DNA of 59,819 bases, filler included, from Jimgerdemannia flammicorona (taxonomy: Eukaryota), in the NCBI GenBank assembly GCA_003990765.1. It is 2 parts of 2 records of this genome, joined end to end, with 100 filler letters (N's around TTAATTAATTAA, not from the genome) between each part and the next. Parts side by side here need not be neighbours in the genome. Positions count along the whole stretch, not along the records: positions 29,965 to 59,819 come from RBNJ01000467.1; 1 more part is not named here. One strand, 5' to 3'. Position numbers and translations under genes: made by a program. The notes under the pieces are model-generated. The model was not told the DNA's origin. It saw only the letters and a program-made list of their open reading frames with translations, and searched no databases. Position 1 is the stretch's first letter; every line of letters starts with the position of its first letter. Below, in pieces: positions 1-59,819 of this stretch.

Positions 1-589
1 CACCCCTATCTGATCCCCCTAGGCCCCCCCCCTCTCTCAATTAAAGACCACTAGGTCATTAATTATCTCCACCCACCCACTACTCTGTTAATAAATCTCT
101 TCTACTAGACAGTAGTGACACCCACCCTGGGGACCTCACCCAATCCACCACCCTGTCAATATATCACCCATCAATCTCTCTCATCTCAACAACCTCTCCT
201 GTACTTACTAGTTGGCTTACTCAGAAGATTAAGGAATAAAGCCTTCTCCAGAGAAGTTGGCACTACTCATAGTATTTTGCCTAAGTTCAACATAGGGCTC
301 ATGAAATCCCAGCTACCCAGGCTCTATAAAACTGAGAACCCAGAGAGGACCAATAAGACAAAATGACTATCTCATCTAGAAATAAGACCCAGAACAACCA
401 AAAGGACTATAGAAAGATCAAGGCACTTAGTGATAATAAATGAAGACAGCTTTACAACAAGGGCCTGTACTTTATCTATAAGAAGGAAAGATATATATCC
501 TATGACTGTTTAGAAAAAAAGAACAAAGGCTTATCTAGTAAACTAAGAAAATATAGCATTACTGTAATTAGAGAATAATTAGGCAGGAA

Positions 590-981
590 AAGCCCAGAGA
601 ATATCATTAAGATCTAAGATATACCCAACTGATATACTCTACAGCAATCAAGATCTTACCATTTTACCAAGCTCAAATATAACAGTATAAACTAGTATTA
701 GTATACAAGCTTTTCAAGAAACTTATATTCATCTAACTAAGTAAAGTGGTCTTATTAAAGAATTTAACATTAGTCTGAGAGGAGGAGTTATTGATCAAGA
801 CTTTATAGGAGAGATCTGAGTCATCTTGTATAATTTTGATAAAATGCTCTTTAATATAAAGATTGGTCAGAAGATTGCCTAAACTATTATCAAAAAGATT
901 GAAGAAGATCTCACTATTGAAGAAGTCTTTAAACTAAAGAAGACTGACTAAGACAATTGAGAATTTGGCTATACTGACTAA
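590..981 (+). pseudogene. Degenerate dUTPase domain of a retroelement, preceded by a decayed CCHC knuckle at ~465-510
   Basis: Manual translation from 661: ...T(S)ISIQAFQETYIHLTK*SGL...GGVIDQDFIGEI*VILYN...KIGQKIA*...KKTD*DN*EFGYTD. This gives dUTPase motifs II-V in order, with stops explained by C>T/G>A transitions. Confidence 0.8.
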
Positions 982-1107
982 ATTTTCAACATGCAAAAGA
1001 TTAACACTAGTACTCCTTACTCTACTACCTTATCAGTTATAAGGTTTTGATAGATAATCCTCTGAGTATCTTTTTCACAACTTATTTTTAGGTTGGTTTG
1101 AAGAACA

Positions 1108-2198
1108 GTAGGAGGGAGAAAATAATAATGAGTTACCTCTTTATCAGTATCAGATTAGTACTTTCTCCTCTTTTTTATAATTTCTGGTATCTCTAACTAT
1201 ATCTAGAGTATATCTGTTTTGGTATAGCACCTTCTTTCTTTTACCATCATCAATAAGGTATCATTGTACTATATTATATACTATTTAGAGAGTTGGCAAC
1301 CTTGGGCATTAAGTAATAGTATAGATTATCTGTAGGTTTTCAGTACTTGAGATAGAGCTCTCTGAGCTTTATTGAGCTTTCCAGCAAGTGTAGTTCTGGA
1401 GTAGGTTACTGTTTTTCAGTTGGGGTCAGGATGAGAGAGGAGATGGCCATTATAAATAGAAGAAAGGATAATAACAATGAGTCAGTTGAGTGCTAGGCTA
1501 GAGACAGTCATTAGGGTTAGGGTAGATATTATCTTAGTAGGGCCTTTTAATTGACTAGTGAGTGGTGAGGTAGTGTAGTGGCAGTATCCTGACTGTATCC
1601 AGGAGCTGATATAGCAATGCAATTGAGACCTAGACTTAGGGAGTAGGACCTTTCTTATTTAGTAATATCTGACGAGAACTGAGAGCTAATAAAGTAATAT
1701 AATTAAGATCTATAGACTCAGAGAGTAGAGATTGGGGTCTTTTTAGGCCTTAGCTCATATGTTAATTCTTTTGATAGAGTCTCATGTATTGGTCCTTTAC
1801 TTATCTGCTATAAATCTATTCTGGTTCTTGTTAATTGGTTAGAGGGTTTTTTCTTTATTTCTATCTTTTATTTGAGATCAGAAAGATTATATTGTTCAGT
1901 TTTGGCATCACTAGATCTAATATATAGGTGTGCTCTCACAGTCTTGAACTAATGATCTAGCTCAGATGAACAGACAAGTCCAGTCTATATATTATTGAGA
2001 CAGAGATATACAATACTACTCTTATATAGCTAGGATGGTATAACTACTAATTCTCTCTATAGCTTAAGAATAATGAGATAGTAGCACTCAGGAGAGGGTG
2101 GGGGAGAGTTTTGGCCTATATAGTCTAGATTCTCTTTAAATAAAAATCTATAGAGACTTTATTCTATTTATAAAAAAAACAAAAAACAAAAAACAAAA
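1108..2198 (+). mobile_element. Poly(A)-tailed retroposon, copy 1 (non-LTR 3' portion or SINE-like)
   Basis: Collinear with 56111-57248. Ends in AATAAA followed by an A/(AAAAAC)n tail. Confidence 0.75.
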
Positions 2199-2259
2199 TA
2201 TCAATATATTGAAGGAAATCAGTCTTGATATCTGGTACTAGAGAATTGTAGATAGTTAT

Positions 2260-3175
2260 GAACTATGTTGATGATGCTCTCATTCTATTCAAATATACTA
2301 TATAGAATATATTAGTAAATACTATATATATCTCTCTAAAGTTTTTAAGATTCAAACTATAAAATATTAAAATAAAAAGATAACAGTCAAAGCAAAACCA
2401 AACCACACTACTTGTAAAGAAAACTGAGAAGAAACAAGTAACCTTTAGTGATAGCAAGATCCAGCCATTGACTCAAGTCTGTGAAAATCTACTACTCAAG
2501 ATCAGTAAATATTAAGAGAAACTAGATTTCAATATTTTAGATCTTCTAGAATATAATATTAACCTTTGAAAAACTAAGTTGACTAAGTACAACTCTTATA
2601 TCAACTAGAAGATAAATAAGGTTGACCTATAGTATAAAGGAAGAAAGATCACCTTAATATTTTAGTAAAATAGAACTATATAACTATTATGAGATTAAAC
2701 TTATCTCTGCCATCTAAATGAAGAGACTATCTCATAAAAAGGGAAATACCTACTATATCTATACAGTAGAAGAGATAGTAAAAGCTCCAACCAGCCTAGT
2801 CCTACAAGAAGCTCAGAAACCCATAGATCTTTCACCTAAGCATCAAATCTAATAAGGATTAATCTCATCTCAGAAGCAGAACTCCCATATAAGAGTATCT
2901 ATCTACTAGCCCACCTGAGCTCAAGGTCCTTAAGTAAGAATTGATCAAACTACTGACTTAAGAATATATTGAATCCAGTAGATCAATCTTTTGGACACTA
3001 ATTCTTTTTATCAAGAAGAAAGATAGTTTATTATAAATATATATTGACTACTGAGCTCTCAATAAGTTCACTATCAAGAACTTATATACTCTCTTAAAGA
3101 TTGATAAGCTACACTATATATCAGATCTTTAAGGCTAAGATATTCTCTTTACTAGACCTGTGAAATAGATATCAA
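2260..3175 (+). mobile_element. Degenerate Ty3/Gypsy pol fragment (protease C-terminus and start of RT)
   Basis: Reads ...LF.KKKD.L...IDY*ALNKFTIKN.Y.L..ID at ~3000-3110. Protease tail DLLEYNINL*...KYNSYIN* at ~2540-2610. Confidence 0.7.
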
Positions 3176-3199
3176 ACAAAAAGCAATATATTTTATTCT

Positions 3200-4026
3200 A
3201 CTATAAAGAAACAGTACTTCTGAAGAGTGGGACAGAATCTGTAGCTAATAGGCTAGTAGTCAGTAGATATTGATGAGATGTAGAACTAAGCTAAAGTCTG
3301 GTCTTAGAGTACTAAGATATAGCAGTAGCTTTCTCTGAAGTTCTGAATAGTATGGCAGTATATTTTGAAATATCAAGCTGAACTTTTGATCAGACTACTT
3401 GATAGAAGTAGGAATTTTTGAGTATAAGAATTGTTATACATAATATAGAGCAGAGAGGGGAGATTATACAGAAGCCTGAATATTGGCTAGATGAGTGTAA
3501 GATACTTGATGACTTTTGGGTGATAGTTGGGAGTTATCTGGAGATAAGATAGTGAGATAGAAGAGAGGGGGAAAGATGGAATAACTTGAGGGAGTAGTTG
3601 ATGGAGTATATTGGTAATGAGTAGCTTACTATTAGGTAGGCATTGGTAGTGTGGGTAGAGCTGGCTGGATACTAGCTATATATATTCAAGAATAGAAAAT
3701 AGATAGTTTTAGAGGAAAGGATGACAAGATAGAAAAAGTTGATAGTAGATATTCTGTTAGGCTGATAGAGGGGGGTAGGGCCCTCAAGAAGAATACTATC
3801 AATATCTAGTAGAAGAAATATGTAAAAAAGTAATAGATGGATTAAGATGGTTAACAATCTGATAGTTTTTAAGAAAGTGAAAGTGAGAGGAAAGAAGTAT
3901 ATTAAAATAGAGTAGAGTGAAGTAGAGTTGGGTTAGAGCTACTTGTATGATATAAGAACTATGAGTTTATTATAGATTAGTTAATAAAGGAGGCCTAGTA
4001 CTTGTGAAAAAAAAAAAAAAAAAAAA
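3200..4026 (+). mobile_element. 5'-truncated LINE 3' end with poly(A) tail, related to 4232-9992
   Basis: 3480-3545 aligns to 9600-9665 (EHWL.EC..L.DFW). Poly(A) at ~4007-4026. Confidence 0.7.
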
Positions 4027-4231
4027 ACAAGACTTCTTCAATTTTAGTAAATACTAATAAGCAAACAAATAATTAAAAGGCTTCTTGATATATATATATA
4101 TCAAGTTCCTAAGTAATACCTTATTATTCAAGTTATATGTATAAGAATATAAAAGAGGTTGAAATAAATATTATTATATATAAATTCTTCAAATATTTAA
4201 TAACTCTTAAGTTAGATAATAATAATATATC

Positions 4232-7200
4232 AAGTGGGAGGACACTTTTCTCTACTACAATTCATATTACACACACTTTTACAACACACTTTCAAGTCAT
4301 TTATTGGAGAAAAGTACTAAGGCAATGGCAACTGACAAGCAAGCAGATGCATGTACTAGGTCAGATGGACCTGAGGCCTTCAACTGGCATCATGTTGGAT
4401 GAGGGTATGAATTAGAGATGGGGTTTTTCAGTGGTCTGAGTGGGCAGGGCAGCTCTGGCAGTAGAAGCAGCACTGGTGGTGGGGCCAGAGGGCAGAAGGG
4501 AAGGAGCTTTGTGGACATGCTATAGGCTGGAGACTGGCTGATGGGAGCTCATGGTGGGCAGGCAGGAGGGAAGGGAAAGCAGAAGATTGGGAATACTGGA
4601 GGTGCTGGGCCTCTGTCAGTGGGAGGTAGGGCTAGTGGGGTTGTTGCTAGGAGTAGCAGTGGGACTACTGATGGCAGTATGACTGGAAATCTGGAAAAAA
4701 AATCCAGATATGACCATTGATGAGAGGGCTGAGCAGATGGGCCCAAAGCAGAAGGGAGATCTGGCTGATGGTGTGACAGGGCTAGTGGTGGCACCATTAC
4801 TCAAGAAGTTGATCTTGGAGTTTGTAGCAACCTTGTGCTTCCAGGGCTTGGTAGTGATGATGAGGATGGTCCTGGAGATTATCTCGAAGCAGGTGGCTGG
4901 AGCTGTCTCAGTGAAGTTCCTGAAGGGTCTGGAGGGAGTTGAGATGGGCTTTGAGGGGGTGGGCATACTGGATGAGGCTCTAAAGACTAGTGTGGCAGTT
5001 AGGGAAATAGTTGTCTCTATAGTGTGCTGTCTGAGATGGGACTCCAGGGTGGTTCAGTTTCTGGTAAAGGGGGTGCCTATGGTAATAGCAGTCAAGATGA
5101 GGAGGAGGGTTGAGGAGGTGATGAGATAGTATGGCAATGTGGTTGATATTGGTTTTCAGATATGGGAGGGACCATCATCTGGACTAGAGATGTTGATATC
5201 AGAATTCGACTGGCAGAGAAGAAGGCCACTGGAAAAATGGGTGACTGACCAGTGATGATACTTTGGTGGGCTTTCAGTTATTGGGTGTCAAGGGTGAAAG
5301 GGAGTAAGGAGGAGGAGGAGGATCTGTTGGAGGCTCTGGAGGAGATGAGTGGAGCCATCAAGTGGTGGGCAAAGGCATGGAAGTTGTATGTAAAGTTGAC
5401 ACATCTGGAGATTGTTGATAAGAAATATATTTGCATTGATAAGAGGTAGTGGGAGAGGGCTCAAGGGTATAGGAGACAGAGGGAGCTACTGGTGAACATA
5501 AAAAGAGGGGTGAAATGGAAGGCTGGGGGCACTGAGAAGTCTTAGGGAGTGGAGGTGAGTATCTGGGCTAGTAAGGGTGGAGGAGATGTGGAGGAGGGCC
5601 TGGAGGGAGAGAAGATGACACTACACAAGAACCCATTTGTGGATGGTACATTTGAAGTCTGGGAACAGGTCATGGATGACACTCCCTCTCTAGTCTAGTA
5701 GGGTCCAGTTGCAAGCGGTTAGGCAGTAGAGGATTTGCAGATGAGAGGTGCTCAGTGGGTGTACTTTGGGGTTCCTGATGTGACAAAAGGCAGATAGGTG
5801 GTGGCAGTTGGCAAGGATGAGCTAGTGGATGTCCCAGAGGAGAGGTGGGATGAGATGGCCAGTATAGAGGCAGACACCTCAATGCTGAATGCAAGAAGGC
5901 CAGGGATGCCAGGAGGGAAGGAGGTGGGGAACCTGCTGTGGATGAGCAAGATGATGGATAACTTTACAGCTGAGGAGTTGGGGGAAGTGAACTTGCATGT
6001 GATGCCTGAGGAGAATTGGATATAGATTCTGCATGGAGATGGGGTGGTGGGGGCACTGAAGGCAGAGATACTTGAGATTCTTCTGGAGGAGGAGGGATAT
6101 AAGGTTGATAAGGAGAGGGAGGCTGAGCTGGCAGTCATTGCTGGTGAGTGTGCAGCCTACTGTTGGGCAGAGTATCATGGTTTACAACTCTGGCAGAAGG
6201 TATGCCTAGAGTATCATGAGAACTTTGAGAAAAGAGAGGATGGGGCAATGGCTGAACTTCTGATCAGGTTGGAGGCACAGGCAGTGGAAGAGAAGAAACT
6301 AGCTATGGAACATAACTTGGACTTTGCACTAGAGGAGTTGAATGTGGATTTTTAGAGATTGAAATTGATAATCAACATTATTCCTTATAAATAATACAAC
6401 TAACATTTTCTCTCTAAATGTGAATGGGTTAAGGGGTTCTGGACATTGTAAGAACATTTTTACTTGGCTTAAGGGATTGGAGGCTGATCTCTTTTTACTG
6501 CAGGATGTATGGTGTGAGGATGAGGAAGATCAGGTGGAGTGGACTAGAGAATGGGGAGGAGTTACTGCTTGAATTTGCAAAGTGGCAATTCTGGTGAGAA
6601 AGAGTAGAGGGGATTTGGGCAGAATCAAGAGCTGGGGTGACCATTTGGTCTGGGGAGAATGGTATCGACCTGGGTGGAAATTAGTGAGGGTGGGCTCCTG
6701 CTACTGCCCTGCAGTTAGGGGTAAGCAGATTGAGTGGATTAGGGATCTATTGGAGGAGGGTATTCTCTTAGAGAAAGACATCAATATTCTGGGAGGTGAC
6801 TTTAATATGATGCAGGATACATGGCTGGATAGAACTGATAGAGGAAGGAGTGCAGGCAGGAGGAGTGGTGGTTTAGATAAGTGGGAGGAGGTGGAGAACC
6901 TTAGCTCCTTAGGGGATATGGGTAGAATATAGTGGAGTGACAGGAGGGTCTATATATACTGGATGAATGGACTGGGTATGAGGATTGACTGGATTCTAAT
7001 GGCCAAATATTGGGGTGCAGATATTTGAAGGAATCTAGAGGTAGAGTGGTGCCCATAGTCTGATCACTGGGGGCTATTAGGGCAGGGGCAGTTTGGGTGG
7101 AGTGGAGATGGACCTGGATATTGGTGTCTTAACTCCTCCCTGCTGGCTGAGAAGGGGTTGTGGGACCTATGAGTGTAGGATATTCTAGTGAAGATCACTA

Positions 7201-9992
7201 ACTAGATACATGAGGGTTCATCTATAAGTGTCTGTTAGATGAGATTGAAGGAGGCTGTGAGGGTTTATTGGGGAGGAGCTGGTAGGGAGGCTAGGAGGCA
7301 GAGAAGGAAGTGAGTAAGGTGTGCTTCTAATAGGCTGATTAGATTGTAGATAGTATGGGCTGATTTGCTTTCTTCTGAAGAGGTGGAGGATTGGAGGTTG
7401 GAGTAGGCGAAATTGGAGGTAGTGGAGCTGCAATAGATATTGAGAGAGGAGGAGGAGATTCATATGAGAGGAATGGCTGCCAGATTACAGTGGCAGGGAC
7501 TTGAGGAGAGAGAGCAGCCTACTAGGTACTTGTCTAGGCTCCTCCAAGCTAGGAGGGTGCAATATCAATGAGATGGGGTCTTTGATGCTGAGGGGGATAT
7601 GGTGCATAGCATGCAACAGATCTTGGAGATACTGAAGGAGAGATGGAGGGGTCTGTGGAGTGAGAAGGAAGGGAGTGTAGATGAAGAGGTGATTGTAGAT
7701 ATGGTGGAGGAGTGGGAACTACTGCAAGTAGAGAGACTTAGTGACTTGATCATACCAGTCCAAGAGGAGGAGATCCAGAGAGTTCTTGTGGCAACTAAGC
7801 TTGGGATAGTGCCAGGAGAGGATGGATTATCTTGGGACTTCTGAAAGAAGATAGCAAAGGTCCCTAGAGTGTTAGGAGAGATGGTGGCCCTCTGTGACCA
7901 TATTCTTCTGAATGGTGAGTGGGTTGGAGAGCAGGACTTGGGGCTGGTGGCCTTATTGTACAAAGACAAGGGGAGGTGAGAGGACTGGAAGAACTGGAGG
8001 CCAATCATGCTTCTGGATATGGACAGGAAGATGGTGACTAAGATAATTGTTGCAAGGCTACAGAAGGTTGCCCAACAGGTGCTGGGTGAGGAGCAGCAGG
8101 ATATTGTAGGAGGCAGGCTTATCAGGGATGAGACTGCCTGGGTACATGGCATCATAGAAGTGGCCTGGGCATGTGGACTGGATGGTAGACTAGTCTTTTT
8201 GGACCAGGTGAAGACCTATGACCATGTTCAGCAGGTATTGCTAGGCAAGGTGCTGGATAGAATTGGTATTCCCCTATGATTTCGGGCTTCTATGTTGAAT
8301 CTGTTAGAGGGCAGTAGGGTGGTGCTGATGTGTAATGGTCACTAGGGTTTGGCATTTCCCTTGGGAAGAGGAGTTCCTCAGGGAGACCTGCTGTCTCCTA
8401 TTCTTTATGCCCTTTCATTGGAACCTTTGATGGATAGGATATAATAGAAGATGGCAGAGCTCTCTATGTATGGTGTAGTGTGCAAGGTGGGGGCCTTTGC
8501 AGATGATATGGTAATTGGACTTGGATCAGTAGCAGACATTGAGGCACTTAAGGAGACAGTGGAATGGTATGAGGTATACTCTAGGGCAAAACTCAACTGG
8601 CATAAGTGTGAGACAATAGTGTTGGAGAATGGGCTAGTGGGAGGAGATATCATTGGAACAATTGTCTCTACAGGAGAGATGGTGCAGTATCTGAGCTTCT
8701 TCCTTTCAGTATATGGATCTGTCTTGCCACAAGTGTGGTGGGAGAGGAGAGTGGCTATTTGGGGAGGCTCTTAGAGGTTGGGGGGGTCGCTACATCCTCT
8801 GGCAGGGCAGGTGTTGATTCTGAATATCTACTGGTTACCTGAGCTATGGTATGTGGCCTATCACTTAGACTTTCCAGCTTGGGTGGTGAAGAGGCTGACA
8901 AAACTGGCTAGAGATTGGATTTGGACAGAGAGGAGGTCCCAGCTCAGTTGGGATACTCTTGCAATACTAGTGGTTAGGAGAGGACTAGGCTTTGTAGACT
9001 TCTCTAAGTGGCTACATTGCCTGCAAGCTTGGTGGTTGAAAAGAGCTATTGAACTGCAGAGAGGAGGTTGGGTGCCACTGATGCAGAAAGTATAGGAGAT
9101 GAGATTCTCCCCTTAGGGGTCCTCAGGAGATTTGCTCTCTCTGGTGGGCTGAATAGAAGCCGATGGCTATGGTATAAGAGCTTCTGGTGAGGGGTAGTGG
9201 ATGGAGCACACTGGAGGCCTGTGCTGGCAAGACAATGAGGAGGAGGTACTGTAGGGTCCAGCTATGTGGCAATGGGACAGACTGCTTCTGAGGAGTGTTC
9301 CACTTGCTAAGTTTGATATTAGTGATAAAGTAGAGTATCAGCAGGGACTTGGCCAGGATCTTTGGCTGAGTAGTTGGCAGGCAGTGAGGATTGGCAAGGA
9401 GTGGGACTGGGCAGGAGTCTGGTCATAGAGTACTGAGGTGTGGAGGTGACTTCCTCCCAAGTTCTGGGTGGTATGGTGGCAGATACTGAGGAGGAATATC
9501 ATGTTGAATTTCTGTACTGTGCATCTGGTGGATAGTGGCCAATTAGACTGTAAGGAGTGTTATAATGTAGGGCAAGTTGGGGGATTTGTACAAATATCTG
9601 AACATTGGCTGGGAGAGTGTGAGGTTCTGAGAGACTTTTGGATAGTAGTAAGAGACCAGCTGGGTGGAGAGGAGGTTGAATAGAGAGAGAGGTCACTAGG
9701 AGGATTTGAAATCTCAATTAGTGGGAGGTGTCAGCAATGGTTGGCTTACTGTAGGGTAGGTTTTAGTAGTATGGGTAGAGTTGGCTAGACATTGGCTCTT
9801 TGTTTTTGAGAAAGGGTGACAGATGAGTATACAGGAGAAGTTGTGAAGATAGGAGGGGTTGTTGGGAGAACTGCTGACTGGGTATTGGGTTGGTTGGAGT
9901 CCCCAGGGTGGGTAATGTATATTATATAGAGGATAGACAGGTGTATTAATAAAGGATGGAGTCTGAGTGACTATAAAAATAATAATAATAAT
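4232..9992 (+). mobile_element. Near full-length decayed L1/Tx1-clade LINE (ORF1 ~4320-6355; ORF2 APE endonuclease + RT ~6390-9950)
   Basis: Endonuclease motifs NIFSLNVNGLRG, LLQD, GGDFN, RID, SDH, GPGYW.LNSSLL. RT motifs PGEDGL, NWRPIMLLDMDRK, GRLIRD, LDQVKTYD, GVPQGD.LSP, FADD. Many stops. (TAA)n tail. A weak possible TSD ATAATATATC lies at 4222-4231 and 9993-10002. Confidence 0.92.
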
Positions 9993-11464
9993 ATAATATA
10001 TCTTAAAGAAAAGAAAAATGATAATATATATATCTCTATTGAAATATTATAAAACTCTTAAGTACTTTATTATATATATTATATTTTTAATATAATAAAA
10101 TAATAAGCTTATTGTAATAAAAAAATATTTATATACTTAAAGAGTTAATAATTATTTCTTAATATTGAATATATAATTAATAAAACTCTAACTATAATAA
10201 CTATATTAGAGACTTATATTATAATTATATTAGATAATATAATATTAAAAACTTAGATATATAAGTTTAGTAACTCTATATTAAATAATAATAAATAATT
10301 TAAAAAACCAATACTAAATACTATATTTAAAAAAAGCTTCTATAATAACTATATAGTAAATAAAGATATATATATATTATTTAATATTAATAAATAGTTA
10401 AATAAACATCTAACTTTCTGAATATTATATATAAAAATATCTACAGTCATATATATACTTTTTTTTATTTATATTATATAAAAAGTATTTGTATATCTTT
10501 TCTTAGTAAAGAGCAATAACCTAAAGAGGTTTAAAGAGATTAAAGCAATGACCAAGAGTAATACAGAATATAAAATAATAACTATTTACTAAAAAATATA
10601 TTAATGAAATATTTAAATACTTCTTAATAATATATAAAATTTAATATTACATATATAATAATCCTTATTAAAATAGTATGACAGAGTGCTCTAATTATAT
10701 AATTGTGAAAATTGCATATATGCCAATTTATATGACTAACTTATTTTATACTTTTATGTTAAAGTAATAATAATAGAAGTATATATATATAATTGATACT
10801 TACCTAAAGCTTATATAAAGATACTCTATATAATAGTGATCATGATGACTAGAGAAATACTATACAATAAGATTTATAGGTAGTGAGAAACCTGATGTCT
10901 CATATTTATATATCTTTGAAAATAAAACCTATATACTTGATAAAAGCAATAGTAATCAATATAAATTCAAGCTGCACTCCTCTTGTAGCTTTTGTAACAA
11001 CAAAGTCACTTAACCAGCCAATGAGATAATGTCATTTTGAGTTTACACACATGCAATTACTCATGGTATCAATATATCCTGGTCCCAAAATAATATACAT
11101 AGCGAAATATAAATATAAGTTTCCTGGAAATCCCCGTGACCATGCAGGATATCGCCATCTGCATTTCCCAGTTTGGCTATTTCCTCTATCTGTTACTCTT
11201 TTCGACAATTATCTGTCTGTCGACGAACTTTATTTGTGACTGAACTTTCGGCTGTCCCGGATGGCACGTTATCGACAGAGTAACAAAGTATGAGCGACTC
11301 CGTGTTGGTTATTGTCGAGTCACCTGAGCAGCTGAGATCGTCAGTTTCGCTTTTTCTTACTTACGAAACATCCCAGACATGATTCAGGGCTCATAAAGTG
11401 CAGAGAGTCTTGCATGGACTCCCCTTGCAATTAGATTGTTTGTATTGCTCATGTCGCATGTTGC

Positions 11465-11590
11465 AGATGCGGCAAGACGGGGTACATGCATATATGGCTC
11501 TAAATGTACTGCGACTACTGCGGCAAGACGAGGTGCATGCATGCATCGCTCCAAATGTACTGCGGCAGGACGGGGTGCATGTAAATTTAC
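11465..11590. repeat. Short tandem repeat, ~3 copies of a 43-52 bp unit (TGCGGCAAGACGGGGTGCATGC...CTCCAAATGTAC)
   Basis: Unit directly visible three times; CpGs retained. Confidence 0.8.
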
Positions 11591-12866
11591 TGAACCGACG
11601 GTTGTGCACAAAGCCACTTCGAACGCGAACTTGGTGTGTGGGCTAGCTCTAATACTTCATTCACAGATTTGATTGGCAGAATATAAAAAAGGGGAAATAT
11701 TACCTACATGCCCTGCAGACCAGCATCTACATTCTGATCATGGATTGTGTGGTCGAGGTAACCTCTGCCACCTGGCCTTCTCGCGTGTTCGTATTCCTTT
11801 TCGGTCGTGCTTTATGTCACTACCATGTGGACACAAACATGTTAGTTGACATCCGTCCAATAAGTAGGATACCGGTTGCGGTGACAGAAGCGACCATCAT
11901 CTGGATGGCAAATAAAGCATCTCTCTACATTTAATTTGAGTAACTAATATTTGGCAAATAATTTTGACGGCAATTTCATTGTGACACCTTCGAACATTCT
12001 ATTTGACAGATCATAACAGATTGGCCAGGTATCGATCTCGAGGTCACTTCCAAAAGAAACGTAGAAATTCTCAGTAAATTTACTTCTGTGATTCTTTCGG
12101 AAGCTGAAGAATGCTTAATTGAAAATTCTTCCTACACTTTACACAACAAAATCAGCGCCTTTGCCTGGGCAGTGACTTATATTCAGCGCGATTGATAATG
12201 TTCATTTATTTCTATACCTGATTAGGACATATCCTTAAACATTACCAGCAATTGTTTGCTGTAACAAACTGTTTGTGAGCGACAATTGTACACCATGTTA
12301 TTGTATGACGAACATTTCGATTAACACCGGCCACATCTCCATAACGTAATCTTTGTAGTGAGTATGCATAATTTTCATTTTTCGGGGGTTGAACCTAATT
12401 TCCCGCCTGTAACGGAGACAAACCTGTCAAGTTTTGAACGGGCAGCTGCGCCATGCGTGACAGTTTTCCGAATAGATACCGTCTAGACTCGGAAACAGAA
12501 AGAGAGAATTGGAGTTGCAATATAATTATAAAAAACTGTAAAAACACATTCGGCTGGAACCTCGCGTCTTGGTAAAAAAAAAAAAAAAAAGGAGGCAGAG
12601 AGAAGATGTAGCCATGTCGTGGAGCCGCTCGGGCCAGCTCGGAGTTACAGGGAAGTCTAAATTCACAAAATGAATGTGTAGTTACACAAATCGAAGAGCC
12701 ATAAACAAACCTATTTTACAATAAAAATATGTGATGGCATTAGTTTTGTTTATGGTCATGCGACTTGTGTCGGCACGCGTATAAATGTAGACAACATCGT
12801 ACAATCGTGGCAGCATCTCACAATTACACCAGCGCGGATCTTTATTCCTGAACTCCAAGCGATAAG

Positions 12867-14081
12867 ATGCCTGCGAAAACGCTCACCTTGAGCAAGGTAT
12901 CTGACCGCCCAACATGCGGCGTGGCGACGACATCGGCGGACCAATCGCAGACAATGAAAAATGCGGATACGAAGCATTTTATCACTCCGAATAATCGCAA
13001 GGTTTACGGTGTACTCAACTACTTCGCAATGGTGTTCGCCGTCATGTCCACCCAAGTCGCAAGCGTCGTGGCCCAGGACACACTGTCCATTCAGTACCGA
13101 AGCGTTGTAGACCCAATCTCGGCCGCTTTCACAGTGTTAGTCATTAATTCCTGGAATACCGCCAGCTATCTGATCCATGACAACACTGCAGAAAAAATCG
13201 GTGGTATGACATTCATCATCGGTGCGCCGGAATTTATCTGCCTATATCTCACTAGGAGAATATATGCTTTCTTTCGACTTCGGAAAGCTGGACTGGCACA
13301 ATATCAGGCGGCACTGATCGTACGGGGACAATTGATTCTCGCACACAGCACGGAGGAAGGAAAAATCGAAAAATTGCAATATAGTGAAGACATAGAATCT
13401 CGCCACATTGTCGACGGCAAGACTCTTGGGAGGGTCGATTTCGTAGAATATGTTGATGTAAGCTGGTTACTGCAAAAACGGGAGTTGGTTCCCACCGAAA
13501 TCGTCATCAAGGCTCAATCAGCGAGCTCGACAATAGGTCCCGTAATCGCATTGGTTCAGGCGGGATGGTCCCTTATCAATGGGGTCGAACGACTGGTGCA
13601 CAGGCAGGCGCTTTCAGGATTGGACGCAATTGGTTTGCAGTATAGCATGTTGAGTATACTCATTGCAGCAGAGGCGATTTTCATTCCAAATATTGGGCAC
13701 GATTTCGTTCATATCGTCAACGAGACCAAGCAAGAATCGCTCGACCATAATGTCTCTATAGGTGGTTCAGAAAGTATTTTGATGCATTTCATATTGCCTT
13801 GGACGATATACGCTCTCGGTGCCGCGCTCCAAACGCAGGTGGATTTCCCTTCATATGCCATCTGGCTCGCCGTAATGGTGCTGTACGCATTACGAATTGT
13901 AACCATAACTATTTCAAGCATTCAACTTTTCACAAAAAATTTTCACTGTACAATCACACCAATTTCTGTTATTTTGAATACCTGTATAACAATCGCTTGG
14001 ATTGTCTTGTGTTCGATCGGGATCGCCAGACCAGAGATTCTCGTAAAAACTGACTTAGCCTTCAACTGGCCGCATTTGTAA
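12867..14081 (+). CDS. Intronless 404-aa multi-pass membrane protein of a widespread uncharacterised fungal family
   Basis: Long uninterrupted ORF in a CpG-normal island with several hydrophobic helices. The segment IKAQSASSTIGPVIALVQAGWSLINGVERL...LSGLD and terminal WPHL resemble the fungal 'I.D.SK.D...K.....Q..W...Q...R....LP.S.LE ... W...PH' family. Confidence 0.75.
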   Translation: MPAKTLTLSKVSDRPTCGVATTSADQSQTMKNADTKHFITPNNRKVYGVLNYFAMVFAVMSTQVASVVAQDTLSIQYRSVVDPISAAFTVLVINSWNTASYLIHDNTAEKIGGMTFIIGAPEFICLYLTRRIYAFFRLRKAGLAQYQAALIVRGQLILAHSTEEGKIEKLQYSEDIESRHIVDGKTLGRVDFVEYVDVSWLLQKRELVPTEIVIKAQSASSTIGPVIALVQAGWSLINGVERLVHRQALSGLDAIGLQYSMLSILIAAEAIFIPNIGHDFVHIVNETKQESLDHNVSIGGSESILMHFILPWTIYALGAALQTQVDFPSYAIWLAVMVLYALRIVTITISSIQLFTKNFHCTITPISVILNTCITIAWIVLCSIGIARPEILVKTDLAFNWPHL

Positions 14082-14419
14082 CAATATCATTATTTTTTCA
14101 AGTAATTATTTACTGGGCACTTTTTTTTGTCTTCGGCGTGCAAATATTTGTCATTCCATTTAATTGAATATACATATGTTACGGAGGAATTATTTTTTCT
14201 ACGCAGAATTGAACTCACTATATGGAATGCCCTAGGATATTTTGTAGAACTCCGTTCGACCTGAGCAAGAGATTTCGAAACCGGATTCGTGATAAGTCTT
14301 CGCGCTCAGAATTTTAAATGTCAGGGAGTAACATAGAGATTGAAATCCGACTTGCTGGCCTGTGGCCGGAAATCTGAAACCGAATGGCGATATTTTCTAG
14401 AATTCTGTTTATGTTTGTG

Positions 14420-15506
14420 GATAGATTAATAATATTTTCTTAACAATAGCTCTAACTAATATATACTATATTTATTTGATAAAGTCATATTACTTAATAT
14501 ATAAATAGATATTATTAATATTATCACTATGAAGAGTAAAGTAAACAAATAAAAACTAAACTATACTAAGAGTTTTATATAATAGATATACATAGTATAT
14601 TATAGCAGATACTTAAAAAGTATGTTGAATTTCTTTATTTTGAATTCTTGATCTTCTTAACTCTTCAGAATCAGTTATAGAAAGCAGGGTGAGTTTGAAA
14701 GATATATCTGCCTATAAGCTAATAGTTTTTTACTTTTTGAACAATTTTGATCTAAGATTTATTTACTCTAGATACTAGCATTATTTATATAAGTTTGCTA
14801 ACTATGTATACAGTGACTAAGTTATAACTTTATTTCTTATGAGTTGATTACAACTATAGGATTTTCTTATATCTGTAAGATTAGTAACTACTAACTATAA
14901 TATATACTATACTATATTTGAAAATCAGCCTTAGATACTATAATTAAATATCTATTCTCTTAATTTATTTTTAATTTATATTATATATTATAACTTTTTC
15001 TTAAATATATCACTTTATCTTTAAAGTATCTATTGAAACTCTCAGACTTCTACTTTCTATAGTATCTTATATTACTCAATCTAACTAATTATAATTTCTC
15101 AATTATACTTTTATATATCTATATAAAGTCTTTTAAGATTATATATTAAAAATGAGATAGAGCTAGTTTATTATTTTTAAATAAATTTAGTGATAGTGGT
15201 CTGAGTATTAGAGATCTAACAGTAGTGATTTATTTTTCTTTTAATATATCTAATTATTGGCTAATAAGTTACATATCTCAATAATAAGTAATTCTAAAAT
15301 TCTACTTAATGTTAATATATTCTTAATAATAAATATATATATAAAATTCTTTAAATATTATAAAAGAACTTTTTTAAAATTAAAGATTTTATAGAATACA
15401 ACTTTCTTTCTATAGCTTATTAATTAATATTAGTAATCTTTAAGACTGCTGCTATACTTTACTTTTTTGATATAATACTTAAGTCAATTTTGATAAATAG
15501 TAATAG
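14420..15506 (-). mobile_element. Highly decayed LTR-retrotransposon internal region 3' of integrase; host of the Ngaro element
   Basis: Collinear with ~23000-24300 (for example 14703 vs 23071, 15150 vs 23598). Continues at 20481 beyond the Ngaro insertion. Confidence 0.55.
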
Positions 15507-16191
15507 CAAAGTATCTATCGAGTGACCAATTCAACGAAGTAGAAAAGGGGGGATTATGAAGCATAAAATGTAGAATGTATATAGGGGATGAAGCGGGGTA
15601 GGTTTGACTATATGGAAGCATATGTCTCCAAGGCCCACCATTTGCATTAGTGAAGGGGGCCTTCTTTTATTATATATTACTAAAAGGGGATGGGTGGGAG
15701 GGTTATGCGAACTGATTGTAAATACTAGCAACTAATTGCAACTTGGCGTAGTATATGCCTGACTAGCTGAGATGTGATGAATACTCAGTCACTGGACCGA
15801 TTACATTGTTACTAACTCACATTAATAGTTGGCATATTTTTAAAACACCACTAGCTAAGTTATCTTTGGCATAGAAAGGGACAAAAAACTGCATGAAATG
15901 AGCTAAACTAAGTCTGCCAAGGGGAAATTACATGATTGTTCTGCATAATGTTAAGTGGCTCTCAGCCACTTTGCTGAAGTTTGAATTGCATTCATAACTA
16001 TATCAAAGTGTCTATTGAGTGACCAATTCAATGAAGTAGAAAAGGGGGGATTATGAAGCATAAAATGTAGATTGTGTATAGGGGATGAAGTGGGGTAGGT
16101 TTGGCTATATGGAAGCATATGCCTCCAAGGCCTGCCATTCGTATTAGTGAAGGGGGCCAAAACTGTGGGCCTGAAAAGTGGTTTTAGGCTC

Positions 16192-17150
16192 CTAACGGTG
16201 CCACAAACCACTTATGGGCGAAATTCGGCCATTACCAGCTAAACCCATGGCCCACTGAAGATTGGGTAGAGGGAGTCCTGCTAGTGTTGCTGTGGTTTTG
16301 GAGAGAATGTGGTTGAGGTGTCGAATGTAGTGGAGAAATACAGTGGATTTCCATCGACCAGCAAGTTGAATGACATGATCAGGATAGCCCCCGGCTGCCA
16401 GAAGCATGGCACCACTAATTCGAAAGGAGTGACCATAAATACCAATAGCTAGAGAGGTGCCCATGAGCAGAGATCGAATCGCTTCAATGAATGTAGATTG
16501 AGAAAGTGGTTGGCCCAGGCCAAGGCAGAAGGCGGGGTCATGAGGTTGCACTGGGAGAATATGGACCATGTTGTCAATTGCAGTGCACGGGCAATTGAAG
16601 ATGCCAGAGAAGCTAAGGAAGATGTCACCTGCTCTGCCTGTTTTTGTTCAGAGAAGATGTAGAGCCCAGAATGGTTGAGAAAGGGTGTCATCCTGTCGGC
16701 GATGAAGATGGCGACAACAAATTTGCCAATTCAGATTGAATATGGAGCCATCTCAAGTAGTAAATTCACTAACACACATTAAGCCATAAAAAGCAGAGCA
16801 TACTGCTGCCCAAATAGTAGCACCAAAAGGAGTGTCTATGTGGAGAGAGAGATGGATAGACCAGAGGTGTTGGTGCATAATAGGAAGCCAGTCGAGTGAA
16901 CTGGAAGGTGGTGGGTGAGTCTGAATAGACTTTATAATGGTGTTGAAGAGGGGTAGAGAAAGGTGCTGGAGTGGAGAACCATGCCAGTGAGCGACCTGAT
17001 AGGCTATGAGATTATAGAAGTAGTTCTTAATGGTAGAGTAGGGCTTGCTATCTTGGATAAGCCAAAGAGCCCAATAACTGAGTAATTCATCTTGAAGAGG
17101 GAAAGCAGCAGCCTCTATGATATTGTAGGAGTTGAGAAATCAGTATAGAG
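16192..17150 (-). pseudogene. Tyrosine recombinase of the Ngaro element (frameshifted)
   Basis: C-terminal ORF 16192-16569 carries HSFRISGA...LAGRWKSTVFLHYIR. The upstream part is broken. Confidence 0.85.
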
Positions 17151-17329
17151 AATTAGTACCTGACCGGAAGTTACCTGTTCGAGTGTGGGTGCGTTGGTAG
17201 AGGCAGGTGTCGAATTGATGGTGAAGCCAAAGAGGGATGTGATTAATATAGGCAATGGATCCTGGGGATGTGGAGGAAGTATATGGTGAGATAAGAGATC
17301 TGCAGGGTTAGATGCTGAAGGGATGTAAC

Positions 17330-18860
17330 GAGCTTAAATTTCGAATCCGATTTCGAGATATAAGAGAATGATATGATGAAGTAAGTCATTGACAAGAGGA
17401 TGATGGCATGCCTGACCACTGGTCAACGATTCAACACAGGGCTGGCTATCACATCAGAGAATAATACATTGAGAATGAAACAAGGGGCCCCAGAGCACCA
17501 ATGAGACCCAAATGGCAAACATTTCTTTCTAGAATATGTCATAGCTATTCAGATCTAAGAAGGAGGAAGTCCAACGAGTACTCCACCAGCATTGGCCCAG
17601 CAGGCCGCTGGCACCAAGTGTCCCAGATGCATCTGTAAACAGACCACAATCGAGCCACTCAGAATGGCAGAGCAGGCAATGACCTGGCCATGAGTGTAGA
17701 ATATCATACCACTACTATAAGTTGGTGGCTAGTCGAGGAGGTGGAAAATGCTGCCCCACATAGGGCAGTTTCCAAGAGGAAGCGAAGCAAATGATGCCAT
17801 CACAAAACACCTTCCCATCTGGAAGTATTTGAACAATGTGCATAAGATGGCCTGAGAGTGATTGAGCTTCATGGTGTGAATGCGGACATAGACAGTATGA
17901 TTGAGTCTGCTGAGCCGGTGTAAGCCATGATGTTAGTAAGGTGAGAATGCATGTGCATTTCTCCATTGGGAGACTAATCATCATAGTTGGAGTGTCGAGA
18001 ATGAAGTCAACATACTCTATAGTTGGAGTAGGAGGAATATCTTTGGAGGGTTTGAGTGGGAGGCCGAATTGAGATGCGGTAGCATGAAATTGATTATAGG
18101 AGGAGAATGTACTGAATGGAGGTGTGATGTAGATAAAGTCATCAATGAAATGGCCCAAGTTAGGAAGATCATACAGTTGAATACAGATCTAGGTAAAGAG
18201 GTCCATGAGAGATGTGAAGATAAAGGGAGTGGAGCAAAGACCAAAGGGGAGGAACATGTTGAGGAAGAAAAGACCAAGCCAGCAGATACCCTGCATAGCC
18301 CAATTGGAGCAGTGTACTGGGATGGTGCAGAAGGCGTCAGCCACATTGGCCTTCCAGAAGAGCACAGTAGAGCCGACTGAGAGGAGAAGAAGAATGATGA
18401 CTTGAATAGACTGGTACTGGATTGAGAACTCCTCAGGATCAATTCTGTCATTGACTGAACTCCCATAGGGAAAGAATAGATGTTGTATAGTATGAAATTT
18501 GGACAAGTGCTTCTTAGGAATGGCACCGAGGGGTGCATTGTGAAAGGGGCAGAATTCTGGTGGTATGGAGGAGAGAGATGAAAATGGACCAAGATAGTGA
18601 CCCGCAGCTAGCTCGGTGAGAATGTTGGTGGAGAGAACTTCTTGGTACTGGTAAGCAGAGGTAAGGTTGTCAGATATGAGGTTGATGTGAAGCTCAGGGT
18701 GAGAGTGATTTCCGTGCTGATAACTGTAGTAGAGACCTGTTAAGTGGTACTGAACGAGTGATTGGTTTGGATGTGAATACAGTACCCTTTTCCACTCCTT
18801 AATATGGTACGGGGTGGTTGGGTGACTAGAAGTGGGGGGAATTGAGAGATTAGCCATGGC
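17330..18860 (-). pseudogene. RT-RNase H of the Ngaro element (stops and frameshifts)
   Basis: ORF fragments 18189-19169 and 17715-18158 have DIRS-type RT motifs. FTDASG at ~17625-17642. Confidence 0.85.
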
Positions 18861-20169
18861 AAGCAGAGCAAGCCAGGGCTGTGTAAGGTCCATAGCAGAA
18901 GAGGCATACATGCGCTTGACTGCAGTTTTGATAGGAGCAACTAGAGCCATTAAAGTTACAACAGACCAAGCTTGCTGCACCATCTGGGTAGATAGGATCA
19001 TCTGGCTTGGATGGGAAAGTAGGATGCTGGAGTGGAGTTTGGATGCAGGAGCTGACGGTATGTCCCCGCACCCCACATCGAAAGCACAAGAGGTTGGTGG
19101 ACAAGACCGGTTTTGGGCCACCAGCTGGGTGGGCAGTTGATGAACTTCCTGCCATATAAGATCCAGCATAGGAGAACGTAGAGCGACGTTGGTATGCTAA
19201 GGGTGCTGAGGAAGGTTGGCCGATGATTGTCTCGAATGTACAGCGAACCATATCTGGATTGCTGATGTCCAAGTCAGGGAAGGAGGCCTTGAGTGTACAA
19301 ACTTGATGGTTGAAGTGTTGAAGTGCCACCCAGTCATAACGATCATTTATCGCTTTAATGATAAAGATTGTGTAGGCAAGAAGTTGAGGAGCATGGGATG
19401 TATGCGAGGTCGATCGGGTGGTACCCAGAGCCAGTAGAGCACCTCAGATGTTAAAGATGGCTTCGAGCCACAGTGGTAGATCTAGGTCGTGGTTGAGCAT
19501 GTGTATATCTGCTTTTTTGCAGCTGCTTGATCGCGAAATAAGAGTGCTGCCAGTCCATTCAGATAGAATCTGATAGTCGCCCACATCTAGTAATGCCAGC
19601 AAGTCGGGCAGTACCCAATTCCATCAAAGCATAGCATCTGAAATGAGAGATGAGGAAGACTCACCACTTTGCAGATTTGGCAGTGATTGCGACATCAACC
19701 TTGTCATGGGAGGTGGTGGCATGAAGGGGGCCATGGCTGAGGGAGGAGTAGTGGCTGGTAGAGGAATTGCCTGTGACAAGCCCACTGGTAGCCCTGATAC
19801 TGGCAGAGTAATTAAGTTGGAGCCCATCGGTATAATGGACGGATGTGTTGCAAGGCGCCCAACTAAAGTGGGGATTAAGCATTCAATAAGGGCATCTTCA
19901 GCTTGCTCTCTAATAATCAGCTGAGGTGGAGGGTCGGGACTTGGACAGTGCGAGTTGAGATGCATAACTAGTGTGGCTTTTTGACCTTCAACTGACAGAT
20001 GATGTTTGCAACACAGTGCGACTAGCTGTTCTTTGTGATAAGTGCATAGGCCAGATAGATTGGGAATGGGGGAGGGGTGAGGTTCATGTAAGGGGGCTAG
20101 GGGGGCAACTGGTCTTGGGGCTATAGCTGGTTCCAAAGGACCATAAGACCAAGTGCAAATTGGGGGCAT
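18850..20169 (-). pseudogene. Gag-like ORF1 of the Ngaro element with SAP-like motif, CCHC knuckle and C-terminal Cys/His finger
   Basis: SAP pattern LCTYHKEQLVALCCKHHLSVEGQKATLVMHL; knuckle CFRCGVRGHTVSSC; finger CCNFNGSSCSYQNCSQAHVCLFC. Confidence 0.7.
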
Positions 20170-20704
20170 TGTGAATGTAGTATGTGAACTGATTGTAAAT
20201 ACTAGCGACTAATTGCAACTTGGCATAGTATACGCCTGACTAGCTGAGATGTGATGAATACTCAGTTGCTGGACCGATTACATTATTACTAACTCGCATT
20301 AATGGTTGACGTATTTTTAAAACACCACTAGCTAAGTTATCTTTGGCGTAGAAAGGGACAAGAAACTGCATGAAATGAGCTAAACTAAGTCCACCAAGGG
20401 GAAATTGCATGATTGTTCCACATAATGTTAAGTGGCTCTTGGCCACTTTGCTGAAGTTTGAATTGCATTCATAACTATATTAATAATTACATATATTTAA
20501 ATGTTTTTATAATCAGAGAAGATATTTTTTTCATATTTTATAAAAGATAAGTTCTTTTTTACTTAAGTTCTATTTTTTTATAATTATGAAGCTTTTATTA
20601 TATATATTTTAATATATTAGAACTTGGTCTTTTAACTTAATAATCTCTAAATATTTGTAAAATTTTTCTATATTATTCTATTATAAAGTGGGTATTTTAA
20701 TTAT

Positions 20705-22330
20705 TATCACATAGTGGGTACTAAGTTCTCTAAGTATGTCAGATTCTCTTCAAGGTGTATCTCTTAGACCCTATAAGTTTCTTATAAGTAAGCTCTATTG
20801 GAGTACCTTCTCAAGATCTTATAGTCCTCAAACTTCTTATCTTTAAACTATTCTGTTGTCTCTTAGATTTGCTTGCTTAGAATTGAGTAGAGAACTGGAA
20901 CTTCTATGCTCTTGAGTAGTGTTTGAATACTAAGTGTTTGAATACTTGACTACTGACTTTATTTCAAAGAAATGGAAGGAGTATTTATATAAAATATAAT
21001 TCAATAGTTCCTAAGTTATAAAACTAAATATAAATTCTAATAATCAAATAAATGAAGTACTTGAACATCAAAAACTTCAGGTTGTAAGTACAAATTCAAG
21101 TGTCTGTACAATTGGTTGTATAAGATCAGAATGCTGGAATAATTTCTGATAGTTATATAGGATCAGAATGCCAGAATATTTTCAATAGTTATATAAAGAA
21201 CTTAGAGCAGAATGTTCAGAACCCTGGAGACTTTATCTTCATCATTATCATCAAGGCCAGAGATCAGAGACAGAATGTCTTCAAAAGAAATAAAATTAGC
21301 AAACATTTTATCTATTTTGTATATTTTGTATATTTCACATATTTTGTGTATTTCATACATATCAATTAGTTGTTTGATGTCATCACCAATGATATCATCA
21401 TGTTGGCAGTAGTAGGAGGAGCAAGGAGATCAGGGGCTCTCCAATCTATGATATTTTCCTCCATAAAGTAGAGGACAAAAGTGAGATCTTGAGGGAGTTG
21501 AACCTGGATACTGGGGCCTTGGAATATTATAATTAATCCTTACAGAAATTGATCTGGATTGTCCTTGAGAATGGGATTTCAGAACTCTTCTATCTCATCA
21601 CTTTTGAGAGTAATAGTGGATTGGGCTTTTGTGGCCACTATGGCCTCTGGTATATCTGTGTAATAGGTTGATAAATTCTTGAAGTCTAAGACTCTGGTAT
21701 ACTCTAAGTTGGAGATTGACCAAGGTGTATATCTAAAGATCTGATAGATCTTTTTGGCTATCCTTAATTTATATATATCTATAGGAGTGATATCTCATAT
21801 CTCTTGGGGACTGATCTGAGGAAATTCCCAGCAGAAGAAGTTTTCTATTTCATATTCCTGCTATATCCAGAGGCATTAGGTAGTGGTAGTGATTCTTGTC
21901 TCTATTTTATGGTAGTAGAGAATAAAGTAATAAGAGTTTTGTACCAGTACTCAGGTTGAGGCTAGGAATCCTTCTGATACAGGTCCTCATAGCTCTTCTG
22001 ATGTCTTGAAATATCCTTTCTTAGACTGAGAAGTCTTGGTGGTTCCTGAATCTTAAGATTTAGTAAGTAGCAGACATTTTGTTTATAGTTTAAACTATTT
22101 CAGAATTTTGTAAGTCTTGTTTGAGTTACTGCTGCTGTGGTTCCTTAGTCCTTCTTTTATATTTCTTGAGATGTCTATCTTATGGTCATTATGACTCATA
22201 GTTGATCATCATTACTCATCTTGTAGTCTGGGTAAGTTATGCCATATGATCTTCTTGTGCTCTGATCTAGTAGCTTGTAAAAAAAGACTGTCTCCTATGG
22301 TAATGTTACCATTCTGAGGTCACTATTATA
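20705..22330 (-). mobile_element. Solo LTR (~1.6 kb) with 4-bp TSD TTAT
   Basis: Collinear with 57953-59507. Flanked by TTAT at 20701-20704 and 22331-22334. The joined flanks match the uninterrupted homolog at ~24510-24545. Confidence 0.7.
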
Positions 22331-23836
22331 TTATATAATTCTCAGTCTTTATATTTATTTAAAATAGTTTTTATATTTTTATATTTATATTTTTTATATA
22401 ATATCTCTATTTGATAATAGACTTTTTTTAGAACTTTTTTCTCTAAATAGTAATTTTATATATAGTGTAAAATAGTAAACTTCAAATTATTAATAAGTTA
22501 GATCTGAGAATTCTTTGATAAGAATACTTCTTTTATTCTTGAGAGAAGAAAGTAGAGCTGAGATTACAATATACTCAATATAGAGAATATTTATATAGAT
22601 TATTTCTATGGCTAAATATGGTATACTAGATATATCTATATGTAGTTATACTATATATATATAGTATATAGCTACTATATTAGAATATTATTTGAAAATT
22701 TTATTATAATTTCTATTAGTAATTCCATTGAAAATTTTATAAAAAATATTTGTCACTTATTACTATATAATGAACTATTACAATAAGTTAAATATATATT
22801 AGATATTATTGATAATATATAATAAAGAAAGTTACAATTTTTTAAAAAAAAAACTAGAATATACTCAGAAATAGTACTATATATATTTAGTCAATAATTA
22901 GTTTATAACTATTATGATAAAAAACCTAATATATTATAACAAAATTAAATATATAATATAATATAATAGATATATACTTTTGAGAATACATCAGATTTCT
23001 ATATCTTGAAAACTTAATCTTCTTTAACTCTATAGAGTCTTTAGGATATAGGAATAAGTAAGTTTGAATTATATCTGCCTATAGGCTTACTAGTTCTCTT
23101 GCTTTATTTTTGCTTTAAACTATTTCAATATGAGATTTATTCACTTTAGATACTGGAGATATTTATATAATTTTGCTAGTTATAAGGTGGTTAAGTTATG
23201 ATAATGTTTTTTATAAGTTACTTTTTATAAGTATCAATCCTTAGATTTCAAAAATTATCAAAATTCAATATCTGTTAAATCTCAATATTTGTAAAATTCT
23301 AACATTTGTTAAAATTTCTATATTTGGTAAATGACTGTTATTTATAAGACTATATTATATTTGAGAATAGAATTCAGATACTATAATCAAATGTTTATTC
23401 TTCTAATTCATATTTCTAATTCAGATCACCTATCATAACTTTCTCCTGAATAAGTGATTTATCTCTGATATATCCTATTTACTTGAACTCCCAAGCTTCC
23501 ATAAGTTATATCTCCTTACACTATATAATTTGTATAATTATATTCTCTCAATAGTATCTTTTAATATATCCAAAGTCTTCTGAAACTACTTCTCAGAAAT
23601 GAGCTAAGGCTGACTCATCATCTTTAAACAACTTATACACTTATTTAGTAATGTAATCTGAGTATAAGAGAGCTAATATCCTCTGATCTAGTTTCTTTTT
23701 CCATTTCTGGTTATGAATTCAGTTAATGTCTCAACTTGAAGAATTTTTAAAACTCCATCTAGTTCTAATAAGCCTTGAAATGTGAAATTTGTAACAAGGA
23801 TATCTGTACTGTATTTTGGATACTATTGAAGGATTT

Positions 23837-24210
23837 CAGTAATCCCAACAAATTGAATTGAATTAAATTGGACCCAAATTCGATTTGATTTGAAAACTTC
23901 GAATCAAATTGAGGCCCAATTCGATTTGAATCAATTTGAATTGAGATCCAATTTGATTCAAGGTCTGATTTGAACTCTATTTTTAGAAATTAAATATCTC
24001 GGCATATATATATTCAAATTCAATGATCTTTAGCTTGGTAGATTCCTATTATATAGAGTAATCTAACAAGCTAAAGATCATTGAATTTGGACATGTATTT
24101 GTCGAGTTATTACATTTCTAAAAATAGGGTTTGAATTGGACCCTCAATTTGATTCAAATGACCCTCAATTCAATTCAATTCGAATTGATTTGATTCATTT
24201 GGGAGTACTA
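23837..24210. mobile_element. Palindromic MITE-like element with hAT-like termini
   Basis: Ends CAGTAATCCCAA...TTGGGAGTACTA resemble the hAT TIR at 44783/51098. GAATC/GATTC subterminal repeats. Central hairpin with a perfect 23-bp stem CAAATTCAATGATCTTTAGCTTG / CAAGCTAAAGATCATTGAATTTG. No TSD seen. Confidence 0.75.
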
Positions 24211-25390
24211 CTTTCTATAGCTTATTATATAGTACTAGTGATCTTGAGGGCTGTAGTAGTAATTTAATAATTATCCATAGTACTTCTTGAGTCAGTTTTA
24301 GTGAATAGTAGTGGAGATGATTGTATCTGAGAGTTTTTATAGCTTAAAGGTGGTTCTTTTTATATCTTGGATGAGGTAAGATCCTTCCCACTTAGACTCT
24401 AGTTTTTGTAACCATGAAGCTTTTACTATATTCTAATATACTAGATCTTTGTCTCCTATTTTGATAATCTTCAAGGACTTGTAATCTTCCCTATATTATT
24501 CTGTTGTAGAGTCTGTACCTTGGTTACATAATTCTCAGTCTTCTTTCAGATTTGATATAGTCTTCATATCTCTATATTTATATATTTCCATATAGTATCT
24601 TTATTAGATAATATGATTCCTTGATAACTTTCTTCTCAAAGCAATATTTTTCAAGAGATAAAATGGGTACATTGTGATTGAATATCTTAAAGAGCAGATA
24701 AAACTATTGATAGATAATAATCTCAGTTTTCATAGTTATTACAGATCTTAGTAATAATATTCTTGAGAGTCCTATTGGTTATTTCTACTTATTCATTTCC
24801 TTAAAAGTAATAGACAGTAATCCAAATATACTAGATCTTATACTTCTTATTGAGTATCTCAAAGAACTGATTCATGAATTCTATTCCTCTATCTATAGTT
24901 ACTTGTATTGGGATCTTAAATTAGTAGATAATCTCTTTATAGAAGAAATTAGTGATAGACTATATATTGGCTTTCTTGAGGGATTCTGTTTTTATTCATT
25001 TTATGAAAAGATTTATAATAATTATAACATATTGATTACCAGTCAAAGTCAAGAGTAAAGGGCTAATTATATTTATTGTAATATGTGCAAATAGTACTGA
25101 TTCTATATATACTAATCTGGGGTTTGATTTTATTTGTCTTGTTTCTATTTTTAGCATTTATTATAGGTCTTAACAAATCATTAGATATCTTTCTCCATTC
25201 TGAGCCAATACATTATTCTTCTTGCTTTATTATATATATTTGTTCCTCTTAGATAGTTAAGTTCATATACTGATTTCATTACTTGCTCCTTCTTGTATCA
25301 GATATAATTAAGAGTTTTCTTTTTTTAATATTTCTCTATTAGTTTCAAATTGTTTCTATATTCAGTTGATAATCATTTGTATCCATCAAA
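24211..25390 (-). mobile_element. Decayed Ty3/Gypsy integrase region
   Basis: KLESKWEGSYLI (GPY/F motif) at ~24365-24410. Decayed T.Y..Q.NG.VE..NR.L at ~24765-24820. Confidence 0.7.
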
Positions 25391-25399
25391 CAAGTATAC

Positions 25400-28300
25400 A
25401 CTTTTTACATCTTTCTCCAGTACCATTCAGGTTATACAATCTTTGGAAAGTACTTATAATATTATTCTTAGAGTAAAGAGACTAGCAACATAGTGACCAA
25501 CAGGCAATCTGAGGTGCATACTGGGTAGGGTGGCCTGAGTATGTTCGACTAGCAGCATGTAGAGAGAGGTTCTGGCCTGGGGGAAAGTATGAGGGGGCTG
25601 CTGGTGGGAGGACATGGAAGGAGAGGAGGCAGCAGTAGAGGACAGGGGTCTGGAAGGGTGAGCTTTGTAGAGATGGTAAAGGAGAGGCAGCAGGTATCTG
25701 GGCTGGAGAGATGGCTGAGGAAAGGCAAGGAGATGGAGTAGGTGGTGGTACATGGTGGAGTAGCCCTTAGCAGAGGGAGCAGTGGAGCTGGGGATGTAGT
25801 GGCTGAGATGAGTATGATGGCTAATGGCAACAAGACTATCAATCTGGAAAAAAATCCAGATGTGACTGCTGATGGTAAGGCTGAGCAGTTGGGGCTTAGA
25901 AGGCAGGAGAGATTTAGCAGATAGTATGATAGGCCTGGTGGTAGCCCCATTATACAAAAAGTCAATCTCAGTATTTGTAATTATGCTGTACTTTCAGGGC
26001 CTAGTGGTGATGGTGAAAATGGTACTGTGGCTTATTGCTAAGCAGGTGACTGGAGCAGTATCAGTAAAGTTTCTAAAGGGATTGGAGGGAGTAGAGGTGG
26101 GCTTTGAGGAGGCTGGGCCTTTGGAGGAGGCACTGAAGGCTGGATTGACAGTTGGGGAGGTATGTGTTCCAATGACACATTGCCTGAGATGGGATCCCAG
26201 GGTGGTACAACTGTTGGTAAAAGGAGTGCCTATGGTGATGGTGGTGGAGATGAGAAGGAGAGTCAATGAGGTCATGGCTGAATATAGAGAGGTGGTAGAT
26301 ATTGGATTCAGAGTCTGAGAAGGGACCTTGCTCAGGACTGGGGATGTTGATGTGAGGATTCAGCTGGCAGAGAAGAAAGCTACTGGGAAGGCAAGGAACT
26401 GACCTTCAATGATGGTCTGTAGGGCAATCTCATATAAGGTAGTGAAGGTGAAGGGGAGTGAAAAGGAGGAAGAGAACTTATTGACGACACTGAAAGAGCT
26501 GAGTAGAGCTGTGGAGCAGTGGGCAAAGGCTTGGAAGGCTTTGTGGAGTTGATACATTTGGAGGTGATGGATGGGAAGTGGATTCAAGTAGATAAGGGGC
26601 AGTGAGAAAGAGTGCAGGGATGTAAGAGGTAGAAGGAGCTGCTGGCTAAGCTAGCGGGTAGACCACAGAAGGATGCAGGTGGAATTGAGGGGGCAAGGGG
26701 TGCCAAAGTGAGTCTCTGGGTTGGTGAGGGTGGAGGGAGTGCAGGGAAGGGGACAGGAGAGGACAGGGAGGCAACTGGCAATAACCCATATGATGATGAT
26801 ACATTTGAGGTCTGGGAGGAGACTGGGGAGGACTCATCTACTCCTACTCCTCTTATAAGGCAAGGTCCAGCTTCCCAAAGTAGGGTGGTGGAGAATGTGC
26901 CAATGCAGGGGGCCCAGTGAGTATGATTTGGAGTTCCAGAGGTGGCAAATGGGAGACAAGTGGCAGCAGTAGGAGAGGAGGAACTGGTGGATGTCCCAGA
27001 GATGTGGGATGAGTCTGCAAGTGCTGGGGCTGATACCATAATGCTGGATGGAGGGAGGCCAGTGACTCCTGGAGGGAAGGAGGTAGGCAACCTACTTTGG
27101 ATATATAGGATAATGAATAACTTAGTAGCTGAAAAGTTGGGAGAGGTGGACTTGAGAGTGATGAGCAATGAGCATTGAGTGCAGATTCTGCAGGGAGATG
27201 GAGTGGTTTTGGCATTGAAGGCAGAAATCTTTGTGGTATATCTGGAGGAGAAAGGATATGAGGTGGATAAGGAGTGGGAGGCAGAGCTGGATGGTGTTGC
27301 TGGTGAGAGGGCCAACTACTGCTGGAACAAGCATCATGGATTACAGCTCTGACAGGAGGTCTGCCTGGAGTACCAAGAGAAGTTTGAGGAGAAGGCAGAT
27401 AGGAAGATGAATGAGCTATTGGCTGGATTGGAGGCTAAGAGGGCTGAAGAGGAGGAGGTAACTGCAGAACATAATCTGGACATGGTGCAGGAAGAGATGA
27501 ATATAGAGCAGTAGAGGAGAGACTTAATAATACACCATATTTCATTATGAATAGTATAACCAACATTTTTTCTTTGAATGTGAATGGGTTGCAGGGCTCT
27601 TCTCAACATAGGAATATTTTTACTTGGCTGAAGGGATTGGAGGCTGATCTCTTCCTATTTCAAGATGTCAGGTGTGCAGATGATTTGAATAGGCTGAAAT
27701 GGATGAAGGAATGAGGAGGTGAGGCAGTTTGGAAGGGCAAGGTTGGGATTCTGGTCCAGAGAGGCAGAGGGGAGATACAGAATGTGAGGAGCTGGGGGGA
27801 TAGATTGGTCTGGGGAGAGTGAATGCATACAGGTTGGGAGCCAGTCACAGTGGGCTCCTGTTACTATCCTGCTATATGGAGTGAGCATGTGGATTAAGTG
27901 ATGGATCTTCAGAAAAGTGGAGTCCTTGCTGAGGCTGGGGTGGATATGCTGAGTGGAGACTTTAATATGGTCTGGGACATACTGGTGGATAGAACTGATG
28001 GGAATGGGGTACAGAGGGTAGGAGTGGAGGGCTGGCAATATGAGAGGAAGTGGAAAGGCTAAGTACTCTGATAGATGCTGGCAGGGGGTATTGGGGGGAT
28101 AGGAGGGTATACACACATTGGGTAGAGGGCCTGGGGACAAGGATTGACTAGATTTTGATAGCCAGTTACTGGGGTTTGGATGTTTGAAAGCTGCTGGAGG
28201 TGGAGTGGTGCCCATGGTTAGATTATTGGGAGCTGTTAGGACAGGAATATTTTGAGGGGAGTGGGGATGGGCCTGGACATTGACACCTCAATTCCTCTTT

Positions 28301-29864
28301 ATTAGATGATAGGATTCAGTTGGATAAGTGGGCTGCAGACATTCAACTGAGGGTGGAGGGCTGGAGATAGGAAGGTGCCCCAATTGGTGTCTGGTAGATG
28401 AGGATAAAAGAGATGGCCAGGGTCTACTGGAGTGAGGCTGATAAGGAGACTGTGAAGCAGAGGAGGTGATAGGTGAGATGGACTTCTGTGAGACTGGCTA
28501 GACTCTTGGAAGATTGGGCAGAACTAGGGACATTGGAGGGAGGAGAGGACTGGAGATTAATGAGGGCGAAAATGGAGGTTGGAGAATTATAACAGGTGTT
28601 GTGGAAAGAGGAAGAGGCAAGGGTGCAGAGCTTAGCAGCATGGCTTCATTGGCAGGGTTTGGAGAAAGAGAAAAGGCCCTCCAAGTATCTCATGAGGACC
28701 CTTCAGGCAAGAAGAGTACAGTAAAGATGAGAGGGGGTAATTGACTCAGATAGTATACTGGTGTATGGTATGTATATAAGATGTTCTTGGATTGTTAAAA
28801 GAGTAATGGAGTGGATTATGGAGTGAGGAGGAGGGTGGGGTGGATGCTGCTACCATTGAATAGACATTGGAGAATTGGCACCCCCTACAGACAGATGGGC
28901 TGGGTGACTTGGTGTTGCCAGTACAGGAAGAAGAAATCCACCAGGTTCTGGCTATGATAATGCCAGGTATGGTACCTGGGGAGGATGGGCTGCCCTGGGA
29001 CTTCTGGAAGAAGATGGTGGGAGTCTCAGAGATACTGAGTGAGATGATGGTATTGTGTGATTTTATACTATAGTCAGAGAGTTGAGTGAGAGAGCAGGAT
29101 TTGGGGCTGGTGATATTGCTTTATAAGAATAAGAGAAGGAGAGAGGACTGGAAGAACTGGTGGCTGATTATACTGCTAGACATGGACAGAAAGTTAGTGA
29201 CTAAGGTGGTGGTCATGAGGCTACAGAGAGTGGCCCAGCAAGTTTTGGGTGTTGAACAGAGGAGCTTTGTAAGAGGTCAGCTCATTAGGGATGGCACAGC
29301 CTGGGTATATGGAGTTATTGAAGAGGTGTGAGCTTGTGGACTGGATGGACAACTGGTCTTCTTAGACAAGGTTTATGACTAGGTATGGTGAGTCTGGCTG
29401 GCAAAAGTATTGGATAGGGCTAGGGTACTACACCAGTTCTGGTCAGCATTGATCAGTCTACTGGATGGGAGTCGGGCTGCACTTATGTGTAATAGATATA
29501 GAGAGGTGTCATTTCCCCTAGGTAGGGGTGTGCCCCAGGGGGACCCACTGTCCCCCATTCTGTATACTCTTTCCCTGGAGCCTCTAATAGATAGAATCAG
29601 ATAGAAGATAGTTGGGCTTTCCATCTTTGAAATTGGGTGAAAAGTTGAGGCCTTTGCAGATAATATAGTGGTTGGCCTGGGATCAATCATGGATGTTGGG
29701 GAGCTCAAGAAGATGGTAGAGTGGTGAGGAGAACTCTGGAGCTAAGCTCAATTGGCACAAGTGTGAAACAATGGTATTGGGCAATGGCCTGGTGAGAGGG
29801 GATATTATTGGAACAATCATCTCTGCTAGTGAGGTAGTGTGGTACCTGGGTATCTATTTGTCTT
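25400..29864 (+). mobile_element. Second decayed L1/Tx1-like LINE of the same family, cut by the assembly gap
   Basis: ORF1 fragments collinear with 4690-6355. NIFSLNVNGLQG at ~27560; PGEDGLPWDFW; GVPQGDPLSPILY; AFADN. Confidence 0.92.
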
Positions 29865-29964
29865 NNNNNNNNNNNNNNNNNNNNNNNNNNNNNNNNNNNN
29901 NNNNNNNNTTAATTAATTAANNNNNNNNNNNNNNNNNNNNNNNNNNNNNNNNNNNNNNNNNNNN
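29865..29964. other. Artificial scaffold/contig linker (44 N + TTAATTAATTAA + 44 N)
   Basis: Exactly 100 bp, with a six-frame stop 12-mer in the middle. Confidence 0.95.
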
Positions 29965-30377
29965 AAAAAAAAAAAAAAAAAAAAATTCTACATATTATAT
30001 TAGAATGATCATACTAAATGTTTACTCTATATCTTTATATACTGATAATTCTTTTGTATATATGTTTTCAACATACCTTAGCATGGTAGTTATATTGTAT
30101 TATATAATTTAGTTGCGGTTATCGGCCTTAAGCCACTGTTGATCTTAATAGCAACTAGAACTTGAATAAAGCAGCAGCGCCTTGAAAGCAAAAATACCCC
30201 CTTGCACTACCTTCGGCTCGGTGCTCTGAAGTACAAGAACTTGGACTGGACTGAATTGCGAGTATATTTGCCTCGACGCTACGCTTGCATCAAATTGGTA
30301 ATCGGGATCCCCTCAATTCCTATCTACGGGCTCAAACCTCCGCATTTCCCCTTAGACAGTTCTCCTAATATACTGCA

Positions 30378-30690
30378 CCTCGCCCTCATACGTGACATAC
30401 GCAACGGGCACACCCTTCTTAATTGCCTCGACCATGATCTCCGACTACGCTGGTAACACGACCTTATCCTCGAGCCCCTGAAAGAATTAAAAGCCTGTCA
30501 GCAGAATGGATAGGGCTCTGCTCGTGATACAATTCCTGCTTCTCCGGAAACGGGCCGATCAAACCATCAGGGTAGTGGGACTCGAATTTATGGCAAGTAG
30601 TGTGATGTCCGATACACCGTTGAGCAAGCAACCGACGGCGAAGACATCACAGAAAGCCAAACGAGCGAGCGTGGTGTACCCGCGGGAGAT
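30378..30690 (-). pseudogene. S9 family (prolyl oligopeptidase / dipeptidyl aminopeptidase-like) peptidase pseudogene fragment
   Basis: Manual translation: GYTTLARLAFCDVFAVG...GVSDITLLA / HKFESHYPDGLIGPFPEKQELYHEQSPIHSADRL / QGLEDKVVLPA*SEIMVEAIKKGVPVAYVTYEGE. Contains frameshifts and a stop. Confidence 0.8.
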
Positions 30691-31406
30691 TCGTTTAAAG
30701 TTGAGTGAAATGCTTCAGTTTGAATTTTTTGTTATTATTAGATAAAATTACAATATCTAGATAAAATTACGAACGATCGACATCGCCAATCGTCTGGAGC
30801 ATATCGAGGGTAGCGAGGCTGGAGGATGCTTTGGGTAAACATCATTTTATTGTTCCGCCCATTCATGGTATTGGAGTAACCTCCCGTCTCCCACATCTCT
30901 CGTTTTCGTTACGATCCCCTGTTTCTTCTATTTCTTTCAAGCCAACAACCTTTCTTCCTTCGAGGCACTCGAACAGCAGCTGGCACCTCTCCATACAGCG
31001 CGACAACCAGCTCACGTACCAGATAAAAATAAAGCTGGCCGCGCCGCTGGTGAAGCATATCGATGCAACGTAGGAAGGGGGTTGTCATGGGTGAGCGATA
31101 TGATAGGAAAGGGTCACACATAACTTTTAAAGATCTCAGCGTGTTAAGACATAAGACTGGTGATTCTGTTCTCAGAAAATCTGAAGAAATGACAATCATA
31201 TCTAGTAGGTTTGCTCTTTGGGCGAGCATACTCCGTGCGGACCACTTCGGCGCCGGGGCCGTCATACGTGTCTGTTGGTTTGTTTGGAAGCAAAGTTAGT
31301 TCCGAATTAGGATAAGTCTACGGTGACTTGCATTTCGATATATAATTGAGAACTCGGCTATTACCTCCTTTCTTTCTTTCTTTCTTTGCAAACACACACA
31401 CACCAA

Positions 31407-33011
31407 ATGACTTTACCCATTCACACTGACACCTTGCATACCCACCATGCCACCACTTCTTACACCTTCTGCTTCTACGTCTCGGGTCATGGTTAGTAAC
31501 ATTGCTTTGACTTTCCCGTACACGGTTGGGATTGCTACAACCTTTGACTAGGGGAGATTTCAAGTCCCCTCTTAGCCCTCCGTTTTTTCAATATTAACCT
31601 ACTAACCCTTCATTTCGTTTCTGCTTCTTCAACCTAGGGTGGGGCCACGCCACCCGCGCGTGCCAGGTCATCTTCGACATCTTGCGTCTTCCTGCCGGCC
31701 ACAGGGTCTACGTCGTCTCTAACGCCTCCGAGTTCATCTTCCGAGGCGTCACCGACCGTGGCGCCGTCTACCGCCATGCTCTCATTGATGCCGGCGTCGT
31801 CCAGCCACTCGCGTATACCGTCGACCGCGAGAAGACCATCGAGAACCTGACTGAGTTCTTACGCCATCGCGAGGAGAAGCTTGCGAGGGAGATGGTGTGG
31901 CTTAGGAGTGTCGGCGCTGATTGCGTATTGTGCGACTCACCGTTCTTGCCATGGTGAGTGCGGGTTGCCCTTTGTGATCTAGGGTTTTGGGTGCGGCCAC
32001 CTTTCATTCCCGCTCATACAACCTGCGATTATTTCCAGTGCTGCCGCCTCCGCAGTTGGTATCCCCGCTGCCATCGTCTCCAACTTCACTTTCGACGAGG
32101 TCTACTTGGGTCTCTGTGAAAACGATGCCCTCGACCCCACCATCAACACTATTGTCCACACCATCATCTCCGATTACAAAAAAGCCGACCTCCTCATCCG
32201 CCTCCCTGGCGCCATTCGCATTCCCTCCTTCGAATCCTCCCCCACCCTTGTCCCCATCACCCCCATTACCGCTCCGAACACCCTGCTCCCCGTCTTTCCA
32301 GTCACCACCACTTCCCTGATCCCTACAACCACTCTCCTCCCGCGCCTCATCATCGACATCCCTCTCGTGTTCCGCCACAGCGTGACCCCGCGCTCCGCCG
32401 TCCTCGACGGCCTCGCCATTCCGACTGCCATCTACACTACACATAAGATCCTCCTCCTCACCTTCGGCGGCCAAATCATTGACAACGAGGAGTGGGGCGA
32501 CCCGCTCCCACCCGGCTGGATCTGCATCGTCTGCGGCGCGCCTGACTACGGCGAGCTTCCCCCGCGATTTTACCGCGCCTCACGTGACGCTTATGTGCCT
32601 GACCTTGTCAACGCGTGCGACGTGGTGCTAGGCAAGCTTGGGTACGGGACGTGCTCTGAGTGCATCGGTCACGCGCGCCCCTTCATTTACGTCCCGCGCC
32701 CGCAGTTTATCGAGGAGTACGGCCTACTCGAGCTCATGCGCTCGCAGGGCAGCTGTGTCGAGTTGACCAGAGAGAAGTTCGAGGGTGGGGAGTGGAAGGA
32801 GGCTATACTTGAAGCCTGCGCGATGCCTGGGAGGTGCGATGAAGCGAAGAGGATCGCGCATGATGGCGGAGTCGTAGCCGCGAGGGTATTGTGCGAGTTT
32901 GTGAGGGAGAGGAGAGGAGAGAACGTGGTAGATGGGAAAGGCGTCGAGGAGGTCGATATTATAGTTGATGTGACGAGGGGAGTGGAGATGTTTGGGGAAG
33001 TGGTGAATTGA
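31407..33011 (+). CDS. Glycosyltransferase-fold protein homologous to the N-terminal domain of plant L-arabinokinase (exons 31407-31491, 31638-31953, 32039-33011)
   Basis: GT-AG introns give one open frame: FCFYVSGHGWGHATR ... DSPFLPC...SNFTFDEVY ... LLTFGGQ ... PDLVNACDVVLGKLGYGTCSEC...FIYVPRPQFIEE. Confidence 0.85.
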
Positions 33012-34563
33012 AGGGCGGTTTTAGAGTTGTGGGGAGAGGGGAGACAAGGGTGACGAGTTTAGAAATGGGTTTTGGCGTTTTTTTTTGGACGGTTGTCACT
33101 CGCTCCCTTCGAACATTTATCTCGAACGGCTTGCAGCCTGTTCGTACTCCACACGTATATTCGTTAGATTTCTTGATTGCGCGCCCGTCCTTAATGATAT
33201 ATTGCATTCACACGCTTTAGAGAGGTACAGATTTACGAGAATTATCAGCGGCGTTTTGGCGAGAGACGACTTTCTCCTTCAAATATATGATATGGCGCGT
33301 CGAGGAATGGAACCAAGTAGAAGGGTGTCATAGACTGGTTGTCCATGGCACTGGCGGACCGCATTGTACGCAGGTCGCGCTAGAACCAAATCATGAGGGA
33401 TCCATCCAATACCGAAAGGTTGTAGTTGTAAGAATGAAGGAACGTGTCCCTGGTTGTGTATGCTGTTAAGTCTGCTGTTGATTGCATGCTACAAAACGTA
33501 AATTATATATTTTCAAAATGTAAATGTCGACTGCGCTAGCCAGATGTTTTATTTTTCGTCGTCATATTTTGATGTGAAGTGTAGGCGAAAATTCACATAT
33601 AATAACTAATGACATGTCTAAAATACAATCGAGTTCTTGAATTTTCTGGCTTTCTCCGAGATGAGAGGACCGTCGGCCCCAATCCACACAACGCTCCACT
33701 TTGATAACTAGAATCTATTTGTTGTTTTCGCGGCAAAGCTCAGTACACTGGTTTATACCTAACATGGAGGGTTGCAGGTGTGAAAATAACACGGGATATT
33801 CGCCTTTCTGCAGTTTCAGAACCGGAGCGGCCAAGGCACGGGCTATGAGAGAGGGTCTCACATTTAGGCAGTCGTGACATAATTATATCCAGAGGAAAGA
33901 TTTTTTTTTTTTTTTATCATGGGAAGAATAAGATCCCTGGATCTACTCATGTGGCACATATTCAGGGGGTGGCACGCTGTTACAGGGACTGTCCCAAACG
34001 GATGCCCTGGAGCACTTTGAACCCGGTTTGTTCCTTTACAAGGGCTGAAACAATTTCGTTCAGGGGCGAGCAACACTTTGGTTGGAGCAATGTCAAATTA
34101 ATTGAAAGATATTGGCGGTTTCGGTTGTTCCGTCATTTCATTTCATTTAGCTTTTGCTTTTTGTTTATTCTCCAAAAATGGGGGTTTTTATACTTTAAAT
34201 TGCCCCCCCCCCCTTTTTTTTTTAAAAAAAAAGGGAGAAATTGAGTGGGCGCTTCAATTGTACTGGGGTGCAGATTCGTGTCTTAAGATATGGAAAGCAA
34301 AGCATTCACCAAGTCTCACAAACGAGGTCGCATTGTCAGGGGCATCAAGACATCATATCGTGTCTGAACTTTATGTTTAATCGCTTTCTGGGTATCGTTG
34401 CATGAGCAATATTTATGTATATACAGTACAGTGATTTGAATGCAATTTTTTCTTTTTTCTTTTTCCTGATAGCCACTTGTGCTCGGCTATTAAGCTATAT
34501 GTACATTATGTCATTGCTCGACCAGCGAACAATTGGATAATGACTGAGAAACTGCTGGGTAAT

Positions 34564-35553
34564 CTAGTGGTGGTTGGTTTTGATTGGCGAATGGCTCCGC
34601 GTCTTGCTGTGCGATTTGCCGCTGTGCGATTTGCCGCTGTGCGATTTGCCGCTGTGGGTCATGGTGGGCTTGTGAGTGGGGCGAACCTTGAAGTTCCGTT
34701 CCGGAGCGTCGGTCGTGGTGGTGGTAAATTCGCTGTTGGTAATCTCGGCGGCGACGGCGTCGGTGGGAACAGCGCCGTTATGGTTCCACCCATGGTGCTT
34801 TGACTTGGTGGTCGTTTTCGTGTGCTTTTTCGTGCTCGTTTCGAGGTTCTTTGTCTTCGTCGTTTTTGTGGTCCCGCCTTGGCCCATCCACTGCTTCATG
34901 TCGTTGGTGACGTAGTTTCCGATACTGCAATCCTGTTGCGTGGCGGTGACCTTTTCAGGAAGGTTCATTTGCGAGTACCACTCGAACTCGAGGACGAAGA
35001 AGTCGAACTGGCACGAACCAAAGGACCAGCCTTTGTCGTCGACGCGGACGCAACCGTTGTGGACCTTGCCGTTGGGGAGTTTTCTACCGATGAGTTCCTT
35101 GACCACGGCGGTGGAACCGCGCGGCCAATCGTTCGATGCCACGCTAACGAAAGGTTCCAATGCGTTGTCCCAATTCCCAAGACCCCAGGGAAACTGGCTA
35201 GCGGAAACAACCTCGTAGGTGTTTGAGTCTACGAGGTTGACAAGTTTGCCGCCGTCGACGAGGCAGGTACCCTCCATGTGGCATTTATCGTAGGTGTTCT
35301 TGTCGACATCCGCGATGAGATCGCCATTACCCGTCTTCAGCGCCTCGGTTTTTGGGCCCGTAAGCGTCAAGGGGTTGCCGTTGTTGTCCATATCTTTCGT
35401 GCCTTCTTTGGGGATCCAGTACTGGGTGAAGGTAATCTTGCCGCCGTTGTAGCAACTTGGTACGCGTTTCTCAATGGGGCTGGTTTCGGCGTCTTGGGCG
35501 AGGAAAGCCGCGATCAAAAGGACAGAAGAAGTGATGAGGGAAGTGAACTTCAT
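34564..35553 (-). CDS. Secreted 329-aa protein with a 3D (MltA-like / double-psi barrel) domain and a Thr/Lys/His-rich tail
   Basis: Signal peptide MKFTSLITSSVLLIAAFLA; Kex2-type EKR; ITFTQYW; VASND...CVRVDDKGWSFGSCQFDFFV (three conserved Asp); (SHSGK)n repeats. Confidence 0.75.
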   Translation of the reverse strand: MKFTSLITSSVLLIAAFLAQDAETSPIEKRVPSCYNGGKITFTQYWIPKEGTKDMDNNGNPLTLTGPKTEALKTGNGDLIADVDKNTYDKCHMEGTCLVDGGKLVNLVDSNTYEVVSASQFPWGLGNWDNALEPFVSVASNDWPRGSTAVVKELIGRKLPNGKVHNGCVRVDDKGWSFGSCQFDFFVLEFEWYSQMNLPEKVTATQQDCSIGNYVTNDMKQWMGQGGTTKTTKTKNLETSTKKHTKTTTKSKHHGWNHNGAVPTDAVAAEITNSEFTTTTTDAPERNFKVRPTHKPTMTHSGKSHSGKSHSGKSHSKTRSHSPIKTNHH

Positions 35554-38467
35554 GATGGATTGAGGGATGAAATGGGATGGGATGGATTTAAAAAAGGAGT
35601 GTAACGTTTTCTAGTTAGATTTTTAAAGACTGTAGGCGATCAACGCGAAGTATAAGCGATCAACGCTTTTGTGTGGTTATTGAAACTATTGATGCGTCTC
35701 ATCTCGCTTTATATACATTTTGTTTTCTGATCCGTCGCCGTGTTGACGAAACAGCAAATTACTCTCTACGCTTACGTTATCTAAAAAAACAAAACTCGCC
35801 AAACCCTAAACAGTAACTAATGCGTAAGATACTAATGTATAAACCATAGACAATCTGAGCTTAGTCTGGAATCAAGGAAAACAAACTTTGCATGCAACAG
35901 GTCACTTGAAAAATGAATGTATACCAAGGATGTACAAAAATTAAAACTGCGATCACATTTCCAATTAAGTAGTAATAATAATATTAAGAATCACCTAATG
36001 CACAGGCTAATGATCCGTGCAAGGGCATGACACGACAATGGCTCGTTTACACAAACAAAATCGTCCGTTGCCCCGTAGGGCGTCCCGCCTTAACCACACC
36101 TCCCCCGTAATTCAAATCAGCGATTGATTTGGTTGCCAGGTGTCCACAATAACGCGGCCGGCCGGGCCGGAGAGGGGGCAAAAAAGGAAATTTTCATTCG
36201 AATACATGGAATTGTTCGCGTTCATCGCATTTCTTTTCAATCATGAACGAATCTCGTACGGCATGCCAAAACGGCCCGATATCCTGTCATGACGGAAGTT
36301 TCCCCGAAAAGGTACAAACATGATTAAGATGCAAAACGTCACGGACCATTCCACCACTGCCTGGCTGATCAGAAGATGAGTGAATTATTCTTGAACCAGG
36401 GAATCGGAGCATGGCCTTGATGGATGGCACCAATAGGTGCTAATGGACAATGTTGGGATCGTGACTTGATATCATCCGAGGTTCGGTAGAAAACGTGAAA
36501 AATAAAAATGGGCCGGAAAAAGAAGGTTGAATTTCGGATAGTATGTCATTCGACATGGCATTTGTAATAACAATCCGGAAAAGAAACAAGTCACAGAAAA
36601 AGGAAAATATACGGTGGATAGAAACAACTTGGTAAGTGTATTGACTTCCTCCTATCCAACGAAAAACCACTCGGACTTAAATGAACTCGTTTTCAGTTAG
36701 CGTCGTTTCCAGTTCAGGAGAACGAAAACCACTAGCAAGACAAAATTCCCCTACTTCCGCGTCACATACAACCAATAAATCTCCTTTTTACCTATCGATT
36801 TAAGGGATCGTGAAGTAAGTTTGAGCCAAAACAAGTTCCTGCCTTTCAATTGGTACTCAACTTTACGTCTTTTTTTCACTATTCACAATTACAAACAGCG
36901 CCCACAGTTCGGCAATGATAATCGAGAATACTTGAGTCCCCACATCTTCATCCACCGTCCACAAACTGAAACCAAAGGGACCGGTTCATTTCTTTTGTTT
37001 GCTCCCTGAGTTCTGTTGGGCTTCGCTGAAAAATAGGGGTTCGTTGCCATCCCCTGTTTGCGATGCATATATTACAATGTAAACAATCAGAGAGGTCAAC
37101 AAAGGGTCGTCACGGTTACCACGCCATGGGCGCCACATGGACTTACTGATATGAAGCCCGTTTTTGAAATTTGAAATTTGTCCGATTTGACCAATCACCT
37201 GGCGTGTGGTTGCCCAGATAGTTGTCGGTGTTAGAATGATATGACGATTTCATTACACCCCTTACGTCATCAATCATCACACAACACAACCAATAATACC
37301 TGTCAAACGCGACATCAATATCAGTGATAACAAAGGGCACCTGCAACGTGGGTACATATCCATGATCAGCAAACAACACTGTTAGTTATTATGTGTATAT
37401 ACACAATAATGTTAGCATCCGGTTTGCTGGTTCTCAGAGGTCTCACCGTGCTGTAATTTCGCAATTGACGTCTTTGGAAATGGTGGAAATGGTGGTATGG
37501 TTTAAGGAAAGCTGGCCAATAGTAAAGCCCATCCGCTCGCCAAGAGTATTGAGTAAACTGTTGAATCGGCGCCGTGGCTTATCAAACAGCGCAATATTAT
37601 TTGTTTACGACGTGTCATGTTTTCGACTGGCCGAATCGAGAATCAAAACGCGGGCAATACACCAAAAAAAGAAGTCATTCCGGGCTGGTAGTGGTGCTGA
37701 GCCGGGTCATTTCCGACAATGGACACACGATCGCGTCACACCAGATCCCATCATCTTTCCTCCTCACGTTCGGATTTAGTTTTTCAGTCCACACTCTCAC
37801 CCTTGTGTGTGGGGACTTGAGCTCCGTGTGTATATGGAATGGCCGATTCAACATGAATTTCGCCCACATTGCCCGGTAAGCGTATCTTTTGAGCTAGTGC
37901 AATTTTTTTTTTTACTTTAACGAGCAGACAAAAAAAAAAAAAAAGCAATAATCACTCGGTTTTGGAAACAGCTCAAAGCTGACGATACTGCACAGCCCAA
38001 GGGGGGGGGGCCATATCACATTATCTTTAGGAAGCCAAATCCTCGAATGCAGGAGACCATAGCAACAAGCAACAACAGATAATTAAGCCCCGTAGGAATG
38101 GCCAGCAGCGCCACGGTGGTACCAAAACGAGACAAAAAACACCCAAGAGGGGCGATATTCTAGGGGATCGGCCCTGTCGCATCATTCTTTCTAGTCCCTT
38201 GCATATGTCACGCACTGTGCCAATATAAGCATCGTGTCGAATACAAATAACAAATTTTTCAGTGGCGGTGTTTAAAAACCCCTGCTAATAAATCTAATAT
38301 TTGGGCTGATTATTTAAAAATAATCACGTTGGAGATCACTCGGCTGGTAATATAAACATAATATCCTATTGACCAAAATGATGACATCATCACCAATTTG
38401 CTCATAGATTGTAATCTACGACAGCTGTCTACAACGGCTTGACTAATATCTCCCTTTAAAAAAAGGG

Positions 38468-38510
<43 letters not shown>

Positions 38511-38888
38511 GCATTTTCATATTTCATTAATACAAAGTTCTTAAAATGTTTTATTTCAATTATGAATGTACCCATCACGATAGACCGAACGGACTCATTC
38601 GACCAAGAGCCGCCAGTGAGTAAGGAGGGAGAGTGTTGATCTAGTTCGCGCCTAAAAGGGGCCGTCCACGGAACCTTGCGATTCGAAAACGACCCCAGAG
38701 TGTGGCGAACATGGGTTATGCCGATTTTCGACGATCGAGAAAAAGGCGACCCGTCGACTGATGCATCGAAACACGCAAAACCCAACTCCATCCACCCCCC
38801 TTTTTTTGGCCCCCTTTTTTTCCTATGCGCATTAGTTTTTATTTATTTTACAAGAATGGCCGAGCGACGCGTCAAAGGAGTGACAGGG

Positions 38889-39713
38889 TTAGTGCTCATA
38901 GATGAGCTGGTGGGTGGAGTGCGCACGATTGTATGCCTTGACGCCACGAGGGAACCACTATTATTTTGATGATGAGAAAAGGTCGAATACATGAGCATGT
39001 ACGAAACCGTTTCTGATCCAGGTTTATCTTTTCCAGGAATCTCAAAGCATGAGCGTGATGCGCATAAAACAAAGGGTTCCATCGCCATCCCAAGCGCGAA
39101 TGTGACGTGTTTCGAAATTAAACAGAGCAAAATACTCACCAATGCGATTTCCTTCTCGGCGGACTCGACAGCATCGGAGCCGTGGCAGATGTTGCGTCCG
39201 ACCTCGATGGCGAAGTCACCACGGATGGTACCGGGGGCCGAGGTGAGGGGGTTGGTCTCGCCAAGGATACGGCGGCCGGTCTTAACGGCATCTTTGCCGG
39301 CCCAGACCATGCCGACGACGGGGCCAGAGAGCATCTACGGATGGAATGGGGGGTCAGGTTAGAATATCAACCATTAACATTTAGATATCAGGCAACGTTT
39401 GTTGAAAAGGACGCGACAGAATGGGTACTCACATAGGTGACCATGCCGTGGAAGAAATCCCTGTGCTTGTGTTCCGAGTAGTGCTCCTCAAAGAGTTCCT
39501 TGGTGGGGTGGAGGAGCTCGAGTGCCAACAGCTGGTAACCTTTCTGCTCAAAGCGTTTGATAATTTCACCGACCAAACCGCGTTCAACGCCTATTTCACA
39601 AAAATTCCCACACCACGCGTCTTAAAAAGAGACTCTTGAACTTGCGATTTGAGCCATGCCTATACATAACACATACCATCAGGCTTGACCATAATGTAAG
39701 TGCGCTCCGACAT
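38889..39713 (-). CDS. ndk1: Nucleoside diphosphate kinase (exons 39713-39677, 39590-39433, 39334-39140, 38957-38889)
   Basis: [30 protein letters not shown]...SGPVVGMVW...[26 protein letters not shown]...EKEIALWF...IYE; canonical GT-AG introns. Confidence 0.96.
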
Positions 39714-40618
39714 GCTTGAGAGTTGATACTGTAAAGGTTGTTTGGGAGAGTGTAGAGTTATGAAGTGTAAAGAACACTTGAAAACAAAAAATTTGCGGGT
39801 TAAATAATTGCGAAAAATTGTTTTTCATCCCACGCTTGTGACCAATCAGCACCGATTTATATACAGTCAGCTTGCGACATGGCGTACATGATAGGCCGTC
39901 GTGAAACGTGACTGCATGGCAGATAATAGAAAGAACTGCTCTTGGCTATTGATGGCCAATGTACACTTGCCGAGCATTGCTCTTTGTCCTCTTTGTCCTG
40001 CCTTATGTTGCTCCTTTTTTTCTTGGCTTACTTTCCCTCTACCGTTTGTAAGGCATTGCGCCTTTTCATTTCGCTTCGCATTGTTCCTTTCCATCTTGCC
40101 TTGTCCATAAAAATCATCTCCCGAATGATTCTTCTTATGTCCATCAAGCATACTTGTCGCTGGCACAGCGCGTCCATCCATCTCTACAATGCCAATCCAT
40201 CCGAGCCTCCGTGCCACAAGAATCTGAACACACAGAAACAATGGACATTCATTTGGGTCTACGAGAAGGACGTGATTGCTTCCTGCGAAAACCGAGCAGG
40301 AGGCCTCAACGTCTGCTCTCTAAATCCTGGCGTCCACTGTAGACCCAAGATATATATTAATAGCGTCTATGGGATCATTCTCCGGGCTTTACTCCCTAGG
40401 AACACCAGTTGGACATAGATAGGCAGTGTTGGCTAGTAATGGCCAATCCTGTCTATTTGAGTTCGACTCAAGCCATCCGTGGCTTTCAACCGTACGATGA
40501 TATGACGTAGGAACGGTTTCCCCAGATCTTGTGAGGTAATCAGTATTGCTGTTGCCGACCACAACCCACCATCCCACAAAAAAAAAAAAAAAAAAAAAAA
40601 AGAGAACCAGCTACGCCT

Positions 40619-41294
40619 TTACAGAGTGGGCAGTAGCTCGATGGCCTTCTTGATGTAGCCGTCGACGTCGAGGTGGGAGTTGAACACGTCACGAACGGTG
40701 CCGTCGCGGGCGATGATGAAGGTGACGCGGCCAGGGAGGAGGCCGAGGGTCTTTGGTACCTGGTAGGCCTTACGGAGCTCGCTTTTGTCGTCCGAAAGCA
40801 GGGTGAAATTGAGGCGCGAAGCGCTTGTGGGACTCGACACTCGCCGATCACGGTCGCGCCGTGCTTTTGGAAGACCTATGAAGTGAGAGGTGAGTATTTT
40901 CGCTGTGGGGTAGTGAGGTGTGGGAGGAGAAAGTGGGAGGACTTACGTCGTATTGGTCACGAAAGCGCAGACCTGGTGGGATTACGAGGGGAGATAGTAG
41001 TAGTTGGTTGATGAGAATTGTGTATGACATAGAACAGAGATCGACGCGCAATAGTCTCCCTATAACGTGCACAGTAACGAGACACGTCGTCCCAGATACA
41101 ACCTTTGCGCTGAGGCCACGTGCCCTTCAAAAAACACTTACCTCACGTGTGTAGTTAGGGCTCTCGTCCCTGGGATAGAAAAAAAGCACGACAGGCTGCT
41201 GGCCGATCACCTCCGCGAGGTTCACGTCCTCGTTCCTTTGGTTCTTGCCGACGAAGTCAGTGGGGCCGGGCTGACCGATCAGAGCATGAGACAT
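40619..41294 (-). pseudogene. Peroxiredoxin Q/BCP (AhpC/TSA) gene with inactivating lesions (exons 41294-41142, 40972-40947, 40875-40619)
   Basis: VVLFFYPRDESPNYTRE has Tyr at the peroxidatic Cys position. Exon 2 is 26 nt (1-bp deletion in CAFRDQYD). Further frame changes around SVESHKRFA / LNFTLLSD. C-terminal LPGRVTFII is intact. Confidence 0.8.
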
Positions 41295-41942
41295 GTTGTT
41301 TGTAGCGTGAAAAGTAGTGCTGAGCGGTCGAGCGGTGAACTGGCGAGAAAGGTGGTGGCTGGGGGAGGCGGCGATGATGATCCCTTGTCGCGGGGGGGAT
41401 GGTATTTATTATAAGCTTCTGACTGGCGCACAAGAAGCCTCGCGTGATTCGGACGAGCACCCGCATGATTCGACCGAACAGGGAGGAAGAGATATCCATC
41501 CCCATCGGACCTGTCGGCGGCAGGTTACCTGGGTCGGCGATCTATGGCAGTTGACTTCCCCACAATTGCACATGTGCGAATTTCTGGGAATCTTTCACGA
41601 GTCAGTCTTGGTAATAGAAATAGAAATATGACCCTTGGGAGGGGAGGACATGGAGAGAGAATCACCCGTGGTTTCTGGGTGGCGAAATTACCCCTTTGTT
41701 GTAGCGCGTCCTCGGTAAGAGTTGTCAATGGTGTGAAGATGAAGGTGAAGGTGCGCATTCTCGGCAAGAAGCATGAATGAGATACAAGGGGCAAAGAAAT
41801 GTGTGCAAGAATGAGATACAGTGAGTGCAAGAATCGTGGGTAGGAAAGAAGTGTGTGGGGCAAAGAGCAGTCCCCCACAATTGGCGTCCATGTGACTACT
41901 GATCTGCGCCCCCCATTCCATAACCCATTATCATAACCAAAC

Positions 41943-43297
41943 ATGCTGCAAGAGCACAACAATATCTACGAGGATCCCCTGAATGGCGAGTTATTCGATG
42001 CGCCTGAGTTCGGTATTGAAGACGGCGATGACGTGCTCTCCACCCCGCCCAGAGGGATCCCACCGAGGCGCCGCATCTCCACATCGAAGGACATTGCGGA
42101 CGAGCTGAGGGACGTGCTGGGAGACGGATATGACGACGACGCCGAGGAACTACCGCCGGTGAGTTTTGAGCGGTGTTCCATATTGGGAGTACATGGAGGG
42201 CAAGCGGTTTATCGGGCAAAAATGAAGGGAGGGCTGGATGCGAAACTCGTCCTTGTACGAGACCATTCATGCCGACCTTCCAACCCGTCCATCACCTCCC
42301 CAAACACTAGCAAACCGAAGCTTCCGTCCAATCTCGTGCAAGTTCCTCCGGCAAAACGACGTCTGCGAGCACTGCTGAGCAGAAATCCGAGCTTCTCAAT
42401 TTTATCCGCCAGAAGGAAACGCTTGTAGAGTCGCTGCGGGAGCAGCTGCGTGAGCAAGAAGAAGAGCTCCAGCTGCTGAAGCGCAACTGGAACCGCATCC
42501 TACAGGAGGAGAAGGTCACTGCGGGGGGAACGCCGGAGCCGGAACCTGAGAAATCCGTGAGTGCCAAGCGGTCCACTGCCACGTCGCCGTCGCTGCCGCC
42601 CACGGAGGAGGTTCTCGCGAACGCGGGGAAGACAGTCGTCGAAAATTTGGGGAGGGGGTTCGCGCAACTGCTGTATGGGACGCAGAAGATTTTGGAGAGT
42701 GACACGTGAGTTGGGCCGATGGGCTACATGGGGGAAATGGGGAGGGAGGGGGTTGTATTCGGATGGCATGGAGGCCTAAATACATATACGCGTCCTTATG
42801 CCCATCATCCCATCAGGTTCCTGCAGACGAAAGCAAAGGCTGTCGAACTCAGCAAGGAGGCCATCGTGAACGTGCGTGGCGGTATTGTCGCCGTCGCTGA
42901 AAGCGAAACGTAAGCGTTCACTGTTTTCTGTACTCCCCTCTCGTGCAGTACGTAACGTATCCGTTATCTCGCAAAACTACAGCTTCCAACAAACCCGCAG
43001 TAAAGCCCTCGAGATTAGTAAGGACACAATGGTGAATGTGCGGGATGGATTTACGGCCGTTACGGAAAGCGAAACGTAAGCATGCCATATATATGGAATG
43101 ATTTTTGTTATTAAGAGAAAAGCACTAGATTTCGCCGAAGAGGTGTCCTCAGATCCTATTATTCTTGCACATACAGATTTCTACTCGGAAAACAGCGCAC
43201 CCTAGCGGCGATCGAAACCGCTGTGCACACGGCCGAGGCGATGGCTGTAGGGAACAACCACAACAACGTCGGCGGGGTCGGGTCGACAAGACCGTGA
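41943..43297 (+). CDS. Coiled-coil protein, possibly TDA11/DUF4048-like (exons 41943-42158, 42311-42705, 42817-42909, 42983-43075, 43177-43297)
   Basis: Phase-consistent GT-AG introns. ELLNFIRQKETLVESLREQLREQEEELQLLKRNW resembles the fungal 'A.KER.VLELREEL...E.EL..LK.QW' helix. Start codon and family are tentative. Confidence 0.7.
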
Positions 43298-44789
43298 TGC
43301 AGCGACACAGACTTGGTGGGGAATGCCATTTGGGGCGTACATTTTATAGGAAGTGGGGAGAGTGTTATTGGCTGGTTGCTGGCTGCGCTGGGTTGGCAAG
43401 TGAGATACGTAGATGTTGTGTATTGCTTTCTGGAATATTTTCTTTACCGAAAGTGATGTCACGCATGTCAATTCATCATGTTAAGGCTGCAGTCAAAATT
43501 TGAGTCAGAAGGTTAGCATTTTGGTGATAAAAATGACTTTGTGATTGATTTAAACATGATGTTTACATTTTAGATTGATGTAACAGTTCTGAGCTGTGCA
43601 TTCCAAGCAAAGATATCTGGTATCTCATTTCTATTTGTTGTCATATGCAAAGCAATGAGGTGGATGTTTTTGGTAGCATTGATATCTTTATTATAGACTG
43701 TGGTATATTCTTTACATTTGAGTATAATATACAGAAAGTTACCCTCAGTATAGATATGTTCTAAAATCATGGTTTGGCACTTGGAGTATACTTTGAAAGA
43801 TCAAAATTCAGAGACATTGATGAGTATCAGATTTGTATTATTAGAGAGTATAAAATAACTCTTGTAAGATATCAGTTATCTTCTCTTTTATTGTAGATAA
43901 GAATGTATTTTCTTCAAATAATATATTTTGGTTCATTATAAGATTCTATATGCTTCTATTTATATATAAAGTAGGAGGATCAGAAAGATTGAGATCTAGA
44001 GGATTAAGGGAGAAGGGGGGGGGGGGGGGTTTAGGAGAATAGCAAGAAATATAGTTGCTATATTTTTTGCTATCAGTTATAAATCATCTGTAGAGTTCAG
44101 AGAAGACTTTTTGCTATTCTCAATAATATCAGAACAGTAGCTTCCTTTACTTATTATTATAAAATTATACTAGCTTTCTATAACTATTTTAAAAATTACA
44201 ATATTTACTATCTTTGCTAAAGACATATAATCTAAGATAATTTATATACAGCTTTGAGTTCTCTATCCTCTATATCTTCTATAGCTTCTTAGTATAATTC
44301 CAGTTAGTAATATGATAAAATTTCCTAATTGATGTTCTTTATATCTTATATACTTCTCTTTTTTTTTTTTTTAACAGACTCAAGTCCCACAGATTTTTAT
44401 TGGAAGAGAACTTAGATTATATAGACCAAAACCCTCCCCCACTACCTACCAAATAATATCCTCTCATTAACCTAGACTACTAAACTGTCCAGTAGTCTCA
44501 CTGCTCTAGCTATACCTATCAAACACTGGCTATGTTGATCCCCATGATATAGACTAGACTTGTCTGCTCACCAGGGCTGGATTATCATTTATACATAAGA
44601 GCACACCTATGTATCAGATCTAGCAGTACTAGGACTAAATAAAGAATAGTCCCCTGAACTCCAAAAGAAAACCTGAGGCAAAAGAAAAACCCTCCAACCA
44701 ACCAATAGAGAGCAAAGTGAATTCAAAGTGGGTGAGTAAAGGACTTATATGTAGAACCTTCTATAAAGGACTTATATATGGGTAGTGCT

Positions 44790-45220
44790 CCGAATAAGTC
44801 AATTTAAATCAAATCCGGATTTGATTCATCACATGATGGTTTGATTTGAATCTCAAATTCGAAGCCATCCGAATCAACTCAGATTTAATCCAAATCACCC
44901 CATCCGAATCACCCCATCCGAATCACCCATCCGAACCACTCTAATCCGAATTACTCAATCCGAATCACTCAATCTGAATCACCCCATCTGAATCACCCCA
45001 TCCGAATCACCCATCTGAATCACCCATCCAAACCACCCCAATCTGAATCACTCAATTCGAATCACTCAATCTGAATCACTCAATCCGAATCACTCAATTC
45101 AAATCCTCCAATTCAAATCCTCCAATTCAAATCCTCCAATTCAAATCCTCTAATTTGAATCCTTCAATCTGAATCCTCATCTGAATCCTTCAACTGAATC
45201 CTCTAATCCAAATCCTCTAC
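44790..45220. repeat. Subterminal tandem array (CCGAATCACCCCA / TCAAATCCTCCAA), putative transposase-binding sites; mirrored at ~50945-51090
   Basis: Many 12-13 bp units directly visible. Confidence 0.85.
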
Positions 45221-45306
45221 ATGACTCATATGCCGGACGTGTCCACAACACAACACATACATATGCATATGCATATACACACACACATATATATGTATAC
45301 ACAAAC

Positions 45307-47905
45307 ATGCAAACATACATGTTGATAGATCAGTCTTCAACAGTTCACAGTATCAATGATGCTTCAAGTCAAACATCCCTGATAGTTCCACACCTTCCAT
45401 GCAATCCTTGCTCTGAAATCTGACAACATTGTGCTAAGATAGAAGATGATGTTGTTTGTAATTATTGCAGGTAAAAAATTAAGATGTACCTATTGACACT
45501 TTGTTTGACACACATATGATATTGTTTTGATACACACATAATATTGTTTTATCCACCCCCATGAACTGTACTAGCCAGAAGTTCAAAATGCTTGGGGGTA
45601 CGACTTTAAACATGAATCGATATATAAAAGACAAGTACTCTGACAAAATCAAAAAGAACATGGAGACAAATAAAATCGATATCCAAGCTATAGTGGGTAT
45701 ATTTATCTGATTGCCTGACCATTTCTGTACCAATAATGCCATTTAATCAAAAATATTTAGCCATACTCTTTGGCAGAATTTCGAAATTGGCTCATTCGCT
45801 GGATTGTATGCACAGACCAGCTATTCACAACCATCGAGAGTGATCAATTGCATAGTATCTTTGGCCTCCTCAAGCATGATTTATATTTGCCAAGTGTCAA
45901 TACTATTCACAAAGATATTCTGGAGGCCTATAGGAAGGAGCATGATAATCTCTGCCAGATACTTCAGGTAAAATAAGAGCAGCACTATGACCTTTACAAG
46001 CTGAATTATATAAAAGAGCTCACCAATTTAACCTCACATTCAATAAGCAGAATTCGGCAGGCAAAATTTCATTTACGATCGACACATGGATATCCCCCAA
46101 TGCAATTTCGTTTCTGGGCATTACCAGTCATTGGATTGACCTCGATTGGCAGCTTAAATCTCTTACCCTTGACTTTGTCAAACTTGCTGGCCCTCATTCT
46201 GGAGACAACATCGCAGATACTTTTATTAGTTGTATCCAGGAGCTTGGGATCACCACCAAGGTAAAAAAGGGGGGCTTGCCATCAGGTCGGTGTTTTGAGG
46301 GAGGTCCTAAACCAAACCAGATTTTATTGATTACTTATTTTCACATAAAATTGTCAACCAAATATTTCAAGTACAGATTTTGGCCATTACGATGGATAAT
46401 GCCACAAACAACTCAACATTTTTCCAAGGTTTAGTGGCCAGCCTCAAACAGGAAAATGTGGCCTTCAGTGCAGAAAGCTGACATATGCGATGTCAGGCCC
46501 ACATACTGAACCTTGCTGTTCAGGACTATCTTACACATATAGAAAAAACATCCGAGAGAGAAGGGGCCCTGAGTATAATTTCCAAGCTGCGCAAACTGGT
46601 TGTATCAGTCTGATCATCTCCACAATGACGAGACAAATTCGCTGTGCAGTGTAGGGCAATCAGTTTAGCTCCAAAAGAGCTTATATTGGATGTCTATATG
46701 TGTTGGAACTCAACATTTGCAATGATCCAGCATGCGCTAGAGTTTGCTATAGTATGCATCCTTTTTTTCTTTGGTCGGCTGAAGCAACTGTTTTGGATGA
46801 TAGAAGATTTATTTATTTAAAAAAAAAAAAAAAAGCCAATAGATTCAACGATGGCTGCCAATAAGGAAATATGGGCTGAGGCTCTAGGTGAAAGCGAGTG
46901 GGATGTACTTAGGAATGTTGTCAGAGTTTTGGAAGTAAGTGGTAGTTGCTCTGACTCCACACTTATTTTGTCTGCCTCTGCACAATACAATACCTCACCA
47001 CATATGTATAACTGCTAGTGTTTTGATGATTGTATGAAGGATATAGTCAAACAAACGACCCTGACAATAAGCTCTATGATACTGGTATATAACCTTCTGA
47101 TTGACCAGCTAGAGGACAAGCTCGAGGACAGGCTGGAGGGTTGCGGTGATTTATGGTTAAGCCTGGATCAGAGAGATGCTGTGGAGGTTGCTCTAAGCAA
47201 GCTTAGAAAATACTACTCCCAAACAGATACCACTGTATACTCAATCAGTACAGATATGTTGATGTCGGTGTGTGGCCATTGCCCCTTCCAAAATAGAGGA
47301 AACCCTGCAAAAACTCACTCTTCTTTTCTTCGACCAGTGCTGGACCTATGCTTAAAGCTACAATACCATAAAGATCAGGGCTGAGAGCAGCACTTCATTG
47401 AGAGAACTAAGCAGGCCATAATTGAAGTGTACTGGAAAAACTACACACCACCACAAGGTTCCAGCCAAAGTCCGGACAAATATGCTGAGGGATCTCTCCT
47501 GTCTCACATTTACTTCAGCAGAAAGAGGAAGAGGGAGCCATCAGTGAAAGAGCTGCCATCAATAGATGAACTTACCATTTACCTTGCCAGCGACTGCATG
47601 GTCCTGCTGGAGGGCATGGAGGTACTCAACTGGTAGAAGGTGGATTGTCAGGCAGGTGTTGGGCCAATTTAACCTACCAATCTAACCACCACTCTACCCA
47701 CCGGGGCATGCAGCTACATCAAACAGACTTCCCCAGCCTGTGTGGTATGGCTCGGGACTACCTGGCAATTCCTGCCTCCAGTGCTCCTGTTGAGTGGGTG
47801 TTCTCAGGTGGGGTAGACCTCATTGTCCCAAAGAGGTATGTACTGAATGCTGAGACAATCTGGGTATGTATGTGTCTGAAGTCTTGGTGGGGCTCGGGCT
47901 GCTAA
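45307..47905 (+). pseudogene. Intron-containing hAT transposase (zf-BED, DDE, hATC dimerisation domain) with a few stops
   Basis: VCNYC...GTT; FRNWLIRWIV..DQ.FTTIE; KISFTIDTWISPN..FLGITSHWID; HSGDNIA; ITMDNATNN; RCQAHILNLAVQD; LDV..CWNST; FPSL..MARDYLAIPASSAPVEWVFSGG. Confidence 0.92.
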
Positions 47906-48009
47906 AATTTGATGGGTCCATGGATAAGTTGATTGGTCTTGTGGAATATTTAATACCTTTCATAATAAAAAGGAAAAAAAACCTAAGGACTTGGCCCAGA
48001 GTTTGTAGC

Positions 48010-48595
48010 CAAAGTGGGGTGGGGTTGGCGGCAGAGGGAGCATGCAATATTTGCGGCCCTCAGCCAGCAGCGAGGGGCAGCTCTAAGCTGCCAGTGCCCG
48101 GGTTGGCAGGTGGATCAGTGAGTGGGTTGGTGGGTCAGTGGGCAGTGGGTGGGTTAGCGGAGGGAGCGCACAAAATTTGCGGCCCTCCACTGGCAGCAAG
48201 GGGTAGCCCCAAGCTGCAAGTGTCCGGGTCAGAGGGGTAGGCGGAGGGAGCATGTAAAATTTGTGGCCCTCCACCAGTAGCAAGGGGCAGTCCCAAGCTG
48301 TTAGTGTCTGGGTCAGTGGGCAGAGTTGGCTGGCGGGCATGGGGTCAGCAGAGGGAGCATGCAAAAATTTGCAACCCTCTGCCGGTAGTAAGGGGCTGCC
48401 CCAAGCCGCAAGTGTCTGGGACGGGTGGGGCAGACAGAGGGAGCATGCAAAATTTGCAGCTCTCCGCTAGCAGTATAGGGGCAGCCCCAAGCCGCCAAGG
48501 AGTCTGGGGTGGAGGGTGCTTCTGGTAGTCGGAGGGTGCTTCTGGTGGTCGGAGGGTGCTTCTGGCAGTCAGAGGGTGTTTCTGGCAGTCGAAGT
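48010..48595. repeat. GC-rich repeat block inside the hAT: ~5 copies of a ~90-115 bp unit (GGCAGAGGGAGCATGCAAAATTTGCGGCCCTC...GGGGCAGCCCCAAG) plus ~4 copies of a 20-bp unit
   Basis: Units directly visible between the convergent transposase and cargo genes. Confidence 0.8.
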
Positions 48596-48809
48596 TACCG
48601 GTTTAGGTCCCACGGGCACCCCGGCCATGCACCGTAGCACCGCACCAGCAGCACTACAGAGCAGGGCTGAGGGGCCAGTAGGGCCCTGCATAATGGCTAA
48701 GCTAGTGCTATATAAGAGGTACCCAGCCACATAAGACTGCCCAACCCACACAAAATAGCTGCCTAACCCTCATGAAAGATTGCCTAACCCTCACAAAAAC
48801 TGCTCTACC

Positions 48810-50741
48810 TGCTGGTCCCAGGCCTTGATGAGCCTGTCGTCTATTGTGAGTGCGACAACTGTTGTGTCTGAGCTCTCCTCGAAGGCGATGGTGCCATGGT
48901 AGTCATGTGGTTGGAATAGGATGGCCGTGTTGGCTGCAAATGGGACCCCAAAACCATAGGTGAGGTTGTACTAGACTCTGCCACTATCCTCCCAGGTTGG
49001 GCCCTTCCTTTCCAGGACATAAAACATTACTAGGGTAATATTGTTGTCTGTGTGTGTGGGCAGAGAAAGATTGCACCCGACATATCCTGATGTGATGTGA
49101 GCATACAGTTGGGTGAACCCTTGGCCCAGGACCTCATACTGCCAGGCTGTGCTGGTGGATGTCTGCCCTTGGTCCAGCCCTGAGAGCCCCAGCTTGGAAA
49201 CCTACCAAAACGGATGGCAACTGGTCAGTCCTTTTTGCATTCAAGGGGGCAGAAATCTCTCAGGCCACAGAAACCCCCCAGGCTGCAGCACCCCAAAAAA
49301 GTGGAGCTCCTTACCTCATACGGCATGCTAAATTACACCAAGAATGTATGTACAGCTGTGCCGAGATCACCACCAAGCTGGCCTACTATATGCTCTACCA
49401 ATCTGCTCAAAGAACCCCAGATCATAGCCGCCATTGCCGCACAGGCCATGTCGTGCTCATGTGCAGTTTGCTCTTCAACAGTACTTCTAAAGTTCCAGTA
49501 GGGGTACAGAATCTTGTGCATCCCTGGAATTGTATCAAAAAGAGTATGTCAGCGAAGAGTGTGATTTATCTGGGAAGGGGTTAAAAAAAAAAAGGGAGAC
49601 AAGTGCAGGGGATTTCAAAACTCTGGAACCCACCCTTTGCCAGTGTTGTAGTATACCCAATTCTCATCCAAACCTCCCCTCCTTGCTTTTTTCGCCCCCT
49701 CTTTCCTGCTACCCAGTATTTGATACAATCCTCGCAAATCTCGTTAATGTGGTGGCGAAGCTCGTCGCTGTAGAGGTTCCTTACCACCATTGCAACCACC
49801 TCTCCATGTTCGTTAATAAAGATATGGTTCTCTTCATCATTGGTTACTCCTGCTGGCCAATGAACCCCTTGGTTGAGTATGATTGGCTCTGATTCGAATG
49901 TAGACCCCCAAGCCTTAATGACGATGCTGGTACTACTCATACTGAACATCTTGCCCTCGAATTTCTCTATTTGATCAGATGCTGGACATGGTTGAACTCA
50001 GGTAACTTTGAACTCTCCTTTCTAATGGAACTGAGTCCTGATCTGAGGGACTGAGATAAGTATACAGATGGGTTGCATGTGGGTTGCATGCAGGTGTGGG
50101 TATTTTTTAGGGAGAGACTACATAAAAATGAAATTAAATAAAACACAGAGATGGGTATTTCAGAAAAAGAGTGTGAGTGAGTGAGCTGTATGCTGATGAG
50201 TTGCACACTGACAAGTTGCATGAGTTGCACAAGAATTGCTCACAAAGGCTTGCTTCTGTTCCTTTTGAGACCTCTGCCACATGATGCATTAACTCAACAG
50301 CTCAGTCACCAAAGGCATGCCCCACAACATCTGCCAGCCTTTCTTCATCTTGACCAGATGTTGCGAATAAAGTCGGTAGATCTCGCCATAGAGTTGTAGA
50401 CCCTAAGAAAAGCATGAGATGAATTGAGTCGTGCTGGGGAAGTTTAAATTAATATAAGTAAACAAGTGGCGGCTGAGTGAGCAACCTACATCTACTATCA
50501 GCTGCTCCAAAAAGGCTGCAGCATACATAGCTGTGAGGTCTGTGAATTCTGAGGTCCGAAGGGCCACTGTGAGTTGTTGCCAGAATTCTCCCTCATCTCC
50601 GCCATCGCCATCGCCACCGCCACCACCATCGCCCCTTTGGCTCTCAATGAGCAGCTTGTATACTGTCCATATGAGAAAGAATCTAATATTGTCAGCAGAG
50701 AGTACATTTCCATCTTGAATACTCCCTCTTTTGATGATCAT
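48810..50741 (-). pseudogene. Multi-exon TET/JBP-like 2OG-Fe(II) dioxygenase carried inside the hAT
   Basis: The exon starting at 49201 reads VSKLGLSGLDQG...WQYEVLGQGFTQLYAHITSGYVGCNLSLPTHTDNNITLVMFYVL...SGRV*YNLTYGFGVPFAANTAILFQPHDYHGTIAF...VVALTIDDRLIKAW. HxD at 49054-49046 and distal His (HGT) at 48898-48896 are in the same frame. One TGG>TAG stop at 48971-48973. Upstream exons overlap ORFs 49333-49521, 49581-49949 and 50403-50741. Confidence 0.75.
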
Positions 50742-52254
50742 TGCAGGGTAAAAAATGAGTAGACTGGACCAACATATGAATTAAGGGCTGCTGCTTTGTT
50801 TGCTCATGATGCGGCAGGAAAGAACAAAGAAAAAGAACAAAGAAAAGAGAGGAAACAAAGGAAAGGGTGATGTCACCAAAGTGTGGCAGAAAAAAAAAAA
50901 CAAGAGCGAAATGAACAAAAGAAAGGATGATGTTACCAAAGATTTCAATCCAGATGGATTAATCCAGATGAATCAATCCAGATCAATCCAGATCAATCCA
51001 GATCAGATCATAAGACCAATCCGAGTTGATTCAAATCCATCACATGACAAATCTGAATCAAATCTCATCTGGATCAACTCCATTCGTTTGGAGTACTATA
51101 TATGGACTAGGGTCAGAAAAGACCCCACTCCCACTCCCTGAGCCTATGAGCCTCGATCATGTTGCCATGTTAGCTCTCTTATATACTTCTCTTTCATATC
51201 TGTTTACAGTAACAAATATCTCAGTAATCTCTAGATTAACTCTCTATAGATAGTTTTTCAACAGATCCAAACTAATGTCTACTATAGTTTTCTCTAGTAC
51301 TATCACTTGCTTAGATCTATCAAAAAGAAAGTCTACAACTACTCTATTACTTCTAACTATATTTTAGAATTAAAATTAATACTTTAATATATATATCTAT
51401 TCTATAGATATAAAATCAATCTTGGTAAAGTTGAATATATTTCAGAAGAGCTCTTCTACTCTTAATGTCTTGATCTCACATTCTATATATCAGATATGAC
51501 AGACTAAGATTTGTCTATTTATCTTGATATATCTTCATTAATAGAAGTATAAGAGATAGAGTATAAATAGCTAGATACTTCTTAGAGCTATATATATTTT
51601 TAGTTAAAATACCTTTATTTAGATCTTCAACTATATCTTGTAAATAAGCATTTCTAGATAAGATTGAGATATTAGAGAGAGCTATAAAATATTAGTCTTA
51701 ATTAGAATATTTATCTAGAAATATAAGATATAATAGTGGATTATAGCAACAAACTTCCTCTGTATAGTTTTTGATAACTGTTTCCACTCTATTAGCTTTA
51801 TCTGTCCTTTTCTCCTCACTTAGCTCAATAATAGACTAAATGTCTTATAAGACTTCTATATATAATATATATTACTATCTTAAAGAACCTAAGTATATAG
51901 AAGAAGTAAGATATATATATACTCATGAGGCTTAGAGAATAGTACTATCTCTATCACTAATATTAGTTCTAGTATAATGCCTTTAGTAATATTATCAATA
52001 AGTACTTTTAGCTTGTTTATTTTTTTTATAAAAAATAATCATATTGAAGTTATACTAGTTTATTTTATATAGATTAATATAGTTAGCTTTCTTAAGTCTT
52101 TATTTGATATCTTGATATAGTTGTGATCTTAGTATCATAAAGCTGAAAGAAGATATATATACTTCTTTGTTTTTTGTTTTTTGTTTTTTGTTTTTAAAAT
52201 TAGCAATAATATAATTCTGAGAATCCTTCTCAATATTGACTACAGATATATAGA

Positions 52255-52817
52255 CTATCTTTCTCTAGTATAATTCATATTATACAAATATCTTTCATTA
52301 CTTTTTATATAGTTTTTGAAGAAAAGATACTAGTAATATAATATTATACAGAAGTTCTGATAGGTATACTAGATTAGATAGATCTGAAGCCTTCAATTAG
52401 TAATATGTTAGAAGAGGTTACAATATAGAGATGGGGTTTTTTAGTAGTACAGATAGACAAGAAGAGCTAAGTAAGAGTTAGCTACTAGATGTAGATGAAG
52501 GAGAACAGAGGCTAATGAGTTTTGCTAACAAGATAAAGATAGAGATTTAGCTTAAAAGTATACAGAGCAACAAGGCTGAGAAGAAGAGAAAGATGAGTAC
52601 TGAAAGGACTAATAGGTCAATGACTAGTGGAACAGATATAGAGACTAGTGAGACTATTATAGAGAGCAGAAGTATAACTACTAATAGAGATATGATGGGA
52701 AATCTGAAAAAAAAAAAATCTAAATATAACTGTGATGAGACTGAGCAGAGAAGATATAAAGGAAAAGAAGATCTAGTAAGCAGTATAATAGGTCTGGTAG
52801 TAGCTCTATTACTCACA
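52255..52817 (+). mobile_element. 5' fragment (UTR + ORF1 start) of the same LINE family
   Basis: Aligns to 4245-4803 (GAGATGGGGTTTTT; AATCTG(G/A)AAAAAAAA...GGTAGTAGC.C.ATTACTCA). Confidence 0.75.
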
Positions 52818-55800
52818 TGACTCATATTTCTGTTCTATTCTATAGATATCTTAGCTTATATAGGAGATGACATATTCATATTCATCTTTCTTCTAAGCTA
52901 ACACTACTCTAAGTTCTATAGTACTTATATCTGTCTGCAGGATGAACTCTAGGTTTCAATCTGGTCTTCTGAGAATAGGTACTTGGGTCAACTTAGTCTT
53001 GAGTTTATTGAAGTTTTCTTGATATTCTATAGTCTATTCAAACTTGATCTCCTTCTTCAGTAGCTCATAGATAGATATTGTAATATTGGAGTATTCTTTA
53101 ATAAATCCTCTATAATAGAAGGCCAGTTTGAGGAAGACATGGACTTCTATAGTTGTTTTGGATCTTGGGTAGGCTGCAACAGTCTCAATCTTCATGAGAT
53201 TAATATGAATTTCAGTCTGATTGATGATGTGTCCTAGGTAGATGATTTCTTGAGCTACAAACTTACACTTCTTGAGCTTGATATAGAGACCATGCTCTTT
53301 GAGCTTCTTGAGAACTAGTTGTATATAGTTGATATATTCCTGTATAGTGTTGCTGAAGATGATTATATCATCAATATAGATAAAGAGCTATTTTTCAATT
53401 TCATTACTAAAGACTATATTCATCATTTACTAAAAACTTGCTGGAGTATTATATATTTCAAATGGTATTCATAGATAGATATAGGTGGTATTAGATATAA
53501 TAAAGGCTGATTTCTCACTAGCATCTTGAGTGAGATCATCTGATAGAAGTCTGAGAATAGATCCAAGATGGTGTAGTATTTGGCTTTACTTCTAAGGATA
53601 GTAAAGATTTTTTAAATATTTGGTAAAAGCTGTCTATTCTTCTTGATAATTATATTGAGCTTCCTGTAGTTGATACAGAGTCTTAAAGTAAATGCTCCAG
53701 ACTTGTTTTCTTTCTTTAGAACAAGGACAATAAGTAAAGCCCAGGGGCTGATAGCTTGCTTAATGATACTAGTTTCTTCCATTTCTTTGAGTTCTACTCA
53801 CAGCCATTCTCTATAGGTAGGTGGTATGGGTCTGGCTTTCTAGTAGATGGGCTTAGTATTACTGGTGTCAACTTTGTAGTAGTGCTTAAGTTCTTGATTA
53901 TAGATATCTCTAAAGTCTGTAACAAGTATTCCTTTATTCTGATACAGAATTTTGAGAAGTTGTTCTTCTAGGGAAAAGTTTTCTCCAATGATATATATAT
54001 GCTTATTCTAGTCCTTGTCTTTCTTATGCTTGAGTTCAATAATCTTAGTAGCAGCAATAGGCTTCTCTTTCAGTAGATTGAAGTCTTGTTTTTCTCTCTT
54101 AGTCTTGATGAGTTCAATAGTCTCAGTAATCTTAGACTTCTTAACTTCATGGATCAGCATCTGGTCAATCCTGTCATGCTTCTTGACTTCGAATGGGGTG
54201 GTGGGATTATGATTCCTGACTATAAGAAAGATCTTACCAGTGTAATCAGAGTCAATAACTCTTCCTTCAACTGAGATTTTGCTCTTAGTCAGACTACTTC
54301 TGGTCTTGATAATTCTGACATAGTTCTCTGATAACTTGACTCTAATTTCAGTACTAAGTAGAGTAGTGGTTTGTAGTTTAAAGATAATATCTTGGATGCT
54401 GGTAAGGTCTATTTCTATAGCTCCTTTAGTTTTATATTCTGAGATCTTGGCTTTAGGGTGAAACTTCTTGATCTTGAGAGTAATGTCTGATTCTTATTCC
54501 TCTTCATCATCACTATCAGCTTGAAGCTCTGGAGACTAGTCATCTTCTTCAGCTTTCTTTTTTGCTTCAGCTACTTCTTACTTATACTTTTGTTGATAGA
54601 TTTTTCTAACTTCACTGATATGAGACTAGTAGTTATTTAGGTATTTAGAGTAGTACATCTTAGCACTATGGAGATATCTTCCTTGAGAAGTATAGTCATT
54701 AATGATCTTATTATACCACTGCTCATCTGTAAGCTTGGTTGTCTTACTCTTGTTCTGTATACTGAGTATATGAAGACTTCTATATCCTCTTCATCTCCTT
54801 TCTCTATCTGATAGTACTCCTTTGTAGACATTGATAGAGACTTATATCTTTCTTTCTCTATAGTTAATCTGTATCTTCTGAGCATTGAGGTCAATGATAG
54901 CTTTGATCTTATAAAGTCATTGATTACCAATGAGGATATTATAGTTAGTGGTACTTGTAATGATCAGAGATGATAACTCCTCTGATCTTGATGGAGACTT
55001 CTCAGATCTTACCTAGAGAGGTAGCTTATGTACTATCTGCTATGATATAGACCATTTTGGTAGATTCTTCAATATCTCAGTCTAGACAGTCAATTGTCTT
55101 CTTACTCATAAGACATCCTCTAGCACTAGTGTTAATAATAGCATCAAAGATATAATCTTTGATCTTAGACTGAGGTCTTACACTGATCTTCAAATTCTTC
55201 ACCTGAGTCTTCTTATTCATCTTCTTATACATTGTGAGCTTCTATGATCTTGTACTCTTAGTTTTTGACAATAGTTATAAATCCTGCTCTCAACTGCTAT
55301 CTGAAGGTAGGGACTTCTGCTAGTTATCCAAAAGTAGCATTGATCTTCTGTTCCTTAAGATCCTTATAGATATGTATCATACTGATGGATCTTAGTCTTA
55401 TACAGCTTTTATTCTTTCTTGCTTTCACTTTTTCCTAAGACTAGAGTAGTGCCTTCAATAATTTAGTAGATAGCTTCATCTAATTCCATGTTTTGATCAA
55501 TCTTTTAAGATTAGATTCTACTTTGAATAGTGATGGTTGGGGTCTTTTTTGGTCTTCCAACTGGCTTGCTGTTGCCCTTCTTATTATAGGGCTTGGATCA
55601 GGTTCTGGTACATATCTTTAGTAATAGGGTAGAATTTGAGCTTCTCATAGTATTCTTCATTATTAGTATCACCAATCTTCTCAATAACTACTATATTGGT
55701 TTGTTCTCTAGTTCTGATAGCATTACTTGGTTGAGCTCTCTACCTTGTTTCAGTTATGTAATTCTTTATATAGTGGTTTTCTTCTTTATATTTGAAGTAT

Positions 55801-56100
55801 ATAATAGTATATTTCTCTATAATAGCTACAAATTTCTGTACTGGTCTCCTGTTGGCACTTCATACTTCTCTGACAATATCATCAGATATGTAGTTATCTT
55901 AGCAAACTACTGGGTGAGTTTCTCTACTGGGTTGGCTTTGGCTATCTTTGGGGTAAGTGGAAATAGTTATCTGTTAAGGACTATGGTAGATAGGCTCCTT
56001 TCTCTGCTACCTTACTAGTCACAAGGTTTGGTAGACAACCTTTCAAGTTCCCTTTCCTCTATTATTACCCTCTCTACCTTGTATTAGTTTGCTGTATCTA
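52818..56100 (-). mobile_element. Decayed Ty3/Gypsy gag-pol with order gag - protease - dUTPase - RT
   Basis: Protease AIINTSA (= DTGA) at ~55122-55145. dUTPase at 54070-54478. RT SPWA..IVLV.KK, RLCINYRKLN, and FIYIDDIIIFS at ~53352-53385. Confidence 0.85.
54070..54478 (-). pseudogene. dUTPase domain within the Gypsy pol
   Basis: LKIKKFHPKAKI.EYKTKGA..IDL...STEI.V.L.ENY..IIKTRSSL...ISVEGRVIDSDYTGKI..IVRNHN...PFEVKKHDRIDQMLI...TKR...DF. Confidence 0.88.
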
Positions 56101-56110
56101 TATGGATATA

Positions 56111-57174
56111 GTGGGAGGAGGACAATAATGATGAGTTGTCTCTTTATCAGTATCGGATCAGTGTCTTCTCCACTTTTTCACAGTTTCTAGTACCTTTAGC
56201 TGCATCTGGAGTATATTCGTTTTGGTGCAGCACCTTCTTCCCTTTGTCATCACCAATAAGGTACTGTCTTAGTATATCATGGGTTATATAGGGAGTCAGC
56301 CAACCTTGGGCATCAAGTGCTCAGTGTAGATTATCTGCAGATTCTTGGTACCTGTGGTGGGGCCCTCTGGCTTTGGCGAGCTTCCTGGTGAGCATAGTTC
56401 TAATATAGGTGACTGTTTTTCAGGTGTTGTTGGGATGGGAGGGGAGATGGCCATCACAGATAGGAGGATGGGCAATAACAGTAAACTAGTGGGATGCCAG
56501 GCTGGGGGTGGTCATTGGGGCTAGGGCAGACAATATTTTGGTAGGGCCTTTTGATTGGCTGGTAGGGGGTGGGGTGGTGTAGGGGCTGGCATCCTGGCTG
56601 TACCTAACTGGAACTGGGAGCTAACATGGTAACATAATTGAGGCCTGCAGACTTGGGGAGTAGGGCCTTCCTTATTTGGCAGTATCTGACTAGAACTGGG
56701 AGCTGATATGGCAATATGATCAAGGCCCACAGGCTTGGGGAGTGGGAGTGGGGTCTTTTTAGACCCTAGTCTATATGTAAGTCCTTTGAGGAAGGTGCTG
56801 TATATAAGTCCTTTACTCACCTGCTTTGAATCTACTTTGCTCTCTGTTGGTTAGTTGGGGGTTTTTTCTTTGCCTCAGACTTTCTTTTGGGGTTCAGGGG
56901 GCTATTCTTTATTCAGTCCCAATACTGCTAAATCCGACACATAGGTGTGCTCTCATGTGTAAATGATGATCTAGCTCTGGTAAGTAGACAAGTCTAGTCT
57001 ATATCATGAGGTCAACATAGCCAGTGTTTGACAGGCATAGCTAGAGTGGTGGGACTACTGGACAATTTAGTAGCCTAGGTTAATGGGGGGATATTGTTCG
57101 GTGGGTGATGGGAGAGGGTTTTGGCCTATATAGTCTAGGTTTTCTTCTAATAAAAATCTGCAGAACTATGAGTC

Positions 57175-57248
<74 letters not shown>
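56111..57248 (+). mobile_element. Poly(A) retroposon, copy 3 (least decayed), with ~70-nt A tail
   Basis: Collinear with 1108-2198 and with the reverse complement of 44359-44782 + 51099-51176. AATAAA at ~57149. Confidence 0.8.
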
Positions 57249-57250
<2 letters not shown>

Positions 57251-57952
57251 ACTATGGTAGATATGATATTGGTTGGCTTTAGTGACTCTATCTTGATACC
57301 AGTTATCCTTTCTATTAAGTGTTCAGTGGGGTGTCTAGCAGTCTAATATCTCTATATAAAGACTACTTTCTGATCAAGAGTCAGAGTAGCTGAAGTAGAC
57401 TGAATTGTTAGGGTGATTTTATAGTAAACTTCTTTTAGAAAGGTTGAATTAGCTATCTGTTTCTTGAGAGTATTATCATAGCCAACTAAGATAATCTGAT
57501 GGTAAATTCAGATATAGAATGAGTTGAGGTCTTCATTGAGTCCTTAGCAGATAGTATTGAGTTGATCTTTGAGAGCTTACTTGATTTTTTCAGTATAATA
57601 TATAATTTTGAGAAAGTTCTTCATATTAGTAAGTTTGACTATATCATTATTAGCAATGGTGACTATATTAAACTTGTCTCTGGTAAGTCCTCTGAGACTG
57701 ATAGATAGGAGGGCCAATTATACTTTAATGTTGAGAGCTTATATAGTAGCAAATTATACAAAGTCTTCAATAAAGGTCAGGATTGACTCTTTGGTAATAA
57801 ATCCATAGAATGTGGATAAATACATTTCTATTTTATCTTAAATTCTTGCAGAGAGTAACTCTTGTAGTTAGGGTAGTTGTTGTAGTAGTTGTTTGTTATT
57901 TAGCTTAAAAGTGAGAGATCCTAATAGTATCATTAGCCAATAGATATCAAGT

Positions 57953-59507
57953 TGTTACATAGTGGGTGGTAAGTTTTTCAAGTATATCAGATTCTCTTCA
58001 AGGTATATTTCTTAGACCAACTATAAGTTTTTTATAAGCAAGTTCTATTAGAGTATCTTTCCAAGATCTTATAGTTCTCAAACTTCTTATCTTTAAACTG
58101 TTCTATTGTCTCTTAGATCTACTTATATAGAATTGAGTAAAGGACTAAACCTTTTGTACTCTTGAGTAGTTGGGTACTTAAATGCTTGAGTGTTTTTAAT
58201 ACTGACTTTATTTCAAAGGAAATGAGAGAGGTATTTATACAAAATATAATTCAATAATTACTAAAATATAAAGCTAAATATAAAATCCAATAACTAAATA
58301 AGATATTTGAATATAGAAAACTTCAGATTATAAGTATAAATTTGAGTATCCATATAATTGATTATATAAGATATAGTTATATAAGGTCAGAATGTTAAAA
58401 TATTCAAGTATTCAAATAAATAGTTATACATATAAATAAATTAAAGTAGAATATTTAGAATTCTGAGAGCTTTGTCTTCATTGCTGGCATCAAGACTAGA
58501 GATCAGAAATAGGATGTCTTCAAAGAAAATAAGGTCAGTAAGCATTTCTATTTTGTTCATTTCATATATGTTGATTAGTAGGATAATATCATTACTAGTA
58601 ATATCATCATATTTAATAGCAGTAAGAAGGAGATCAGAGGCTCTCCAATCTATGATATTTTCCTCTACAAAGTAGAGGACAAAGGTGAGATCTTGAGGGA
58701 GTCTGATCTGGATACTAGAGTCTTAGAATACTGAGATTAATTCTTATAGAAATTGATCTGGATTATTCTTGAGAATAGGATTTTAGAACTCTTCTATCTC
58801 ATCACTTTTGAGAGTAATGGTAGATTGGACTTCTGTGGCCACTATGACCTCCAGTGCATCTATATAGTAGGCTGACAATTTTTTAAAGTCTGAGACTCTA
58901 ATATACTTCAAGTTGAGAATTGATCAAAATGTATGTCTGAAGACCTGATGGATCTTTTTGACTACTCTTAATTTATATATATTTATAAGAGTAGTATTTT
59001 GTATCTCTTGAGAACTAGTCTGAGGAAATTCTTAGCAGAAGAGATTTTCTATTTCATATTCCTACTACATCTAGAGATATTCAGTAGCAGTAGTAATTCT
59101 TGTCTCTATTTCATAACAGTAGAGGGTAAAGTGGTAGAGTCATCAGTACCCAAGTTGAGGCTAGGAATTCTTCTAGTATAGATCCTTATGACTCTCCTAA
59201 TATCTTGGAATATTCTTTCTTAGACTGAGAAGTCTTGGTAATTTCTAGACCTTGTAGTTTGGTAAGTAGCAGGCATTTTGTTTATAGTGAGTCTTATTGA
59301 AGTTGCTGTTACTATAGTTTTCTGGTTCTTCTTTTATATTCCTTGAGATATCTATCTTATAGTTATTATGACTTATAGTTAGTCATTATTACTCATCTTA
59401 TAGTCTGGATGAGTCATACTATATGATCTTCTTATTCTCTAATCTGGTGACTTGTAAGGAAAGGCTGTCTCCTGTGATGATGTCACCATTCTGAGATCAC
59501 TATTATA
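57953..59507 (-). mobile_element. LTR of the same family as 20705-22330; possibly a 5' LTR with a decayed PBS and gag remnant at 57250-57950
   Basis: Collinear over ~1.55 kb with a TGTTAC terminus. No TSD. The adjacent minus-strand TGATATC may be a decayed TGGTATC PBS. Confidence 0.7.
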
Positions 59508-59680
59508 CTATCTATAATCTGAGAATTTTAAACTATATCCTTAATATCAATTTTTTTTTTTTTTTTTTTTTTTATGATGAGAAATACTGAGGATCTAGAA
59601 TTCATAACTTGGGTCAATTTGCTGAAAATATTAAAAATTTATGTTATATAGAACCTTATAAAAAAAATACACTTCTAATT

Positions 59681-59762
59681 GTCGCTTTGGTGGAGTGGTT
59701 AACGCGGTGTCCTGCTTATGGCATTGTCCAGTTGGACACATGTTCGAATCGTGTAGGCAGCA
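59681..59762 (+). tRNA. tRNA-Ser(GCT)-like gene, atypical and possibly a pseudogene
   Basis: A box TGGTGGAGTGG; B box GTTCGAATC; D stem GTG/CGC; long variable arm GTCC-AGTT-GGAC; T stem ACATG/CGTGT; acceptor GTCGCTT/AGGCAGC with one mismatch; downstream T-run; upstream TATAAA. Confidence 0.65.
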
Positions 59763-59819
59763 TTTTTTTGTGTAATTTTTTATAGCATAGAACGAGATAG
59801 AATTGATATTTGTCAACAG

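Follow-up and report, generated by a model that had tools for sequence, protein, structure and literature searches.

The window, a stretch of Jimgerdemannia flammicorona DNA of 59,819 nucleotides including filler, contains what is very likely to be a fossil fungal transposon that encoded Fanzor1, dead and later split by two nested insertions. The fungus would probably belong to the Endogonales (Mucoromycotina), as one exon of a nucleoside diphosphate kinase (NDK) shows 98% identity to the NDK of Jimgerdemannia flammicorona, compared with 88% for the best of the other named fungal entries. According to published work, Fanzor1 proteins are transposon-carried RuvC DNA endonucleases guided by an omega-RNA. 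The minus-strand relic, which extends from 43481 to approximately 52249, is an ordinary genomic fossil, riddled with mutations and long dead, and is composed of a 3′ non-coding end with a conserved 40-nt block (43481-43572), the C-terminal part of the pseudogene (43573-44361) and, on the far side of the insertions, its N-terminal-ward part (51195-52249). The sequence-only reading had placed the gene at 43570-52150, which located it correctly but fell short at both ends, as detectable homology reaches 52249 and the probable 3′ end of the element lies at 43481; the 66-aa remnant that it had noted (43570-43770) is indeed the sole ORF over the gene in the ORF track.

Excision of 6833 nt rejoins a single minus-strand frame, as had been proposed; removal of 44359-51191 is equivalent to removal of 44362-51194, because an exact 18-bp direct repeat (TCTTATATACTTCTCTTT) occupies 44344-44361 and 51177-51194. 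With the insert excised, positions 52185->44018 of the window align with residues 204-650 of the intact metagenomic protein P0015 (178 bits, E 4e-49, 155/453 identical), and a family profile built from eight intact full-length metagenomic relatives matches the joined minus strand with 278.2 bits in one frame, over about 500 positions, and with 64.8 bits past a frameshift, the matches covering profile positions 210-787. In Pfam, the C-terminal part matches the family PF07282 (E 0.0026, 18.3 bits) under its curated cut-off of 26.3 bits. In the unjoined window, the halves of the relic stop at profile position 538 and resume at 535, so that positions 535-538, which correspond to the duplicated 18 bp, are read twice, once on either side of the insert. 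The N-terminal-ward part covers profile positions 195-538, with 199.9 bits for 210-538 (52188-51181) and 3.6-7.8 bits for 195-217 (52249-52181), and the C-terminal part covers approximately 535-787, with 45.4 bits for 535-708 and 60.4 bits for 710-787. A Pfam search with the N-terminal-ward half matched no family, and a comparison of the relic with solved structures gave none at E<=10. When the stop-masked C-terminal reading was compared with 1.84 billion representative proteins using phmmer, 12 proteins were retrieved at E<=1e-3 (the best at 3.9e-13), all of which aligned in tblastn to 43606-43872 of the window and nowhere else below E 0.007. The family residue is retained in 151/311 conserved columns and a further 113 are one class of transition away (264/311 together). 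This collinear homology supports the descent of the relic from a member of the Fanzor1 family.

The closest intact relatives are the metagenomic proteins P0015, P0145, P0016 and P0146 (loci L001-L004), which are intronless ORFs of 842-849 aa, collinear with the relic over profile positions 195-787 and followed, like the relic, by a terminal non-coding block ending in CTGCAGCYTTAA. The sequence-only reading had supposed that intact relatives may exist elsewhere in this genome; those encountered lie in metagenome contigs. Their DNA has 48-57% GC and a CpG observed/expected ratio (o/e) of 0.94-1.07, in contrast to 24-28% GC and a ratio of 0 in the relic. PF07282 is found in 8/11 of the longer relatives, and the named relatives come from Thamnidium, Absidia and Umbelopsis; a structure model of P0015 (pLDDT 48) was too poor to use. 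In a comparison with the PDB, the broader profile A1, made from seven relatives, matched Fanzor1 from Guillardia theta (GtFz1, 9cer) at 6.5e-15 and from Spizellomyces punctatus (SpuFz1, 8gkh) at 4.1e-10, in each case from REC to RuvC; the match to GtFz1 is divided between profile positions 18-218 and 365-729. The narrow family profile A3 found no solved structure at E<=0.01 and the link to Fanzor1 therefore rests on A1. Sequence identity of the P0015 family to SpuFz1 and GtFz1 is low, and they are related to it at the profile level only. The earlier identification of the gene as Fanzor1 holds through homology to intact relatives whose best PDB matches are solved Fanzor1 proteins. By analogy with other Fanzor1 proteins, these intact relatives would be omega-RNA-guided endonucleases.

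Derivation of the gene from a Fanzor2 or from a bacterial-type TnpB of the IS607/IS605 lineage is very unlikely. Its sole Pfam domain, the zinc-ribbon/TNB domain, is common to the whole superfamily and would suit such an origin, but the profile of the relatives has its best matches in the two solved Fanzor1 proteins, most of whose length they cover, and the relatives, with lengths of 786-849 aa, are found in Mucoromycota genomes. Fanzor2 L79 was matched by profile A1 at 2e-6, and TnpB, Cas12f and similar chains at 3e-5 or weaker, with all of these matches confined to the zinc-ribbon end (~70-90 positions, ~644-739); in this profile comparison, A1 is closer to the Fanzor1 references than to Fanzor2/TnpB, including the REC and RuvC extensions. 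Chance resemblance of motifs in AT-rich low-complexity DNA that never held a Fanzor gene has practically no probability. The sub-threshold Pfam match, the lack of a match among solved structures and the GC content of the DNA all lean in its direction, but the 278 bits obtained in one frame stand against -2.3 bits for the best plus-strand match in the joined stretch and -3.7 bits for the only further match when the unjoined window was searched in all six frames; these scores and the conserved-column counts refute it.

The motifs quoted in the sequence-only reading are present and their order is kept, collinear with the intact relatives. As in SpuFz1 and GtFz1, RuvC-I (GxDPG) is followed by the RuvC-II glutamate and then [TS][TS]xxC, then by the C4 zinc ribbon and finally by the RD of RuvC-III; Bao and Jurka (2013; PMC3627910) give the motif defining TnpB and Fanzor proteins as D-X(125,275)-[TS]-[TS]-X-X-[C4]-X(5,50)-RD. 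At the position of RuvC-I WGVDPG the relic reads *RVNLE (51246-51229, minus strand), and the catalytic aspartate conserved in the superfamily is replaced by asparagine (AAT, 51237-51235). D-P-G is invariant in 7/7 relatives; this aspartate was ancestral and has disappeared, and its loss is explained by a single G>A change. The spacing from this codon to [TS][TS]xxC is about 201 codons (51237 to 43800, insert excised), within X(125,275). The RuvC-II/zinc-ribbon and RuvC-III stretches lie at 43818-43660 on the minus strand. There, the RuvC-II glutamate is kept (43809-43807), [TS][TS]xxC reads S-F-K-V-Y where the relatives have S-S-K-V-C (Ser to Phe and Cys to Tyr, each a single transition), and 2/4 of the zinc-ribbon cysteines of the C4 set persist (43779-43777 and 43716-43714), the others being tyrosines (43788-43786 and 43707-43705). 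The RuvC-III aspartate is retained at 43686-43684, five residues from the last zinc position, and the arginine preceding it has become lysine through one G>A change. The window copy differs from SpuFz1 and GtFz1 in being a pseudogene that has lost the RuvC-I aspartate, two zinc cysteines and the N-terminus.

The 614 codons contain 37 stops of all three types, and at least two frameshifts are present, near 43834 and near 52188. A search with filters off still gave no match to profile positions 1-194, and of the ~850 codons of the relatives the first ~250 could not be detected. Their expected place, an AT-rich and CpG-free stretch at 52250-52807 (minus strand), yielded nothing recognisable, the only tblastn matches there being at E>=0.12. 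The gene had been called recoverable, which is overstated given the missing N-terminal codons, the stops and frameshifts, and the loss of two zinc cysteines as well as the aspartate of RuvC-I. Adjoining the truncated 5′ side, and outside the gene, is a decayed pol fragment of an LTR retrotransposon with reverse transcriptase and RNase H (52808-53492, minus strand; RVT_1 1e-14, RT_RNaseH_2 1.2e-13).

The transition bias reported earlier is pronounced: C>T/G>A alone suffices to account for 113/160 changed conserved columns, and the reverse alone for 6/160. Relative to the intact L001 coding sequence, to which codon-aligned DNA identity is only 51%, C>T and G>A changes number 461 and the reverse 104. 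The stops derive from Trp, Arg and Gln codons, and CpG is absent from 1811 nt of the relic, in contrast to an o/e of 1.04 in genic DNA at 30-43 kb. The most likely cause would be deamination of cytosines in repeat DNA that is methylated or targeted in some other way; against this, two LINE copies, a single repeat pair, differ by 840 transitions and 509 transversions. The window shares with repeat-induced point mutation (RIP) in Neurospora and other Dikarya a directional C:G>T:A load in repeats with few indels, the derivation of stops from Trp, Arg and Gln codons, and CpA as the commonest context of differences between repeat copies (22/54 and 115/266). Unlike in RIP, however, changes within codons occur in all four contexts (CpG 27, CpA 31, CpC 27, CpT 12; n=97), the classical indices show no more than a mild rise (composite index 0.48 and -0.31), and total CpG loss is also explained by plain 5mC deamination. 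RIP is described in many Ascomycota, and its methyltransferase RID is listed under that phylum, in a 2026 review (PMC13297926).

The 6.8-kb insert bracketed by TCTTATATACTTCTCTTT (spacing 6833) is nested, as had been suggested, with a hAT-like element lying inside a retroposon fragment. The retroposon fragment, on the minus strand, comprises a 3′ part (44362-44780) and a 5′ part that starts directly after the duplication (51097-51176). Non-LTR retroposition is recognised by a poly(A) tail, variable 5′ truncation, a 7-20-bp target duplication and the absence of terminal repeats. Here, an A-run at 44362-44372 adjoins the 18-bp duplication, the last three T of which are ambiguous with it, and the fragment is truncated at its 5′ side to ~490 nt, compared with the ~1.1 kb over which two other copies align; neither of these longer copies yielded a reverse transcriptase. 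The 3′ part is 86% identical (54 transitions, two transversions) to 56773-57192 on the plus strand, a copy ending in a long A-run, and the 5′ part is 85% identical to 56700-56779, which in that copy is contiguous with the 3′ part. The window also contains a LINE that has both an endonuclease and a reverse-transcriptase domain.

The inner insert (44781-51096, plus strand) is a decayed hAT-like DNA transposon of 6316 bp with internal tandem repeats. It carries the hallmarks of the hAT superfamily, namely an 8-bp duplication (TATATATG, at 44773-44780 and 51097-51104, for which a 9-bp reading is also possible), short, imperfect inverted repeats at its ends (GGTAGTGCTCCGAAT... and GTACTCCAAACGAAT...) and a hAT dimerisation domain (PF05699, E 6e-11) near 47714-47887 on the plus strand. 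Contigs of a soil-metagenome run cover the element at a summed depth of 25-300. GC content and CpG o/e are 0.24-0.28 and 0 in the relic, 0.38 and 0 in the retroposon, and 0.45 and 0.33 in the hAT-like element. From the nesting and from this rise in GC and CpG, we infer that a 5′-truncated poly(A) retroposon would have entered the coding region first, leaving a target duplication of 15-18 bp, a length typical of target-primed reverse transcription, and that the 6.3-kb hAT-like transposon would then have entered the retroposon, leaving the 8-bp duplication.

Arrival of the whole interruption as one composite element in a single event is very unlikely. The outer 18-bp duplication alone is needed to restore the gene, but the outer-element copy at 56700-57208 is uninterrupted across the inner insertion point, where only one TATATGTA-like site occurs, the inner element has a duplication of its own and a higher GC and CpG content than the outer one, and the metagenome-run contigs cover it alone at high summed depth. 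A gene that still functions here, in which splicing would remove the 6.8 kb as an intron while the stops would be read through or edited, has only a negligible probability: the frame is indeed kept across the excision, but the interruption possesses a target duplication, a poly(A) tail and a transposase domain in place of intron boundaries, and such a gene would have to function with its numerous stops of all three types, two frameshifts, asparagine for the RuvC-I aspartate, tyrosine for two zinc cysteines and no N-terminal quarter.

The right end of the element can tentatively be placed at 43481 on the basis of the conserved terminal block. The last 40 nt (43520-43481, minus strand) form a block that ends in CTGCAGCCTTAA and lies 50-90 nt past the ORF; it is identical to that of L003 at 31/40 positions, compared with 98/166 in the adjacent coding DNA. 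The 12-nt end motif is exact at 43481-43492 (minus strand) and L001 (3187-3198) and L003 (3982-3993) each contain it a single time, in the same post-ORF place. No CpG is present in 43481-44361, compared with six in 43301-43480, and in contigs of X1 and X2, two runs that bear the label of a single organism, the terminal block is joined to different sequence, loose ends lying at 43479-43499. In inverted orientation the end motif recurs only with two mismatches, which is at chance level, neither a terminal inverted repeat nor a target duplication was found for the Fanzor element itself, and L001 and L003 have no conserved end in their 5′ flanks in common with each other or with the window. A non-coding transposon end past the ORF is also a feature of SpuFz1 and GtFz1, in which the omega-RNA is described as encoded at this post-ORF end (PMC10432273). 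The stretch 43481-43572 is where the omega-RNA scaffold would lie. An RNA consensus of three sequences only gave seven predicted pairs, in one hairpin, the single-sequence fold of L001 had a z of -0.53 and a search of Rfam gave no match.

Bao and Jurka (2013; PMC3627910) describe Fanzor1 elements of Mucoromycota from families in Rhizopus, Phycomyces and Mucor. The relic shares with them its phylum and protein class, and the long motif can be traced in it with the right spacing. According to that source, some of these elements belong to the MuDR superfamily, as judged by inverted repeats and 9-bp duplications; of the element in the window, only the right end was found. The presence of Fanzor1 in Mucoromycota was already known, and the locus adds one more member of that class.

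On the minus strand of the window, between about 52249 and 43481, lies a relic of a Fanzor1 gene, dead and incomplete, and split by a 6.8 kb insert. The sequence-only reading had proposed a hidden Fanzor (TnpB-like) gene on this strand at 43570-52150, which would rejoin once 44359-51191 was removed, and both proposals were borne out. The insert is flanked by an exact 18 bp direct repeat, TCTTATATACTTCTCTTT (44344-44361 and 51177-51194), the left copy being followed by a T run (A on the minus strand); the spacing of the repeats, 6833, equals the length that had been excised. In a joined copy of the window lacking these 6833 nt, P0015, an intact unnamed relative from a metagenome, aligned in a single frame across the join (residues 204-650 at 52185->44018; 178 bits, E 4e-49, 155/453 identical, 14 gap positions), with further matches of residues 702-778 at 43833-43609 (79 bits, 37/77 identical) and of residues 189-208 at 52246-52187 in a third frame. 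A3, a narrow profile built from eight family members, gave 278.2 bits in one frame of the joined minus strand (positions 210-709), as well as 64.8 bits (710-787) and 7.8 bits (195-217), against a best score of -2.3 bits on the plus strand. Run against the window with the insert in place, A3 matched in two halves, 210-538 at 52188-51181 (199.9 bits) and 535-708 at 44359-43826 (45.4 bits); the first stops at 538 and the second resumes at 535, so the 18 bp duplication is read once on each side of the insert. A3 detected no further copy of the gene in any of the window's six frames.

DNA-level BLAST of the intact loci against the window did not match the relic, and comparison with these loci was made by codon alignment via the protein profile. 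A stop-masked reading of 43573-44358 (P0001) had a sub-threshold Pfam match to PF07282 (E 0.0026, 18.3 bits, cut-off 26.3) and, with phmmer, no match at E<=10 among solved structures; a tblastn search of phage records with the relic also gave no match. Among 1.84 billion representative proteins, phmmer with P0001 returned 12 at E<=1e-3 (best 3.9e-13, 47% identity), all aligning to residues ~150-252. These are C-terminal pieces sharing the pattern E-x-x-S-S-x-x-C-x-x-C ... C-x-x-C ... W-N-R-D-x-N-A-A-x-N, and all 12 map back to 43606-43872 (tblastn against the window, E 3e-20 to 1.8e-9), with nothing below E 0.007 elsewhere in the window. The motifs named in the sequence-only reading were all present at positions aligned with the relatives, and its warning that ORF calling would be blind to the gene was justified, the only listed ORF being one of 66 aa (43570-43770, minus strand). 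A profile of intact relatives thus securely assigns a split, stop-riddled relic that ORF-based annotation misses.

P0015 and P0016 are the nearest full-length relatives. When longer relatives of the protein P0008 were sought, 11 proteins were recovered, with Thamnidium elegans and Absidia cylindrospora among the named sources, and PF07282 was present in 8/11. A search with P0015 likewise gave 11 proteins, itself included, the closest being P0145 (71% identical), P0016 (61%) and P0146 (55%), together with four fragments; the closest relatives come from metagenome collections. Intact, intronless ORFs of 849 and 842 aa are found in two of the metagenome loci (L001, 532-3081, and L003, 1433-3961, respectively); GC content in the intact relatives is 48-57%, and their CpG observed/expected ratios (o/e) are 0.94-1.07. 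Since A3 had no match at E<=0.01 among solved structures, a broader profile of seven relatives, A1, was needed for the link to Fanzor1. Its best match was Guillardia theta Fanzor1 (9cer, 6.5e-15), covering profile positions 18-218 and 365-729, followed by Spizellomyces punctatus Fanzor1 (8gkh, 4.1e-10), while matches to mimivirus Fanzor2 (9b0l, 2e-6) and to Cas12f, TnpB and TranC chains (3e-5 and weaker) were confined to the last ~70-90 positions. An AlphaFold2 model of P0015 from an eight-row alignment was too poor for use (mean pLDDT 48.1, pTM 0.27), and it is on sequence similarity that the family is assigned to Fanzor1. Fanzor proteins are defined by the motif D-X(125,275)-[TS]-[TS]-X-X-[C4 zinc finger]-X(5,50)-RD, and Rhizopus, Phycomyces and Mucor are among the genera for which Fanzor1 families are recorded (Bao and Jurka 2013, PMC3627910). 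Fanzor1 is common across fungi, and its guide RNA originates by transcription of the transposon end (Saito et al. 2023, PMC10432273). The relic is a previously unseen dead copy of a known kind of gene, and is unsurprising in a Mucoromycota genome.

Decay of the copy is extensive. Stops occupy 37/614 codons over its three reading segments, and at least two frameshifts are present, near 52188 and 43834. In the RuvC-I remnant *RVNLE (51246-51229, minus strand) the catalytic Asp is now Asn (AAT), while the RuvC-II Glu (43809-43807) and the RuvC-III Asp (43686-43684), on the same strand, are kept; two of the four zinc cysteines have become Tyr. Detectable homology starts at about residue 252 of an intact ORF. 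The family consensus shows good conservation at positions 1-194 of A3, yet these were not found upstream of 52249 with all filters off, and tblastn returned from this region only weak, roughly collinear, non-significant scraps (E>=0.12). A decayed LTR retrotransposon fragment with reverse transcriptase and RNase H at 53492-52808, in the same orientation as the relic, leaves room for at most ~186 codons, so that the gene is either 5'-truncated or decayed past recognition; we treat its N-terminus as missing, which is distinct from a demonstrated deletion. Of the suggestion that the gene is recoverable, the part that stands is about three quarters of the protein, and then only under the guidance of relatives, whereas roughly the first quarter is undetectable upstream of 52249. 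Contigs of three public runs, all with small shares and none of them listed as RNA, gave no cover of the body of the relic (43963-44283 and 51346-52600) and at most 0.93 at 43642-43962, and are uninformative on expression.

The nesting that had been claimed for the insert was confirmed, a retroposon carrying a hAT-like element. The outer segments, 44362-44779 and 51097-51176, are 86% and 85% identical to 56700-57192 (+), a contiguous sequence of ~490 nt ending in a long A-run, which identifies the outer element as a 5'-truncated poly(A) retroposon with a 15-18 bp target duplication, features characteristic of target-primed reverse transcription. Over 1.1 kb, 56110-57208 also aligns with a third copy (1107-2198), and searches of the longer copies detected no reverse transcriptase. 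The inner element (44781-51096) is bounded by an 8 bp duplication, TATATATG, has imperfect inverted ends and encodes a hAT dimerisation domain (PF05699, 6e-11). GC and CpG rise from the relic to the retroposon to the hAT-like element, which fits the order of nesting. The hAT-like element also contains a 14 nt tandem array and a GC-rich array of 84-126 nt repeats (44885-45220 and 48020-48610); length variants of these arrays occur in metagenome contigs, the joints skipping 124 and 316-333 nt. Elsewhere in the window, a LINE at 3900-10100 (+) has endonuclease (PF03372, 1.5e-10) and reverse transcriptase (PF00078, 4.2e-21) domains; its stretch 4668-8693 is 68% identical to 25821-29848 (+), and both stretches are strikingly skewed in GC (+0.3 to +0.5), with CpG o/e of 0.02-0.03. 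A dUTPase domain (PF00692, 1.7e-15) lies at ~637-975 (+), in repeat DNA that is rich in AT and in a frame full of stops, which suggests that it is retroelement-borne.

The right end of the Fanzor element could be located. A non-coding block that follows the stop and ends in CTGCAGCYTTAA is common to the window, L001 and L003, and L002 carries its first 17 nt before the contig ends. CTGCAGCYTTAA occurs exactly at 43481-43492 (-), its sole exact copy in the window, where four other matches, each with two mismatches, are at chance level; L001 and L003 each have a single copy in the corresponding position. Over the 40 nt block the window and L003 are identical at 31 positions, compared with 98/166 in the adjacent coding DNA. 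The CpG-free stretch also stops at this end, with no CpG in 43481-44361 and six in 43301-43480. In contigs of two public runs bearing one organism label, 43481-~43545 is joined to other sequences, with loose ends at 43479-43499, which indicates that 43481 is the end of the block and that the labelled organism has several copies of it. The runs are probably RNA, since in each of them a contig (658 and 2176 nt) leaves out the 101 nt 43076-43176, which has GT..AG ends. The terminal block (43481-43552) was observed in contigs of 249, 4733, 4046, 521 and 61 nt beside different sequences, the 61 nt contig having a depth of 498; the labelled organism thus has either further copies of the element or derivatives without the gene that retain its end alone, and these are represented in probable RNA data. 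By analogy with SpuFz1, an omega-RNA scaffold would end at 43481. Structure prediction on three sequences yielded no more than a hairpin of 7 pairs, the L001 fold was unremarkable, and Rfam had no match on the window or on L001-L004. No left end or inverted repeats of the Fanzor element were found in the window, L001 or L003. Upstream of the ORFs, L001 1-531 and L003 1-1432 share short inverted matches only (for example L001 281-318 with L003 1119-1083, 84%), which may be subterminal repeats of the left side of the element.

A spliced plus-strand transcript is present next to the relic at 43000-43545, its contigs matching 43000-43075 and 43177-43537 with 0-1 mismatch and skipping the 101 nt intervening segment, and the 2176 nt contig extends below 43000. 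This transcript ends inside the terminal block, so that the end of the relic may supply the 3' end of a host-gene messenger. Within the transcribed region, just outside the relic, 42700-43080 (+) holds two adjoining short ORFs with a repeated peptide theme ending ...VNVR(G/D)G..AV(A/T)ESET. Elsewhere, a nucleoside diphosphate kinase exon at 38843-39334 (-; Pfam NDK, 2.9e-23) shares 98% identity with the partial NDK of Jimgerdemannia flammicorona, compared with 88% for the next named fungal entries; by this single exon, the window probably derives from an Endogonales fungus.

Damage to the relic had been described as mostly C>T/G>A, and the codon alignment agrees. Of 579 aligned codons, 311 fall in conserved columns (at least 75% of the family in agreement); the relic keeps the residue in 151 and differs in 160, 19 of these being stops, of which seven align with Trp, seven with Arg and two with Gln. 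Among the differing columns, C>T/G>A alone would suffice for 113, T>C/A>G alone for six and A<->T alone for 22, the figures for the remaining single classes being eight, five and two, and weighted parsimonious changes amount to 87 G>A, 52.5 C>T, 6 A>G and 3 T>C. Against the intact L001 coding sequence (572 codons aligned, 51% DNA identity), transitions from C/G in L001 to T/A in the relic number 461, compared with 104 in reverse, and C>A/G>T changes number 104, compared with 23 in reverse. CpG is absent from 1811 nt of the relic, where composition predicts ~29. Among 97 inferred within-codon events, 27 lie in CpG, 31 in CpA/TpG, 27 in CpC/GpG and 12 in CpT/ApG; non-CpG cytosines thus account for ~70%, and with events in all contexts CpG deamination alone is insufficient to explain the changes.

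Two compartments were observed in the window, repeats at 1-10000, 14000-30000 and 44000-59819, and genic DNA at 10000-14000 and 30000-44000. Genic DNA (10-14 kb and 30-44 kb) lies at a CpG o/e of 0.93-1.16 and repeats at 0.00-0.37, with 0.00 in the relic and the retroposon and 0.33 in the hAT-like insert. Transitions outnumber transversions 54:2 between the retroposon pair, and 272:46 and 243:69 in other pairs; the LINE copies, with 840 transitions and 509 transversions, are the exception to a near transition-only pattern. CpA is the commonest context of the differences (22/54 and 115/266). Compared with contigs of a soil-metagenome run, the hAT copy shows six transversions and 137 transitions (A>G 57, T>C 43, C>T 22, G>A 15), and at 100 of the latter the window has A/T.

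This pattern is suggestive of cytosine methylation directed at repeats, or else of a RIP-like process, in a fungus of the Mucoromycotina. The alternative to a RIP-like process is slow deamination of repeats that carry methylation, and the classical RIP indices, only mildly raised in the relic, do not decide between RIP and methylation-driven decay. RIP occurs in many Ascomycota, and in early-diverging fungi 6mA is stated to dominate over 5mC (2026 review, PMC13297926). No report of RIP or RIP-like mutation in Endogonales was found in the Mucoromycota, Endogonales and early-diverging-fungi literature searched, to which many subscription papers did not belong, and the terms 'repeat-induced', 'transposable' and 'methylation' do not occur in an Endogonales genomics paper (PMC12574304). 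We regard as a tentative and rather unlikely reading that an Endogonales fungus, outside Dikarya, has a RIP-like, repeat-directed C-to-T hypermutation acting in all contexts, and that the Fanzor1 family is not extinct there, the latter because the terminal block stands beside several sequences in probable RNA contigs.

Mucoromycota were known to have Fanzor1 by 2013, and dead genes of transposons are common, so that the relic alone matters little; the mutation pattern in the repeats is the more interesting thread. Three nested mobile elements in which C>T damage falls stepwise form a clean, dated series that is usable to study repeat inactivation in this little-known fungal lineage. The unnamed family, with intact Fanzor1 proteins of ~850 aa and a conserved transposon end in soil metagenomes, provides candidates for surveys of RNA-guided nucleases.
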